Below are positions 1-64,000 of a stretch of 64,000 bases of DNA, in pieces. A program made the position numbers and the translations under genes. The stretch covers positions 134,930-198,929 of the forward strand of contig JAZAMN010000008.1 of the NCBI GenBank assembly GCA_036229005.1, given 5' to 3'. Position 1 is the stretch's first letter, and every line of letters begins with the position of its first letter. Under the pieces are notes generated by a model that was given only the letters and a program-made list of their open reading frames with translations, searched no databases and was not told the DNA's origin. Source of the DNA: Myxococcota bacterium (lineage in GTDB: Bacteria > Myxococcota_A > UBA796 > CAJQPC01).

Positions 1-78
1 GACCCCAGATGCCCGGCCGAGGCGGGCGTTCGACCCCGGATGCCCGGCCGAGGCGGGCGTTCGACCCCGGATGCCCGG
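1..78. repeat. 31-bp tandem repeat, ~2.5 copies (cut by window edge)
   Basis: Unit GACCCC(A/G)GATGCCCGGCCGAGGCGGGCGTTC starts at 1, 32 and 63; same family as 23372-23670. Confidence 0.9.
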
Positions 79-124
79 TGCTTGCGGTGCTCGGTTGGCT
101 GCCCGTGGGGCGCGGTGCGTGGCA

Positions 125-343
125 TCAGCTCCCGTTGACGCTGTCCCAGTACCCGCCCCAGTAGTCGTAGTAGTTCTCGTCGGTGTTGGAGGTCACCCAG
201 TCCTCCGGGCCACTCTCGAGCAGCTCGGGGTGGTTCTGTTCCATCCAGGAGATGAAGTCGGGGAGCCCGACCTCTCCGCTGCCGCGGCCGAGCTGCAGCA
301 GGGTGCTCCGCGCGCGGGGGGTGTGTCGGCGGGTGTAGCTCAT
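125..343 (-). CDS. small hypothetical protein
   Basis: ATG at 343 overlaps stop of upstream ORF (ATGA coupling); host-like codon usage. Confidence 0.55.
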   Translation of the reverse strand: MSYTRRHTPRARSTLLQLGRGSGEVGLPDFISWMEQNHPELLESGPEDWVTSNTDENYYDYWGGYWDSVNGS

Positions 344-870
344 GGTCGGACCCTCTCCAGGGTGGAGAAGGGGCCCGCTGGCTTGAGGCGCCACTGCTCC
401 GGGCTGCCCTCGTTCAGGACCTCCAGGGTCAGCTCCCAGCCGGCATCGCCTTGGACCGCCAGTCCGCTCTCCAGGCTCTGGTGGCGGCTGTGCTCCCTGA
501 GCAGTTCAAAGGCCAGCGCTGGGACCTCCTGAGCGGAGAGCTGGGGCTCGGTCGCCAGGACCTCGCTGGTTCCCTGGGCATGACCGCTGGTGATCCAGGT
601 GCCGGAGGCCCCATCCACGAGGGCCACGCTCATGGGTTGGGACGTGCCGAGAGGGACCAGCAGGTAGAGGCTGTGGTGCACCAGCTCGGGCGCCTTGTCC
701 GACGGCCGAAGGACGTAGGAGTCCTCCGACTCGGTCCAATGGGCCAGCTCCAGATCTTGGGTGCGTTCCACGGCTGCGCGCACCTGGGCGTGATTGGGCG
801 TGGGCGTCTCCGGCGCCTGGGACGGCGCGCACACGCACCCCCCAAGCTGAGCGAGCAGGACAGTCAGCAC
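340..870 (-). CDS. hypothetical lipoprotein
   Basis: Hydrophobic N-terminus with LGGC lipobox-like motif. Confidence 0.6.
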   Translation of the reverse strand: MLTVLLAQLGGCVCAPSQAPETPTPNHAQVRAAVERTQDLELAHWTESEDSYVLRPSDKAPELVHHSLYLLVPLGTSQPMSVALVDGASGTWITSGHAQGTSEVLATEPQLSAQEVPALAFELLREHSRHQSLESGLAVQGDAGWELTLEVLNEGSPEQWRLKPAGPFSTLERVRP

Positions 871-1078
871 CCCCCTGTTCTAGCGGCTGCCCGGGTCTCT
901 GTCACGGGGTGGTGAAGCTGCCGGGCTGCGGGGGAGCTGCTCAGCCAGCGGTTGATCCTCTCGCTGAAAGGCACGTTGGACCCTCGATGCGCGGTGGGAC
1001 GCCCGTTGGACCGGCCCCGAGCTCCCCACTCAGCCCGCAGGCTCCAGGTACTGGATCCGTCCATCACAGCGGGCCCCC

Positions 1079-2188
1079 TCAAGGCCCACTCACCCGAACC
1101 CGCCGCGTCCCCTCCAAAGTGATCGGCCACCGCCACCCCGCCGCCTGCGCCAACACACACGCCTCCGCCGCCGGCGTCGCATTCCCCCCCACCACGCGGG
1201 GGTTCTCGCTCTCGCCATAGCGCAGGTCAACCGCCACGATGACCTCGCCGGGGGCGTCAAAGCAGGAGCGGGCCTGGGCGCGGTAGTAGGCCAGGTGGTG
1301 GGCCAGCTGACCCTGGAGGTCCTCGGCCCCTCCCTCCTCCCAAGAGGGCAGCTCGACGGGGTCCACAGGCCGCAAGAACTCGGTGGCGGGTGGGCTCAGG
1401 GTCCACTCCAGGGCGCCGGTGAGCGCGGGGTCCAGCTGCCAACCCAGGGCCTTCTGGGCCAGGCAGGCGTCGCCCCAGGCGGCGACCACGCGACCCTGCC
1501 GCAGGACGACGTCCAGGGTGGCGGGGCCGTCCTGCAGGCACGCGGCGATCTGATTGTCCCGAGGCGCCCGGCCCTCGGGAAGCGCCCCCCTCGACACCGC
1601 GACCACGGCCTGCGCCTCCAGGTCGGGGACGGCCCGCCAGGTGAGCGGGGGCAGCAGCTCCTCGCCGAGGGACTGGTCTGCCGAGGTGTCCCGCATGGCG
1701 TGGGTGCTGAGCGTTGTGCCCTGCAGCTCCAGGCCAAAGACCAGCACGCCCTCTCCTGAACCCTGGACGTCCGAGCCCTGGGCCTGCTCCATCAGCTCGC
1801 CCTGAAGCCCGGCGATCCACGCACTCAGGGCCGGGTCGGGGAGGGTCGGCTGCGCGCCGTACAAGGTCGCGGGCGCCGGCAGGATGAGCAGGGGCCAGGA
1901 GAGGTCCGCGGTGACCGTCGGCTCGATGGCCCACCCCCGGGCCGCCTTGCGCACGCAGCGCTCCAGATCACCGTCGTCCACCGTCGAGGTCAACAGTCTG
2001 GGGAACCAGACCCGCCCCATTCGTGCACGAAAGCCGAGTTCAAACGCCCAGAAAGAACCGTCCGCGTGCTGCGCGTGACAGGCCGCCAGGTCCTGGGCCT
2101 GCTCGCCGACCAGCATGGCCAGAGGCTCGGCCTGGGGCGGGGACAGCAGCTCGCTGGCCCCCAACAACGCCAGCAGCAAGGGGGTCAA
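1079..2188 (-). CDS. secreted protein with repeated AgmX/PglI (TonB-C-like) domains
   Basis: TTG start overlapping GT2 stop; signal peptide; recurring L..C......ST....LE.CV.....W motifs. Confidence 0.6.
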   Translation of the reverse strand: MTPLLLALLGASELLSPPQAEPLAMLVGEQAQDLAACHAQHADGSFWAFELGFRARMGRVWFPRLLTSTVDDGDLERCVRKAARGWAIEPTVTADLSWPLLILPAPATLYGAQPTLPDPALSAWIAGLQGELMEQAQGSDVQGSGEGVLVFGLELQGTTLSTHAMRDTSADQSLGEELLPPLTWRAVPDLEAQAVVAVSRGALPEGRAPRDNQIAACLQDGPATLDVVLRQGRVVAAWGDACLAQKALGWQLDPALTGALEWTLSPPATEFLRPVDPVELPSWEEGGAEDLQGQLAHHLAYYRAQARSCFDAPGEVIVAVDLRYGESENPRVVGGNATPAAEACVLAQAAGWRWPITLEGTRRVRVSGP

Positions 2189-2916
2189 GCGCGCTTGTTG
2201 CCCTGCCACCACCGGGCCTTGGGCAGCTCGGTGATCAGCACTTTGAGGTGGTCCTTGCCGACGGGCCAGGACAGGGCCTTGGACTCGCCGCCGACGCGCT
2301 GGCCCTCGATGGTGGCCAGCTCGGCGATGGGCCAGCCGCGCTGGAGGGCCCGGATGCTGATCTGGTACTCGATGGGGAAGCGCTTGACGGTGGTCTCCAG
2401 CGCCAGCAGGTCGGCCCGCCGCAGGGCGCGGAAGCCGTTGATGGTGTCGGTCACGAAGGGCTGGCCGTCGTTGAAGCAGACGTTCGCGATGCGCGTGAGG
2501 GCGCGGTTGGCCCAGGCGCGCGGCCGGAAGGGGGAGACGTCCTCTTCGTTGACGGAGCCTTCGGCAAAGCGGCTGGCGATGGCCACGCGGGCGCCACCCA
2601 GCAGCAGGTCGTCCAGGCGCTCGATGTCGGCGGGATCTTCGTTGCCGTCGGGGGAGTAGAAGACCATGCGCTCGGCGCTGGAGGCCTCTGCCGCGACGCG
2701 GAAGGCGACGCCGCGCCCGGGGATGGACTGGTCCAGGATGGGGATGCCGCGCTCGGTCAGGAACTCCCGGCTGCCGTCGGTGGAGCCGCCGTCCACGGCG
2801 ACGACCTCGGAGAAGCGGTCCAGGGGGAGCGCATCCCAGCAGTCTCTCAGGCCATTGATCTCGTTGAGCACCAAGAGGACCAGACAGCAATCGCGCACCG
2901 GGGTTTCCGTGCTCAT
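2185..2916 (-). CDS. glycosyltransferase family 2 (DPM1-like)
   Basis: LNE, VDGGSTDGS, SPDG, ASRF, DTINGFRA motifs. Confidence 0.9.
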   Translation of the reverse strand: MSTETPVRDCCLVLLVLNEINGLRDCWDALPLDRFSEVVAVDGGSTDGSREFLTERGIPILDQSIPGRGVAFRVAAEASSAERMVFYSPDGNEDPADIERLDDLLLGGARVAIASRFAEGSVNEEDVSPFRPRAWANRALTRIANVCFNDGQPFVTDTINGFRALRRADLLALETTVKRFPIEYQISIRALQRGWPIAELATIEGQRVGGESKALSWPVGKDHLKVLITELPKARWWQGNKRA

Positions 2917-3875
2917 GGGACCAAGCCCTCCTGGATCAGCCAGTCCGCGACCAGCTCGGCGATGGCGCGGTTGCCCGCGGCGTTGGCGTGACCGGGGTCC
3001 TGGGGCGCAAAGTACAGCCGCTCCCCGGCGCGCACCCGCTGGGCGATGGTCTCGCTGGGGTCAAGGTGCGGGATGCCCTTGTCCTGGGCCTCCAGGCGCA
3101 GCAGGCGGCGGTGCTCTTCGGTGTAGCCGGCGACCTCCAGCGGGTAGCCAAAGTGGGCGATCTCCCCGCCCCCGGCCTGCACCTTGGCCCTCAGCGCGCG
3201 CAGGTTCTCCAGGTAGTCGGCGCCCGGCACGCGGCGGGTGTTGCCGTGCTCCTTGGCCCGGGTCTGGACAGCCCCCAGGCTGGTCTGCAGCACCTGGTAG
3301 AGCCGCCACTTGTAGAGCACGTTGCTCTTGAGAAAGTCCGCTTCGCCCTGCATGACGGCCTGGGACTTGTCGGAGTAGGCGACCTCCCGGGCGTCCTGGA
3401 CCACGAAGCCGGCCAGGGCCAGGTCGATGTCCATGTCGGCCAGCTCCTGGTCCCACAGCCACAGGCCCTGGAAGCTGGTGTAGCCGGGCTGCCCGGCGTT
3501 GATGACCTGCACGTCGTGCCCGCGCTCGCGCAGGATGGCCTGGAGCTGCGCGGGGTAGGTCTCGCTGTCGGCCACGCCCCAGCCAAAGGTGGTCGAGCAG
3601 CCCATGGCGGCGATGCGGAAGCTGCCGGGGCTGTCGTGGTGCGGGGGCCGGAAGCCGTGGTCGTCGGTGGAGACCGGGAAGCTGACGCCGAGCTCCTTGT
3701 GGGTCATCGGCTCGTCGACCAGGTTGTCCTCGACTTGCCAGTAGACCTTGTTGTGCTCGAAGACCGGGCGCTCGTCCTGGGTGGGCAACCCGAGCACGCG
3801 CAGCAAGACCTCGGTCCCCCCAAAGAAGAGGACCAGGACCAGCAGCGAGAAGCCCAGCCGCTTGGCGTGCTTCAC
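2913..3875 (-). CDS. SGNH/GDSL hydrolase family protein
   Basis: GCSTTFG block I, VINAGQPGY, DPGHANAAGN; N-terminal membrane anchor. Confidence 0.85.
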   Translation of the reverse strand: MKHAKRLGFSLLVLVLFFGGTEVLLRVLGLPTQDERPVFEHNKVYWQVEDNLVDEPMTHKELGVSFPVSTDDHGFRPPHHDSPGSFRIAAMGCSTTFGWGVADSETYPAQLQAILRERGHDVQVINAGQPGYTSFQGLWLWDQELADMDIDLALAGFVVQDAREVAYSDKSQAVMQGEADFLKSNVLYKWRLYQVLQTSLGAVQTRAKEHGNTRRVPGADYLENLRALRAKVQAGGGEIAHFGYPLEVAGYTEEHRRLLRLEAQDKGIPHLDPSETIAQRVRAGERLYFAPQDPGHANAAGNRAIAELVADWLIQEGLVP

Positions 3876-3879
3876 CGCG

Positions 3880-4698
3880 TCAGTTGGCCGGGCTGATGGT
3901 GATGCCCGCGTGGTCGGTGATGCTGCCCGACTGGAAGTAGACGTTGTCGTAGTAGGTCGCGTCGTTGATGGCGACCATCACGCGCCCGTGGGCGATGGGC
4001 GTGTAGACCGTCTCGGAGCCGATGGGGAAGAGCTCCTCGGCGCCGTCCTCGGAGACGAAGCGGCCGATCAGCATGCCGGCGGCGCAGCCCTCGAGCTTGC
4101 AGGGGGCGTCGTCCGCGGGGGACTCGCCCAGGCCCTCGACCGTCATCCAGTCGCCCTGCTCGGAGATGCGGTACTTGTCCTGGGTGGTGCCCTCGATGCG
4201 GATGGCGTCGCCCGCGCACACGTTGACGCTGAACTGCCAGCCCGCGCCGATGTCCAGGTAGTCGAACATGGTGGCGGTCAGGGGGTTCAGGCACTCACCG
4301 GCGGTGAGCTGCTCGGGGAGCTGGCCCAGCCAGGACTTCCACGCGTCGGCTGCGGCGCCCACGCCCATGACCTGCTTGCAGTGCTCCAGGTTCTTCTGGG
4401 CGACGGCCTCGATGCTGTCGGGGCGGCCGAGCAGGGTGGTCTCCACGTCCTCGACGTAGTTGGGGGGGAAGCTGATGCCGTCCTCCCGCGCGCCGCTCCA
4501 CTGGGACTTCATCTGCTCCAGGGCCTCCTGGCGGGCCAGGCGCCTGGCCGAGGTGCCCTCCGTGCTCTGCACCTGCTCGAAGTCGGGCGGGAAGTAGCAC
4601 TGGCCCTTCCAGCCCTCCTCCGCGTGCCAGCCGACGGGCGGCGGCGCGGGCTCGGTGTTCTTGTCTCCGCAGGCGACGAAGAGGGAGAAGAGCAGCAT
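3880..4698 (-). CDS. hypothetical lipoprotein
   Basis: MLLFSLFVAC lipobox; GGAGG RBS upstream. Confidence 0.75.
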   Translation of the reverse strand: MLLFSLFVACGDKNTEPAPPPVGWHAEEGWKGQCYFPPDFEQVQSTEGTSARRLARQEALEQMKSQWSGAREDGISFPPNYVEDVETTLLGRPDSIEAVAQKNLEHCKQVMGVGAAADAWKSWLGQLPEQLTAGECLNPLTATMFDYLDIGAGWQFSVNVCAGDAIRIEGTTQDKYRISEQGDWMTVEGLGESPADDAPCKLEGCAAGMLIGRFVSEDGAEELFPIGSETVYTPIAHGRVMVAINDATYYDNVYFQSGSITDHAGITISPAN

Positions 4699-4790
4699 GA
4701 GGACCTCCAGGGTGGGGACCTTATCCCAGCGGGCCGGTGGGCACACGCGGTGGGTCTGTACTCTGGGCGCCAGCGAGGAGCTGCTGGCGC

Positions 4791-5408
4791 TCACCAGCCC
4801 CCTTGGAACAGGACCCGGGGCCCGCTCCAGGCGTCTTCGTTGGTCCATTGTTGGGCCACCAGCAGGCGTCCGCTGTCGGAGCCTCCGCTCACCAGGGCGT
4901 GGATTCCGTACCAGTCCGGGCGGTCGCTGGTGCTGTCCAGGGCGTACTGAGCCTGCCGCTGCGCCAATATCCACTCCCTGGCTTGAGGGTCCGGGGAGTC
5001 GTCGGGTCCGGATGTGAACCCCAGCTCGAAGTGAGGAGCGTCAGGCGTGCCAGAGAGCTGACCGAGGCCCTGGATGCGGAAGGGGGCCTCGTCCGCGAGG
5101 GTGAGCGCCAGCTGTACGGGGACCACCAGACGCTCCTGGCAGTCGTGCGCCGAGGTCACCAGCTCCGGGGTGGCGGAGAGCTCGCCGATGTGCAGGACGG
5201 GCTCGAAGGAGATGCCCGCGGGGGGACCCCATTCCTCGCTCCAGGCGACCGGCAGAGGCAGGGTCTCAGGCAGGGCGGCGTGGAGTTGTTGGGCCGAGAA
5301 GCCCAGGGAGGACACCTCCTCCTGTCCCAGCACCTCCGAGCTGCCTGGGCACGCAGGCTCTGGGGCCGGGGGGAAGCCTGGGCTGCAGGCGAGCAGGAGC
5401 CACATCAT
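4791..5408 (-). CDS. hypothetical lipoprotein
   Basis: MMWLLLAC lipobox; coupled to upstream ORF. Confidence 0.65.
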   Translation of the reverse strand: MMWLLLACSPGFPPAPEPACPGSSEVLGQEEVSSLGFSAQQLHAALPETLPLPVAWSEEWGPPAGISFEPVLHIGELSATPELVTSAHDCQERLVVPVQLALTLADEAPFRIQGLGQLSGTPDAPHFELGFTSGPDDSPDPQAREWILAQRQAQYALDSTSDRPDWYGIHALVSGGSDSGRLLVAQQWTNEDAWSGPRVLFQGGW

Positions 5409-6034
5409 GGCGCCTCCCGGCTGACCACCAGCCCTTGGAGGTTGGCGCTCGCGATGCGCTCAGGGCTGCCCAGCCAGTAGACGGAGAGCTGACCGATGTC
5501 GGCGCTCCCTTCGAGGGTCAGCCCCACCCCGTAGCGTTCGTTGTCTCGGTCTGGGAACGCGGTCTCGTAGGCAGAGCTGTACCCCGTCTCCTGGTCGTCG
5601 GAGAAGAAGAGGGTCCAGTCTTCCGGGCGGGGGCCAAAGACGCGGATCTCGCCATCGGCGTCGACGGTCTGTTGGACACTGTCCCCGTGACCGCTCTCCC
5701 AGATCCCCCCGTTGTCCAGGGCCAGGGTCCAGGAGAAGGGCACGGACAGGTGCTCGCCACAGTCCCAGGACTCCCGGAGCATGGGGGGCGCGTTGGACTC
5801 CAGCGTGAGGGTCCACCCGGTGCCCCACTCGGCGCCAGGGTGCTCGGAGACCGCCGCCAGCCCGCCGATCGCTGCGTAGCGCGTGGTGCCTTCCCAGTGG
5901 TCCACCACCTGTTGGGCGGTGCCCCCTTGGAAGGGGGTGTCCCAGCCCGTCTCGGTCGCGGAGAAGTCGCAGTCCCAGGGGGGCTCAGAGCGCTCCTGGA
6001 TCCAAGCGCAGGACGAGAGGAGTAGGAGCGTCAT
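5405..6034 (-). CDS. hypothetical lipoprotein
   Basis: MTLLLLSSC lipobox. Confidence 0.65.
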   Translation of the reverse strand: MTLLLLSSCAWIQERSEPPWDCDFSATETGWDTPFQGGTAQQVVDHWEGTTRYAAIGGLAAVSEHPGAEWGTGWTLTLESNAPPMLRESWDCGEHLSVPFSWTLALDNGGIWESGHGDSVQQTVDADGEIRVFGPRPEDWTLFFSDDQETGYSSAYETAFPDRDNERYGVGLTLEGSADIGQLSVYWLGSPERIASANLQGLVVSREAP

Positions 6035-6044
6035 TGGGTACCCT

Positions 6045-7661
6045 CTAGTCCGCCTCGGGCAGGGCAGCACACTGGGAAATGATCTCGCTTCTCCACTCTG
6101 CGATTCGGGGCCCCCGCATGTGGGTAATGCCCCAGCTATCGTAGTAGGCACTGGACACAACGGCCGTAACGAATCTGGTACCGCCAGGGCTTCTCCCGTC
6201 CCAGAACACCGGTCCGCCGGAGTCGGCTGAGCCAAACATCAGGTCGAATGCGATACTCTCCCGGTATACGGCGTCAACGAAGACATCACCGTCTTCGCGG
6301 TGGTAGAGGGCTCGCCCGTGGCTTCCGCCCTGATCCCCTTTGGCATATCGGAAGTTGTCGCACTTCTCGTCCCAAACTGGGTCGGTCTCTTCCACGATGG
6401 GATTGTTCTCGCCTCCGACGGTCTGGCACTGATTCAGGGGACCCGCCAAGACAGGGGCAGCGAGGAGCTCTGGTTCGAAAACGGGATCGAATAGGTCTTC
6501 CCACTGCGACAACACCATGATGGTTGCTTCGGTTTGGTCCGTGGAGATCAGCGGGGCCTGCAACCGGATAAGCGCCCAGTCTCGCCAGGGGAGGGTTGTA
6601 TCTCCGAAGGCGTAGTCACTTGGATCGATCGAGATTGCGTGTTGTGAGTTGACGCATGCGCCATTCATGCCACGCAGGTTTCCGCGGGTACACCATTCCT
6701 GGTGAGTCATGTCCTGACGGACCTCTCGACCATCTCGAAGACCGAGTACGCAATGACGTGCTGTCAGCAAGACATCGGGTTCGATCAGAACGCCGGAGCA
6801 GTAGTCGTCTGTGGCTACTGCGTCAGTCTCCTCCGGAACGACCTGACTGGGTTGCTGGATTTTGGTGTACCAACTTGAAGATGGAGATGCCAGATCGCCT
6901 CGGAATCGGCTCGTGATGAAGACACCGTCGTGCTGCGGATACTGGTGCCACCAAGTGTCGTACTGGGCTCCGGGGGCCAGCAGGCCGCTGGTCAACCATC
7001 CTGGAGCGAACCGGAGGTACTCCCAACTGTCTCCCGGACCGAACCCGGGCTCTGCCGGATACGAGGAGGCGACGGGTCCCTCCACGTCTGAGGGATGGGT
7101 GGCGTTGTAGTCCTGTACCACTTGGTTCACCTTGGAGAGGTCCACAGCTACGGCCTTGAAAAGGTGCCCGTCAGCATCCCACATCTCGCTCTTTAGAAGG
7201 AGATCGTGGGAAGATGGACGCGCCGGGGGGATGACTGTCTCGTCCATGATCAAACGACCTTGGGGGACCAACTCATCCACGAACACCGCTGGGCCGACGT
7301 ACTCCCAGGTGATTGGGCCCAACTCTATCTGCTCTCCAAGTTGGTAGCGATCGGCCGTTGACAGAGTGTAAGTACCGTCAGCGTTGTAGATCCGGTTGCT
7401 CTCGTCGACAGGGTCTGGTTGTCCGGTGTCGGAATGTAGGTCGGAGACCTGCCAACCCGTGTCGAATTCGCTCTCGGCACTGCCCGATGAAGCTACGATA
7501 AGCCCCGTCACCGCCGTCATGGCTGCGACCGCAAGTGCCGAGAAATCACCGATGAGGTTTCTGCCCACCTTGCCCCCTTCGTTCGCTTTGGATGTAGGGA
7601 CTGTTTCACGTCGGAGGCAGGCTGTCCGGCACACCCCAGAGCACAAAAGGCCCCCGGGCAA
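6045..7661 (-). CDS. trypsin-like (S1) serine protease, secreted; true start probably ~7520-7570
   Basis: CSGVLIEPDVLLTARHC (His), DWALIRL (Asp), ADSGGPV (Ser). Confidence 0.8.
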   Translation of the reverse strand: MPGGLLCSGVCRTACLRRETVPTSKANEGGKVGRNLIGDFSALAVAAMTAVTGLIVASSGSAESEFDTGWQVSDLHSDTGQPDPVDESNRIYNADGTYTLSTADRYQLGEQIELGPITWEYVGPAVFVDELVPQGRLIMDETVIPPARPSSHDLLLKSEMWDADGHLFKAVAVDLSKVNQVVQDYNATHPSDVEGPVASSYPAEPGFGPGDSWEYLRFAPGWLTSGLLAPGAQYDTWWHQYPQHDGVFITSRFRGDLASPSSSWYTKIQQPSQVVPEETDAVATDDYCSGVLIEPDVLLTARHCVLGLRDGREVRQDMTHQEWCTRGNLRGMNGACVNSQHAISIDPSDYAFGDTTLPWRDWALIRLQAPLISTDQTEATIMVLSQWEDLFDPVFEPELLAAPVLAGPLNQCQTVGGENNPIVEETDPVWDEKCDNFRYAKGDQGGSHGRALYHREDGDVFVDAVYRESIAFDLMFGSADSGGPVFWDGRSPGGTRFVTAVVSSAYYDSWGITHMRGPRIAEWRSEIISQCAALPEAD

Positions 7662-7676
7662 GCGCCCGAGAGCCTC
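7645..7676 (-). terminator. Rho-independent terminator after atpE
   Basis: Minus strand AGGCTCTCGGGC-GCTT-GCCCGGGGGCCT then TTT. Confidence 0.65.
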
Positions 7677-7710
7677 TCGATGCCGGGGCCTGGCCCCGAA
7701 GGCCGGGAGC

Positions 7711-8028
7711 TTAGAGCTTGCCCAGGGCCAGGAAGCCGAAGCCGAAGGTGAAGAGCACCAGGGTCTCGATGAAGACCAGGGCGATCAGCATCGGGGTCTG
7801 GATCTTGCCAGCAGCCTGGGGGTTGCGAGCGATGCCCTCGAGGGCGGCGGAAGCAGCGCGGCCCTGGCCCATGCCACAGATGGCAGCAGCCAGACCCATG
7901 CCGAGCATGGCGCCGACGACGCCCAGGCCAGCGCCGGAGCCGCCAGCAGCGTCCTCAGCGAGGGCGGGGGAGGAGATGAGGAAGAGGCCGAGCATGGTGG
8001 CGGCGACCTTCAGGGACTTGGACTGCAT
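7711..8028 (-). CDS. atpE: ATP synthase F0 subunit c
   Basis: GMGLAA..GMGQG, ARNPQA loop, conserved Glu in FIETL. Confidence 0.95.
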   Translation of the reverse strand: MQSKSLKVAATMLGLFLISSPALAEDAAGGSGAGLGVVGAMLGMGLAAAICGMGQGRAASAALEGIARNPQAAGKIQTPMLIALVFIETLVLFTFGFGFLALGKL

Positions 8029-8094
8029 GGTGTCTCCAAGGGCAGGCTCAGCCAGGCTGAGCAGTAAGAAAGGGGTTGAGAGAAGAAAGGGGAA

Positions 8095-8862
8095 TCAGTG
8101 GTGGTCGCCGTCGCCGACCGCCAGGGCGATGTAGACGACGGTGAGCAGCATGAAGACGAAGGCCTGGACGAAGGACACGAAGGCGCCGAGTCCGACGAAG
8201 AACGCGGGGGCCAGGATGCCGTGGGTCAGGTAGCTGGACACGCCCAGGAGCAGGTGGTCGGCGAACATGTTGATGTAGAGCCGGACCGACAGGGTCATGG
8301 GGCGCAGGAGCACGGAGAAGAGCTCGACCGCGAAGATGAAGGGCGCCAGGGCCAGCATGGGACCGGCCATGTGGGCCAGGTAGGCCTTGAGCCCGATCTC
8401 CTTGATGCCGGCGTAGTTGAACATCACGAACACCACCAGGGCCACGGCCATGTTGGTGCTGATGACGCCGGTGCTGGCCAGGAAGCCGGGGACGAGGCCC
8501 AGCAGGTTGGAGACCAGGATGTAGGTGAAGACGCTGCCGAAGAGCGGGAAGTAGCGGGTCGCCAGGTCCCGGCTGTTCAGGACGTTCTCGGCGAAGCTCA
8601 GCAGGCCGTCCACCAGCATCTCACCGGCGTTGCGGGGGCCCAGACCGGTGTCGGGCACGTACTGCTGGTTGCCACCCTTGGCGATGGCCTTGTTCAGGCC
8701 GGCGCGGGCCATCAGGGCGAACACGGCGATGATGGCGAACACCAGCCAGGCGGTGGGGATCGCGTAGGCGCCGACGGCCTCGTCGTGGCCGACGTGCAGG
8801 GGCTCAAGGACGCTGCCGTCTTCGAAGCCGGGGAGGAGGTAGAACCAGGAGTAGTTGTACAT
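8095..8862 (-). CDS. atpB: ATP synthase F0 subunit a
   Basis: NLLGLVPG, LRPMTLSVRLYINMFADH, QAFVFMLLTVVYI. Confidence 0.95.
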   Translation of the reverse strand: MYNYSWFYLLPGFEDGSVLEPLHVGHDEAVGAYAIPTAWLVFAIIAVFALMARAGLNKAIAKGGNQQYVPDTGLGPRNAGEMLVDGLLSFAENVLNSRDLATRYFPLFGSVFTYILVSNLLGLVPGFLASTGVISTNMAVALVVFVMFNYAGIKEIGLKAYLAHMAGPMLALAPFIFAVELFSVLLRPMTLSVRLYINMFADHLLLGVSSYLTHGILAPAFFVGLGAFVSFVQAFVFMLLTVVYIALAVGDGDHH

Positions 8863-8863
8863 C

Positions 8864-9265
8864 TCAGGCCTCCTGGGCCGGGTCGGGGACAACGAAGAGG
8901 GAGGTGACGGAGCGCAGGCTCAGCGCGGCGACCACGCTGGCGAGTCCGCCCATGATCCAGATCCCGTTCAGGAGCTGGAAGAGCCCAAAGAGCAGGACCG
9001 CGGAGAGCAGGGTCTTGACCAGCAGTCCGGCGATCATGGGGCCGGCAGCGGGGGTCTCGGAGCCCTCCGGGGCGGCCGCGATGGCGGTCATGCGCTTGAC
9101 CACCTGGGCGATGAGGAAGAGGTTCCCCAGGCCGAGCAGCCCACCGGAGAGCACCGCGAGCGCGGGCGTCTGCAGACCCTGCCAGCCACCGTAGATGGCT
9201 GCGCCCACGACGAACAGAGCCATCACGATGGCGCTGTCTCGGAAGATGGTCTGGGTGTTGAGCAT
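8864..9265 (-). CDS. atpI: ATP synthase protein I-like membrane protein
   Basis: Four hydrophobic helices, directly upstream of atpB. Confidence 0.7.
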   Translation of the reverse strand: MLNTQTIFRDSAIVMALFVVGAAIYGGWQGLQTPALAVLSGGLLGLGNLFLIAQVVKRMTAIAAAPEGSETPAAGPMIAGLLVKTLLSAVLLFGLFQLLNGIWIMGGLASVVAALSLRSVTSLFVVPDPAQEA

Positions 9266-9375
9266 CGGGACGCTGAGGGGCTCCAGGAGGGTCGCTTTGA
9301 GACCCCCCTCTCAAGGAGGGGGCGTGAGGTAGCACGGGGGCTTGTGGCCGTCAACAGCGCGGCCCCGGGCCGGGA

Positions 9376-10641
9376 TCAGCTCTGGTGGAGGACCTGGTCC
9401 AGGGCCTCGGTCATGGCGGTCGCGATCCGCTCCAGATCGGCGTCTTCCAGGGTCAAGGGGAGGAAGGCGGCCTCATACTGCGAGCAGGGCAGGTACACCC
9501 CCCGGTCCAGGCAGGCCCGGTGCCACTTGCCGAAGGCCTCCAGGTCGCACGAGGCCACCTGATCCACCCGCGTGGGGGCGCTGTCCCGGAAGAACACGGT
9601 GATCATGCTGCCTACCCGGCTCAGGGAGAGCCCGTAGCGGGCGATCGCGGGCTGCAGGCGGGCCTCCAGGCCAGCGCCGATCTCCTCCAGCCGCTCGTAG
9701 GTGCCGGGGGCCCGGAGCTGGGCCAGGGTGGCGCGTCCAGCCGCCACCGCCAGGGGGTTTCCGCTCAGGGTGCCGGCCTGGTAGATGCTGCCCACGGGGG
9801 AGAGCTGCTGCATCAGCTCGGCCTTGCCGCCGAAGGCCGCCAGGGGCAGGCCGCCGCCGATGATCTTGCCCATGCAGACCAGATCCGGGGTCACGCCGAA
9901 GCGCTCGCCGGCGCCGCCGTAGGCCAGGCGGAAGCCGGTCATCACCTCGTCGAAGATCAGGATCGTCCCGGTCTCGTTGCAGACTCGGCGCAGACCCTCC
10001 AGGTAGCCGGGCTCGGGGGGGATGCAGCCCATGTTGCCGGCCACGGGCTCCAGGATCACGGCGGCCACGGGCTGCCGGCGCAGGTGCGCTTCGACCGCGG
10101 CCAGGTCGTTGTAGGGCGCGGTGAGGGTGGCGGGCGCCAGGATGCCGGGGCTGGAGGGGCTGCCGAAGGTGGCCAGGCCGCTGCCAGCGGACACCAGCAC
10201 GCTGTCGTGGGCGCCGTGGTAGTTGCCGTCCAGCTTGACGATGGGCTCCCGGCCGGTGGCCCCGCGCGCCAGGCGGATGGCGTGCATGGTGGCCTCGGTG
10301 CCGGAGCTGACCATGCGGACCTGCTCGACGGCGGGCACGGCGTCGATGATCTCCTGGGCGAACTCGACCTCGGCGGCGGTGGGCGCGCCGTAGGAGGTCC
10401 CGAGCTCGAGCTGCGCGGCGATGGCGGCCTTCACGGCGGGGTGGCCGTGGCCCAGGATCATGGGGCCCCAGCTCCCGACCAGGTCGGTGTACTGCTTGCC
10501 CTCCACGTCCCAGAGGAAGTGGCCCTGGGCCTTCGCGATGAAGGGCGGGTCCCCGACCACGGCCTTGAAGGCCCGCACAGGGCTGTTCACGCCGCCGGGG
10601 ATGAGGGTCTTGGCGCGCTCGAAGATCTCGGTGTTCCGCAC
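9376..10641 (-). CDS. hemL: glutamate-1-semialdehyde 2,1-aminomutase
   Basis: PGGVNSPVRAF, SSGTEATM, FDEVMTGFR, GKIIGGGLP, YQAGTLSGNP; GTG start after AGGAGG. Confidence 0.97.
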   Translation of the reverse strand: MRNTEIFERAKTLIPGGVNSPVRAFKAVVGDPPFIAKAQGHFLWDVEGKQYTDLVGSWGPMILGHGHPAVKAAIAAQLELGTSYGAPTAAEVEFAQEIIDAVPAVEQVRMVSSGTEATMHAIRLARGATGREPIVKLDGNYHGAHDSVLVSAGSGLATFGSPSSPGILAPATLTAPYNDLAAVEAHLRRQPVAAVILEPVAGNMGCIPPEPGYLEGLRRVCNETGTILIFDEVMTGFRLAYGGAGERFGVTPDLVCMGKIIGGGLPLAAFGGKAELMQQLSPVGSIYQAGTLSGNPLAVAAGRATLAQLRAPGTYERLEEIGAGLEARLQPAIARYGLSLSRVGSMITVFFRDSAPTRVDQVASCDLEAFGKWHRACLDRGVYLPCSQYEAAFLPLTLEDADLERIATAMTEALDQVLHQS

Positions 10642-10667
10642 GGGGGGCCTCCTGACTGCCGCCGGGT

Positions 10668-12716
10668 CTAACCCCCCGGTGCAGGCGAGGACACGCTGGC
10701 GGCCTTGATCTGGGCATCCAGAGCCTGCAGGCGCGGGTCCTCCGGCCGCAGGGCCAGGTAGGGCGCGAGCACCTGGGCGGCCTGCCCGGGCGCTCCGGTG
10801 GCCAGCAGCGCGCGGACCTGGCCGTCCACATAGACCAGGTTGTCCGGGCGCGCGGCCCGCAGAGCGGCCAGAGGCTGGAGGGCGTCGGCGGGGCGGCCGA
10901 GCTGGGTGTAGGTCCACCACTGGCCCTCCAGGGCGGGCAGGTGGCCGGGGTAGCGGGCGAGCTCGGCGTCCAGCAGGGCCAGGGCGGCTTGGGGGTTGCC
11001 GCCGGCGGCGACGGCCTGGGACAGGCGGGTGCGCACCCCCACGGGCGGATCCCCGGCGGCGGCGGACTGCTCCAGGTAGGGCAGCGCGGCCGCGGTGTTC
11101 CCGTCCCGGGCCAGCATCAGGCCAAAGTAGCCGGCGACGCGGGCGTGCTCGGGGTCCTGGGCCAGGATCTGCTGGGCACGCACGGCAGCCCCGAGGCGGT
11201 CCCCGGCGGCGAGCAGGGCCTGGACCTGCAGCTCGCTGGCCAAGCGGTCGCTGGGGTCCAGGGCGGAGGCCTGCTCAGCCAGGGCCAAGGCCTGGGTGTG
11301 GTCGCCCATTCGGCCGTGGAGGCTGGCCAGGCGGGCGTGCAGCCGGGCGTCGGAGGGGTGGTGCTCGAGGGCGATCCAGCCGGCCTCCCGCGCGGCGGCG
11401 CTGCGTCCGGCGCGGGAGAGGGCGTCCATGAGGCGGGCGTGGCCCTCGCGCAGCTCCGGCCACTGGGTGGTGACGGTGGCCAGGGCCTCCAGCTCCGCGC
11501 CCAGATCGTCGGCCATGCGGGCGGCGCTGGCCTGCTCCAGCAGGGCCAGGGCCTCCAGGTCGATCGGCGCCAGGGTGTCCTCGCCGGGGCCAGGGGGGCT
11601 CAGGTAGCCGAGGGCCAGCAGCGCGGCCTGGGTGGTGGGGTCCACAGCCTGGGGATGGGGCGGATCCCCTCGCTCCCCAAGCAAGACCTGGAGCTCGGCC
11701 AGTCGGGTGGGGTCCTGCAGAGGGGCGCCGTCGGGGACCTGGGTCAGGGTCGGGGCGTCGAGCACGGAGAGCCAGGCGCTGTCGTGGACCAGGGCGCGGT
11801 GGGGCTCCCAGCCGTAGCGCCAGGTGAGCTGCCAGGACTGCAGGCGCAGGGGGCGGGGGTTGCCGGGCTGGGGGGCGCCGTCGAGTTCGGCGGGGATGGG
11901 GAGCTGCAGGGCGCTGAGCAGGGTGGGCATCAGGTCCGCGAGGCCGACGGGCTGGGAGACCACCTGCTGGGGGACGCCGGGGCCGGCCATGACCCAGGGG
12001 ACGCGCACCTGGGGGGGATCGACCAGCAGGCCGTGCTCCTGCTCCAGAGTGCCGTCGCCGAGGCCCTCGCCGTGGTCGCCGACGACGAGCCAGAGGGTGT
12101 CCGCGGGGCGCTCCCCGAGGCGCTGGACCAGGGCGGAAAGGGCGGCGTCCACCCGCTCAAGCTCGGCGTTGTAGCTGCCTTCGTAGGGGGCGTGGGGGTC
12201 GTAGAGGTGCACCCACAGGAACACGGGCTCGGGGTGCTCGTCCAGCAGGGCGAAGGCGGCGTCCAGGACCTGCGTGGCGCTGCGCTCCCGGCGCCAGGGG
12301 TTGTCGGCGGCCTGGGGTAGCTCGGCGTCCACGGCGGTGAAGCCCTGGTGCAGGCCGAACTGGGGGTGGGTGACGAAGGCGCCGATGGCGCTCAGGGGGG
12401 TCCAGCCGGCCTCGCCCAGGACCTCGCCCAGGGTGAGGACCTCGGGGGACAGGGGCGTGCCGTTGGCGTGGACGCCGTGGTGCTGGGGCTCCAGGCCGCT
12501 GAGGATGCTGGCGTGGGCCGGGCCGGTCAGGGGGGTGGGGCTCAGGGCGAGCTCGAAGCGGGTGCCGCGGTCGGCCAGCGCCTGCAGCGCGGGGGTGGGG
12601 ACGGGGCCGCCGTAGGGGCTCAGGCGATCCGCGCGGGTGGTGTCCCAGGTGACCAGGACCACGTCGGGCGTGGGGTCGCGCTGACAGGCCAGCGCGCTGA
12701 GCAGAAGCAGGCTCAC
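10668..12716 (-). CDS. sulfatase-like (AlkP superfamily) lipoprotein with C-terminal TPRs
   Basis: VTWDTTRAD, PLTGPAHASILSG, HLYDPHAPY, GDHGEGL; helical TPR tail. Confidence 0.85.
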   Translation of the reverse strand: MSLLLLSALACQRDPTPDVVLVTWDTTRADRLSPYGGPVPTPALQALADRGTRFELALSPTPLTGPAHASILSGLEPQHHGVHANGTPLSPEVLTLGEVLGEAGWTPLSAIGAFVTHPQFGLHQGFTAVDAELPQAADNPWRRERSATQVLDAAFALLDEHPEPVFLWVHLYDPHAPYEGSYNAELERVDAALSALVQRLGERPADTLWLVVGDHGEGLGDGTLEQEHGLLVDPPQVRVPWVMAGPGVPQQVVSQPVGLADLMPTLLSALQLPIPAELDGAPQPGNPRPLRLQSWQLTWRYGWEPHRALVHDSAWLSVLDAPTLTQVPDGAPLQDPTRLAELQVLLGERGDPPHPQAVDPTTQAALLALGYLSPPGPGEDTLAPIDLEALALLEQASAARMADDLGAELEALATVTTQWPELREGHARLMDALSRAGRSAAAREAGWIALEHHPSDARLHARLASLHGRMGDHTQALALAEQASALDPSDRLASELQVQALLAAGDRLGAAVRAQQILAQDPEHARVAGYFGLMLARDGNTAAALPYLEQSAAAGDPPVGVRTRLSQAVAAGGNPQAALALLDAELARYPGHLPALEGQWWTYTQLGRPADALQPLAALRAARPDNLVYVDGQVRALLATGAPGQAAQVLAPYLALRPEDPRLQALDAQIKAASVSSPAPGG

Positions 12717-13735
12717 AGTTGCTCCAGGCTGCGGAGGGGGCTCTCGTTCCAGGCGTCCCACTGGCGGGCCCACCGCTGGGCCTCTTTGGCGTCGCCCATC
12801 GCCACGGCTGCGTACCAGAGCGAGGCCACCAGCTCCGGGTGGGGGCCCTGGTGCTCGGGGGCGTGGGCGGCGTGGAAGGCCAGGGCCTCTCGGGGCGCGC
12901 CCAGATCCACCAGCACGCGCATGTGCACGGCCTGCAGGTCGGGGTGGTGCGCCACCATGCCCTGGGCCTGCTCCAGCAGGTGGGCGGCGCCCTGGGGCCA
13001 CCCGCTGCGGCGCAGGGACTCGGCGAGCAGGGCGCGGGCGCGGGGGTCCTGGGCGCGCTGGCGCAGGGCGCTTCGGGCGTGCTCGGCGGCGGCGGCGGGG
13101 TTGCCCAGGTCCAGCTCCAGGCGGGCCAGGGTGCGCTGGTTGGTGCGGTCCGCCTGGAGCTCGGGGGGGAGCGCGCGCAGCAGGGTGTCGCCGCGGTCGG
13201 TCTGTCCTCGCTCGAAGCAGAGGCGCGCCATGAGCAGGGGCAGCGTGGTGTTCAGCGGTGCATGGACCGCCATGTGGTCGTGCAGCGCAGCCGCCTCCTC
13301 CTCCCGGCCGGCCCGGGCCAGGTACCACCAGGTCACGGCGCTGCGGTCGGGATCGCCCTTGCGCGCCAGCGCGTCGCTCTCCAGCATCCAGTCGGCGGCC
13401 TGGGACCACTGGTGCCAGCTCGCGTGGCAGCGGGCCATGGACTCGGCGAAGGCGGCGTCGTAGAGCTGCGGGAGCTCGGCCAGGCCGGGGACCCCGTCGG
13501 CGCAGTGGCCGGTGGCGATGCGCGCCCGCAGGTACAGGCCCGGGGCGGCGGGGTGTGTGTCGAGCAGGGCGGGGAGCAGGGTCAGGGCCTTGGCGTGGCC
13601 GCCTCTGCGCATCAGGTGCTGGACGCGCTGCAGCTCGGAGGGGCGCTCGCTCGGGAGTCTTGGGGGCGCGGTGGCCCGCAGTCTGGGCGCGGGGGCTTGT
13701 CCCAGGGACAGGGTGGAGAGCAGCAGGAGCAGCAT
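12713..13735 (-). CDS. TPR-repeat protein, secreted
   Basis: Signal peptide; A/L-rich TPR-like helices. Confidence 0.7.
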   Translation of the reverse strand: MLLLLLSTLSLGQAPAPRLRATAPPRLPSERPSELQRVQHLMRRGGHAKALTLLPALLDTHPAAPGLYLRARIATGHCADGVPGLAELPQLYDAAFAESMARCHASWHQWSQAADWMLESDALARKGDPDRSAVTWWYLARAGREEEAAALHDHMAVHAPLNTTLPLLMARLCFERGQTDRGDTLLRALPPELQADRTNQRTLARLELDLGNPAAAAEHARSALRQRAQDPRARALLAESLRRSGWPQGAAHLLEQAQGMVAHHPDLQAVHMRVLVDLGAPREALAFHAAHAPEHQGPHPELVASLWYAAVAMGDAKEAQRWARQWDAWNESPLRSLEQL

Positions 13736-13818
13736 GGGGTTCAGGCTATCCCGCTGCTCTCCAGGTACGACCGCCGGTGCGCGAGTTGGCTCGCTGGCGA
13801 CCGGCGCCCGATCGAGGA

Positions 13819-14040
13819 CTACTCGACCAGGGGGTTGCCGTTGGCGTCCTTGAAGTCGCCCTTGATGATCTGGATGATGTCGATCAGCTGCCACACACCG
13901 CAGCCGCCGAAGGTGAGCAGCTGCAGGATGCCGGTGCCGATGTGCCCCGCGTAGATGCGGTGGATACCGGCGAAGCCGAACGCCAGGGGGGCGCCAGCCA
14001 GGATCAGGGCCATCTGCTTCTTCTTGCTCTCGTCGGACAT
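13819..14040 (-). CDS. TM2 domain protein
   Basis: GIHRIYAGHIGTGILQLLTFGGCGVWQLID signature. Confidence 0.9.
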   Translation of the reverse strand: MSDESKKKQMALILAGAPLAFGFAGIHRIYAGHIGTGILQLLTFGGCGVWQLIDIIQIIKGDFKDANGNPLVE

Positions 14041-14104
14041 TGGACTCTCCTGTCTCGGTTGCGCTCGACAACGCAGTCTGCACCCTTCCGCTTTCAGCTT
14101 GGGT

Positions 14105-14884
14105 TCATTTTTTTGTGGAGGGGGTGTTGTGCAGGTCCAGCCGCACGCGGAAGTCGATCTCGTCCCACAGCGGCCAGGGGTGTCGGGGGCGCACTCCGAG
14201 CGCGGTGCGCGCCGCGTGGGGGTCCCCGTTCCGGCGCATGCCCTCGGCCAGCAGGGCGCGGGCGGTGGGGTGCCGGGGGTGGCGGTTCAGGACGGCCTGG
14301 GCGTTGCGCTCCATGGCCAGGCGGTCGTCCAGGGCCAGGGCGATCTCGGCCTGCAGCAGGCGCACGCTCCAGTCCCGGCGCTGTCGGCGGGTCAGGCAGC
14401 GCAGCCAGTCCTGGGCGTCGTGGGGGCGGCCGTCCTCCAGGGCGATGCGGGCGCGGACCAGCAGGTAGCGGGGGTGCAGCGGATCCTGGCGCTCGATCCC
14501 GCGGGCGATGCGGGCGGCCTCCATCGGCTCGTCGGCGCGCCAGGTGTGGAGGAGCTGGTTTGCGCGGTGCTTGCGGGCCAGGTGCGGGTCCAGCTCGGCG
14601 TCCGCGGCGATCCCGGCCCAGAGCGCCGCGTGGGCGTCCAGTCCGCTCTGGGCGTAGCATTGGGACACCTGCTGGGCCTGCTCGGGGGTGGGCGGCCGGT
14701 CGATCCGGTCCGCGAGCATCCAGTCGGCGACCCAGCAGCGTCGGGCCCGCAGCGCCCGCTTGAGCTGCGTCTGCTCAGCCCTCTGCGCCCGCTCGGCCTC
14801 GGTCAAGCTGGCGGGCTCCGGGATCGCGTCCAGCTCCAGCGCGGCGGCTGGGGAGAGCAGCAAGGTGAGCAGCAGGCCGGTCAT
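14105..14884 (-). CDS. TPR-repeat protein, secreted
   Basis: Signal peptide; TPR-like motifs similar to 12713-13735. Confidence 0.7.
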   Translation of the reverse strand: MTGLLLTLLLSPAAALELDAIPEPASLTEAERAQRAEQTQLKRALRARRCWVADWMLADRIDRPPTPEQAQQVSQCYAQSGLDAHAALWAGIAADAELDPHLARKHRANQLLHTWRADEPMEAARIARGIERQDPLHPRYLLVRARIALEDGRPHDAQDWLRCLTRRQRRDWSVRLLQAEIALALDDRLAMERNAQAVLNRHPRHPTARALLAEGMRRNGDPHAARTALGVRPRHPWPLWDEIDFRVRLDLHNTPSTKK

Positions 14885-14939
14885 GGGCGTCCCTGGGGAC
14901 TCCAGTGTACGGCAGCATCGTCTCGCTATTTCGGGGCGA

Positions 14940-17036
14940 TCAAGCGTCGCTTCTGAGCAGCACCACCGCCGCTCCCGGGTCCAGGCGCCAGCCCTGCTCG
15001 TGCCGCTGGATCAGCTCCTTGAGCCCCAGCTTGCGCAGCCCGGACAGAGCCACCGCCAGCCGGTTCTTGGCCGCGCTGTACTGGATGCGCTCGCCGGGCC
15101 AGCCCGCTTCGATCAGGTCCTCGGCCTCCCGCACCATGTGGGGCCCCTGCTCGGCGGCTTGGGCCAGGGAGGTGAGGATCCGGGCGTGCGCAGCTTTGGG
15201 GAGCACCTCCTGGCGGGCTTGGCCCGGGAGCTGGATCCAGGCCCCCCCGGCGCCAACGAGGACACACTGGCCCGACCCCAGGGCGCGCCGCTCCAGCAGA
15301 CGGAGCAGCAGGCGGGCGTCGTCGCTGCGGTCCGCGAGCTGCTCGATCAGCACGAGCCGGCGCCCCAGAGCGCTGGGCAGGTCGCCAGCCTCCCACTCCA
15401 GCACGGCGCGCCAGCCAGCCACGAGCTGGGCGGCCAGGGGGTCGCCGGCGGGCAAGGCGGCCTCGGCGCGGTCGTGGTGGGCGCGGGCGGCCTCCAGGTC
15501 GGCGCGCAGGGCGGCCACGGCGCTGCGGCGGGCGTGGCAGAGGGCGGCGGAGCCCGGGTCGCTGTCCCCCAGCAGGCGCAGGGCCTGCCGGTAGCGCTGG
15601 TCGGCGGCCTCCAGGTGGTCTTCGAGCAGCTCGGCGGCGCCCTGGTTGACCCGGGTGATGGCCAGGTAGCGGCGGTCCGGGGCGCGGGTCAGGCAGGCCA
15701 CGGCGCGCTGGAAGGCGGCGCGGGCTTCGGGCACGCGGTCCAGCTCCAGCAGCAGGGCGCCCTGGTTGGAGTGCAGGATCCCGCGCACGCGGTCGTCCCC
15801 CAGGCGCAGGGTCTGGGCCTGGGCCTGCTGGTAGCCGGCCAGGGCGGCCTCGTGTCGGCCCAGGTCGTGGTCCAGGGCGGCCAGGTTCGCCAGGCACAGC
15901 GAGCGGGCGCGGCGCAGATCCAGGGCCTCCAGCTCGCTCAGGGCCTGCTGGTAGGCGGCGTGCGCGGGCTCGGAGTCCCGCAGGCGGTGGTGAGCCAGCG
16001 CCAGCTCCAGGCGGGCGATGGCGGCGTCGTGGGGCTCGGCGTTGGGCCCGTTGAGCGCCTGGGCCAGGGTGTCCGCGGCGGCGCGTCGGTCCCCCAGGCT
16101 CTGGTGGGCGCGGGCCGCGCAGCGGGCGCTCAAGACCGGCTGCAGAGGCGCGCTCTGCAGGCGCTCCAGCAGCCCCTGGGGGTCCTCTCCCGAGAGGCTC
16201 CAGGCCAGGAACTGCCAAGGTTGATCCGTGGTGATCTCCGGCCACAGTCCACAGCGGAACCACTGCTTGGAGCCGCCCTGGCTGTCCCAGCGGGCGATGC
16301 GCGCCTGGGCCTCGCTGCGCAGCCAGTCCAGGTAGGGGGCGCGGTCGGCGGCCTGCCAGTGCCGCAGGACCTCGGCGATCGCGGGCATCACCCGCAGCTC
16401 CCCGGGAGACTCCACGCGGGCCCAGCCGGTGGCCAACAGGCCGCCCAGGGCGGGGCCGTGGCCGCAGTGGTCCAGGCCGGCGCGCTGGGCGGGGCCGGGC
16501 AGGTGGCAGAGCAGGGAGAGCGCGGTGCGCTCGGCGTCGGTGAGGGCGCCCCAGGCCTCCCGCAGTCCGGGCCACTCGGGAATGGGGTCGGCCAGGATGG
16601 CCTCGATGCGGTGCTCGGGCCAGCGGCGGGCCGCCGCGACCAGGGCCGTGGGGTGGCCGTCCAGGCGGCGGAGCAGGGCGCGCAGGGCGGCGCTGTCCTG
16701 GAGGCCGGGGGTGAGCTGCAGGAAGAGCGCCAGGGCCGCGTCGCGCTCCAGAGGGGCGAGCTCCAGCACCTTCCAGCCCGGGCCGGGGCGGGGGCCGGCG
16801 GCGATCACGGGGTGCTTGAAGGCCGCGCTCGCCAGGCCCGCGGGCGCGTCGTCCACGCACACCAGGTTGTCGGTGGGCACGGCGTCCAGCCAGTCTTGGG
16901 GCCCGTCCAGCCAGAGCACCCCGCCGGGCCAGCGCTCGGCGGCCTGGCGCATCGCGTGGGTGCGGCCGCTGCCGGGCGCGCCCTTGAGCCACACGCCCAG
17001 GCCCTGGTGGAGGGCCGCCAGGATGTCCTCGGTCAC
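14940..17036 (-). CDS. STAND-like ATPase-TPR-winged-helix regulator
   Basis: Walker A GAPGSGRT, LDGHPTAL, TPRs, C-terminal LIEAGWPGERI..AAKNRL..ALSGLRKLGL. Confidence 0.75.
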   Translation of the reverse strand: MTEDILAALHQGLGVWLKGAPGSGRTHAMRQAAERWPGGVLWLDGPQDWLDAVPTDNLVCVDDAPAGLASAAFKHPVIAAGPRPGPGWKVLELAPLERDAALALFLQLTPGLQDSAALRALLRRLDGHPTALVAAARRWPEHRIEAILADPIPEWPGLREAWGALTDAERTALSLLCHLPGPAQRAGLDHCGHGPALGGLLATGWARVESPGELRVMPAIAEVLRHWQAADRAPYLDWLRSEAQARIARWDSQGGSKQWFRCGLWPEITTDQPWQFLAWSLSGEDPQGLLERLQSAPLQPVLSARCAARAHQSLGDRRAAADTLAQALNGPNAEPHDAAIARLELALAHHRLRDSEPAHAAYQQALSELEALDLRRARSLCLANLAALDHDLGRHEAALAGYQQAQAQTLRLGDDRVRGILHSNQGALLLELDRVPEARAAFQRAVACLTRAPDRRYLAITRVNQGAAELLEDHLEAADQRYRQALRLLGDSDPGSAALCHARRSAVAALRADLEAARAHHDRAEAALPAGDPLAAQLVAGWRAVLEWEAGDLPSALGRRLVLIEQLADRSDDARLLLRLLERRALGSGQCVLVGAGGAWIQLPGQARQEVLPKAAHARILTSLAQAAEQGPHMVREAEDLIEAGWPGERIQYSAAKNRLAVALSGLRKLGLKELIQRHEQGWRLDPGAAVVLLRSDA

Positions 17037-17521
17037 GGCAGGCGCGTCATGGTGAAGGCGCGGTCGGGGTCGTCCAGGGGTTGGACCTGGATCTGCTGAG
17101 GGCCCCCGTCAAAGGGATCGATGGGCTCCACCTGCCTGAACTGCACCCCGTCGCACCAGGTGCCCGAGAGCTCCCCGTCGTGCAGGATGGCCCCGCTGCG
17201 GCAGCCATCGGGGGCCGCGTCGTAGAGCCCGCCGTCCTCGAAGGGGGTCAGGGTGCCCTGCATCAGCGTGTCCTCGCTGGTGAGCTCGAAGTCCTGCCCG
17301 TTGAGGGACAGGGTCCAGGTTCCGTCGGTGCTGGTCATGGTGTCGCTCTGGATCCAGGTCGACTCCTCCACCTGCTCCCCCTGCCCACACAGGTAGCCCT
17401 GGCCGGAGGGGAGCAAGCCGATCACGCCCCAGTCGGGGAGCTCGGCCCACCCCGACCCATCCTGGGCGCACGCGGACAGAAGGAGCATCAGGGCGACGGC
17501 GAGGACAGGCTTGCGCTTCAT
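17033..17521 (-). CDS. hypothetical lipoprotein
   Basis: MKRKPVLAVALMLLLSAC lipobox. Confidence 0.7.
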   Translation of the reverse strand: MKRKPVLAVALMLLLSACAQDGSGWAELPDWGVIGLLPSGQGYLCGQGEQVEESTWIQSDTMTSTDGTWTLSLNGQDFELTSEDTLMQGTLTPFEDGGLYDAAPDGCRSGAILHDGELSGTWCDGVQFRQVEPIDPFDGGPQQIQVQPLDDPDRAFTMTRLP

Positions 17522-17563
17522 GACGCAGACTCTAGCCCCTGGCCGCCGCCCTTGCATGGAGGG

Positions 17564-19633
17564 TCAGTCGGCCCCGACGACGATGAGGGTGGCGACGGCC
17601 TCCGAGAAGTCCCGGGGAGCGGGCCAGTCGACCAGGGTCTCGTCGCTGTCGCTGTAGTAGTTGTAGGGGGTGAAGTAGTAGGTGCCGGGCTCGGAGGGGG
17701 CGTAGATGGCGAAGGACTCGCTGCCGGAGTGGGTGTTGGAGCCGGTCAGGGTGTCGATGTACTGGTAGTCGAAGTAGTCCTCACCGCCGGCGGGGCTGTG
17801 GGCCATCATGTAGACCTGCCAGTAGCAGCTCCCGCTGCAGGCCCCCATGTTGAAGTCCCAGTCGTAGTTGAGGGTCAGGGGGGTGTTGGGGACGGTGACG
17901 GCGATGTAGTGGCCGTTCTCGGCCCAGTGGGCGCCGCTGATCTGGAAGCTCCCGTTGTCACGCTCGTAGAGGTAGTCGCCGGCCTCGCGGCAGCCGTTCT
18001 CCAGGGGCACGGCGGGGTCGCTGCCCAGGTAGACCTCCAGGCTGTCGTCGATGCAGTCGCTGTCGCTGTCGGCGCTGTTGGGGTCGCTGCCCCAGGTGTG
18101 CACCTCCTCGCCGTCGGGGATGCCGTCGAGGTCGCTGTCGACGCTCAGGGGGTCGGACTTGGTCTGGTTGACCTCCTCGCCGTCCAGCAGCCCGTCGCCG
18201 TCGCTGTCGGCCACCAACAGGTCGGTGCCGTAGGCCTTCTCCTGGCGGCGCCCCAGGCCGTCGCCGTCCTCGTCCTCCACGTAGATGAGCTGCAGCACGT
18301 CGCCGGACTTGAGCTCCAGCTTGCCGAAGTCGTAGTCGGCGGAGTCGGGGTTGTAGACGTCCACGGTCTGCACCAGGCCGTCGGTGGAGATGTGGACGGT
18401 GGTCCAGTAGCCGTTCTTCTCGGGGTTGTTGGCGACGTCGCGGACGCTGAGCAGCTCGCGGTTCTCGTCCATCTCGTAGGGCAGGTCCAGGATCTCCGTC
18501 ATCGCGTCCCAGGCGGTGATGCGCAGGTTCTCGGAGTCGATGTTGGTGGCCACCTGGTAGCGCTCGGAGTCGAGCAGGGTGTCCTCGCCCTCGTAGTCGA
18601 CGATGATCGTGGCGGTGCGGGCCATGATGTCGGTCTGGTTGTGGGTGAAGCTGCGGCCGTCCACGTCGGTCAGCTCGTAGGCGACCACGCGCAGGTGCAG
18701 GTTGGTGGAGTCCTCCAGCAGGGCCTGGGCGGTGCCGGTGTCCAGGCCGTCATTGAGGAAGACCATGGGGCCGTTGACCTGCCCGGGGCCGTAGCTGAAC
18801 TCGGGGAAGGCGTTGAACTCGGTGTCGAAGTTCAGGTTGGCGACGGGGCTGAGCACCTGCTCGCGCCCGGGGGTGGACATGTAGGCGGAGAGCACCAGGT
18901 TGGAGAGGGTGTAGGCGATGTCGCCGGTGTTCTGGACGTCCACGGTGACGGCGATCACGCCGCCGCTGACGCTGGTGCCCTCGGACTGGGCCAGGGCCTC
19001 GGCCTCGGCGAAGCCCTCGCTGTTCTCCTGGGACTGCTCGGAGGACCAGGTGAAGCTGGTCTCGTTGGTGGTCGCCAGGGAGCTCTCGAAGCTGACGGTG
19101 GCCTCGACGCTGCCGGAGAAGCCGCCGGGGAAGCCGGCCGAGGCGCTGGTGGTGACCGACGCGCCGGTGGTCACGGCGAACTCGACGGAGTGGCTGTTGG
19201 TGGACTCCTTGCCGGTGGTCACGGTGTTGGAGGACTCGGTGCTGCGGGTGACCTCGACCACCTCTTCGGTGCCGGTGCTGGACTCGTAGAGCAGGGCCAG
19301 CGAGGGCGGGCTGGTGATGTCCACCTCGATGCGCGGGGTGTCCGCGATGCGGGGGTTGAACTTGAAGTTGTTGTTCTCGGGGGAGAAGCCCAGCTCGACC
19401 ACCTCGCGGAAGTCGGAGAAGCCGTCGCCGTCGGTGTCGGCCAGGTGCAGGGCGGTGCCCAGCTCCAGCTCCTCGCAGTCGTCCAGGCCGTCGCCGTCGG
19501 TGTCGGTGCCGAACACGCAGCCGCCGGTGTCCTGGGGGCTGGTGTCCTCGACTACGGGCTCCGGCTCCACCTTGCAGGCGGTCAGGGCCAGGGCGCTCAG
19601 GGTGGTGAGGATGAGATTGCGGGCTGAAATCAT
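17564..19633 (-). CDS. lipoprotein with binary-toxin-B/anthrax-PA-like domain and DxDxDG Ca-binding repeats
   Basis: LTAC lipobox; DTDGDGLDD.E, FSDFREV, NPRIADTPRIEVDI, S/T-rich alternating hairpin, VDVQNTG; GGAGG RBS. Confidence 0.7.
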   Translation of the reverse strand: MISARNLILTTLSALALTACKVEPEPVVEDTSPQDTGGCVFGTDTDGDGLDDCEELELGTALHLADTDGDGFSDFREVVELGFSPENNNFKFNPRIADTPRIEVDITSPPSLALLYESSTGTEEVVEVTRSTESSNTVTTGKESTNSHSVEFAVTTGASVTTSASAGFPGGFSGSVEATVSFESSLATTNETSFTWSSEQSQENSEGFAEAEALAQSEGTSVSGGVIAVTVDVQNTGDIAYTLSNLVLSAYMSTPGREQVLSPVANLNFDTEFNAFPEFSYGPGQVNGPMVFLNDGLDTGTAQALLEDSTNLHLRVVAYELTDVDGRSFTHNQTDIMARTATIIVDYEGEDTLLDSERYQVATNIDSENLRITAWDAMTEILDLPYEMDENRELLSVRDVANNPEKNGYWTTVHISTDGLVQTVDVYNPDSADYDFGKLELKSGDVLQLIYVEDEDGDGLGRRQEKAYGTDLLVADSDGDGLLDGEEVNQTKSDPLSVDSDLDGIPDGEEVHTWGSDPNSADSDSDCIDDSLEVYLGSDPAVPLENGCREAGDYLYERDNGSFQISGAHWAENGHYIAVTVPNTPLTLNYDWDFNMGACSGSCYWQVYMMAHSPAGGEDYFDYQYIDTLTGSNTHSGSESFAIYAPSEPGTYYFTPYNYYSDSDETLVDWPAPRDFSEAVATLIVVGAD

Positions 19634-19707
19634 GCTTGCCTCCTCCGCGGACTCAGCGGGTGAAGTCAAGCTATGGAGGGGCCCTTGGGACCGCGCCTTA
19701 AAGGCCC

Positions 19708-20655
19708 TTAAAGGGCCCGCGGGGGGAGCTGGATCGGGCAGGTCTGCATGCGGGTCTGGCCGGCGTGGGGCTCGCCGCGCTCCTGGGCGTCCATGGCCCG
19801 CAGGCACAGGGCGTCGGCGCGGGTGTTTCCGGGCTCGCCGGCGTGCCCCTTGACCCAGGTCCAGTGCACGCGGTGGCGGCTGAGGGCCTGGTCCAGGGCG
19901 ATGATCAGGTCCTGGTTGGCGACAGGCTCGCCGTCCAGCTTCTTCCATCCGTAGCGCTTCCACTTGGCGCCCCATTTGGTCGCCACGTTGCGGACGTAGG
20001 TGGAGTCGACGCGCAGCTCGATGTGGGCGGGCCGGGAGAGGCTGTTCAGGGCGTGGATCACCGCCGAGAGCTCCATGCGGTTGTTGGTGCTGCCGGGCTC
20101 GCCGCCCCAGAGCTCCAGGGAGGCGCCGCTGCCGGCGTGCACGATCAGCGCGCCCCAGCCGCCGATCCCGTCGGGCTTGAGGCGGCAGCCGCCGTCGGTC
20201 CAGATCCACAGCTCGGTGGGCTGCAGAGGGGGCAGGTCCGGCAGCGGCGGGGGCTCGGCCTTGGCGTCGGGCTCGGGGGCGGCCTGGACGGCGGCCTCCT
20301 TGATGGGCGCGTAGAGCGGGTCTTTGCGGTCGATGTGCGCGCAGGCAAAGCGCAGGCGCTCGCGGTGCTGCTCCAGGGCCTGCACCAGGCGGCGGCTGGC
20401 GGGGGTGGTCTTGACGCGCTCGCCGGCGCCGACCTTGTCGATCACGCCGACGAATGCCTCGTTCCGGACGTAGAGCGTGACGGGGCCGTCGGGCAGGTGG
20501 GGGAGGGCCTGGACCAAGGCTTCGCAGAGCATGGCCCAGCTCCGCGCCCCAGGCCGGCCCCCGGAGTCCTGGGTGGTGAGGGTCCCTGCCTCGTACACCC
20601 CGAAAGCCCAACCTCCCTTGCCGGAGCCGGACAGGACCAGCGCCCGATCGCTCAA
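19708..20655 (-). CDS. rnhA: ribonuclease HI with extra N-terminal domain
   Basis: WTDGGC, GGWG, TNNRMEL, VDSTYV, NQDL, WVKGHAGEPGNTRAD; TTG start overlapping upstream stop. Confidence 0.9.
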   Translation of the reverse strand: MSDRALVLSGSGKGGWAFGVYEAGTLTTQDSGGRPGARSWAMLCEALVQALPHLPDGPVTLYVRNEAFVGVIDKVGAGERVKTTPASRRLVQALEQHRERLRFACAHIDRKDPLYAPIKEAAVQAAPEPDAKAEPPPLPDLPPLQPTELWIWTDGGCRLKPDGIGGWGALIVHAGSGASLELWGGEPGSTNNRMELSAVIHALNSLSRPAHIELRVDSTYVRNVATKWGAKWKRYGWKKLDGEPVANQDLIIALDQALSRHRVHWTWVKGHAGEPGNTRADALCLRAMDAQERGEPHAGQTRMQTCPIQLPPRAL

Positions 20656-21995
20656 CGCTTGCCCAGGCTGCCGTCTTGGGCGACGACCACGCCGCTGCTG
20701 GGGAAGTCCTCGCGGGAGAGCTTGCGGATCAGGTCGGTGGCCTTGTGGTCCGGGTCGGGCTCGGGGACGCCCTCGCCGATCTGCTTGGTGGGCAGGATCT
20801 GGCCGCCGACGAAGCGCCCCTGGCTGTCCAGCTCGACCTCGAGCACCAGGCCCACGCCCAGGTAGCCGCTCAGGTTGAAGCGCCCGTAGGTGGCGAAGTT
20901 GCCCAGGCTGTAGGCGATCAGGCGGTCGTTGTAGACCTCCATCGCCCGGGGGACGTGGGGGCCGTGGCCCAGCACCAGGTCCGCGCCGGCGTCGACGACC
21001 ACGTGGGTGAACTTTCGCAGGTGACCGCGCTGCTCGCCGTAGAAGGTCTCCATCTGGTCGGGGACGTGCAGGGCCTTGGAGCCCTCGGCCCCGCCGTGGA
21101 AGCTGACGATGACGATGTCGTGGGTGGCGTCCAGGGCGCGCACCAGCTCGGCGGCGGTCTCGTGGTCGTTGATGTAGTGGCAGCTCTTGGAGCTGTGGAA
21201 GCCCAGCATGGCGACCTTGAGGCCGTTCGACTCCACGCTGGCGATGGTCCCCGGGCGCCCGGAGTAGGCGATGCCCAGGGCGTCCAGGGTGGACTCCGTC
21301 TCCAGGCGGCAGCTCTCGCCGAAGTCGCCCGCGTGGTTGTTGGCCGTGCTCGCCAGGTCCACGCCAGCCTGGGCCAGGTAGTCGCCGTAGCGGGTGGGGG
21401 AGCGGAAGGCGTAGCAGTTCCCGGAGCTGCCGCACTTGTTGGTGGACCCGCCATCACACAGCGGCCCCTCCAGGTTCACGAAGGTCAGGTCTGCGTCGGC
21501 CAGCATGTCCTGCACCGCCGTCAGCATGTCCTTGCCGTCGTTGGGGGGCAGCTTGCCCTTGGGGAAGTCCGTCCCCAGCATCACATCCCCCACGGCCCGC
21601 AGCCGCAGCGTGGTGCCCTCGGGCGCCTGCCCCTTGACCGTGTCCGGGGCGCCCGCGGCCGCCTTCGCGACCATCGCCTCGGTCTCCAGGTGGCCCATGG
21701 CGGTGGGCAGGTACTGATCGACCTGGGGGTGGTCCGGCTGCAGCGCCTTGACCTGCTCCCAGGCGCTCACCGTCGCGTCCCAGTCGCCTTGGAGCCAGTG
21801 CGCCCAGCCCAGCTCCCAGTGGCACTCCGTCTTGGTCGGGGCCACGGCCACGCAGGCCGCGAGCTTGGCCTCGGCGTCTTCGGCCTCCTTGGCCTTGAGG
21901 GCCGCCACGCCGGCCTCGTAGAGCGCCTGGGGGTCGTCCTGGGCCTGGGTCTCGGCGGGTTGGGTCAGGCAGGCAAAGAGGAGGGAGAGGATCAT
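20652..21995 (-). CDS. CapA/PGA_cap metallophosphatase-family lipoprotein with N-terminal TPR
   Basis: GDVMLG, NLEG, ANNHAGD, SFHGGAE, GHGPHV, YSLGNF. Confidence 0.9.
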   Translation of the reverse strand: MILSLLFACLTQPAETQAQDDPQALYEAGVAALKAKEAEDAEAKLAACVAVAPTKTECHWELGWAHWLQGDWDATVSAWEQVKALQPDHPQVDQYLPTAMGHLETEAMVAKAAAGAPDTVKGQAPEGTTLRLRAVGDVMLGTDFPKGKLPPNDGKDMLTAVQDMLADADLTFVNLEGPLCDGGSTNKCGSSGNCYAFRSPTRYGDYLAQAGVDLASTANNHAGDFGESCRLETESTLDALGIAYSGRPGTIASVESNGLKVAMLGFHSSKSCHYINDHETAAELVRALDATHDIVIVSFHGGAEGSKALHVPDQMETFYGEQRGHLRKFTHVVVDAGADLVLGHGPHVPRAMEVYNDRLIAYSLGNFATYGRFNLSGYLGVGLVLEVELDSQGRFVGGQILPTKQIGEGVPEPDPDHKATDLIRKLSREDFPSSGVVVAQDGSLGKR

Positions 21996-22097
21996 GGAGC
22001 GTCCGGCTTGATCGGCGCACCTCCTAACACCTCGGCGGCCCCCCACCCTCCGCACTCTGCGGCGCCAGCGAGGTCATATTAGCGATGTCGCCCCGCG

Positions 22098-22577
22098 TCA
22101 CCCGATCAGGGACTGACCGTGCAGCACCGCGAGGCTGCGCGCCTGGCCCGCCCAGTCCTCATCCTCGATGCGGGCCGGGGAGATCTCCATGCGGCTGGCC
22201 ACCCAGGCGATGTCCTCGGCGTTGAGGGCGGCGAGCTGGTTGTAGCGGTGCACGCCCAGGTTGTTGAGCATGCGCTGCGCCAGGGGGTCCACCCCCCGGA
22301 TGGCCCCGAAGTCGTCGGGGTGCGCGCAGGGCCCGCTTGCCAGAAAGGAGGGGCGCGCCCCTTTGAGCCCGGCGATGACCCGCTGGGCCTGCGCCAGCTC
22401 GCGCTCCAGGTCCTGCTGTCTGGGCTGGGTGGTGGCTTGGGGTTCGGTGGCTTGGGGATTGGTGGCTTGACTGCGCTGCGAGGCGCTCGCAGGGACCACC
22501 TCCCGGCGCAGCAGCCATCCAGCCATTCCCCCAGCGAGCAGCGCGACCAAGGCCCACAGTGCGGTCGTTCCCGGCAT
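22098..22577 (-). CDS. membrane-anchored protein with C-terminal HhH-like (NuoE-C/DUF4332-type) domain
   Basis: DDFGAIRGVDP...LNNLGV..Y.QLA....RIEDEDWAGQA. Confidence 0.65.
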   Translation of the reverse strand: MPGTTALWALVALLAGGMAGWLLRREVVPASASQRSQATNPQATEPQATTQPRQQDLERELAQAQRVIAGLKGARPSFLASGPCAHPDDFGAIRGVDPLAQRMLNNLGVHRYNQLAALNAEDIAWVASRMEISPARIEDEDWAGQARSLAVLHGQSLIG

Positions 22578-22590
22578 CCTGATTCCGTTT

Positions 22591-22786
22591 CTGTCCACAG
22601 CCAAGCTAGCTGGGCGGGGCCTGGGTGGCTCTGTCCCTCCTCTGTCCCCAGGTGAATGCGCGCGGGGGCCTGGGGATTGGGTCCGGGTTGGGGATCGTCC
22701 GTAGCGATCCATCGTGATCCTGGAACGCCGAAAATGGCGAAATGCCGCCTTGACCTGTCCACAGGGCGATCCATAGCTGTGGACAA
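22591..22786. promoter_or_regulatory. cluster of DnaA-box-like 9-mers
   Basis: CTGTCCACA at 22591 and 22755, TGTGGACAA at 22778, plus degenerate TCCCCA/TGGGGA boxes in one intergenic gap. Confidence 0.45.
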
Positions 22787-22792
22787 CCCTGC

Positions 22793-23335
22793 TCAGGTGT
22801 TCAGGATCCAGGGGAGGGCCAAAAGGGCGATCAGGCTGACCAGGGTGATGGACAGCTTGGAGGCGGTCCCCAAGGCTCGGGCTGCGGTGGCCCACAGAGC
22901 AGGTTTGAGGCTGTCTTTGTCCTGCTTTGCCTCAGGCCCGGTGGTCTCTCCCAGGAAGGTCCCGGCGAAGGTCCCCACGAACGCGCCGATCAGGCTGCCC
23001 AGCACGGGGAATGGGATGAGGATCCCCAGGATTCCACCAGCAATACCGCCAAGCAGGCCACCCCAGGCCCCGCGTTTGGAGCCGCCGCCCTTGCGCGCGC
23101 CGTAGCTGGCGGCGCCGAACTCGATGACCTCGCCGACGCCACCCAGCAGCGCGACGGTGATGAGCAGTCCCCAGCCAAAGGTGGTGTGCTCACCCTCTGG
23201 GAGCCAGGCCGAGTCGCTCACCTCCATGAGCAGGGCCAGCCCGAGCAGCACCCAGTGACCGGGGAGCCCCAGCGCGACGCCGACCAGACAGATCAGGCCG
23301 AGCAGGCCCAGGACCACAAAGAGGAAGATCTCCAT
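22793..23335 (-). CDS. DUF456 family membrane protein
   Basis: LPG.W, ARKGGGSKRGAWGGLLGGIAG, PFPVLGSLIGAFVGTF..E. Confidence 0.85.
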   Translation of the reverse strand: MEIFLFVVLGLLGLICLVGVALGLPGHWVLLGLALLMEVSDSAWLPEGEHTTFGWGLLITVALLGGVGEVIEFGAASYGARKGGGSKRGAWGGLLGGIAGGILGILIPFPVLGSLIGAFVGTFAGTFLGETTGPEAKQDKDSLKPALWATAARALGTASKLSITLVSLIALLALPWILNT

Positions 23336-23371
23336 GGGGAGAAGGTAGGCGTGGCGGGGCTGGGGTCAAGG

Positions 23372-23670
23372 ATCTGGGGTCGAACGCCCGCGTTCTTGGG
23401 GCATCTGGGGTCGAACGCCCGCGTTCTTGGGGCATCTGGGGTCAAACGCCCGCGTTCTTGGGGCATCTGGGGTCGAACGCCCGATTTTCCCGATGAATGC
23501 GCCCTCTGAGACCTGAATCAGGCCGATTCTGGGGTGTTCGGGGCCAGATTCCCGCTGGAGCCGGGCGTTCACCCCCAGATGCCCGCCGGAGCCGTGCGTT
23601 CACCCCCGGATGCCCGCCGGAGCCGTGCGTTCACCCCCAGATGCCCGCCGGAGCCGTGCGTTCACCCCCC
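23372..23670. repeat. two inverted arrays of 31-bp tandem repeats
   Basis: Left units start at 23372, 23403, 23434, 23465; right units at 23545, 23576, 23607, 23638; shared core CGTTC(G/A)(A/C)CCCC(A/G)GATGCCC on opposite strands. Confidence 0.9.
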
Positions 23671-23674
23671 GTTG

Positions 23675-25012
23675 CTACTCCAGCGTCGCCAGCTCCACCC
23701 ACTCGCGGGGGCTGTGGAGCTCCCCTGCGCGCATGACGCCCTGGATCTGTCCCCAGGCGGCGGGGTCCTGCAGGGGGTCGGCCTCCAGCAGCAGCAGGTC
23801 GGCTCGGTAGCCGGGGGCGATGCGGCCCACGCGGTCGTCGATGCCCAGCATCTGGGCGGGGTTCCAGGTGGCGGCGGCCATGAGCTCGGCGGGGTCCAGG
23901 CCGGCCTGGGTGAGCAGCTCGACCTCGCGCTGGGTGGTGACGCCGTGGAACTCGTACAGGAACACGGGCCAGTTGCCGGAGTCGCTGCCCAGGACGATGG
24001 GGACGCCGGCCTCGTGCAGGGTGGCGACGGAGTCCAGGGCGGTGCGGGTCTGGCCGCGCAGCATGCGCTTGAGGCCGAAGCTGCGGGCGGTCCAGTTGTG
24101 GACGACCGCGCCGCTGTGGGGGAGCACGCCCTGGGCGATCAGGTGTGCGGACTCCTTGCGCCAGTCCAGGTCCTGGGCCGCCTCCAGCTCGGCGGCGGGG
24201 ATCATCCAGGCGAGGTCGGGGTCCTCGAAGCGCTCGGGCTCGCTGGCCCAGAGCATGTGGTCGAACACCGAGATGGTGCTGATGACGGGGATCCCCATGT
24301 CCACCAGCCGCGCGACGGTGGCCTTGTTGGGCTTGGTGGGCGGGTGGACCAGGCCGGAGACCCCCATGTCCAGGGCCTGGTTGGCCTCTTCATTGGAGAT
24401 GGCGTGGGCGTAGAGGGGCCGGCCGCTGTCGATCAGCGCTTGCCGGACGGGCTCGGAGTAGAGCGGCCAGACCTCGGTGAGCATGCCGGACTCGACGGTG
24501 ATCTTGACGCCCAGGGGCTCAAAGGGGGCGAAGGCGGCGATCGCCGCGTCCACCTGCTCGGCCGAGGTGTAGCCGGGGAAGTGCGGGAGCACGACGGAGA
24601 CGTAGCCGCCCTCGGGGGAGACCAGGGGGCCCAGCAGGTGGATGTCCGGGCTGGGGCTGGTCTGCGCCAGGGGCAGCATGCGCTGGGCGGCCTCCAGGGG
24701 GATGCCGGTGTCCAGCACGGTGGTCACGCCGTTTGCCAGGTAGGCCCCCAGGTGGTGTCTCCACAGCGCCAGCTCCTCTTCGGGCGAGGGCTGGATGTGT
24801 GCGCCGCTGGGGGTGAGCGCCAGGTGCACGTGCGCGTCGATCAGCCCGGGCGCCAGGGTCAGCCCACTGCAGTCCACGGTCTCCACCTCCAGGTCCGCGG
24901 GCGGGGCGCCGATGGCGGCGATCTGGCCGTCCTGGATCAGCACCGACTCCACGCTGCGGGAGCCGTCGATGTCGGCGATGGTGGGGTTGAGCAGGAGCAG
25001 TGCGGTGGACAT
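23675..25012 (-). CDS. amidohydrolase family protein
   Basis: PGLIDAHVH, GVTTVLD, AHA, GSDSG, GRIAPGYRADLLLL. Confidence 0.9.
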   Translation of the reverse strand: MSTALLLLNPTIADIDGSRSVESVLIQDGQIAAIGAPPADLEVETVDCSGLTLAPGLIDAHVHLALTPSGAHIQPSPEEELALWRHHLGAYLANGVTTVLDTGIPLEAAQRMLPLAQTSPSPDIHLLGPLVSPEGGYVSVVLPHFPGYTSAEQVDAAIAAFAPFEPLGVKITVESGMLTEVWPLYSEPVRQALIDSGRPLYAHAISNEEANQALDMGVSGLVHPPTKPNKATVARLVDMGIPVISTISVFDHMLWASEPERFEDPDLAWMIPAAELEAAQDLDWRKESAHLIAQGVLPHSGAVVHNWTARSFGLKRMLRGQTRTALDSVATLHEAGVPIVLGSDSGNWPVFLYEFHGVTTQREVELLTQAGLDPAELMAAATWNPAQMLGIDDRVGRIAPGYRADLLLLEADPLQDPAAWGQIQGVMRAGELHSPREWVELATLE

Positions 25013-25064
25013 CGGGCCCTCAACGGGGGAAGGGTGGACTGTCCCCTATCCCCGGAGACCCCCC

Positions 25065-25613
25065 ATGCCCTGGCTGCTCGCCATTCTCCCCGCCTTCGCC
25101 GCCACCGACCAGCTCGAGGCCTCCGCGGGCTACCGCCTCAGCGGCAACAGCACTGACCCGGTGCAGAACCTCCAGGTGGACCTGCAGTGGACCCACTCGG
25201 CGGACTTCGGCGACCTGGACACCCGCCTGATGGTCCTCCCCATCGGCGGTCAGGGCTTCGGGGACATGTCGCTGGCCGGCTCGGTGACCTACCTGCACCC
25301 GCTGCCCGCCGGCGATCACGCCGTCTTCTACCCGGGCGTCGGCCTCTCCCGCGGCCCCATGGACTTCCGCTGCGGGAGCTGCTGGGTCGAGCAACTCTCC
25401 GCCAACCCCCAGGTCGCTCTGGCCCTGGGCAGCGGCGAGTGGGGCCTGACCGCCACCCTGGGCGTGGGCATCCCCATCCTGGGCGCCAGCGGCGTCGTCC
25501 GCCCCATCGGTGCCATCCGCGTCCGCCACCAGCAGGGCGTGTTCGTCGAGCTCGAGACCGGCCGCCTCCAGGACGTCGACGCCCTGCGCGTGGGGTGGAA
25601 GTGGACCCTCTGA
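25065..25613 (+). CDS. hypothetical secreted beta-rich (outer-membrane-like) protein
   Basis: Signal peptide; alternating beta strands; GGAG RBS. Confidence 0.6.
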   Translation: MPWLLAILPAFAATDQLEASAGYRLSGNSTDPVQNLQVDLQWTHSADFGDLDTRLMVLPIGGQGFGDMSLAGSVTYLHPLPAGDHAVFYPGVGLSRGPMDFRCGSCWVEQLSANPQVALALGSGEWGLTATLGVGIPILGASGVVRPIGAIRVRHQQGVFVELETGRLQDVDALRVGWKWTL

Positions 25614-26302
25614 AGCTGCGGGCCCGCCTGGCGGTCGCGGGCATGCTGGCGCTGGGGCTGGGCGCGCTGGTCTGGCGGTCGAACGCAAACCGCATGTCCT
25701 CGCCGGTGGAAGGAGCTGTCCAGCAGGCTCGGCCACAGCAGGATCCAGAGGAGGTGGGGACGGGGCGGCCGAACACCCCGCAGCTCACCTCTCCTGCACC
25801 TGAGCGCCTCAAGATCCCGACACCCCCTCCCACCAGCGAGGTCACCCGTCCGATGACCGATCTGGATGACCCCAAACCAAAGGTTGAAACAGCTACAACG
25901 GGGAATCCAGAGACTCCACAGGACACCGGCCCCGACGGCGGCGTGGACCCCGAGCTGGCGCTGACCCCGGAGACCCTCTCGGAGCTCGCTGATGCGATGC
26001 ACCCGGAGATCGAGGACTGCGTGAACGCGTGGTCCGACGCCCTCCCCGAGGAGCTCCAGGGGCGCCTGGTGCTGGCCTTCACCCTGGATGAGCAGGGCGT
26101 CGCCGAGGCCTGGGTGGAGGACGTGGAGGCGCTGCCCGCGGGCATGTTGGGCTGCTTCTCGAGCGCGGTCTACAGCCAGCGCTGGCCGGCGGCGGAGGGG
26201 GGCGTGGAGGTCACCCTGCCCTTTGAGGTCGACATGGGCGACGGCGGCGTGCCCCAGGATCCGGGCGGCGAGCTGATCGACCGGCGGGAGGAAGCAGACT
26301 GA
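25601..26302 (+). CDS. AgmX/PglI C-terminal domain protein
   Basis: TM anchor, P/T linker, IEDC....LQGRLVLAFTL..CFSSAV..WP...VEVTLPF. Confidence 0.7.
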   Translation: MDPLKLRARLAVAGMLALGLGALVWRSNANRMSSPVEGAVQQARPQQDPEEVGTGRPNTPQLTSPAPERLKIPTPPPTSEVTRPMTDLDDPKPKVETATTGNPETPQDTGPDGGVDPELALTPETLSELADAMHPEIEDCVNAWSDALPEELQGRLVLAFTLDEQGVAEAWVEDVEALPAGMLGCFSSAVYSQRWPAAEGGVEVTLPFEVDMGDGGVPQDPGGELIDRREEAD

Positions 26303-26306
26303 CGGC

Positions 26307-26351
26307 TTGACGCTCCGAGATGGCGGCCCTAATGTTTCGATGCTTATCGAA
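26307..26351 (+). promoter_or_regulatory. sigma70 promoter plus palindromic operator for ArsR gene
   Basis: TTGACG-N17-TAATGT followed by TTCGAT-GCTT-ATCGAA. Confidence 0.7.
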
Positions 26352-26368
26352 TCAAAGTGGAGTCTGTC

Positions 26369-26929
26369 ATGTCCAATCCGGAGCTGCTGCCCTTCTTCAA
26401 GGCGCTCGCGGACGCCTCGCGCTTGCGCATGGTGGGGCTCTTGAGCCTGCGCCCGCACTCGGTCGAGGAGCTGTCCACCGTGCTGGAGCTCAAGGCCAGC
26501 ACCGTGAGCCACCACCTCAAGCGGCTGAGCGAGGCCGGGCTGGTGCGCAGCGAGGCGCAGGGGCACTACCACGTGTACCGCCTGGATCTGGAGGCGCTGC
26601 AGGCGCACGCCAAGACGCTCTCGGAGCCGGAGTCGCTGCGCGCGAGCGCGCAGGTGGAGGCCGAGGTGGACCCCTTCGACGCCAAGGTGTTGCGCACCTT
26701 CGTGGACGAAAACGGGCGCATCGCGCAGCTCCCGGCAAAGCGCAAGAAGTTCGAGGTGTTGCTGCGCTACGCCCTGCGCCTGTTCGAGGACGCGGGCCCC
26801 TGGGACGAGCAGGAGGTCAACGCGCGTCTCAAGACCATCACCGCGGACACCGCGAGCATCCGGCGTGGCTTCATCGACCACCGGCTGATGACGCGCGAGC
26901 GGGGTGGGCGGGACTACCGGCGGTTGTGA
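26369..26929 (+). CDS. ArsR/SmtB transcriptional regulator with DUF2087 domain
   Basis: FKALADASRL, TVSHHLKRL..AGLV; QLPAKRKK, EQEVN, DTASIRR. Confidence 0.9.
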   Translation: MSNPELLPFFKALADASRLRMVGLLSLRPHSVEELSTVLELKASTVSHHLKRLSEAGLVRSEAQGHYHVYRLDLEALQAHAKTLSEPESLRASAQVEAEVDPFDAKVLRTFVDENGRIAQLPAKRKKFEVLLRYALRLFEDAGPWDEQEVNARLKTITADTASIRRGFIDHRLMTRERGGRDYRRL

Positions 26930-26961
26930 GGCGCAGGGCGTAGGCTCTGGGGGGAGCTGTG

Positions 26962-28107
26962 ATGTCTGCGCCTGAGACCGCTGTGCTGTTGGGGACCCTG
27001 GGGGGCCTGCTGCTCGCTGGAGTGGCCCTGGATGGGCTCGCGCGGCGGGTGGGCATCCCCCGGGTCTCGCTGCTGCTGGTGTTCGGGGTGGTGGTGGGGC
27101 CCTCGGGCCTGGACCTGCTGCCCGACTCCTGGGAGGCCTGGTACCCGGCGGTCTCCGAGCTGGCGCTGGCCATGGTGGGCTTCCTGCTGGGCGGGGAGTT
27201 CACGCTGCAGCGCCTCCGGGAGCGGGGGCCTCAGGTGCTGCGGCTCTCGCTGGCGGTGACCCTGGCGACCGCGGCGGTGGTCGGCGCGGGGCTGTGGCTG
27301 CTGGGCATGGACCTGGGGGTGGCGCTGCTCCTGGGCACCGCGGCCACCGCCACGGACCCGGCCGGCGTGGACGACGTGCTCAAGGAGATGGGCGCCAAGG
27401 GGCCGCGCGCGGAGCTGCTGCGCGGGGTGGTGGCCATCGACGACCTCTGGGGCATCCTGCTCTTTGGGGTCACGATGGCGGCGCTGGGCATGCTGGACGG
27501 CGGTCCCGCCGGGGAGGCGCTGCTGGACGCGGGCTTCGAGCTGGGCGGCTCCCTGCTGCTGGGCCTGGGGCTGGGCCTGCCCATGGCCTACCTGACCGGT
27601 CGCCTGCGCCCGGGGGAGCCCACCCGTCTGGAGGCCCTGGGCTTCGTGCTCCTGGGCGGTGGCCTCGCGAGCTGGCTGGGGCTCTCCTACCTGCTCACCG
27701 CCGTCGTCATGGGGGCCGTGGTCGCCAACCTGGCCCGGCACCACAAGATCCCCTTCCGCGAGCTGGAGCACCTGGAGTCGCCCTTCCTGGTGCTCTTCTT
27801 CCTGATGTCGGGGGCCTCCGCCCACCTGAGCGTGCTGCCAGAGCTCTTCTGGCTGCTGCTGGCCTACCTGGGGCTGCGGGTGCTGGGGCGCCTGGTCGGT
27901 GGGCTGCTGGGTGCGCAGCGGGAACAGCCCCGCAGCATCGGCCTGGCCCTGCTCCCCCAGGCTGGCGTGGCCGTCGGCATGACCCTGGTGGCCACCCAGC
28001 ACCACCCCAACCTGGGCGGCGAGGCCCTGGAGATCGTGCTCCTGGGCACCGTCGCCTTCGAGACCCTGGGGCCGCTGCTCACCCGCTGGAGCATGCGGGA
28101 TGCCTGA
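26962..28107 (+). CDS. cation:proton antiporter
   Basis: About 12 TM segments; ATDPA, IDD, LLPQAGVAVG. Confidence 0.85.
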   Translation: MSAPETAVLLGTLGGLLLAGVALDGLARRVGIPRVSLLLVFGVVVGPSGLDLLPDSWEAWYPAVSELALAMVGFLLGGEFTLQRLRERGPQVLRLSLAVTLATAAVVGAGLWLLGMDLGVALLLGTAATATDPAGVDDVLKEMGAKGPRAELLRGVVAIDDLWGILLFGVTMAALGMLDGGPAGEALLDAGFELGGSLLLGLGLGLPMAYLTGRLRPGEPTRLEALGFVLLGGGLASWLGLSYLLTAVVMGAVVANLARHHKIPFRELEHLESPFLVLFFLMSGASAHLSVLPELFWLLLAYLGLRVLGRLVGGLLGAQREQPRSIGLALLPQAGVAVGMTLVATQHHPNLGGEALEIVLLGTVAFETLGPLLTRWSMRDA

Positions 28108-29691
28108 TCAGGCCTGGAGCACCTGGGGGATGGCCGCGCCGTCCACCGTCATCACGAACACGTGGTCGCCCTGGCGCAGCACCAGGTTTCCGCGGGGGGC
28201 CAACATCTCGCCACCTCGGGCGACCGCGGCCAGCACCACCGCCTCGTCCAGCCCAAGCTCCCGCACGCTGCGGCCGATGGCGGGGGCACCAGGCTCCAGC
28301 CACACCCGCGTCATGGCCGAGCCCGCGGGCGCGTCGCCCCCCAGATCCAGGGTGACCGGCGCGCTGGGCGGCTCCGGGTGGGTCAGCCCCAGCGCCCGCG
28401 CCAGGGGCACTGTGGTGGTCCCCTGCACCAGGGCCCCGACGATCACCACCACGAACACCACATCAAAGATCTGCTCGCCCGCCGGCACCCCCTTGAGCAG
28501 CGGCACGGTGGCCAGGATGATGGGCACCGCGCCCTTGAGCCCCGCCCAGGACACCAGGGTGAGCTCCCGCAGCGAATAGCGGTGCTGCGCGAAGGGCCAC
28601 AGAGGAAGCACCGCGACCGCCACGCTCAGTGGGCGGGCCAGCAGCACCATCCCGGCCGCCAGCAGCGTGGAGGGGCCCAGCGCACCCACGAGCCGGTCGG
28701 GGAAGGAGAGCAACCCCAGCAGCAGGAACATCCCGATCTGGGCGCCCCAGGCCAGGGTGTCCAGGGCCGTCTGGATCTCGTGCAGGTAGGCCACCTTGCG
28801 GTAGCGCAGCAGCAGGCCGGTGACGTAGATGGCCAAGAAGCCGTTGCCCCCCAGCAGGTTGGTCAGGGCGAACAGGCCCACGCCGCCGGCCAGCGCGAAC
28901 ACCGGGTAGAGCCCCGAGCCCTCCAGGCGCAGGCGCCGTAGCGTCCACGCCAGCCCCCAGCCGCCCGCCAGGCCCACGCACAGCCCCAGGCCCAGTTGCG
29001 CGGCCACCCCCAGCAGCAGGTGGGGGATCGAGACCTCGCCGCCGGTGAGCGCCGTCGCCAGGGCCAGGGTCAGGTAGATCGACATCGGGTCGTTGGTGCC
29101 CGACTCCGCCTCCAGCAGGGAGCGCAGGCGGGTGGGCAGGCCCGCACGGCGCAGCACCGAGAACACCGCCGCCGCGTCCGTCGGGGCCAGCACCGCCCCC
29201 AGCAGCAGCGCGCTGGACCAGTCCAGGGGCGTGAGCCAGCGGGCCAGCGCCGCCATGGTCAGCATCTTGGTGAGCACCCCCACCGTCGACAGCGCCAGGG
29301 CCGGCGCCAGCGCCCTGCGCATCCGGGACGCGTCCGTATTCAGCCCGCCCGAGAACAGGATCACCGCCAGCGCCAGCGTCCCCACCCGGTACGCCAGCGC
29401 GTAGTCCGCGAAGGGGATCCCCCCCGGCCCGCTACTGCCCGCCAGCATGCCCAGCCCCACAAAGATCACCAGCGCCGGCACCCCCCAGCGCGCCGCCGTG
29501 CGGGTTCCAACCACCGACAGACACACCAGCACGGAGAGCACCAGAAGCAGCGGATCGATGAGGGGCTCCAGGCGCGATTGGGGCCCACTCAAGGCCACCA
29601 GCCCCCAAAGCTTGCGACCCGGCCCCGCCCCGGCAAGCGGCCCAGCGATGGGACACTCCGTTGTCTGTCCGGTGCCTTGCGCCAGGCTCAA
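28108..29691 (-). CDS. potassium/proton antiporter (CvrA/NhaP2-like) with TrkA-C domain; true start probably ~29570-29605
   Basis: PTDAAAVF, AESGTNDP, GGNGFLAIY, AGLKGAVPI. Confidence 0.9.
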   Translation of the reverse strand: MSLAQGTGQTTECPIAGPLAGAGPGRKLWGLVALSGPQSRLEPLIDPLLLVLSVLVCLSVVGTRTAARWGVPALVIFVGLGMLAGSSGPGGIPFADYALAYRVGTLALAVILFSGGLNTDASRMRRALAPALALSTVGVLTKMLTMAALARWLTPLDWSSALLLGAVLAPTDAAAVFSVLRRAGLPTRLRSLLEAESGTNDPMSIYLTLALATALTGGEVSIPHLLLGVAAQLGLGLCVGLAGGWGLAWTLRRLRLEGSGLYPVFALAGGVGLFALTNLLGGNGFLAIYVTGLLLRYRKVAYLHEIQTALDTLAWGAQIGMFLLLGLLSFPDRLVGALGPSTLLAAGMVLLARPLSVAVAVLPLWPFAQHRYSLRELTLVSWAGLKGAVPIILATVPLLKGVPAGEQIFDVVFVVVIVGALVQGTTTVPLARALGLTHPEPPSAPVTLDLGGDAPAGSAMTRVWLEPGAPAIGRSVRELGLDEAVVLAAVARGGEMLAPRGNLVLRQGDHVFVMTVDGAAIPQVLQA

Positions 29692-29693
29692 AA

Positions 29694-29712
29694 CGAAACC
29701 ATATTGGTTGCA
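29694..29712. promoter_or_regulatory. putative Rrf2 operator 1
   Basis: CGAAAC-N7-GTTGCA; its reverse complement resembles the 30176 site (AATCTG(C/T)AACCAA). Confidence 0.5.
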
Positions 29713-29719
29713 GATTCAG

Positions 29720-30133
29720 ATGCAGAACAGCCGCTTCGCCGTCGCCGTCCACATCTTCACCCTGCTGGCCTGGGGCCGGGGGGAGCCCATGACCTCTGCC
29801 TTCATTGCGGGCAGCGTGAACACCAACCCCGTTGTCGTGCGTCGTCTCCTCGCGGAGCTGCGCGAGGCCGGCCTGGTGTCCTCCAAGTCGGGGCCTGGTG
29901 GTGGGTGGGTCCTCGAGCGCGATCCCAGCCTCGTGCGCTTGGATCAGATCCTGGCCGTCGTCCAGCCCGGCCTCCCCTTTGGCCTCCACGCAACCCCCCC
30001 AAACCCCGCCTGTCCCGTCGGCAGGCAGATCCAAGGCCGCCTGGAGCAGTGCTTCGACGCCGCCCGCAAGGCCCAGGACGCCGAGCTCGCCAAGACCACC
30101 ATCGCGGACCTGCTCGCCGAGCTGCAGGACTGA
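29720..30133 (+). CDS. Rrf2 family transcriptional regulator
   Basis: SRFAVAVH, TS..IA.SVNTNPVVVRR, GPGGG, PNPACPVG. Confidence 0.92.
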   Translation: MQNSRFAVAVHIFTLLAWGRGEPMTSAFIAGSVNTNPVVVRRLLAELREAGLVSSKSGPGGGWVLERDPSLVRLDQILAVVQPGLPFGLHATPPNPACPVGRQIQGRLEQCFDAARKAQDAELAKTTIADLLAELQD

Positions 30134-30175
30134 ATCCACCCCTTCCTTCGTCGGGCGCCTCTGGGTGCCCAAATC

Positions 30176-30194
30176 TGTAACCAAAACAGTTCCA
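30176..30194. promoter_or_regulatory. putative Rrf2 operator 2
   Basis: TGTAAC-N7-GTTCCA imperfect palindrome upstream of the oxidoreductase. Confidence 0.5.
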
Positions 30195-30208
30195 ATCAGG
30201 AGCCTCTC

Positions 30209-31060
30209 ATGATCGCCATCACCGGATCCACTGGCCAGCTCGGCCGCAAGGTCATCGCCACCCTCCAGTCCCGCGCCCCCCAGGCCCAGCTCGTCGCCCT
30301 CGCCCGCAGCCCTGAGAAGGCCGCAGACCTGGGCGTGCCTGTCCGTCAGGCCGACTACGACCAGCCCGAGACCCTCAGCGCCGCGCTCCAGGGCGTGGAC
30401 ACCTTGCTGCTCATCAGCGGCAGCGAGATCGGCAAGCGCGCCGAGCAGCACGCCAACGTCATTCGTGCCGCCAAGGCCCAGGGCGTCCAGCGCATCGTCT
30501 ACACCAGCTTGCTGCGCGCCGACACCTCTCCCATCTCCTTGGCCCCCGAGCACCTGGCCACCGAGGCCGCCCTCGCCGACAGCGGCATCGCCCATACCAT
30601 CCTCCGGAATGGCTGGTACGTCGAGAACTACCTGGCCAGCCTGGGTGGAACCTTGCAGGCTGGCGCTCTCTTCGGCGCTGCGGGCCAGGGCCGCATCCAC
30701 TGGGCCACCCGCCAAGACTTCGCCGAGGCCGCCGTCGCCGCCCTCCTGGATCCCCAGACCGCCGGCCAGGTCTTCGAGCTCTCCGGAGACCAGGGCTACA
30801 CCCTCAGCGAGCTCGCCGCCGAGATCAGCGCCCAGACCCAGCGCGAGATCCCCTACAACGACCTGAGCGTGGACGACTACGCAGCCCTGCTTGTGCAGGT
30901 CGGTCTGCCCGAGCCCGTCGCTGCATTCGTGGCTGCGGCGGACGGGGACGCTGCCCAGGGTGCTCTGGAGGATGAGGGCAAGCAGCTCAGTGGCCTCATC
31001 GGGCGCCCGACCACACCCCTGAGCACCTCGGTCGCCCAGGCACTGGCCGCGCTCTCCTGA
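30209..31060 (+). CDS. NmrA-like NAD(P)H:quinone oxidoreductase (YtfG/QorB-like)
   Basis: TGSTGQLG, ADYDQPETL, LRNGWY.EN, LSGLIGRPTTPL. Confidence 0.9.
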   Translation: MIAITGSTGQLGRKVIATLQSRAPQAQLVALARSPEKAADLGVPVRQADYDQPETLSAALQGVDTLLLISGSEIGKRAEQHANVIRAAKAQGVQRIVYTSLLRADTSPISLAPEHLATEAALADSGIAHTILRNGWYVENYLASLGGTLQAGALFGAAGQGRIHWATRQDFAEAAVAALLDPQTAGQVFELSGDQGYTLSELAAEISAQTQREIPYNDLSVDDYAALLVQVGLPEPVAAFVAAADGDAAQGALEDEGKQLSGLIGRPTTPLSTSVAQALAALS

Positions 31061-31132
31061 CCCCAGCGAGGTGCGGCTGGGCCAGTCCCAACCCCTTCGG
31101 GCCCCCTCGCCGCGCCATCGCGCTGGATCCCC

Positions 31133-31161
31133 TTGCCGCTTTCAAGCCGGGTGGCTAAACG
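31133..31161 (+). promoter_or_regulatory. putative tRNA promoter
   Basis: TTGCCG-N17-TAAACG upstream of tRNA. Confidence 0.45.
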
Positions 31162-31177
31162 GGAGGGGCTCCTATGT

Positions 31178-31254
31178 CGGGGTGTGGCGCAGTCTGGTAG
31201 CGCGCCTGCTTCGGGAGCAGGAAGTCGTGGGTTCGAATCCCGCCACCCCGACCA
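31178..31254 (+). tRNA. tRNA-Pro(CGG)
   Basis: CGGGGTG/CACCCCG acceptor stem, CCTGC-TTCGGGA-GCAGG anticodon arm, GGTTCGAATCC, CCA end. Confidence 0.97.
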
Positions 31255-31264
31255 TCCCCTCAAT

Positions 31265-31298
31265 CCGCCCCCCGTCTGGCTTTGCTGGCGGGGGGCGG
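31265..31298 (+). terminator. GC hairpin after tRNA (island-supplied)
   Basis: CCGCCCCCCG ... CGGGGGGCGG stem; weak U-tract. Confidence 0.5.
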
Positions 31299-31358
31299 TG
31301 AGCTTCAGGGGAAGGGTGGGATCGGCGTGACTAGCACCCTGACTAGCAAATCGGGCTG

Positions 31359-32108
31359 CTACGCCGTCCGGTCCTCCCCCAGGAGCCTGTGGACCATGGC
31401 TTCGAGATCCTTCGGCTGAAGAGGCGCATCGGCTCTCTGGATCCTCCTCGTCAGCTCAGCGACCAGGAAGAGGAGCTCGGCCGGCCCGTCGATCACACCG
31501 CGGTCATTGAGCCAGTCAGCGACCTGCAGGAGACGTCCGAGGCTCACCCGGTGGGGACCTGTCTCCATCTCACTCAGCGTGGACACGGGGACCGGTGGGG
31601 TCATGGAGGCACCGGCCTCGGCGAGGGTGACACCGGCCCGGAGTCGAAGACACCGGAGCAGGAAGCGAACAGCGTCCACGACCTGGTCTCTCGAGGAGGT
31701 GGGAAGGCCTCGCGAGCGGTCTGCGTCGCTCAAGGCGAGCACCGTGCCGAGGATGTCTTCCCAGGACTCCGAGTGCTCGGCCAGGGTCTCCGGAGAGACC
31801 CGGTCGAGAGAGACGGGAATCCGCTCCTCCCTCAGATCCTCCACCAACTCACCCACCTGGGCCAGGAGTGACGTGAATCCGGCCTGCCCGGAATTTGCCG
31901 AGTAGGGCCGGAGGTGGGGATCGAGGGCCAGGAGCTGGCTGACGTTCGCGGTCGAGAGTCCCGACTCCAACCTGCTCAGGTTGGCCTGTGGAATTCCTGA
32001 TCGCCTGGAGACCTCCCTCATCGAGAGACCCAGCTGCCGTCGTCGGGACATGACGAGTACAGCGGCCACGACCGAGATCGGAATTGGAGAAAGTTCTTGC
32101 GGGGCCAT
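31359..32108 (-). CDS. tandem XRE-family HTH regulator
   Basis: Two HTH_3-like units (LSMREVSRRSGIPQANLSRLESG; VTLAEAG...STLSEMETG). Confidence 0.75.
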   Translation of the reverse strand: MAPQELSPIPISVVAAVLVMSRRRQLGLSMREVSRRSGIPQANLSRLESGLSTANVSQLLALDPHLRPYSANSGQAGFTSLLAQVGELVEDLREERIPVSLDRVSPETLAEHSESWEDILGTVLALSDADRSRGLPTSSRDQVVDAVRFLLRCLRLRAGVTLAEAGASMTPPVPVSTLSEMETGPHRVSLGRLLQVADWLNDRGVIDGPAELLFLVAELTRRIQRADAPLQPKDLEAMVHRLLGEDRTA

Positions 32109-32174
32109 TCAGTGTGATCCTATTATCGATCATGAATGCTGCACTATGTGACAACAACCGCCTGGCAACAGGCC

Positions 32175-32699
32175 ATGGACACCGACGAAATCGTGGACCC
32201 TCCATGCGGGGCTCCAGTGCACGTTCGCTTCGGGACATCGGCTTGGACCCACGTAACCTGCCCTGGGTGCTTGCAGATGCGGCCGAAGGTGCCCGGGCCG
32301 TGGCTCTCCATGCCCGAAGCTGCTGACGTTCTCGGGGTGAGCGAGCGACACCTGAGAGACCAGATCGCGAGGGGACGCCTAGCAGGCGCGGTTGTCCGGC
32401 TGGGCCGGACAGTCCGCGTACATGGAGATTCCCTCCCTGCGGTACTCCTAAGAGGAAGCGATGGCCTGGCTCATCAAGAACAAGCGGAAGCACCCGGACA
32501 CCGGACGCAAGAGGACCTACTACCAGATTGCGTGGCGGGACCACGGCATCGTGACGACCAAGGCGCTGGGCTTCATCCCGGCGACCGAGGCCCAGAAGGC
32601 GCAGAAGATCGTGGAGGCGAGGCTCCTGGCCGGCCTCAGTCCCCTGGAAGTGGAACAGCCTTCGCCCGGGCCCTCTTCGCGAGTGCCGACCGTGGGTGA
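32175..32699 (+). CDS. excisionase-like HTH_17 DNA-binding protein (3' end overlaps int)
   Basis: LSMPEAADVLGVSERHLRDQIARGRL..VRLGRTVRV. Confidence 0.7.
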   Translation: MDTDEIVDPPCGAPVHVRFGTSAWTHVTCPGCLQMRPKVPGPWLSMPEAADVLGVSERHLRDQIARGRLAGAVVRLGRTVRVHGDSLPAVLLRGSDGLAHQEQAEAPGHRTQEDLLPDCVAGPRHRDDQGAGLHPGDRGPEGAEDRGGEAPGRPQSPGSGTAFARALFASADRG

Positions 32700-33624
32700 G
32701 TTCCTCCAAGAAGAGTGGCTGCCCACGGTGCGGCGGGACTACGCCAACTCGACCTACAAGCACGAGGTCACGGGTGCCAACAACCTCGTCAGGGAGTTGG
32801 GCAGGCTGCCCCTGGATCGCATCGACTATGCCCGCATGGACCGCTTCATCACCAAGCGGCGCAGGGAGGGAGTCCGCACCCGCACCGTTCAGCTCGATGT
32901 CCGGGTGATGAAGCGGGCACTCAGACACGCGGAGCGCCTCGGAGTGCTCGAAGCCGCACCTGAGCTGCCCGTGGTCAAGGTCACCGACGCAAAGCCCCAC
33001 AACTGGCTCAGCGAAGAGGAGAGCCGCCGCCTGCTCGTTGCCGCGAAGCCGCCCGAGGTCCAGGCAGACGTCACGCGCGGGCGTCCCCCCAAGAACTACG
33101 ACCCCCTCAGCTACCTGGCCATTCTTATGGCGCTCAACCTGGGGATGCGCCGGGGTGAGATCATGAGCCGGGGATGGGAGGACGTCCGTTGGTCTCGCGG
33201 GCCGCATGGCGTCTTGACCATCTCGGCCAAGCCGGCCGCCGACTTTCGCGTCAAGACGCGTCGGTCTCGGGTCATCCCCCTCACCCCCGAAGTCCGCGCG
33301 GCGCTCAAGGCCCAGCACGAGACGCTCGGCTGTCCCGCGACCGGCTGGATTTTCCCCAGCCCGCGTGACCCCAGCAGGCCCCGGAAGACCTTCATCCGAG
33401 CACTCAAGAACGCATGTGAGCGTGCGGGGCTTCGGCCCATCCACCCCCATGGACTCCGGCACAGCTGGGCCTCTCGCCTCGCCATGGCTGGCGTCGACCG
33501 CAAGGCCCTGATGGAGCTCGGCGGCTGGAAGGACGGGAGGATGCTCGACGAGATCTACGCCCACGTCAGCGATGACCACGTCGCCGAGATCATGAGCCGA
33601 GTCGGTCTCTCCCCCGTCAGTTGA
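32461..33624 (+). CDS. tyrosine integrase of the island
   Basis: GMRRGEI (R), VKT (K), HGLRHSWAS, LGGW, IYAH (Y). Confidence 0.93.
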   Translation: MAWLIKNKRKHPDTGRKRTYYQIAWRDHGIVTTKALGFIPATEAQKAQKIVEARLLAGLSPLEVEQPSPGPSSRVPTVGEFLQEEWLPTVRRDYANSTYKHEVTGANNLVRELGRLPLDRIDYARMDRFITKRRREGVRTRTVQLDVRVMKRALRHAERLGVLEAAPELPVVKVTDAKPHNWLSEEESRRLLVAAKPPEVQADVTRGRPPKNYDPLSYLAILMALNLGMRRGEIMSRGWEDVRWSRGPHGVLTISAKPAADFRVKTRRSRVIPLTPEVRAALKAQHETLGCPATGWIFPSPRDPSRPRKTFIRALKNACERAGLRPIHPHGLRHSWASRLAMAGVDRKALMELGGWKDGRMLDEIYAHVSDDHVAEIMSRVGLSPVS

Positions 33625-33655
33625 AGCCACCACTCTTCCCAACACAGGAGCCTCC

Positions 33656-34093
33656 ATGCACTACCGGGATTCCGAGGAGTTCATCACCATCCAAGCAGCT
33701 GAGATGCTCACTGCCTGGCATCGCGTCGTCCATAGGCTCCTGGGGAGGCAGCAGACCCCTCAGCAGAGTCCGCCCAAATACCCCCACTTCGACGACAGCG
33801 GCTGGGTCCGCCTGCCCCCCGACTGGGTCTGGGAAGAGCTGGCCCCGATCACCGTGGTGTTCAGGCGACTCGCCAGGGAGCGGCATCCGCCCATCCAGTA
33901 CACGCTCGTTCCTGACGAGGGCACGCTGGGGCAGGCGGGGTTCGAAGACTGTCTGGCCCAAATTGCCGGAAGGCTGGACGCCCCGTTTGCTGGCAAGATC
34001 CGCTTTGAGCTGCTCTCGGAGGGCCGGCGGGAACATGTGCTGAACTTCGACGCGACCATCGGGTGGCCATTCTCGCAGGACACCCTCCGATGA
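33656..34093 (+). CDS. hypothetical protein
   Basis: AGGAG RBS; coupled to next ORF. Confidence 0.6.
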   Translation: MHYRDSEEFITIQAAEMLTAWHRVVHRLLGRQQTPQQSPPKYPHFDDSGWVRLPPDWVWEELAPITVVFRRLARERHPPIQYTLVPDEGTLGQAGFEDCLAQIAGRLDAPFAGKIRFELLSEGRREHVLNFDATIGWPFSQDTLR

Positions 34094-34917
34094 GGCCGGA
34101 GGAGCGCCTCTACAGGGGTGGAAAGACCGTCGCGGACGCGATCCTGGAGGTTGGCGACGCCAGCTCCATCAGACTCCAGACCTACGGCGTGGACGTGTCG
34201 CTGGCCAGGGCCTCCTGTGTACCCCCAATCCGCGATGAACGTCTGGTCGTGCCATGGGACGCTGCACTCCAAGCGCTGCCTCGGGAACTACTGGCCATCA
34301 GCCCTCCAACGCTCCATGAGCCCGTGGCGTTGGAGCGCCTCCTCCGCTCTGTCCTGATCGAAGCGCTGCTGGTGTGGAGGCTGGACGACGCCGGCCTCCA
34401 GGCTGGAATGAGGCTCGAGCTCGGCCCCCAGGAGCTACGAGTCACGGTCCCTGGAAGCGTCCCGGGTGGGACGGCATCGACCTCACCCACCGCCTATCAG
34501 CCAATCAACCCTCTCCTTGCATCTCGGCTCTTCGCCCGTGGGCATCGAACAGACGGTCCCGCGGCAACAGCTCAGATGGCTGAGGACCAGGGCTTCAAGC
34601 TGAGCTGGGAGGAGGGCGCAGATCATGTCTGTCTACACCTCCAACGCGTTCGGACCCTCGTGAGAGCCGCCAGGCTTCGTCGACGTGCGAGGACACCAGC
34701 CGCCGCAAGACGTGAGCTGATCCTGGAGCTGATGCAAAGCCAGCCCCAGCAAACCGCCACAAACCGGACCCTACGCGCCCTCGGGGGTTTCAAGCGCCAG
34801 ACCTTGAGCAAGGACCTGAAGGCCCTCGAAGAAGCCGGCCTCGTCGCTCCAACCCACCCCAACCGCAGCAGCTCGAACCAAGCGTGGCAGCTGACCGCCC
34901 AAGGCCAGCGAGCATAG
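34090..34917 (+). CDS. degenerate RecG-C/HATPase_c_4-like domain with C-terminal wHTH
   Basis: LR..LIEAL, LRVTVPG, PINPLLA; DLKALEEAGLVAPTHPNRSSSNQAWQLT. Confidence 0.55.
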   Translation: MRPEERLYRGGKTVADAILEVGDASSIRLQTYGVDVSLARASCVPPIRDERLVVPWDAALQALPRELLAISPPTLHEPVALERLLRSVLIEALLVWRLDDAGLQAGMRLELGPQELRVTVPGSVPGGTASTSPTAYQPINPLLASRLFARGHRTDGPAATAQMAEDQGFKLSWEEGADHVCLHLQRVRTLVRAARLRRRARTPAAARRELILELMQSQPQQTATNRTLRALGGFKRQTLSKDLKALEEAGLVAPTHPNRSSSNQAWQLTAQGQRA

Positions 34918-34919
34918 AG

Positions 34920-36215
34920 ATGGACGCTGTATCCTGGACCAACTGGTTCCAACTCCTCGATCTCACCTCAAGCATCCAGGATGTCGTCTCGACAGACGGA
35001 CCGCTCCGAGTCTCCATCGCGTTGGATAGGCGACCGGAACTCAATCAGTCGACCTTCTTCCTGACTCGCGCGCAGGAGCCTATTGCCCACTGGCTGGGGC
35101 AGACAGCCGCTCTGCTTCCCTCAAAATACCGTGGCGGAGTCGTGATTGAGCTCGTTCCCCTATGCCAACAGCTGGGGACAACCGAGGAATACGAGGTGTG
35201 GATCGCTCCGCCCGCAGCGATCCGGGCCCAACGGCGGGTCGACGAAGCAGACAGAAGGGCGGCCCGGGCCTTCCAGATGCTCAATCAAACACAAGCCACG
35301 GCAAACAGGATTCTGGGTGGAATCGCTGCCAACATCGAAGCCACCGCGAGCCTTGTGGAGGCCGCTCGACCTCACGAACGTCGACCGAAGACCCGCAGAC
35401 GAAGGGGCCCCGAGAAGACTCTGGAGGCCCTTCGGGAGCTCTTCGACCTGCCAGCCAAGCAGGAAGACGACCTACCCAGAGGGCGAAGGACAGCCACGCT
35501 CCGTCAACAGCTGAAGTCCATCCGGGTCAGGCTGTCGGAGTCGGACAGTAAGGATCCTGACACCCTGGAGATCCTCCACGAGCTTCAAGACCTGGATGGA
35601 GCGAGCCCTGAACAGCTCGTGGCCAAGAAGCAGGCATACGATGCATTCTGCCTCCGCCGCGAGAGTGCAACGAGCCAGCCTGTGGAGCCCGCCGGTCGGG
35701 GTCCAACGAAGAAGAAGGCAGCAGGTAGAAGGACCCGTCGAAGAGCCAAGGCAAGCTCCGGCGACCTTCCCCCACTCAAGGCAGCATGGCGCAAAGCAGC
35801 CCAGAGGATGGAGAAGCTCGCCGTGGAGGCTCCCGAGTCACTGAAGGGCCCGATCGCTCGTGCGGCCGCGGTGCTTGCGGGCGACTTTCCAGAGGATCTC
35901 CGGGACCAAGCAGATGTACCGGCCATGCTCACTCGGGGAATTCTCTCCATCGACGACCAGTCAGCAGTGCCAGGGCCACTGCAGCTACGCGCCGCTCACT
36001 GCTTGGTTCAGCTCATTGAAGCCGTACCTGGTGTGGTCGCTGTCATTCCCTGCCCTGGAACACTCGTCGATGGGGACTTTGCGGTCAGCAGCGATGGGCA
36101 GACGGGCAAGATCCGACGGGTTCTGCAGATCGGCTGGTGCAGCCGCAGCGATGGTCTCTGCGCCATTGTGGAGGTCGAGGACGGACGTCCCGACCAACCC
36201 ATCGGGAGCCTGTAG
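34920..36215 (+). CDS. hypothetical coiled-coil protein, GrpE-like C-terminus
   Basis: Long ORF in apparent operon; C-terminal IPCPGTLVD...GKIRRVLQIGW...AIVEV. Confidence 0.55.
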   Translation: MDAVSWTNWFQLLDLTSSIQDVVSTDGPLRVSIALDRRPELNQSTFFLTRAQEPIAHWLGQTAALLPSKYRGGVVIELVPLCQQLGTTEEYEVWIAPPAAIRAQRRVDEADRRAARAFQMLNQTQATANRILGGIAANIEATASLVEAARPHERRPKTRRRRGPEKTLEALRELFDLPAKQEDDLPRGRRTATLRQQLKSIRVRLSESDSKDPDTLEILHELQDLDGASPEQLVAKKQAYDAFCLRRESATSQPVEPAGRGPTKKKAAGRRTRRRAKASSGDLPPLKAAWRKAAQRMEKLAVEAPESLKGPIARAAAVLAGDFPEDLRDQADVPAMLTRGILSIDDQSAVPGPLQLRAAHCLVQLIEAVPGVVAVIPCPGTLVDGDFAVSSDGQTGKIRRVLQIGWCSRSDGLCAIVEVEDGRPDQPIGSL

Positions 36216-36616
36216 AAGGGCGTCTCCTCCTGACGCCTTATCGCAGAAGGGAGTCGGTTGAGTCGGAGCCGCGCTTCCAGCAGTTGGCTTGCGTCTGTTC
36301 CGCTCATCGCTGGCTTCTCCAGTCTTGCCTTCTCCGTCCTTCCAAGAGAAGGGAAGGCGGGAAGGCTTCCAAACACCTGCAATCACTTGGATCAGCCGGT
36401 TGAGTCATGCTGTGGGGTGCCGTTGGTTGGGCACAGAGTAGCTCGGCCCGGAATCGAAGAGGAGTCACTCGAGTTGCTCCAGCACTCCCAACGCGAGCAA
36501 CCTTCCACAGCCCCTTCTACGAGCATGGAAGGACCCTTCTGTCTCAACGACCTGAAATCACACTGGATCAGGGCTTGTCCTCCCTAGGCAATAGCGGGGG
36601 CGGCCCGTCGGAATCG

Positions 36617-36985
36617 TCAGAAGCAGTCGTACTCGCCAGCGGTCTCCACTCCCAACTGCTGACATTCCGAGGAGCTGAGCTCCGAGATCTCCGCCGGAGA
36701 AGCCTCGTCCAAGAAGTCCTGACAGATCCGGTAGAGGTCGTCATAGCCCCAGCTTCGCCCCCCGGTGTCCTGACCACTGCAGTAGCTCCAGGCCGCATCA
36801 GCACAGCTCTGGGAGCAGGAAGCAAGCGTGGTCTCAGTTCCGGAAGTGCCGGTATCCCAGCCGCCTCCAGTGCATGCCAGCAGAAGCCCTGCGAATCCGA
36901 GAAGCCCTGCCCCACGAGAAAGCACCTTCACCATCCACACCTCCGAGTTCCCACACACCGTAAGGTTGATTCCGATATTCGTCAA
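36617..36985 (-). CDS. small Cys-rich lipoprotein (start probably ~36934)
   Basis: GLLLAC lipobox; several Cys. Confidence 0.5.
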   Translation of the reverse strand: MTNIGINLTVCGNSEVWMVKVLSRGAGLLGFAGLLLACTGGGWDTGTSGTETTLASCSQSCADAAWSYCSGQDTGGRSWGYDDLYRICQDFLDEASPAEISELSSSECQQLGVETAGEYDCF

Positions 36986-37040
36986 TCAACTATGCGGTTT
37001 ATCGTCTGGATGAAGCCTCAGGAACAGGCCATGCCGTCCA

Positions 37041-37373
37041 ATGGACGAGATCGCGCATCGCTTGAGCCAGAACCTCCGTGCCCTCAGGACACGTGGGGGA
37101 CTCACCCAGGAGCAGCTTGCAGACCGCGCTGGGCTTCGGGTGGCCCAGATCTCCCGCTTAGAGAATGGCGCGAACACCACCCTCGCCACTGTGCAGGCTC
37201 TCGCCCACGGACTCGGAATCGACCCCGTCGAGCTTCTTCAACCAACAGACCGACCCAAGTCCGTTCGGCCCGACCTGCCCGGCCTCTCGACGCTCTCACC
37301 GACGGTTCAGGCTGCGATCGCCAGCCTGGTTGTGAGCTTGGCGAGTGACCAGAGGGAGCCACGTGTTGGCTGA
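37041..37373 (+). CDS. XRE-family HTH regulator
   Basis: LRALRTRGGLTQEQLADRAGL...ISRLENG.NTTLATVQALA. Confidence 0.88.
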   Translation: MDEIAHRLSQNLRALRTRGGLTQEQLADRAGLRVAQISRLENGANTTLATVQALAHGLGIDPVELLQPTDRPKSVRPDLPGLSTLSPTVQAAIASLVVSLASDQREPRVG

Positions 37374-37789
37374 GCGCCTGCCCCCGCGCCTCGCCATCGC
37401 TGGGCTTCAGCCGTCGCTTCGTCCTCCAGCTGTCCTACGCCCCGGGTCAGTCCTGCCACACCAAGGGTCCAGAGACGAACAGGTCACCACGAATGGCGAG
37501 CAGTCTTGGGAGCAGGGGCCGGTGAGCGGGGACGTTTCCAGTCCCTCCTCGGGAGTAGCGGTGCATATGACAACATCAGTAGACCGCTGAGGACTTTGTA
37601 CAGCGTCTGGGGTGCAGGCCTGAAGAACCCGTGGAGGCCTGAGCAAGGCCACTGGCCAACCTCTTGAATTAGATAGCCGCTGTTTTTAGGATGACCATCC
37701 CGATCGACCTACTCGACGTAGCCTAGAGCAAACGTGATCTTAGGGTGTTGGTGGCGTTGTACCCGAGGGTGTACCCCGAGAGCTGTAGC

Positions 37790-38390
37790 TCAAGAGAAGC
37801 CGAGTTCAAGTCCAGGATGGCTCCCCGTGGCCTGCCGCATATGAACTCCGGCCATCGCCGCGGCGTCGCCGGCCGCAGCCATGTGCTCGCCCGAGGTCCC
37901 CTCGACCAGCCCCGTCACCTCGTCGGTGAGCAGCTTGATCCCGTTGTTGTCGAACTTCACATTGAAGTGGACGCGGACGACCTTGCGTTCGACGATGTCC
38001 ACGCTGTCGACGAAGTAGAGGGTGATCCGACGCAGGGCCTCGAAGGGCAGGGTGTTGAAGTCCTGGCTGAAGGCCTTGGCGAAGCGGCGGAGCTGGCCGA
38101 CGTTCAGCTCCAGGGCGCGGTCGTAGTAGTCCTCCTTGAGCAGGACGCGGGACTCGCGCTCGAGCTCCTCGTGGGTCTCGGTGAGGGTGGCGATGTGCTG
38201 CTGGCAGACCGATGGGTCGAGGCCGTCCCCGATGGCGCGGAAGTAGTTGGCGATGCGACGCTCGAGGCCGCCCAGCTTCTGCTCGACGGCGCGGGCGTCC
38301 ATGCCGTAGGTGCGGCGGCGGGCCTCGATGCGGCTGTGGATGCGGCCCTTGAGGTCCTCGCGAAGAAGGGCGAAGTCCGAAAGGACCTGC
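37790..38390 (-). pseudogene. C-terminal fragment of a large serine recombinase
   Basis: Coiled coil LERRIANYFRAIGDG, then RRITLYFVDSVDI..VRVHF; no catalytic N-terminus. Confidence 0.55.
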
Positions 38391-38553
38391 TCTACCGGTT
38401 CTCCGGCGTCCGCTTGAGCCTGCCGGGTCTGGAGGCGCGCCGGCACGAGTTGCTCGATGTCGCGCTGAGGACGGGAGTCTCCGGTGCTGGGGCAAGAACG
38501 AGGACGGCCAGGTCAGCGGCACCCCAAGCTCCGACGGGTGGGCTCAGGTCGAG

Positions 38554-41500
38554 ATGGGCTACTCCCACGCCTGCGCTATGGATGGCACCGGAGCCCTGAC
38601 CTGCTGGGGGTCCAACAAGAACGGACGTGCAGCGCCTCCAACCACCGCGATGGTCGACCTCTGCGTGGGCGACACCTATCGCGCCAAGCCCGGTGGCGGC
38701 TGGTCTCGGCCAATGACCCACACCAGCCGTCCGAACGTCGATCTCAGCGCACCTGATGTGCGGGTGATGGATCTGGACGGAGACGGGATCCCCGATGCCC
38801 TGCGCCTGGGGGCTTCCGGCGCGACCTTCTTCAAGAACCTCGGCGAGGGCAAGTGGGCTCCTGGCGTCCACGTCATGGGCAGTCCGCCCTACCGGCTGGA
38901 TGACCCCCATGTGCACCTGGCAGGCATCAAGGGAGATGGTTTCCCAGATCTGGTCAAGGTCAGTCAGGGCCGCATCGAGGTCTACCCTGGCCTTGGCAAG
39001 GGCCGCTTCGGCAGCCCCTTCATCATGCAGAACGCACCCAAGTTCGGTGCTGGCTTCAATCCTCGCTACGTGCGCTTCGCAGATCTGACGGGCTCAGGAC
39101 AGGCAGATCTGCTCTACATCGAGCACAACCGTGTGACCGCCTACTTCAACCAAGCGGGACTTGCCTTTGCCGAGGGCGTGGCCCTCGGTCACACGCGCCT
39201 TTCAAGCCAAGGGCACATCGAGCCTGTCGACCTCTATGGAAACGGAGCCTCGGGTCTGCTGGTCACGGACCGCAAGGACCTCTCCGGCACTTGGCGCTAC
39301 CTAGATCTCTTCCCCGACGGCACGCCAGACCTGCTGGAGTCCATCGACAACGGGCTTGGGGCCAGCACCACGATCACCTACGGGAACTCGGCGGCCCACT
39401 GCCTCCGGGACCGGGCTGCCCTGGAGCCCTGGCAGTCCCACATGCCTTTCGTTCAGCGCGTCGTGGACAAGGTAGAGGTTCACGATACCCTCAGCGACCT
39501 GCGCCTCAACACCCGGTACACCTATCACCATGGGGTCTACGACGGCCGGGAGCGTGAGTTCCGAGGCTTTGGCCGGGTGCAGCAGTACGACACCGAGGTC
39601 GACCTGGACCCCGACCATGACTCCAGCACCACCGACAGCAGTACCCTGCTGCAGGCGATGACCAAGAGCTGGTTTCACTGCGGGACAGATCTCAACCTGT
39701 CCGAGGAGTACTACGAAGTCAGCGGCTACGCGGCCCTCGAGCACGTCGACGAGCGTCCCTCCCGCCTGACGGCCCTGCGTGCGCTGCGTGGACTTCCGCT
39801 CCGACAGGAGACCTACACCACTGACGATCTGGACACGCCCTACTCGGTGAGCGAGTCGGTCTACCGAGTCCACGAGCTTGAGGACGGGAGTGTAGGCAAG
39901 CCCTCGGATGCCCCCCTGGCCTACAAGGCGCGGTCCATCTACACCGAGCGTCTGTCCTCGGCCGAGGCGCGGGTGATGGAGACCGAGACGCTCTACGACC
40001 TCGATGACCCTTCTGGCACAGACTACGGCCTGCCCACGAAGGTCACGGAGACCGGCTACGGCAAGGCCTCCAGCGATGGCAGCGACGTGGGCGACCAGAT
40101 GGCCGAGACGCTCACGCGGGTCCGGACCAGCGAGTACCACACGGCCGTCGACTCCACGCCAACGGCCGACTACGACGTCGCCTACGACAGTGGCACGGAA
40201 GAGTTCTACTACTTGGTGGGCTTCGTCAAGAAGACGCAGCTGCAGGACAGCTCCAGCAGCGTGCTGGCCGAAGAGCAGTACTTCTACGATGGGGACGACT
40301 ACGAGGGCTTGGGACACCCCAGCTCTACCAGCAGCGCGGCGGTCGAAAAGGGCCTGCTCAAGTGCAAGCTGGTCCTCGCTATGGACGATGCCCTTCTCAG
40401 TGCGACCTACCCCTCTGGTGAAGGAGACGCTGCGGCCTTCTCTGCCCGAGGCAACTACCTGACCGACGGGACCGACCACTACATCCAGGCAGAGCGCTAC
40501 AGCCACACCGATGAGGGCCTTGTCGCCACGGCCAAGGGGCCTGGCGGTGGCACCGTCACCTTCGAGTACGACAGCACCTACGAGCTCTTCCCCATCAAGG
40601 CCACCGACGCCCTGAGCCACCCAACGGAGGTCTCCCGCGGAGAGCTGTTGTTCCGCGTGGAGTCCTCCCTGGACGCAAACGGCAACACCACCACCTACGG
40701 CTACGATGTTACCGGACTACCCGCATGGATCGCCGTCAAGGGGAAGTTCGACAACACCATCGCCAGCGACTGGGACGGAGACACCGACAGCAGCCCCACC
40801 CAGCAGTTCTCCTACGACTTCACGACATCCCCCATCCAGATCGTTGTGAAGACCCGTCAGGTCCGCGGGGGCGCGACCTTCGATGTCTACCGCTACGTCG
40901 ATGGCATGGGCAGGACGCTGCAAGAGCGGCATACCGCCGAGCCAGATCCAGACACCAGCGTGACCCGCTTCCGGGTGACGGGCTGGGTGGAGACCAACGC
41001 CAAGGGACAGCCCTACCGGGCCTACCAGCCCTACTTCGACTCCAGCTCTGCCTTCTCGATCCCGTCCACGACCGACAAGCCCTTCGTCGAGACCACCTAC
41101 GACCCCCTCGGACGGGCGACCCGGGTGGACTACCCTGACGGGACCTACGAGAGCACCAGTTTTCATCCCTGGTACCAGTCCTTCTACGACCGGAACGACA
41201 ACGCCTCAGCCATCGATGCCGAGGATGAGCGTTACGGCGACTTCTTGGGCCGCTTCAAGGACCACCTGAACACACCAACGGTGACCTACTTCGATGCCTT
41301 CGGGCGGCAGATCGCCGTCTCGGAGGACGTGGGCAAGCAGTCCGAGACTGACAAGAGCTTCCGGATCACCACCTACGAGGTCCCAGCGGGCCAGTTCACG
41401 GGGACCAGCTACGAGCTGCCCCTGCAGCAGGCCCTCAGCGAGCACTACTTTGTGATGCTCCAGGGAAGTGTGAATGTCACGGGACCCGATCCGGCCAACG

Positions 41501-44500
41501 CGAACGCACGCGTGAGCTCGGACCCCCACGGGAACTTCTCCGGCAGCACCGACGCAGACAAGCTCGAGCTGACCCGTGGTGCCTCCAACCAGGGAGACTG
41601 GGTCGGCTCGGTGACCGTCTGGGAGTGCCTTGGAGATGTCGGCGTCTCCGGCTTCCAGCTCATCGACGTTGTCGAGATCTCTGCAGGCACGGCGGCTACC
41701 CAGACCACGCAGTCTGGGAGTGCGAGCTCCAGCGCCTGGACTGACGTGGACCAGGTTGTGATCTATGGCGGCGTCCGCGGGGGTGGGGTGTCTACCTCCG
41801 AGACGGCCAAGGCCCAGTTCGGCTCGACCTGGGCAACTCTGAGTCCCTCCGGCACCGGCTCCAACGTTCTCTGGGAGCGCTACAACGAAGACTCCACCCT
41901 CGAGGCCGCGACCTTCACAGCCTATGTCGTGCAGTGGGGCAGTGAGCACAGCATCCAGCGGGTGGCCATCTCAGGCAACGCGGGTGCAGCGGGCGCAGAC
42001 AGCAGCAGCGCCTACGACACCCAGGCACTCGCGACTGCGGTGGACCGCTCCAAGAGCTGGGTGTGGGCCTCGGGCTACACCCACGGTACGGCTTTGCAGG
42101 ATGGCTTCACAGGGATCAGTGTTGCCCTCGGCGATGGGGTGACCGTCAACGAGAGTGAGTCCAGCGTCTCCGCAGGGGCCGAGAACGCGATCGAGAAGGA
42201 GCTCGTTGTCAGCGTCCACAGTCACCCAGACTTCGACGTGGACTGGCAGTTCAAGGAGGATGGAGACTCCACGGCGACCACCTACACCCACGATGTGCCC
42301 GGCGCCCTGGCCAGTGAGGTCACGAGCACCTCCACAGTCAATGCGACCGCGGGAACGCGGGCCCTGCTCCAGACCCAGACCTCAGGCGGCACGGTCAACG
42401 CCAACTACCAGCGGGTGCTCTGGCGGGCGCGTCACGAAGACCAAGGCGACGGTGTCGTCGACCGCGTCGGAGGCGGCACGGACTGGACGGCCTGGGTGCA
42501 GTCGCTGGACGCCGGTCTGCTCGAGCATGCCGTTGCGCGGCCCATCGCAGAGCCAGACACCGCGCTGCGGGTCACCACCTACCAGCTTGGTGGGACCACC
42601 TTCTCGGGCACCACCTACGACCTGAGCCTCAACGACGACCTGGCCAAGAACTACTTCGTGATGGTCATTGGCGCTGAGGAGCAGTCCTCAGGCGCCCGCG
42701 CAGACGGCTCTGGGGTGCGGGTGAGCGCAGACCCCTTCGGGACTGGAGACCTCTCCAAGAGCTCTGCAGACGACGTGCTGAGCTTCGAGCGCGGCGGGAG
42801 CACAGACCCATGGCATGGCACCATCGTGGTGGTGGAGTGCCTCGCGGACGAGGCCGCCGCTGGCTTCCGACTTCTGGACGTGGTTGAGGCGACCTGCGCT
42901 GGGGGAAGCACTGGGACACCTGCCGAGACCACCTCAGTGACCTCCCGGCAGGCCTGGGAGGATTTGGGCCAGGTCGCGGTCTACGGCGGGCCGCGGGGCG
43001 GCGGCGCATCGGTGGCCTCCGCAGACCACAAGAAGTGGGCTTCGCTCGCAGCACGCATCGTCCCCTCCGGAGACGAGGACATCACCCTCACGCGCCTCTC
43101 TCAGCTCCAAGGCCTGCTTGAGGCGACCTTCACCCTCTACGTGGTGGAGTGGGGCGTTGAGCACAACCTGCAGCGCGTGAGCGTGAGCGGCACCGCCGGC
43201 GGCTCCGGGGCCTCCAGCACCTCGCACTACAACACGGCAACTATCAGCGAGGTCGACCGAGACGGTAGTTGGGTGTGGGCTTCTGGCTACACCGCCTCGG
43301 ACAACATGGACGGAAGCTTCTTCGGTCAGCTCTTCGCGCTGGGCGACGGCGTCAACCAGTCCACCACCGAGACCTCGGTGGCGGTCGGCGACCAGGTTGG
43401 CGGCGTGCAGCGAGAGTTCTCCGTGCTCGTGCACAGCCATCCCTCGCTCGCGGTCGACCATGTCTTCCTCTCTCAGGGGAACAACGTCCCAACCACCCGC
43501 GATGCCACGGTGGACGCGGCGGCCGGGACCGAGACCTACAACACCGGCACCCCCACCAGCACCGACGGGACACGCGTGGGCGTCTGGACCACCTCCAACA
43601 CCACCACCGGCATGTCTGGCTTTGCCAAGGTGGTCTACTTCCCCCGCTTCACCGCCTCCACCACCCTCACAGGCACCCGCGCCGTTGGCAACAAGGAGAC
43701 TGCCAGCTGGGTGCAGTCTGTCGAGACCGATGGCGTGGTCTTCAGGCGCAAACACGTCACCCGGACGGTCTTCGATCTCAAGGACCAACCCATCGAGGTC
43801 TGGGACGCACGGGGGCTGGACGATGCCACCTGGGAGTTCTCCTACGACTACGTCGGACAGCGGATCAAGACCGCACACCTCACGGCCATGGGCACCCGCT
43901 ACGCCCTGGCGGACGCCGCTGGCAACCCCATCTGGTCCAGGGACGCCCGAGGGGTCGAGGTCGACCGGGTCTTCGACACCCTGAACCGCCCGACCACCGT
44001 CACCAGCGACGATGGCACCACCGCCAAGCTGCGGCGGCAGTTCACCTACATCGCCTACTCGGCCACAGACACCGCCTCGATGGCCAAGAACCTCTTCGGC
44101 CGCGTCGAGGAGGCCCGGGACGCCGACGGTCTACGTTTCTTCGAGTATGACTGGCGCGGACTGGTCACCACTGCGAGCCACAAGTTCTGGGACCAGGCGG
44201 ATGGTGCTACCGCGTGGAATAGCGGAAGCCACAGCATGTGGGCCACGGGCTTTGCCTGGGACCCCGCAATCCCCAGTGGGGCGCGCTCGGGGCTTTCGAA
44301 CTTCCTCTCGCTGGCCGACCTCGGTACAAGTGGGACAGATACTGTCCAGATCTCAACGACCTACGATGCCGCTGGACGTCCCACTCAGGTGGACTATCCT
44401 GAGGACATGTCCCTTCGGATGTCCTACAACAAAGCTGGCCTGCTGGAGTCCCAGGAGCTGCAGCGCACCTCCAGCTCTGGTTGGCAGACCATCGTCGAGG

Positions 44501-46470
44501 ACTGCGAGTACAACGCCCGGGGTCAGGTCAGCTACTTCAAGCACGGCAATGGCGTGGAGACCACCCGGGAGTACGACAGCTCCCTTGAGCGCCTGGAGCG
44601 GATCTTCACCGAGCTCACGGGGACGACACCGACGCGCTTCCAAGATCTCCGCTACGGCTATGACCCGGTGGGCAACCCGGTGAAGATCACCGACGCGCTC
44701 CGGCACGACCGCTACCGCTCCAACCAGCTGATCCCCAACAGCCGGAGCTTTTGGTACGATGGGCGCTACCGCCTGACCCGGGCCACAGGTCGGAAGCGCG
44801 CGGTCCTGGACGCCTACGGCGAGGCTGAGGTCCTCAGCAACCCGGATGAGAACGACTACGAGGGCTACGACTACCGCTACACCTACGATCAGGTCGGCAA
44901 CTTCTGGAAGAACCACGAGTATTCCACCAAGAAGCTCTACTACAAGGCGAACCGCCTCGACCTCTTCAACGGAACGGATGAGGGGAACACTGCACCCGGT
45001 TCGGGGAACTGGACCTATGACGCCAATGGCAACACCCTTCACACCCCTCGCCACAAGGAGATGCGGTACACCTTCGACAGCCAGCCCCGTTTCGTTGACA
45101 TGGATGGTGGCGGCGCTGTCCACTACTTCCGACATGCAGACCAGCGAGTGGTGCGCATGGTTCGCAAGGGAACCTCAGGCAGCCAATTCGGGCTCGGCAT
45201 CTACCTTGGGCCCTGGGAGTACCAGGAGAGTGCCACCGAGGGCTGGAGCAAGATCGTCCTTCACTGCGAGGGACACGGACGACACGCGCAGGCTGAGGTG
45301 GTGCATGACGGCACGGACAGCACTAGCGAGGACGTCTTCTTCAACCACGGAGATCACCTCGGGAGCGGTCACGTCCTGACGAAGGACGACGGAACGCTGC
45401 TCAGCCAGGAAGAGTACTTCCCATATGGGAAGGCGAGTGACAGGAGGGATGAGAGGAATCGGTATCGGTTCATTGGGGTGGAGAGGGATGAGGCGACGGG
45501 ACTTTCTGTCGTTGGACCTCGATTCTACGATCAGGCCGCTGGACGATTCCTTCAGGTTGATCCAGTTGAATTCCATGGCGCGTCCCCCTTCTCCTACGCA
45601 GGGAGTAGCCCGATCGCATTGATGGACCGTACTGGCTATGCTCCTGAGTGGGTAGACCGTGCGTTGAATTGGACAAGGACTCTCATTCAAAGAACCTACG
45701 AGTATGTAAAGCCCGCAGAAAAGCCTCAACCCGATCCACTGAAGGCCTCGAGAAACGAAGCTGCATTGGCTGCACTGGAAGGCGAGCCGGCCGAGGTCAT
45801 TGGGATCACACTGATCAAGTCATCGGACGGTAGTCACGACTTTCGAGACTCCCCCGACCTCGGGGCAAACCACAGAAACAGCAGCCCTGGCCCACATAGC
45901 TATGGTGGACGAAACTACTACGGGGTCCAAATTGAGTTCAACCTCTCTGAGGAGTCTTCTTCGAATTCCGTGTACTGGAAGCGGGGCGTCGAAATTCGCG
46001 AATCGACGATTTCATTCAAAGATGCGCCAGGGCAAACTGCCGAAATGGACGTTCTTTCAAAGATGGTTGGCACTCCGACAGTGCAGGGAGTGTCTGGGGA
46101 GAAAGAACTCGTCGTTGATGACAAAGATATGCGCTCATTGCAAGCCTCGACCCTACGGCCAGATGAGAGAACACTCGTAGTCGCAGATTCCGTCGGCGGG
46201 CTGGACTCCGGTTCGGAAGGCAGAATGCTGTTGGACTTTGTTGTTGTTCTGTACACGCTGCCTGATCTGGACGAACCAGACTCGCTTTCCGAGAAGGAAC
46301 AGAGGGACTCACTCGGGGGTAGAGCAATTGGGGAGGTTCGCTACACCATGGAGTACGCGTATGATGGCGGCAAGTGGGTTGGTGAGGGAGTGGTTGAGGG
46401 GTCAGTGGAGGGCTGGATTGTCGACACCGAAACGGGCGAAGTTCGGAGTATTGATGTTGAGGTTAAGTAG
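38554..46470 (+). CDS. giant Tc-toxin BC-fusion/Rhs protein (FG-GAP, TcdB midN, YD repeats, Rhs core, toxin tip); N-terminus chimeric
   Basis: DLDGDG/DLTGSG repeats, YHHGVYDGREREFRGFG, YD repeats, DHLGS..EEYFPYG..ERDEATGL..RF...P....DRTG. Confidence 0.9.
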   Translation: MGYSHACAMDGTGALTCWGSNKNGRAAPPTTAMVDLCVGDTYRAKPGGGWSRPMTHTSRPNVDLSAPDVRVMDLDGDGIPDALRLGASGATFFKNLGEGKWAPGVHVMGSPPYRLDDPHVHLAGIKGDGFPDLVKVSQGRIEVYPGLGKGRFGSPFIMQNAPKFGAGFNPRYVRFADLTGSGQADLLYIEHNRVTAYFNQAGLAFAEGVALGHTRLSSQGHIEPVDLYGNGASGLLVTDRKDLSGTWRYLDLFPDGTPDLLESIDNGLGASTTITYGNSAAHCLRDRAALEPWQSHMPFVQRVVDKVEVHDTLSDLRLNTRYTYHHGVYDGREREFRGFGRVQQYDTEVDLDPDHDSSTTDSSTLLQAMTKSWFHCGTDLNLSEEYYEVSGYAALEHVDERPSRLTALRALRGLPLRQETYTTDDLDTPYSVSESVYRVHELEDGSVGKPSDAPLAYKARSIYTERLSSAEARVMETETLYDLDDPSGTDYGLPTKVTETGYGKASSDGSDVGDQMAETLTRVRTSEYHTAVDSTPTADYDVAYDSGTEEFYYLVGFVKKTQLQDSSSSVLAEEQYFYDGDDYEGLGHPSSTSSAAVEKGLLKCKLVLAMDDALLSATYPSGEGDAAAFSARGNYLTDGTDHYIQAERYSHTDEGLVATAKGPGGGTVTFEYDSTYELFPIKATDALSHPTEVSRGELLFRVESSLDANGNTTTYGYDVTGLPAWIAVKGKFDNTIASDWDGDTDSSPTQQFSYDFTTSPIQIVVKTRQVRGGATFDVYRYVDGMGRTLQERHTAEPDPDTSVTRFRVTGWVETNAKGQPYRAYQPYFDSSSAFSIPSTTDKPFVETTYDPLGRATRVDYPDGTYESTSFHPWYQSFYDRNDNASAIDAEDERYGDFLGRFKDHLNTPTVTYFDAFGRQIAVSEDVGKQSETDKSFRITTYEVPAGQFTGTSYELPLQQALSEHYFVMLQGSVNVTGPDPANANARVSSDPHGNFSGSTDADKLELTRGASNQGDWVGSVTVWECLGDVGVSGFQLIDVVEISAGTAATQTTQSGSASSSAWTDVDQVVIYGGVRGGGVSTSETAKAQFGSTWATLSPSGTGSNVLWERYNEDSTLEAATFTAYVVQWGSEHSIQRVAISGNAGAAGADSSSAYDTQALATAVDRSKSWVWASGYTHGTALQDGFTGISVALGDGVTVNESESSVSAGAENAIEKELVVSVHSHPDFDVDWQFKEDGDSTATTYTHDVPGALASEVTSTSTVNATAGTRALLQTQTSGGTVNANYQRVLWRARHEDQGDGVVDRVGGGTDWTAWVQSLDAGLLEHAVARPIAEPDTALRVTTYQLGGTTFSGTTYDLSLNDDLAKNYFVMVIGAEEQSSGARADGSGVRVSADPFGTGDLSKSSADDVLSFERGGSTDPWHGTIVVVECLADEAAAGFRLLDVVEATCAGGSTGTPAETTSVTSRQAWEDLGQVAVYGGPRGGGASVASADHKKWASLAARIVPSGDEDITLTRLSQLQGLLEATFTLYVVEWGVEHNLQRVSVSGTAGGSGASSTSHYNTATISEVDRDGSWVWASGYTASDNMDGSFFGQLFALGDGVNQSTTETSVAVGDQVGGVQREFSVLVHSHPSLAVDHVFLSQGNNVPTTRDATVDAAAGTETYNTGTPTSTDGTRVGVWTTSNTTTGMSGFAKVVYFPRFTASTTLTGTRAVGNKETASWVQSVETDGVVFRRKHVTRTVFDLKDQPIEVWDARGLDDATWEFSYDYVGQRIKTAHLTAMGTRYALADAAGNPIWSRDARGVEVDRVFDTLNRPTTVTSDDGTTAKLRRQFTYIAYSATDTASMAKNLFGRVEEARDADGLRFFEYDWRGLVTTASHKFWDQADGATAWNSGSHSMWATGFAWDPAIPSGARSGLSNFLSLADLGTSGTDTVQISTTYDAAGRPTQVDYPEDMSLRMSYNKAGLLESQELQRTSSSGWQTIVEDCEYNARGQVSYFKHGNGVETTREYDSSLERLERIFTELTGTTPTRFQDLRYGYDPVGNPVKITDALRHDRYRSNQLIPNSRSFWYDGRYRLTRATGRKRAVLDAYGEAEVLSNPDENDYEGYDYRYTYDQVGNFWKNHEYSTKKLYYKANRLDLFNGTDEGNTAPGSGNWTYDANGNTLHTPRHKEMRYTFDSQPRFVDMDGGGAVHYFRHADQRVVRMVRKGTSGSQFGLGIYLGPWEYQESATEGWSKIVLHCEGHGRHAQAEVVHDGTDSTSEDVFFNHGDHLGSGHVLTKDDGTLLSQEEYFPYGKASDRRDERNRYRFIGVERDEATGLSVVGPRFYDQAAGRFLQVDPVEFHGASPFSYAGSSPIALMDRTGYAPEWVDRALNWTRTLIQRTYEYVKPAEKPQPDPLKASRNEAALAALEGEPAEVIGITLIKSSDGSHDFRDSPDLGANHRNSSPGPHSYGGRNYYGVQIEFNLSEESSSNSVYWKRGVEIRESTISFKDAPGQTAEMDVLSKMVGTPTVQGVSGEKELVVDDKDMRSLQASTLRPDERTLVVADSVGGLDSGSEGRMLLDFVVVLYTLPDLDEPDSLSEKEQRDSLGGRAIGEVRYTMEYAYDGGKWVGEGVVEGSVEGWIVDTETGEVRSIDVEVK
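41359..43730 (+). repeat. internal tandem duplication, 2 x ~400 aa
   Basis: RITTYE..FTGTSYEL / RVTTYQ..FSGTTYDL ... AWVQS / SWVQS. Confidence 0.85.
45412..45494 (+). repeat. Rhs core repeat copy 1 (palindrome 45417-45432)
   Basis: GAGTACTTCCCATATGGGAAGGCGAGTGAC core. Confidence 0.95.
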
Positions 46471-46483
46471 AAATTCCCGGACA

Positions 46484-47143
46484 GTGAGGCCTCACCTTTT
46501 CGCTTTCCTGTGCCTATTCGGTACGCAGGCGTGGGCTACCGACCAAACTTGGTCGGGGCGCGGCGTTCAGTACTCAACCGGTTTCGGCGGTCCCGATCGT
46601 GCGATAGTCCTGGATACGAGAACAGGGGCACTGCGCTCGATCCCAATCGAGCAGATGGACCAGATTTCCGGACAGCGAGTGACCTACCCATGGGAGCATT
46701 GTCTTGTCGCCGAGCAATCGGATGATGTGCTATCTCCGATGGATGTGTCGGCGTGCAGAGAAAACCCGGTTACGCCCTTGGCCCATTTGTGGACGGAAGA
46801 AGAACTCCTTTTCACCGTGAATACTGCTGACGCAAACGGGCCCAGGCGGCCACTGAAACGGGAATCGGAGCTGTTCGTAATCGTCCAGTACAACCACCTC
46901 CCAGAAGTGCTACAGGCTGCTGCCATCCGGTCAGGAGACCTTGCCGTGCTCGATATCCCAAAGTGTCGGCTATTCCAGACTGGCTTGTGCCTTCGCCAAC
47001 GACGTTTCGAAAGTCATTGGGTAGTCGTACTGGAGGGTGCGCCCCTGCTTGCCGACCTCCCATTGGCCGAATTCGTCCTATCAACGCATTCCGCCCTCTA
47101 CAGCACTGGAGTCACGATGAGCAGGGACTACATTCTTCACTGA
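46484..47143 (+). CDS. putative secreted immunity protein for main Rhs tip
   Basis: Directly downstream of toxin; signal peptide MRPHLFAFLCLFGTQAWA. Confidence 0.6.
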   Translation: MRPHLFAFLCLFGTQAWATDQTWSGRGVQYSTGFGGPDRAIVLDTRTGALRSIPIEQMDQISGQRVTYPWEHCLVAEQSDDVLSPMDVSACRENPVTPLAHLWTEEELLFTVNTADANGPRRPLKRESELFVIVQYNHLPEVLQAAAIRSGDLAVLDIPKCRLFQTGLCLRQRRFESHWVVVLEGAPLLADLPLAEFVLSTHSALYSTGVTMSRDYILH

Positions 47144-47248
47144 CCAGGTTGATGGTTTCAAGGCGACGTCCTGCCTCAGTTGAACCGCTGACCGGCCAGA
47201 GGGCTCCCAGAGACTGGAGCCGGCTGTGCGGCCGCTTGGCGCTAGTCA

Positions 47249-47959
47249 CTACAACTGCTCTGGTCGCCTGACCAACCTTAGCCCCCAGAGCGGAGTTGTC
47301 GCGTAGTGGGATGAGGCAGGCTCGAAGGATATGCTCCTGATCTGGACGTCTATCGGACCGTTGTCGACCTCTACGTCTGTCAAGTAGTTCCCTCCGGCAA
47401 GCCCGTAGCCGCGGAGGTCAGAGTAGACCAACTCCGCAACGTTTCCGAATACGTGACACAGCTGATGCCCTGTGCAGCCGGCGTGGGCTGGAAGCAATTT
47501 CGTAAGGGACAGCCTCTTGCCATCCATGTACCACTCGAGATTTGGAAGCTGCGAGCTACTGTAGCCGTTTGCCTCACGTTGTATGCAGAGCGACTCTTCC
47601 CAGGTCGGAAGCGACCAGGGGCCGAATTCGACCCCGTCCATCATGTCGACAGCGGGCGCTGCAGATGCGAACTGAGTTGCTACCTCCTTCAAGTCTCTCG
47701 GTTGGAGACAAGTCACCGGGTAGGTGTCTTGCTCGGTCGCAACAGGGTTCATGCATGTCGTGTAGTTTGGGGCGTCGAGGCGGACTCCCGCCGCCTTTGC
47801 TTGTCTTGTAGTCAGCTCTGTTTGTTGGACCAATATCAACTGCCCCCTGCACGGGACTGCGACTGAACCCTCCTTCTCAGGGTTCTGATTCAGATGCATC
47901 TCTGGGATCCGCGTCGAGGGGGTGGCACAGGCCAGTGACAGAAGCCAAAAGGGGATCAT
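47249..47959 (-). CDS. putative immunity lipoprotein, SUMF1/FGE-sulfatase-like fold
   Basis: ATGA-coupled to toxin; LSLAC lipobox; TELT, YPVT, LPTWEE, GNVAE, GGNY, GLRLVR. Confidence 0.7.
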   Translation of the reverse strand: MIPFWLLSLACATPSTRIPEMHLNQNPEKEGSVAVPCRGQLILVQQTELTTRQAKAAGVRLDAPNYTTCMNPVATEQDTYPVTCLQPRDLKEVATQFASAAPAVDMMDGVEFGPWSLPTWEESLCIQREANGYSSSQLPNLEWYMDGKRLSLTKLLPAHAGCTGHQLCHVFGNVAELVYSDLRGYGLAGGNYLTDVEVDNGPIDVQIRSISFEPASSHYATTPLWGLRLVRRPEQL

Positions 47960-49068
47960 GGCTGTCCTTGCGTGTTCGTCTGCTTGGTTTGCTGGAGGGC
48001 ATTCCATGCCGAAGTGACTGACTGGACGGCTTCCGCATCACCCCTGAGGTATGCGTCCAGCAGCTGATCCTCAGTGATAGCGCCAGACTCGACCAGCTGT
48101 GTAACAGCCGCCATCTCCTCAGGGTATCCAGGACCTCCAACCACGAACGTTCCATTCTCTCTTGTCCAGCTGGTCTTGCCATCTAGGACCATATTGGTGA
48201 TATAGTCGGTCGCGCCCTCACGGAGAGCCCGTTCCGCTGCTTCGTGGAATGCTGGTGCTGTAGCCGCATGGAGGTACTCATGGGTTAGGACCCACGGGTT
48301 CTCAATGTTGTCACTGGCTACCGTGATGCGGTGCAGTTCGCCAACATAGTGGCCGCCGACTGCGAGGAGACTCTTGGTGTATTCTGCCGCTAGCTGATCG
48401 GTTCTCCAGGCGATGAACTCGGGCCTGGTTAGCGATACCTCCTTCGTCTCCTTGTAGGTACCTTCAAACGGAATGGGCACCAGTCTTGTTTCAGTTCGTG
48501 TGAACGTGGCGATCTCTTCATCCGACATGGGGGCTGCGATCGCTTCGGCGGCCAAGCGTGCTTCGTTCTCTAGCTGTTGCACTCGGGTCGCTGGGTCTGC
48601 AGACCAGACGCGAACCTCTGCGGAGAATGTTCGCTTCGCATCAATTCTCGACGCGACTTTCGGGTTCGAAAGGAGGAGTTCCTTCGACATCGCCATGTTC
48701 TCCTCCAGCGAAGCAGGCGCGGTAGGAGGTGGCTTGTTCTGTGGCTTTACAGTTAGGCCTGGTTCTTCAGTCTGGTGTCCGGACCAGTCAACGTAGCGAC
48801 CGGGGCTTGACGCAGCATATCCGTAGGCGGACGAGTCAAGCGCAACCAAGCGAGGTTCCCCCTGGAGGAAGCGGCTTGTTCCGGTATCGTAGGTCCTAGG
48901 CCCGGCCATCAAAAGCCCACTGGTTTCATCTCGTTCGACCCCAATGTACCGATACCGATTCCTCTCATCCCTCCGGTCACTCGCCTTCCCATATGGGAAG
49001 TACTCTCCTCCCCTGGGGAGACCATTGTTCCTTCGCGCCCAGCGCGCGTCGGTGGAGTTCATCAGCAT
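47956..49068 (-). CDS. orphan Rhs core plus HExxH metallopeptidase toxin tip
   Basis: EYFPYG..P....DWSG; THEYLH...LREGATD. Confidence 0.8.
   Translation of the reverse strand: MLMNSTDARWARRNNGLPRGGEYFPYGKASDRRDERNRYRYIGVERDETSGLLMAGPRTYDTGTSRFLQGEPRLVALDSSAYGYAASSPGRYVDWSGHQTEEPGLTVKPQNKPPPTAPASLEENMAMSKELLLSNPKVASRIDAKRTFSAEVRVWSADPATRVQQLENEARLAAEAIAAPMSDEEIATFTRTETRLVPIPFEGTYKETKEVSLTRPEFIAWRTDQLAAEYTKSLLAVGGHYVGELHRITVASDNIENPWVLTHEYLHAATAPAFHEAAERALREGATDYITNMVLDGKTSWTRENGTFVVGGPGYPEEMAAVTQLVESGAITEDQLLDAYLRGDAEAVQSVTSAWNALQQTKQTNTQGQP
48938..49005 (-). repeat. Rhs core repeat copy 2 (palindrome 48985-49000)
   Basis: 68 bp, 2 mismatches to copy 1, inverted. Confidence 0.95.
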
Positions 49069-49131
49069 GGGGCCAGAATAGACCATCTCCTGCCTGGCTT
49101 CGCTGACCATTCTACGAATGGGCCTGCTGGG

Positions 49132-49998
49132 CTACTCCTCGGACGCGGCCAGGAATCCAGTCCTGGCCAACTCCGCTGCAGCCTCCACGGCCTCGGTCAA
49201 GGCTGGCGTCTGGAGGCCGGACTTGCGGAGAAAGCCCTTCCACTGCGCCTGCTTCGACCTGTCCTGGGCGAACTCGGAGCTCAGCCCAATGGGCAACTCC
49301 GATGGAACCGGGGTCCCTCGGCGCGAGAAGGTGTGGCGAATGGCCATGCCAAGGCCCTCGCCGGTGACGATACCCAACTGATGGGCCGCCCAGAGGTCGT
49401 AGTAGTCCTTCATCCTGCTGTTGGCCAGCCCCAGCGTCACCACGGCGTGGAGCTTCTCGGCCAATGTGGCCTCTGCCGGGTAGCCCAACAACCTGGGTGC
49501 TCCCAGGTCCAGCAGCTGCGGGTACTCGAACCACTCTGGCTCGGGAACCACAGCGTCTCCGAACCCAACGTCGACCTGCATCCTCAGCTTCATGCCGGCG
49601 AGATCGGCAACGAAAGACACCCGCACCCCGACGTAGGCGGTTTCCACCCGGATCTCAGCGCCCTCAATGGACTGGGCGTCAAACTGGACACCGTCATCCG
49701 CTTCCACATCGAGTACGTCCCCGATGCGTTGGCTGACCGCCGACACGGAGTTCTGTCCCCAGCCCAGCAGGTCGATATCCCTGGTGACTCGGCCGTACTC
49801 CCCCGCCCAGAGGAGCGTCGTCAGCCCGCCCTTGAGGACGAATCGGTCTACATGCTGCGAGTGGGCAAGGCGGAAGAGGAACCTCTCCATTGCGTAGAGG
49901 GTCGCCAACTCCTGAAAGACGCGTCCCTCTGTCCGTGCGCGATTGAGCAAACGACGCCGGACCGAAGCGGCCATGTTCGTGACTCTCCGCTCTGTCAT
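49132..49998 (-). CDS. abiEii: AbiEii/AbiGii nucleotidyltransferase toxin (type IV TA)
   Basis: FVLKGG, RVTRDIDL, AEKLHA, NSRMKDYYDL. Confidence 0.92.
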   Translation of the reverse strand: MTERRVTNMAASVRRRLLNRARTEGRVFQELATLYAMERFLFRLAHSQHVDRFVLKGGLTTLLWAGEYGRVTRDIDLLGWGQNSVSAVSQRIGDVLDVEADDGVQFDAQSIEGAEIRVETAYVGVRVSFVADLAGMKLRMQVDVGFGDAVVPEPEWFEYPQLLDLGAPRLLGYPAEATLAEKLHAVVTLGLANSRMKDYYDLWAAHQLGIVTGEGLGMAIRHTFSRRGTPVPSELPIGLSSEFAQDRSKQAQWKGFLRKSGLQTPALTEAVEAAAELARTGFLAASEE

Positions 49999-50609
49999 GC
50001 CAGCGCCTCCAGGTAGGGTCGCATCACGGAGCGGACCCCGCAAACATCGCCCATCTCATCCAGCTCGGCGGCCGTCGAACTCCGAGACTCCAGGGCCATC
50101 TTGAGGGACGCGATGGCTGCCTCCAGACCGACGCGGCTCCGGAACTTGAAGGCGTCCGCGACAGACTTGGCCGGTGTCGTCAGTCTGACCTCGACCCCGT
50201 CGATGTCGCGGGTCTCCACCCCGGCCTGATAGCTCGCCGGCGAGAAGTGGTAGACCTCAACTGGCGGATAGTTCAGCTTGGCAGGATGAGAGCCGCGCGG
50301 GAGCGCCAGGTGTACGGCCCTGGGGATCTCCAGGGTGAGACCATGCAGGCTCAGTGCGGTGGTGAGACAGAGAACCGCCTTGGGCATGCGGCTGACGACG
50401 GCGATCAGATCCGGCTCCGAGAGCGGTAGCTCCGCGACGCGGTAGACCCCGCGTGTCAGTACGTCGATCCAACCTGCGTCCCTCGCTGCGTAGAGGTCCC
50501 GGGGGTGGACCCCCGCTGCGAGGATGTCTCGCGTACGCGCAGTCCCCCCCAGACGCAGGAGTACATCCACGACGGGCGAGACTGAGGACTTGGATAGATT
50601 GCTCGACAC
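49995..50609 (-). CDS. abiEi: AbiEi antitoxin (type IV TA)
   Basis: RGVYR, CLTTALSLHGLT, PAKSVADAFKFR; coupled to abiEii. Confidence 0.9.
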   Translation of the reverse strand: MSSNLSKSSVSPVVDVLLRLGGTARTRDILAAGVHPRDLYAARDAGWIDVLTRGVYRVAELPLSEPDLIAVVSRMPKAVLCLTTALSLHGLTLEIPRAVHLALPRGSHPAKLNYPPVEVYHFSPASYQAGVETRDIDGVEVRLTTPAKSVADAFKFRSRVGLEAAIASLKMALESRSSTAAELDEMGDVCGVRSVMRPYLEALA

Positions 50610-50750
50610 CTACACCTTTCTATAGCAGATTCTATCCAAGGGACGCGCTGATGGCTCAAGGCAAGTCCAGGCGGCAGGAAGCCAACACCGCTCAACCACC
50701 TGAAATCAGGCAGATGCGCTCCAGTCAGTGCTCCAACCACGGAGCACGAC

Positions 50751-51617
50751 ATGACCGATTTCGCCTCGATCCTCAACGCCTGGCTGGCCCACACCAAAGA
50801 CCGAGTGGACCTCGCCGAAGGGACCAAGCGCAACTACGCCCGGGTCCTTCGCACCCTGCTTCACTGGTGCGGAGACCGGACCTTCGCGGAGCTCTCCCTG
50901 CCCGACTTCGTCCGCTCTCGTAGGCGGGCTGGCCTGGCAGACCGGACCATCCACCTGGAGCTCAGCATCCTGCGGATCGTCGTCCGTTGGGCAGAGCAGG
51001 AGAGGCTGATGGTCCTGGCCACGCCGCTGCGGCTCCCTCGACTTCGCATCGATCCTCGCCAGTTCAGGGCCAACCACACCACTCCCACACCGGAGGAAGC
51101 AGGCCTGGCCATCGCCTCCATGCCGCACGACGACTGGCGGCTCGCCGCCTCGCTGCTCGCACGAACTGGCGCACGCGTTGGCGAGGTGGTGTCCCTGCGG
51201 TCCCGGGACCTGGACGAGCATCGAGGGACCTTGGTCCTTGGAGCTGCGGTCGGGAACTCCAAGACCGGCTCTCGCACCTTCCCCTTGGACCCCCATTCAC
51301 TGAGGCTCCTGCGTGGACGGGGAGCCCGCGGTCGGACGCCTTTGCTGGACTTCGGGGGCGTCCGGAACCCCAAGCACGGCATCCGTCAGCGCCTGCAGAA
51401 GGCCTGCCTGAAGGCCGGCGTCCAGGTCTTCACACCGCACGGGCTTCGTCGCATGGTTGTGGGCAGGCTCATTCGGGCGTGCGTCGACCCTGGAACGGCG
51501 GCCGCGCTGACCGGCCACACCGTGACGGTGATGCTGCGCTTCTACCAGGTGGTCACCGAGCGGGATCGCCGTGCCGCAACGATAGCCGCGCAGCTTGGTG
51601 AGCTGACGGGCGAGTAG
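50751..51617 (+). CDS. second tyrosine recombinase (288 aa, no arm-binding domain)
   Basis: TGARVGE (R), SKTG (K), HGLRR, TGH, RFY (Y) all intact. Confidence 0.9.
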   Translation: MTDFASILNAWLAHTKDRVDLAEGTKRNYARVLRTLLHWCGDRTFAELSLPDFVRSRRRAGLADRTIHLELSILRIVVRWAEQERLMVLATPLRLPRLRIDPRQFRANHTTPTPEEAGLAIASMPHDDWRLAASLLARTGARVGEVVSLRSRDLDEHRGTLVLGAAVGNSKTGSRTFPLDPHSLRLLRGRGARGRTPLLDFGGVRNPKHGIRQRLQKACLKAGVQVFTPHGLRRMVVGRLIRACVDPGTAAALTGHTVTVMLRFYQVVTERDRRAATIAAQLGELTGE

Positions 51618-51654
51618 GAACCCCGAGGCCACGGGCATGGTCTACACTAGGCCC

Positions 51655-52713
51655 GTGGTCGCACTCCCCGCCAGTTCCGACAACCCTGGCTCGGTCCAAG
51701 CCCGAGAGGAGTACTTCCCATATGGGAAGGCGAGTGACCGGAGGGATGAGCGGAATCGGTATCGGTACATTGGGGTGGAGAGGGATGAGGCTACCGGTCA
51801 ATATGTTGCTGGGCCGCGGACATATGATGCAGAGACTGGAAGGTTTCTTCAGGGAGAACCCATCATATCTGAGTCCATTCTCCAGTCTCCGTATTCATAC
51901 GCGGGTCTATCTCCAGTGGCCTATCTTGACTCCTCTGGCCGAAAGCGGGAGAGGGCGACGCCGGAGGTTTCTAGCGAGCCAATCGAGTTCGACCCCTTAG
52001 GCACGCCGATTACTCCTAGCGGTACCTCACCACAACAAGGCTTCACGATGAAGCGAGCGGAAGGTATGGAAGCGATTCAGTCTCGGCTGGAAACAGATAA
52101 GCATGGGGGAACTGACTGGGCTGGATTGCTAATCCTGAACCAATACATGCTCGGAGAGGGGAAAGATGTGGTTATCCACAATTCAGAACGCTGGACGGAC
52201 TACCTGACGACTGCACCGGTATCCCCGAAGGTAAACAAGGCAGGGGACATCTTTTACTGGAAACTTCAGACGGTCACCGAGCAGGCCCTCAAGGACGTGA
52301 CAGAGTATCTCGTGGAGAATCACCAGGACTCGGTTGGCGAGACCCTCTACGTGAAGTTCGCGATCCCCCGAGCCAAGATTGCACAGAGAGGAAGGGGGAC
52401 GGGCTTCTATCTCCTCAATCAGCCAGATGATACGATTGGCGGCTTCTTTGCTGTCGGTACGGCCGTAATCTCGGAGACGGAGACGGGCTTTTCGGTTGAG
52501 TACGATCTTACGTTTGTGTGGCAAGATCTCATCAACGACAATCCGAAGTATCGCTTCGACAAGTGGTGGGCGCCCATTACGCGCGCATTCGGAGCCAAGA
52601 ACTACGGCCTTCGCATATCTTGGGATGCGCAACAGACAGTCTCTGTGAGCTACTCAAGTGAGGCACAGATCGCAACGGAAGTATCAGGTGGATGGCCAGC
52701 CTCAGATGAATAG
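51655..52713 (+). CDS. orphan Rhs core plus toxin tip (colicin-M-like by eye); alternative ATG at 51637
   Basis: EEYFPYG..P....DSSG, then unique tip. Confidence 0.8.
   Translation: MVALPASSDNPGSVQAREEYFPYGKASDRRDERNRYRYIGVERDEATGQYVAGPRTYDAETGRFLQGEPIISESILQSPYSYAGLSPVAYLDSSGRKRERATPEVSSEPIEFDPLGTPITPSGTSPQQGFTMKRAEGMEAIQSRLETDKHGGTDWAGLLILNQYMLGEGKDVVIHNSERWTDYLTTAPVSPKVNKAGDIFYWKLQTVTEQALKDVTEYLVENHQDSVGETLYVKFAIPRAKIAQRGRGTGFYLLNQPDDTIGGFFAVGTAVISETETGFSVEYDLTFVWQDLINDNPKYRFDKWWAPITRAFGAKNYGLRISWDAQQTVSVSYSSEAQIATEVSGGWPASDE
51709..51791 (+). repeat. Rhs core repeat copy 3 (palindrome 51714-51729)
   Basis: 83 bp, 3 mismatches to copy 1. Confidence 0.95.
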
Positions 52714-53134
52714 TTACGTGCTGTTCATATGGATGGCTGCTTGCCATCCATCGGCAAGCAACCATCCAGCAACTCCGACGACCCTCCGAGAGTGCTCTGG
52801 AGCGGACAGCATGGAGCTCAAGGCGGTTCGGAGGGTCTATTCGTCTGCTTCACTATCGTGTTGGGAACCCTACTTCTCGGACCTTCCGATGCAACGCACT
52901 GGTACCAGTCTGTACTTCAGGGAGAGCTATTCTGGATGCCCAGGTGAGGAGATGGATGAGTCTGGTGTCCGGACACTGGGGTACTGGGTTGGTACTGTGT
53001 TCATCTTCCGAAACGGAGTTCCCGTCTGCCAGGTTGACGTAAACTACTCCCCCGCCCCGTACTCGCTGAGCGCGTTGCCGGGAGCGTTCAGCGCAGGCCT
53101 CATGGCCGAGGTGAATTCAACCCTCAGAGAGTAG
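52706..53134 (+). CDS. putative immunity lipoprotein
   Basis: Overlaps toxin stop; MNSYVLFIWMAAC lipobox. Confidence 0.65.
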   Translation: MNSYVLFIWMAACHPSASNHPATPTTLRECSGADSMELKAVRRVYSSASLSCWEPYFSDLPMQRTGTSLYFRESYSGCPGEEMDESGVRTLGYWVGTVFIFRNGVPVCQVDVNYSPAPYSLSALPGAFSAGLMAEVNSTLRE

Positions 53135-53189
53135 GCTCTCTGTCGATGGAACACTGCCTGCTCAGCTAGGCGGAGTAGTGTACCCATTG

Positions 53190-53442
53190 GAATCCCTGCG
53201 ACGGGCCGGGCTAGGTTTGCGGGCTCCGAGGGTGGTGCAGTCACCGCCGCGACGTGGTTCTCCTTGATCGGCAGCTGCATGGTCAACGCCATCGATCCCT
53301 GGCTGTACCTGAGCGACGTCTTGCCGCAGCTGAACCGCTGGCCGGCCAGACGGGTCTTGGAGTTGGAGCCAGCTGCGTGGCGGGCCAGGAGGCTAACCCG
53401 GCAGGGGTGAAGTCCAGGGGGTGGGGTTCGCCGGAGGGATAC
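53190..53442 (+). mobile_element. IS66-family remnant (TnpC C-terminus plus right end)
   Basis: FAGSEGGAVTAATWFSLIGSC..NAIDPWLYLSDVL...ELEPAAW; end GTTCGCCGGAGGGATAC. Confidence 0.75.
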
Positions 53443-53638
53443 CGGGAGAGAGCACAGCCCGTCATCCAGCTGCGCTGCATCGACGTCAACGGCCAGTGGG
53501 AGACCTTCGTGAGCTGGGTCCTCAAGCGAATGCAGACAGAGACCCGGCAGCAGGGCCGAAGGGCCCGACTGCAGACACAATCACCGGCAAAGCTGCCCTA
53601 TCAAAGGAAGGTGGCGTAACGGAGGCCGATCTGCACCC
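53443..53638 (+). mobile_element. ISKra4-like transposase C-terminal remnant plus end
   Basis: RERAQPVIQLRCIDVNGQWETF; end GATCTGCACCC. Confidence 0.55.
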
Positions 53639-53645
53639 TACTGGT

Positions 53646-54383
53646 TCAGCGTGAGCCTGACTCTCGATGGACACTACTGTGTCGATGCAATCGGCCCTTT
53701 TTCGGAACTGCGATCCCAAGGATTCTGTCATAAACATCGTCAGGTGCAGGCCCAAGCCGAGATAGGCGGCCAAAATGAAACAGCCGCGCTGGCAGACAAT
53801 ACACCCCATTCTTATCGACAAAGCTTCCAAACGGCAGCCAAAGGACGACCGCCCGAAGTTCCTGAGCCTTGTGTAGCACGACGTCCCCAGCGCTCCCCTT
53901 GGGAGCTGGAAGCCCCCCAAGCGACTCCCACTCAACCTCGTTGTCTCCACCCTCTTCCATTGAGAGATAACGTTCCACAACCTGATCACCATGCGCATGA
54001 AGATAGCCAAACGAATGCCCAGCCGTATCCCCCGCACTTACGCAGAAAGACTCCAGCCCCTCTACAACCGGCCAGTCCACACCAAAAACCCTGCTGTTGA
54101 TGCGGCCAAACAATGAGTCTGGGATGACTTGGGTCCAAGCGCTTCCCTTCAACTGCAGGAAGAGAATCCGATGGTAGCTGCTTGGTGGGTAGTTCGCCCA
54201 AGACTCTTGGACCAAATGACCACCGTGCTCAGAAATGGTCCTGTCAACCAACTCGTCGGCTGAAGTTCGAACCAGCACCGCTTCCCAATTCGCCTGTGGG
54301 TAGTGACAGTACCCGAAGTCAGAGAATCCGACCATGTTGTCAGAAATCCTCTTCCAGAAGTCAGACATACCACTCTCCATCAT
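53646..54383 (-). CDS. putative cytoplasmic immunity protein
   Basis: Directly downstream of nuclease tip; no signal peptide. Confidence 0.6.
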   Translation of the reverse strand: MMESGMSDFWKRISDNMVGFSDFGYCHYPQANWEAVLVRTSADELVDRTISEHGGHLVQESWANYPPSSYHRILFLQLKGSAWTQVIPDSLFGRINSRVFGVDWPVVEGLESFCVSAGDTAGHSFGYLHAHGDQVVERYLSMEEGGDNEVEWESLGGLPAPKGSAGDVVLHKAQELRAVVLWLPFGSFVDKNGVYCLPARLFHFGRLSRLGPAPDDVYDRILGIAVPKKGRLHRHSSVHRESGSR

Positions 54384-54413
54384 TGTTCAACCATCCTATA
54401 ATACCCATCGCTG

Positions 54414-55484
54414 CTACCCCCCCGGCACCAAGACCCAATCGCCTGCCTCTGTGGCCAGACCGGTCTCAAACTCTGGATTCAACGAGAGCGGCGCATCCGA
54501 CTCTAGCAGCTCTGCCCTGCCGACCCTCACGTATGTGTCCCCTCCATACTCCGCGTACTCAAGCTTGGCGTGGTAGACGGCGACTCCAGCCTCATTGAAT
54601 TCCTGTACCAACGCAGGTGAGATAGAAACATCGGATGTGGTTATGTAGATGATTGATGCATGAGCAAGACCCATCGAGTCTTGAAACCCGGTCTCTTCCG
54701 GATGGTCCGTAATGTACTCGAGGTAACCGGCTGCTTGACCCGAATCTGCCGCCATGGTTACGACATGTTCACTGTCTGCCATGCCAGAGCCACGTGCCTT
54801 CACCTCCACAAGTATCCCATACTCATAGATCTTCGACTCAAAGTCATCACCTGGGACAGGAACAGGGATAAAGCCAACCCATTTGATGTCGATCGTCCCG
54901 CGAGCAACTATCGTACTCCGCCAAAAGTCCGGACGAACCGAGTGAACCCCCCATCTGCTTCCCCGGTTTGGAGTGGGGAGCGGGCCGTAGAATCGCTCCA
55001 AGAAGCGAGCATGGTCTGTTGACTCTCCGACGATCGCCTCCGCGAGGTAGCCCGCTTGTTGCTTCACATTCCGACGACGAATACGGCCCACCCAACCGTG
55101 TTCAATCGCAAGGCTTCGCAAGGTGTCGGTATCCAGCTCTTTTGCATCCTGCTCAAGCTTTGCCAGGGCCCCCGGACTGTCCTCAGGCTCCCAGCCTGAG
55201 CTGTCCAGCTGTCGCAGCGGGTTCGTCGGATATCCAAAGGCTGCTCGAACGCCGTAGTGGTCGACTTCAAACAGAATCGGATCACCCTGGAGAAAGCGAC
55301 CTGTCACTGTGTCGTAGGCTCTTGGGCCGGTCATGGAGAGGGCCGTCAACTTGTCCCTTTCCACCCCAATATACCGATACCGATTCCTCTCATCCCTCCG
55401 GTCACTCGCCTTCCCATATGGGAAGTACTCTCCTCGGACTCGAACCGAGCCGGGGTTCTCGGAATTGGCGGGGAGTGCGACCAC
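54414..55484 (-). CDS. orphan Rhs core plus PD-(D/E)xK (REase-fold) nuclease tip; alternative ATG at 55502
   Basis: EYFPYG..P....DSSG; GYLAE, VRPDF, VEVKA, Q...Y. Confidence 0.8.
   Translation of the reverse strand: MVALPANSENPGSVRVRGEYFPYGKASDRRDERNRYRYIGVERDKLTALSMTGPRAYDTVTGRFLQGDPILFEVDHYGVRAAFGYPTNPLRQLDSSGWEPEDSPGALAKLEQDAKELDTDTLRSLAIEHGWVGRIRRRNVKQQAGYLAEAIVGESTDHARFLERFYGPLPTPNRGSRWGVHSVRPDFWRSTIVARGTIDIKWVGFIPVPVPGDDFESKIYEYGILVEVKARGSGMADSEHVVTMAADSGQAAGYLEYITDHPEETGFQDSMGLAHASIIYITTSDVSISPALVQEFNEAGVAVYHAKLEYAEYGGDTYVRVGRAELLESDAPLSLNPEFETGLATEAGDWVLVPGG
55354..55430 (-). repeat. Rhs core repeat copy 4 (palindrome 55410-55425)
   Basis: Identical 30-bp core, inverted. Confidence 0.95.
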
Positions 55485-55521
55485 GGGCCCAGTGTAGACC
55501 ATGCCCGTGGCCTCGGGGTTC

Positions 55522-55982
55522 CTACTCGCCCGTCAGCAAACCAAGCTGTGCAGCGATTGTTGCGGCATGGCGATCCCGCTCAGTGACCACCTGGTAGAAG
55601 CGCAGCATCACCGTCACGGTGTGGCCAGTCAGCGCGGCCGCCGTTCCAGGGTCGACGCACACCCGAGTGAGCCTGCCCGCAACCATGCGACGAAGCCCGT
55701 GCGGTGTGAAGACCGTCCCGGGCCTCCGACGCGACCGAAGAGGTTCTTGGCCATCGAGGCGGTGTCTGTGGCCGAGTAGGCGATGTAGGTGAACTGCCTC
55801 CGCAGCTTGGCGGTGGTTGCATCGTCGCTGGTGATGGTGGTTGGGCGGTTCAGGGTGTCGAAGACCCGGTCGACCTCGACCTCTCGGGTGTCTCTGGACC
55901 AGATCGGGTTGCCAGCGGCGTCCTCCAGGGCGCAACGGGTGTCCATGGCCGTGAGGTGTGCGGTCTTGATCTGCTGTCCGAC
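55522..55982 (-). pseudogene. chimeric remnant: Rhs body fragment fused to recombinase 3' end
   Basis: 55715-55982 is an inverted copy of 43852-44121; 55522-55714 is an inverted copy of 51425-51617. Confidence 0.9.
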
Positions 55983-56002
55983 TTAGGGTCGTAGCCGGGA
56001 TC

Positions 56003-59000
56003 CTACGCCGAGTGGCTACTGGGTGCAGGGAGCCGGCCGCGCACCACAACCAACAGAACTGCACGGCTGGGCTGATCCTGCTTCAGCATGAAGCTGACAT
56101 CGGCTCCGATGCCCGCGGGAGTCTCTGTCTTCTGGCCCACCTCGAGCACAACAACGGCCCCGAAGCGGGAGTGATTCCCGACGGCATACTGAAGGTCCTG
56201 GTCGGCGAAGGTCTTGGCCTCCTCCACCTTGAACGACGCCTTCGTCGTCACCTTCAGCTCAACGGGGATTCCACGGTAGGTGATATCAGTGATTCCCCCC
56301 GCAGTCTTCGGCGCTTCAAGCACCTCGTGGCCAAGTCCTGCGGCGCCCCGCAGGTACAGAAGCGTGAATCGTTGAAACTCGGCTTCACTGACCGTCTTCT
56401 TGAAGGTGTGACCATGCAGACAACTCGCCGCGAACCCGACCAGCTTCGAGGCGAGCACCAGGAAGTCTCGAATGTGCTGGTCTGAAGCTGGTGGCACCAC
56501 GCTTTCCCGCACCCAACGTCGCAGGTCCGCCAACTTCGCATCACCCTCGGGGTACCCCGTTTGCGAGTGCTTTCCGTCGGACGTCGACTCATAGGTGATG
56601 AGCGGCACGCGCAGGTCAGGACCGCTCTCTTCGTCATAGAAGGCTTCATAGGTGATCTGGACTGGCCGAGCTCCAATACTCGTAGCAGCGTGAGACAGCA
56701 GGCGTCCCATCCCTCGAAGCTCCAGCGGCCAGGTTCGGCGGTCGTGCGGGGGAAGCGTGAGCTTGAACTCGGGTGCCTCTACGACCCGGGCGTGTTCGAC
56801 CGTGCGAGGAAGTAGGTTGAGTGTCGAGACGTTCTCGGGGGCTCCGGTGAGCGACACCACGATTCCGAGGTCATAGACTGTTCCTGTGGTCAGCGTCAGC
56901 GTTTGCGACCAGTCTGGCGCGTCGCCGTTGATAGTCCATTCGCCGACCGCCACATGCACACGTGGACGGCGCGGTGTCGGCCGGGCAGTCAGAGGAGCAT
57001 CTGCGCTGGCTTCGTTAGCGTCAGCTGGCTCGATGGTCGTCCCTGTGGCCACTGGGAGGGGCACCGCAACCAGAGCCTCTGCAACCAGTGCGCCTCCGCC
57101 TTCGTCCGAAGCGGACTTGACGCAGTCCAGCACCGTCAGCCAATCATCCGCATCGTTTCCCAGAGCTTCGACGGCGCGCGACGTCCTGAGCACGGCGGCA
57201 CGAAGGAACCTACCGGGGTCGGGTTCTGCATCCAGCACCGCCCTCTGAGCGCGGCCCAGCAAGACTACGGCCTGCACGAACTCTGCGAAGGCGTTCCAGT
57301 GGGGCCTGATGTTTGCTGGCGTGAGTCCAGCGACAATCTTGGACAGGGCGGTCGCGGCACCTTCGAGGTCACTTGAGCCGCCCGATCCACTGGAAACGTT
57401 GACGAGCACTTGCACCGCGCGTGCCCTCGCGACCTCCCCGGCTTGCCCGTACTCGTCATCGCCCGCCTCCGCGAGCTCTGACACGAGTAGGCCTCGCCGT
57501 GCCGTGTCACCTCGCGCGATCGCCTCCTCAAGTTCCAGGGCTCTCCTCCGTAGGTCGAGCGCCTGCCGGCGCGGGCCGGTCCACTTGTAGGACGGGATCG
57601 CTGTGAGTAGGCGGTCAATCAGCAACCTCGCGGCACCCCACCGCGCGCCCCACGACAAGAACGTGGTCGCCTCCCAGATCTGGCCACCCCGTCCAGCAGA
57701 CACTTCATGAACAACGAAGTCGTAAGCGGCATCGGCGAGCATGGACGCGTGCCTGACCGGTGCCAGCCAAGCGGCGGCAATCCAGTCATCCCAGAGGTTG
57801 TCCGAGAAGTGCTCGGCCTTCGGAAGGTCTGCCCACTGCACCCAGAACTCATCTTCGTCGTCCGCCACCCCATGAAGGCTGCGGAGAAGGCGAAGGCGGT
57901 CGTGGACCATGTCCGACTTCGACGCGAGCCGCACGGAGATCACGGGGAGGAGACGTGCATACTCTCCTCCCAGCCCTCCGATTGACTGCCGCAGCAGCCT
58001 GACCAGAGCCCCCAAAAAGTTGGACCCATAGCTGTCGGCCTGCTTCGAATACGCCAAGGCGAGGTTCAGCGCGGCAACCGCAACTCGAGGTCGAATCTCT
58101 GCCGGGAGGCTCGCCCATCGCATCGCCTCCGTGGCTCGTTGGTGCACGATGTTGTAGGGGTCGGCCAGTTGGACGACTGCGAGTTCGTGGAGCAACGGGG
58201 GCAGGCCGGTAGGACTCTGCTCCACAAGCTTCCCGTAGAGTTCTGCGCCGGCTGAACGAATGACCTGTTCCTCATGCACCATGCAGGTGTACGCAACGTG
58301 GACCAAGGGTCCTCGAGCTCTCGGCACGTTGACCACCGACCCGAGTGCCCGCACCCCGCGGGCTGCCAGAAACAGGTCCTGAGTCCACAACGCGACAAGG
58401 ACATCTGCAATCTCTTCCACGGCAGAGCTGGACTCGTACGCCGCGGCGAGGGCCGCTGTCTTGAGCACAGCGGAGGACAACTGGACCAGCCCATCCCTGG
58501 CCGCTTGGTGCTCCATCCGTTGAAGGGAAGTCACCAGCAAAGACTCTTGGCTCTGCATCGACTGTTGAGCTCTGGAGACTGCGAGAACAGCCCCGAACCA
58601 CTGCATGTGCTGGCCAGCGAGCGCGTCAGGGTGGTGATCGCGCAGCCACCTCACGATACCCGACTGGATACGGACCGCCTCCGCAGACGAAGAGCCACCT
58701 ATCTCAGAAATGACTCGACTGGCGACTACTGGAGCGAGCGCGGCGTGGGGTTGGACTGTGTCGTCGAACCGCGCCATATGCAATGCGTCGTGATAGGCGT
58801 GAAGCCAACTGTCAGCAAGCTCACCACCGTTTCGGTCTCTAACGGCGCTGATTGCCTCATCGGCCTCCGTTGGGTGGTGAGCGAGAAGGTCCCCGAGCGC
58901 TCGCTGAACGGCATTGCCACGCCTGCCGAACCTGAGGGAGTCCCCCTGGATGTGCCATGCACGAGCCAGCTCACCCGGCGCCCATCCCACCAACTCGCTG

Positions 59001-59938
59001 TGCTCACGGGCAATCAAGGCCAGGGCCCTCGCTGCCTGGTCCTTCGTGGTGGCTTCCTGGAGGAGGATTCTGATTCGAATGGCGACCCTTTCGGGGTATT
59101 CCGAGTACAGCGAACTCAACGGCTGAGAATCCCCGCTCACCGCGCCGCCATGCCAATCGTAGGGTGCCGCAACCATCACCATGTTGTCGACAGCATGGTC
59201 GACAACATCGGGTTCGAGCCCGACAGAACGGGCACCGCGAATCAGGTGGCTCGACTTGATGCCGTCGACTTGAGGACCGCTGGCCGCCACAGCAACAAGA
59301 AGGGAGCCGGCGGTACAAACTCCGAGAGCCTCAAGAACGGGAAGACATAGGTTCCCTCGCTGCGAGTCCACCTGGCCCACCTGAATGATCGCGTCGACGA
59401 CGCCTTCGCTGAACAACTCTGGGCTCACGGTTGCCAGTGAGAGAAGCCGCTCGTCGTCCTGGGCTGGGTCTCGGTCGATCTCGTCAAGTATGGAAAGCAC
59501 GTCCTGAGTCGGTCGAGGGGCCGCTGCAATCAACTTTCCTCTGACTGCCACCCTCGACGCCAACCCCGCTTCTTCCTGCTGCCGCTGATGCTGCTCGTGC
59601 TCCGCGGCGCTCTGACGCTCCCGATCTCGCCGAGCGAGCAACTCCCCCACATTCGGTAGGCCGACGGGCTCTCTCTCGTTGCAGGCACGGCAGTGTAGAT
59701 CGACAAACTCGACCGCGAGCGGCTTCAGGTTCATACCGGTCATGCTCGGTTCGGATGCGAATTGGCACGCAAGGAACCCTCCAGACACCGGAAGCCCCGT
59801 CATCTGCTCGACGATACCGACCCCCAGAAATGGGCTGCCCTCCACTCTGATGTGGGTGCACCAGTTCTGGCAGAGCCGGATGATCTCGCGATTGCGCTCG
59901 CCGATCCGAACAGCGTCATCGAAGATGTCGTCCGGCAT
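56003..59938 (-). CDS. 1311-aa protein: Cys-rich N-terminus, helical middle, C-terminal PD-(D/E)xK nuclease
   Basis: CxxxC, C, CxxC; SEAEFQ, GGITDI, PVELKV, Q..QY. Confidence 0.7.
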   Translation of the reverse strand: MPDDIFDDAVRIGERNREIIRLCQNWCTHIRVEGSPFLGVGIVEQMTGLPVSGGFLACQFASEPSMTGMNLKPLAVEFVDLHCRACNEREPVGLPNVGELLARRDRERQSAAEHEQHQRQQEEAGLASRVAVRGKLIAAAPRPTQDVLSILDEIDRDPAQDDERLLSLATVSPELFSEGVVDAIIQVGQVDSQRGNLCLPVLEALGVCTAGSLLVAVAASGPQVDGIKSSHLIRGARSVGLEPDVVDHAVDNMVMVAAPYDWHGGAVSGDSQPLSSLYSEYPERVAIRIRILLQEATTKDQAARALALIAREHSELVGWAPGELARAWHIQGDSLRFGRRGNAVQRALGDLLAHHPTEADEAISAVRDRNGGELADSWLHAYHDALHMARFDDTVQPHAALAPVVASRVISEIGGSSSAEAVRIQSGIVRWLRDHHPDALAGQHMQWFGAVLAVSRAQQSMQSQESLLVTSLQRMEHQAARDGLVQLSSAVLKTAALAAAYESSSAVEEIADVLVALWTQDLFLAARGVRALGSVVNVPRARGPLVHVAYTCMVHEEQVIRSAGAELYGKLVEQSPTGLPPLLHELAVVQLADPYNIVHQRATEAMRWASLPAEIRPRVAVAALNLALAYSKQADSYGSNFLGALVRLLRQSIGGLGGEYARLLPVISVRLASKSDMVHDRLRLLRSLHGVADDEDEFWVQWADLPKAEHFSDNLWDDWIAAAWLAPVRHASMLADAAYDFVVHEVSAGRGGQIWEATTFLSWGARWGAARLLIDRLLTAIPSYKWTGPRRQALDLRRRALELEEAIARGDTARRGLLVSELAEAGDDEYGQAGEVARARAVQVLVNVSSGSGGSSDLEGAATALSKIVAGLTPANIRPHWNAFAEFVQAVVLLGRAQRAVLDAEPDPGRFLRAAVLRTSRAVEALGNDADDWLTVLDCVKSASDEGGGALVAEALVAVPLPVATGTTIEPADANEASADAPLTARPTPRRPRVHVAVGEWTINGDAPDWSQTLTLTTGTVYDLGIVVSLTGAPENVSTLNLLPRTVEHARVVEAPEFKLTLPPHDRRTWPLELRGMGRLLSHAATSIGARPVQITYEAFYDEESGPDLRVPLITYESTSDGKHSQTGYPEGDAKLADLRRWVRESVVPPASDQHIRDFLVLASKLVGFAASCLHGHTFKKTVSEAEFQRFTLLYLRGAAGLGHEVLEAPKTAGGITDITYRGIPVELKVTTKASFKVEEAKTFADQDLQYAVGNHSRFGAVVVLEVGQKTETPAGIGADVSFMLKQDQPSRAVLLVVVRGRLPAPSSHSA

Positions 59939-60050
59939 GTTGTTCTCCGCCTCGGGTCACGGTCGGTGCGGAGAATCGTATCCAAGGAACCGCAATCTGC
60001 CGATCCCTACCTCCCCGCCGAGCCCATTCCCGGCGGGGAGGCCCGGCCTC

Positions 60051-60479
60051 TCAGCCGGTGCGGGCCGCTCCCCGACCAGGGAAGGGTGCGACAGCTCCTC
60101 CGGCCGGGGTGTCGACAGACTCGTCGAAGTCGTGGTGGATGAGCGCCGCGCGCCCGACGAAGGCGCGCGTGTGGGCAAGGCGCACCAGCCGCTCGGCCTC
60201 GCGCTCGGCGTCCGAGGGCGCCATGCCGGCGTCGAAGGTCAGCATGCCGGCCCGCTCCTCGAAGTCGGCGATGTCGTCGTCGGACCACGCCGCGCGATCG
60301 ACAGGCAGCACCGCCCCCGCCTTCACGAGCGCGATGAGGCTCCCTCGCACGCGCCCTGCCGCAGCCCGGAGCTCGTCGTCGAGCGTCCCGGCGGGCGCCC
60401 GGAAGCGCAACCGCTGGTCCTCGACCCAGAGCTCAGCCCCGGCAGAAACCAACGCCAGCAGCACGTCGGGCGCCATCAC
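60051..60479 (-). CDS. TubC-N-like small protein of primase modules
   Basis: GAELWVEDQRLRFRAPAGTL; FEERAGML.FDAG...AE. Confidence 0.65.
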   Translation of the reverse strand: MMAPDVLLALVSAGAELWVEDQRLRFRAPAGTLDDELRAAAGRVRGSLIALVKAGAVLPVDRAAWSDDDIADFEERAGMLTFDAGMAPSDAEREAERLVRLAHTRAFVGRAALIHHDFDESVDTPAGGAVAPFPGRGAARTG

Positions 60480-60497
60480 AGCTCACCTTCCTCGAGC

Positions 60498-61478
60498 TCA
60501 GGGCTCCCCGGCTCGGAGTGACGGATGACGGGGGACCTGCTTGACCAGGGCCTCGGCCAGCGGCACCCCGGCCTCGGCCTCGACGGCGGACACGAAGCGC
60601 GTGCCGACCAGGCGGGCGAGGTCGTTGCGGACGCCCTCGCCCTCGCGCTTGAGGAAGGTCGTGAAGTCGGTCTGGGTGGCGTAGTCGCCGAGCAGCGCCC
60701 GGATGGTCTCCAGGAAGGTGCTCTTGCCGTTGGCCCCGGTGCCGTAGAGCAGCAGCAGCACCTGCTCGCTCGTGTGCCCGGTCAGCGCGTAGCCGACGGC
60801 CCGCTGGAGGAAGCCGACCAGAGCCTCGTCACCGCCCATGCAGCGCAGCAGGAAGGCGTCCCAGCGAGGACAGACGGCCGCCGGGTCGAAGGGGACGGGG
60901 GCGAGCCGCGTGAGCAGGTCGGCCCGGTCGTGGGGGCGCAGCTTGCCCGTGCGGAGGTCCAGCGTGCTGTTGGCGACGTTGAACAGGTCCGGGCTACGGT
61001 CGAGGTCCTCGGTGGCGACCGGCAGAAGGGCCTGGGCGAGGCCGGTCATGGCCCCGATGCGGGCGGCGGACTCGCTGTCCAGCGCGTGCTTGACGAGCTG
61101 GTCGCGAGCCTCGGGCTCGCTCAGCGTGCCGGCCTCGGCGGCGATGGCCCGCAGCGTGTCCCGGCACCAGCGGGTGGCCCCGCCGTCGGTGTCGCGGGTC
61201 CACCGCTTGCCGTCGAAGAAAAGCCAGGTGCCCCAGGTGTGCACGTAGCGGAAGCGGTCGCCGGCGAAGGCAGCGAAGCGTTCGGCGTTGCCGAGGTCCG
61301 TGCGGTTCGCGGCCAGGAGCACGGAGGTGGGCTGGTAGCGCACCGCGCTCTCGGCAATGCGGCCGACCTCGGCGTCGTCCAAGGGCGGCTGGCAGCGCGC
61401 ACGGTTCGTCTGTGCGAGTGCGTCGCGGATGGTCTCGAGGTCGGCCCCCCGCCGCCGCATGGCCCCGGCGAGGCTCAT
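60498..61478 (-). pseudogene. truncated P4-family primase/helicase (PriCT-D5_N-SF3)
   Basis: NRARCQPPL..EV..IA, TDLGNAERF, GTGANGKST; breaks off after LVKQV and lacks the prim-pol domain. Confidence 0.85.
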
Positions 61479-61529
61479 GACCGTGCTGTAACGGTCGCCA
61501 GACGGGATGGGCGGGCCGGCCTCGGGGCT

Positions 61530-61767
61530 CGGTCGTCAAGCCGTTGCAGGAAGAACAGAACGGCACAATCCATTCCCCCGTCTCTCCCTTCGTTGTCGAG
61601 ATGATGTGGGCACCAAGTGTGGGCTTGCTGGAACAGCCTGCCCGCGAACACTTGCTTGGCCACGCCTTTCCTGCCCCCTTGGTCCAATGGGCCATCCAAG
61701 AACCGCACCCACAACTCCGGTCCTTGATCCCCTTCTTGTTCTTCCATCCGCTTGAGTTCACGAGCAT
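61530..61767 (-). pseudogene. Cys/His-rich HNH-like small protein, 3' end fused to primase remnant
   Basis: CGCGSW..HW, C....C, GAH, VPFCSSCN. Confidence 0.5.
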
Positions 61768-61779
61768 CCTTCGGTTGGT

Positions 61780-62343
61780 TCAGTGAAGCCAGGCCACCGC
61801 CTGGCGCGAGTCCAAGACCTGAAGGACCTCTTCGAGGACAAGATCCAGGTTCCACTCATCGAGTACGCCGGGCCCGGCCTGCAAGCTTCTGAGTGCCTGA
61901 GCCAACCGGTAGACAGCGACCTCGCCACTCTGAGACCTGAGCACTCCCAGCTCGGCCTCGAGCTCCGAGAGAAGGTGGACAGCGGCCTCTCCAGCATCGG
62001 GTGTGAGCGCTGCAGGGCGGCGCTCCGCTACCGCCCAGAGCGTGACCGTCCGAGGCCGGATCTCCACTACGCGGACGCGCTCCAGGCCCTCAAGGCAGAC
62101 CTTCTCTTGCCCGCCCGCAGTCTGGAAACGGCGGACGATGCGAGCGGTGCACGCGAAGGGATGGAGTCGTTCGAGCCGCCTGGGGCAAGTGGCATGCGGG
62201 TTCCGCTGCGGAGCTCCCACCAGCATCCCTCCCTCGCCAAGGCGATCGAGCAGAGAGATCGTGGACGGCCGGCCCACGGACAGCTCGGTCAAGCAGCCAG
62301 GCAGCACTGCGCAGTCACGCAGAGGAAGCAGCGGGTAGTTCAT
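61780..62343 (-). CDS. stand-alone LON substrate-binding domain
   Basis: PLLPLRD.AVLPG...L.VGRP.TI; CTARI; LEGLERVRV; no AAA+ or protease domain. Confidence 0.7.
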   Translation of the reverse strand: MNYPLLPLRDCAVLPGCLTELSVGRPSTISLLDRLGEGGMLVGAPQRNPHATCPRRLERLHPFACTARIVRRFQTAGGQEKVCLEGLERVRVVEIRPRTVTLWAVAERRPAALTPDAGEAAVHLLSELEAELGVLRSQSGEVAVYRLAQALRSLQAGPGVLDEWNLDLVLEEVLQVLDSRQAVAWLH

Positions 62344-62573
62344 GCCCTTTCAACATACCCAAGCCCCACTGTGTCCGTGATTTCAGCCCATTTCAGGCAG
62401 GCTACTCCTTCCTCAGCGAGGCCAACACCCGGTCCCCTGGCGCTCCGGAGGTCTACGAAGTCCAGGGCGAGGCCTCCGTTGTCGGGATGCAGTACCTTCG
62501 CTCGACGCCTGAAGGGTGAGCTCACCTCTGCGATTCTGGCCCCCGGCTCCGCTCCCAGCACCTCGTAGTCCAT
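62340..62573 (-). pseudogene. J-domain (DnaJ) fragment
   Basis: YEVLG....FRRRAKVLHPDNGG. Confidence 0.6.
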
Positions 62574-62769
62574 CCCCAGCTTACCAGCGGGCTCCCAGCG
62601 TCGCAGGCAAGCGGCCTCCGGGAACGAGAACGCCAGGTAGCTGAGCACCCTTGGGATGGGCGTACCGTAGAGATCTTCGGTGTCGTTGCAGAAGAGGTAG
62701 TAGCCCAGCGGGACGGCCGCCTTGTCGTGCTGCCAGCCGAGCTGATGACGCCAGTGCCGACGCAGAGGG

Positions 62770-62870
62770 CCTTGAGCATGTGGTGGACCACGGCGCGGCC
62801 GAGCTCCGCCGGGATCCCGTTGCCGACCTGGGAGCGGGCCTGGCGAGGCGAGACCGGGAAGTCGTACCAG
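62770..62870 (-). pseudogene. C5 cytosine methyltransferase C-terminal fragment
   Basis: DFP......QVGNGIPAELGRAV (motif X-like). Confidence 0.5.
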
Positions 62871-63174
62871 TTGGGCTGCTCGCTGGCTACGGCAGCAAAA
62901 CAGTCAGCGACCAGACGGATCTCGTTGAATTGTGGAATCTCTCTCGAGTCCAGTGTGCGTTGCGACACTTCGTCGCTCCCCCGTCGTGGCAAGGCCCCTC
63001 GCATTGACGCCGCAATCCGGACGCTATTCACTCGTCGAACACCGCGCCTAACGAGGCCTGTCATGCCATCCCTTGGCGTGTAACTAGCACCGCAGTACCG
63101 CCCCCTGCCGGCCCCTGCCGGCCCACGCCCACCAACAGCCCCAAGTTATCGAGATCACGTGGAACCCCCTGCAT

Positions 63175-63222
63175 TTCGGGAGCAGGAAGTCGTGGGTTCG
63201 AATCCCGCCACCCCGACCATCC
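63175..63222 (+). repeat. attR: duplicated 3' half of tRNA-Pro
   Basis: 48/48 identity with 31210-31257. Confidence 0.95.
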
Positions 63223-63456
63223 AATAGCCACCGCCTCCCGAGCGGTGGCTTTTCTCCTTCAGGCGCCGAGCGTCCTCTTCAGGCCGCGAGCGTCCTGCGA
63301 CCTCCTGCGCGACACGTGGGCCGGACGGCCGGACCCTCGACTCCCGCCACCCCGACCATCCAATAGCCAACGCCTCCCGAGCGGTGGCTTTTCTCCTTCA
63401 GGCTGCGAGCGTCCTCCGACTTCCTGCGCGACACGTGGGCCGGACCCTCGACTCCC
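63203..63456 (+). repeat. tRNA-linked tandem repeats (139 and 111 bp units)
   Basis: TCCCGCCACCCCGACCATCCAATAGCCA recurs at 63203 and 63342. Confidence 0.85.
63226..63254 (+). terminator. Rho-independent terminator (probably the native tRNA-Pro terminator)
   Basis: AGCCACCGC-N7-GCGGTGGCT-TTT. Confidence 0.8.
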
Positions 63457-63738
63457 AGCGCCCTCCTCAGCCTCCCCAGGAGAGGGGGGAAGTGCGATCT
63501 GCACCAGCCGAAGTCCCTGGCCCACCGACCTCCACGTGGAGCTGCCCTGTCTCGCTCGGCAACAGGCTCGCAGACGAGGACCGGCGATCCATCTTCGACC
63601 CGATCCACCGATCCTGCGCGAGTGGATCGTCCTCTGCCGCCCCAAGAGGAGCTCCCTTTACGGAGCTTGCCCGGTCCTTTCGGGGCCTCATGGGCTCCCC
63701 CCGAACCGGCCAAGGAGATCAGGGGCGGACGCGATCGC

Positions 63739-63985
63739 TTGACGCAGTGTTCAGGGGTCGATAGGAGCGGGGGCCGCCAACGAGGCGCTGCTGAAACGCT
63801 CTTCGGAGCTGGCCAGCGAAAACAAAAATCGCCTTGACACTCAACGCGAGGGTCGATAGAAGGCGGGGGCGCCGAAAACGCGCCGACTCGGAAACGAACT
63901 GGAAACAGTCCCGAGTCACCCTGGCAACCAACTCTCCGGAGTTCGCTGCCAGGAACCAACGGGAACGCCCGTCGGTCTTTGAAAA
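63739..63985 (+). promoter_or_regulatory. tandem P1/P2 sigma70 promoters and boxA, rRNA-operon-type leader
   Basis: TTGACG-N17-TAGGAG (63739), A-tract then TTGACA-N17-TAGAAG (63834), GGTCTTTGAAAA (63974). Confidence 0.7.
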
Positions 63986-64000
63986 ATAGGTAACAGCTCT

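Follow-up and report, generated by a model that had tools for sequence, protein, structure and literature searches.

A clade of tyrosine recombinases of about 288 aa is tied to headless cores of Rhs toxins in many unrelated records, and this linkage suggests a dedicated tip-swapping route for a bacterial weapon that has not been described so far. We consider it rather likely that the locus analysed here and its relatives form a site-specific cassette system for the tips of Tc-B/C-type (SpvB-RHS) toxins, in which direct sites would integrate and excise cassettes and inverted sites would flip them, and which is partly decayed in the window (the whole 64-kb stretch of DNA under study).

The question addressed is how polymorphic toxins, Rhs among them, gain new C-terminal tips while keeping old immunity genes. 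In the prevailing model, exchange proceeds slowly, by homologous recombination via circles, and its authors knew of no Rhs-associated integrase (PMC2935791); in Vibrio, too, one study saw no sign of an integrase behind the insertion of effector-immunity genes (PMC5361080). The locus and its relatives offer candidates for the enzyme and for its site, of 27 bp, and the question could now be put to a simple recombination reporter. If true, the proposal would extend site-specific domain swapping to toxins, beyond adhesins, phage fibres and restriction enzymes, and it would add a compact recombinase that targets coding sequence.

In the proposed mechanism, the recombinase would act on a short site that lies within the opening codons of the Rhs-associated core (Y/x-E-E-Y), and a cassette would comprise the site, the core, the tip and a partner gene, with no further body sequence. 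Recombination between a cassette site and the body site would place a new tip on the body and shift the old tip downstream, behind the recombinase-side arm. Direct sites would lead to excision and re-integration, as in integron- or tvr-like arrays, and inverted sites to shufflon-like flips; we infer that the enzyme cuts at the site and thereby generates both circles and inversions. A farther-reaching reading is a programmable 'integron-shufflon', in which cells insert, rearrange and invert cassettes of warhead and immunity gene at a single Rhs-core codon, within a clone as well as between strains; we give it about an even chance of being correct. Such a system would be the first site-specific way of exchanging the tips of polymorphic toxins, and would supply the integrase lacking from the circular tip intermediates put forward in 2009.

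Organization of the locus

The source organism is a marine bacterium. The locus is surrounded by a 32-kb island at tRNA-Pro(cgg) (31205..63222, with direct repeats at 31205-31257 and 63168-63222), in which fragments are abundant. The Rhs body (38554..45411, plus strand) carries a Tc B/C-type signature consisting of TcdB_midN/midC, FG-GAP, RHS repeats and the Rhs-associated core, the midC match being slightly below its cut-off. The body is 5'-truncated and preceded by an RCC1-like fragment: homology to full-length relatives begins near 38676, the closest relative aligns from its residue 389 onward, and the SpvB-type N-terminal domain of about 390 aa, found in 43 of 47 body relatives, is absent in the window. 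Because the body has lost this domain, toxin output in this genome is probably crippled.

The 30-bp core has exactly four matches, at 45412(+), 49005(-), 51709(+) and 55430(-), each with 0 mismatches where 3 were permitted, and 0 matches are expected by chance according to 100 shuffles, which bears out the four identical cores in alternating orientation reported by the first-pass annotation. The near identity that it described beyond the core also holds, since any two copies share 74-77 of their first 80 bases, and identity ends 0-5 bases left of the core. EYFPYG is read in frame at all four cores, again as described, and the resulting core-plus-tip frames of 335-353 aa all score above the TIGR03696 Rhs-associated-core cut-off. 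The three orphan cores all begin at one codon, and no body shoulder precedes them. The left arm is variable and the core and right arm are conserved among the window copies, as for sfx sites.

Core site 1 (45412..45441, plus strand) lies on the Rhs body and leads into the remaining Rhs-associated core and tip 1 (45442..46470, plus), which is at present fused to the body and is followed by partner gene 1 (46484..47143, plus), encoding a hydrophobic N-terminus. On the minus strand, headless cassette 2 (47956..49005) is composed of core site 2 (48976-49005) and tip 2, whose stop forms an ATGA overlap with partner gene 2 (47249..47959, minus), which has a lipoprotein-like N-terminus. The central segment holds the 288-aa recombinase gene (50751..51617, plus), the recombinase-side arm/spacer that runs into core 3 (51618..51708, plus) and a type IV toxin-antitoxin pair overlooked in the first reading, namely the AbiEii toxin (49132 to about 49998) and the AbiEi antitoxin (49995-50609), both identified by Pfam (49132..50609, minus; PF13338, PF08843). 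Headless cassette 3 (51709..52713, plus; core site 3 at 51709-51738) is overlapped at its tip stop by partner gene 3 (52706..53134, plus), also with a lipoprotein-like N-terminus, and headless cassette 4 (54414..55430, minus; core site 4 at 55401-55430) is accompanied by partner gene 4 (53646..54383, minus). Partner genes 3 and 4 are separated by short transposase-like debris (53200..53620, plus), which may be IS66-like and had no informative Pfam match in the one frame scanned.

Next to cassette 4, the stretch 55431..55714 (minus) matches the recombinase 3' end and spacer (51425-51708) at 93%, with 21 differences over 284 bp, and thus repeats the arm ahead of core 4; it is what remains of a second recombinase gene. 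A short sequence common to both joins it to part of another, inverted body (55714..55994, minus), which matches positions 43842-44122 of the Rhs body, likewise at 93%. To judge from these copies, cassette 4 appears to be the remainder of a second body-plus-recombinase locus in opposite orientation. The truncation and the remnants speak against the 'single Rhs body' of the first-pass annotation.

Cores 1 and 3 share one orientation and cores 2 and 4 the other, and either pair of direct repeats could excise. The segment 45412-51708 may represent one integrated unit, with two convergent tips, the AbiE pair and the recombinase between direct cores 1 and 3, in which the AbiE pair would stabilise the excisable unit and the internal inverted core 2 would let tips 1 and 2 flip. 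The window geometry also permits inversions that place any tip beside the body.

A recombinase clade linked to Rhs cores

The recombinase frame is open, matches the Pfam Phage_integrase and SAM-like domains and keeps the catalytic set (R142, K171, H230, R233, H256, Y265), in agreement with the intact enzyme annotated earlier. A phage origin was considered and dropped, as viral contigs yielded distant integrases only (best E 4e-16, 29% identity). The island's own integrase (32461-33624) was likewise dropped as the acting enzyme; it is 29% identical to the cassette recombinase and has its own att repeats.

A search for recombinase homologs beside Rhs cores, which had been proposed along with the idea of a dedicated enzyme, supports that idea. 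The recombinase falls in a clade of 19 (SH-aLRT 99, quick tree), and 18 of these adjoin an Rhs core or its short site: 13 have a core within 2.2 kb, one is joined to a core via a 90-bp contig overlap, one lies at 2.7 kb in the same array, and three have a bare site alongside, the remaining one being on a short contig with neither core nor site. Outside the clade, none of 34 rows, many of them loci with short flanks, has a core within 2.2 kb or a site motif within 350 bp; motif matches at the recombinases of L203 (downstream) and L205 were excluded from the site counts. An order-wide scan covered 154 genomes and gave 101 core matches, spread over 38 of them. Headless tips, with their start precisely at the Y-E-E-Y codons, occurred in 8 of 9 core-bearing genomes with the clade versus 1 of 29 without it; per match, the counts were 19/36 (one at a contig edge) and 1/65, respectively. 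The link between recombinase and core is not due to chance, although the counts are not independent because the genomes are related, and for this reason the Fisher tests run on them were not relied on.

These data bear most directly on the reading that the cassettes are ordinary orphan Rhs modules in a decaying island, exchanged by homologous recombination next to an unrelated recombinase. The fragment-rich island, the roughly 80 bp of near identity, which could serve some exchange, and the more distant recombinase relatives, which are multi-copy and not Rhs-linked, are in accord with it. However, the linkage and the codon-exact breakpoint largely refute this reading. Classical orphans have long, variable core fragments (PMC2935791; 522 bp in PMC3967940), and so do the controls G004 and G024, of the same Rhs subfamily and without the clade, which retain 250-470 aa of body ahead of their orphan cores, unlike the window orphans. 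We therefore regard it as very improbable.

Arrangements and sites in relatives

The clade is found in several arrangements. G041 (G041/G100) has an all-direct array of seven cores, made up of a full body and six co-oriented headless cassettes with two recombinases, while G042/G069 carry dispersed single cassettes, four of which in G042 lie far from the matched body. Convergent tip pairs occur again in G122 and in a related strain (X4), and two outward-facing sites around the recombinase recur in the window, in X4, in L056 and in L124.

These layouts restrict the Rhs shufflon proposed in the first-pass annotation, of which the dedicated recombinase and a geometry fit for flips stand and the restriction to inversion does not. 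An R64-like, inversion-only shufflon acting on a working toxin in this organism would account for the alternating cores, the convergent pairs in the window and its relatives, and the variable left and conserved right arms, which resemble those of sfx (PMC11852207). Against it, the same clade forms the all-direct and dispersed arrangements, the body is truncated, cassette 4 comes with the second-locus remnant, and the recombinase, searched against 72,556 plasmid records, had no match at E 1e-5. Furthermore, the inversion-only activity of Rci is tied to an extra C-terminal domain (PMC11852207), which the window recombinase lacks, since it ends 23 residues past the catalytic Tyr265. Given also the contigs discussed below, an inversion-only system seems distinctly improbable.

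The site in relatives is a dyad, GCGGG(N3)TA-TGAGGAR-TACCACCC, around a 7-bp spacer, and the mean number of arm matches, out of 8, is 3.8 for 20 headless cores versus 1.5 for 13 body-type cores. The TA-7bp-TA dyad seen in the main subclade is absent from the window sites, whose 7 bases ahead of TAC vary from copy to copy. In L124, a 27-bp inverted pair flanks the recombinase, one copy having no Rhs behind it, and in G002 a motif related to the window arm/spacer follows a recombinase remnant. Folding of three arms as single strands was weak (z -2.1, -0.6 and -1.6). A 16-bp palindrome within the window core was dropped as a site, because the P-Y-G codons partly dictate it and relatives do not generally have it, and a -10-like motif 60-75 bp ahead of headless cores was dropped after a promoter scan found no site there.

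Such sites could also belong to a selfish integrative element for which the conserved Rhs-core codons serve as attachment site and which preserves the host gene by bringing along a substitute gene end; a tip would then change only upon insertion of a new element, switching would be neither frequent nor regulated, and inverted cores would arise as a by-product. The recombinase adjoins its site, like phage-type integrases, the clade is patchy (9 of 182 class genomes), bare sites are joined to non-Rhs DNA in L054, L055, L057/L124 and L122, and the toxin-antitoxin cargo, the many broken copies in G002 and the window and the far-lying G042 cassettes fit as well. Yet as many as six cassettes, recombinase-free or mixed, can form an array in which frames are intact and partner genes coupled. 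Such arrays argue against this element, as do the recurring outward-facing sites, a layout that a single simple insertion does not yield; we hold the selfish element to be unlikely.

Search for rearrangement in contigs, and a related strain

Logan contigs from four of seven listed runs were placed on 38400-56400 and contained no clear inverted junction in this interval. The contigs end at the cores, an effect that static repeats would have as well. Two joints were set aside as evidence of rearrangement: one of 44107 to 51425, in run X1, equals the remnant at 55431-55994, and a core-to-core joint of 48946 to 55372, in run X3, is ambiguous by all but one base.

The X4 strain, with about 95% identity, keeps the body, the recombinase and cassette 2, the latter at about 98% identity and paired with another convergent cassette. 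The AbiE pair is without cover, and a contig joins across its position with 1593 other letters; tips 1, 3 and 4 are without cover as well, which is not proof of their absence. The contig of this strain extends 11 kb further upstream of 38676.

Comparison with known systems

The R64 shufflon (Rci, sfx, PilV) likewise combines a tyrosine recombinase with convergent pairs of silent C-terminal cassettes, whose common sequence begins at the junction, with variable left and conserved right arms (PMC11852207, PMC3414803). The window, too, has segments that carry alternative in-frame C-termini between inverted sites. Here, however, the cargo consists of toxin tips and partner genes and the recombinase lies inside the array.

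In the Streptococcus pneumoniae tvr locus (SpnIV), domain-coding cassettes surround a central toxin-antitoxin pair and tyrosine recombinase and are shuffled through excision and re-integration at direct repeats (PMC6265443). The window resembles it in that direct cores 1 and 3 enclose both the AbiEi/AbiEii pair and the recombinase. It differs in cargo (Rhs core and tip versus hsdS recognition domains), in the toxin-antitoxin type (AbiE versus phd-doc) and in having both orientations versus direct repeats only, and circles are only a proposal here.

Displacement of orphan Rhs C-termini also leaves a full-length rhs followed by detached core-tip(-immunity) modules, with old tips moved downstream and circular intermediates proposed (PMC2935791, PMC3967940), whereas the fragments here start at one codon and are linked to a dedicated recombinase. 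Integrons (IntI, attC) share a one-site cassette array whose first position is productive, as in the G041 layout, but here the cassettes extend a resident protein in frame, the spacers fold weakly and the enzyme is far below the IntI cut-offs (TIGR02249, 23.8 bits versus 265; NF011946, 29.3 versus 435). Bacteroidales rAID and Xer-linked polyimmunity loci similarly place a tyrosine recombinase beside arrays of conflict genes, although these hold whole orphan immunity genes and not body-fused toxin tips (10.1101/2025.05.03.651265, PMC3482391).

Tips and partner genes

Each tip adjoins a co-oriented partner gene, as annotated earlier, with an overlap of 4 or 8 bp or a gap of about 13 or 30 bp, and this position and coupling suggest that the partners are immunity proteins. 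The four tips and four partners had no informative family match in Pfam or NCBIfam. Tip 2 contains an HEYLH motif and is presumably metallopeptidase-like; no copy was found among longer proteins, in a search that is weak by its own caveat. Tip 4 carries a PD...EVK pattern, which may be nuclease-like, and has weak relatives only, with a blank result in the Atlas. None of tips 2-4 occurs on the full-length bodies among the 47 body relatives. Tip 3 is 22.6% identical to one G041 cassette tip, and its Atlas look-alikes, a low-recognition lead only, are DUF6402 / colicin-M-domain clusters. Among related tips, 3 of 21 have an informative family match, and one related cassette combines a WHH nuclease with an SMI1/KNR4 partner.

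Anatomy of the cassette locus

The 30-bp core matches the window exactly four times, at 45412(+), 49005(-), 51709(+) and 55430(-), where chance would predict no match. The copies are identical in 74-77 of their first 80 bases, identity ends 0-5 bases to the left of the core, and the Rhs-associated core domain (TIGR03696) begins at each of the four, with scores above the cut-off. Past each Rhs-associated core lies a tip of 250-270 aa with a partner gene close behind, and gene position suggests putative toxin-immunity roles for these pairs. A 288-aa tyrosine recombinase (50751-51617), in which all catalytic residues are present, shares the central segment with an AbiEi/AbiEii pair. Core search, domain search and catalytic residues thus bear out the cores, in-frame tips, partner genes and intact recombinase described in the first-pass annotation. 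Tip 2, with its HEYLH motif, is presumably metallopeptidase-like, the PD...EVK pattern of tip 4 is one that we take to be nuclease-like, and the transposase-like debris between partner genes 3 and 4 we assume to be IS66-like.

A recombinase clade linked to Rhs cores

Recombinase loci were collected from metagenomes (71) and genomes (40), together with relatives, and a quick tree of 53 rows was built once duplicates, incomplete genes and almost all matches below 30% identity had been removed. The window's recombinase falls within a 19-row clade (SH-aLRT 99), and an Rhs core lies at most 2.2 kb away in 13 of these rows; twelve of the cores are headless, lacking preceding body sequence, and one has a 180-aa body fragment. 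One further row is linked to a headless core by contigs that overlap over 90 bp, another is 2.7 kb from a core of the same array, a bare site adjoins the recombinase in three, and one, a 2-kb contig, has neither core nor site. Outside the clade there are 34 rows, some with short flanks; none shows a core up to 2.2 kb away or the site motif up to 350 bp away. The suggested search for homologs adjoining Rhs cores in other genomes therefore found the clade linked and the outside rows not. Of 182 genomes of the class, 9 were found to carry the clade, and these span four families. More distant relatives (35-45% identical) form multi-copy tandem pairs unlinked to Rhs in genomes G005, G012 and G020 (loci L128, L132, L136 and others).

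A fixed breakpoint

The cassette breakpoint is fixed. A profile of the core plus the 40 body residues before it, scanned against 154 genomes of the order, gave 101 core matches in 38 genomes, reported as plain counts because related genomes are not independent. Starts at the Y-E-E-Y codons were found in 8 of 9 clade-carrying genomes (19 of 36 matches, including one at the edge of a contig) versus 1 of 29 genomes without the clade (1 of 65 matches). The exceptions are G002, a carrier with broken copies only, and G101, a carrier's congener in which no clade gene was found. In two control genomes that have the window's Rhs subfamily without the clade (G004 and G024), orphans retain 250-470 aa of body.

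The larger subclade has the headless-core site GCGGG(N3)TA-TGAGGAR-TACCACCC, a dyad whose arms lie on either side of seven bases; mean arm matches are 3.8 of 8 in 20 headless cores as compared to 1.5 in 13 body-type cores. Tyrosine-recombinase sites are typically dyads around a short spacer. This dyad was not seen in the window's subclade, where identity begins at GAGTAC, the left arms are rich in purines and the seven bases ahead of TAC vary. At locus L124, the recombinase lies between two perfect inverted copies of 27 bp, and no Rhs follows one of them. Bare site copies by the recombinase, followed by non-Rhs DNA, occur at L054 (~3600), L055 (~570), L122 (~10950) and L124 (~4310), which suggests that they are secondary targets or that the donor site is symmetric.

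Layouts, proposed mechanism and related systems

The observation is real and broader than was first reported. Outward-facing sites flank the recombinase in the window, L056, L124 and X4, a related strain from another study (depth ~1300, ~95% identity), and convergent cassette pairs occur in the window, genome G122 and X4. X4 retains the body, recombinase and cassette 2, but cassette 2 is paired with a different convergent cassette and 1593 other bases stand where the window has AbiE; cassette content therefore turns over between close strains. In genome G041 a full body and six headless cassettes share one direction, and the two recombinases, 90% identical to each other, are antisense. This array (G041:C228 ~600-24000; L126, L161), the family's best intact example, comprises a TcA-like gene, full-length Rhs and the six co-oriented cassettes with partner genes. 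In genome G042 (L162-L165), four headless cassettes lie in four distant places with downstream repeats in common, two retaining just ~10 bp of body-type left flank. Among 21 related tips are one WHH nuclease with an SMI1/KNR4 partner and, both below cut-off, one EndoU-like and one JAB-like tip. A TcA-like gene precedes the full-length related body in 4 of 4 loci scanned; the only TcA match of the window's genome lies on another contig. Elsewhere that genome carries a Tc-like locus that appears complete (G000:C30:79782 to ~94000 (-), partly L030), in which a TcA-like gene (VRP1, ABC_toxin_N, neuraminidase-like and TcB-binding domains) is followed by an Rhs of another subfamily.

The analysis shows the anatomy, the clade-Rhs linkage, the breakpoint and the dyad in relatives. 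We infer that the recombinase would join any left arm with any core-tip. At direct sites, cassettes would excise and re-insert, with the new tip placed on the body and the old one moved downstream, and at inverted sites they would flip; 45412-51708 (6297 bp) may be a single integrated unit that contains a flip site and a TA pair. The proposed shufflon agrees with the inverted-site layouts, but not with the all-direct G041 or dispersed G042, and no inversion or circle was found in the assembled contigs examined, nor any of tips 2-4 on a full-length body. Because layouts differ between relatives, 'shufflon' is too narrow a name. Unlike Rci of the R64 shufflon, whose C-terminal extension is tied to inversion-only activity (PMC11852207), the window's enzyme has no such extension; plasmid records gave no match to it at E 1e-5. 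The 45412-51708 unit with its TA pair is arranged much like the pneumococcal tvr locus (PMC6265443). The cassette system would work like shufflons and tvr, yet is a member of neither.

A system of Rhs toxin-tip cassettes linked to a recombinase has apparently not been described before. Full-text literature, supplements and most subscription papers aside, yielded no recombinase that acts site-specifically on Rhs or Tc tips. 'Rhs' and 'toxin' are absent from the main text of PMC9881135, on gene-altering inversions, and recombinase terms from 10.1101/2025.05.08.652813; loci of this kind could appear in the supplements of PMC9881135 and PMC3482391.

A partly decayed locus

The window's locus reads as an invertible-looking, partly decayed example of the system. 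The body is Tc B/C-like, its alignment to the closest relative begins only at the relative's residue 389, and the SpvB domain, present in 43 of 47 body relatives, is absent. Upstream of core 4, 284 bp are a copy of the recombinase 3' end together with the spacer (93% identical), and the next ~280 bp are a copy of the Rhs body (93% identical), the two joined at a short shared sequence. Because of these copies, cassette 4 is taken as the leftover of a second body-recombinase-cassette locus in opposite orientation. The 'single Rhs body' first described is thus truncated and accompanied by a second-body remnant, and because of the truncation the locus probably represents a damaged version of a functional system. 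A related strain's contig runs 11 kb further upstream of position 38676. Two gene fragments adjoin the truncated Rhs (37790-38677), a 218-aa frame without family match and an RCC1-like piece, which in X4 extends into other sequence at both ends. Decayed versions also occur in same-genus G002 (L017, G002:C259 100-1010; L042, end of G002:C266; L016, ~11380-13170). They include headless cores, a recombinase with an internal deletion, behind which the spacer motif recurs and runs on into non-Rhs DNA, and a recombinase interrupted by an unrelated AbiE pair.

The whole locus lies inside a 32-kb island at tRNA-Pro that has its own integrase. The island also holds a 1311-aa frame without Pfam match at 56003-59938 (-). 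A PriCT-1/D5_N primase-helicase piece, apparently cut short, lies at 60498-61478 (-), and two to three degenerate tRNA-end-like copies (63198-63463) adjoin the right att repeat.
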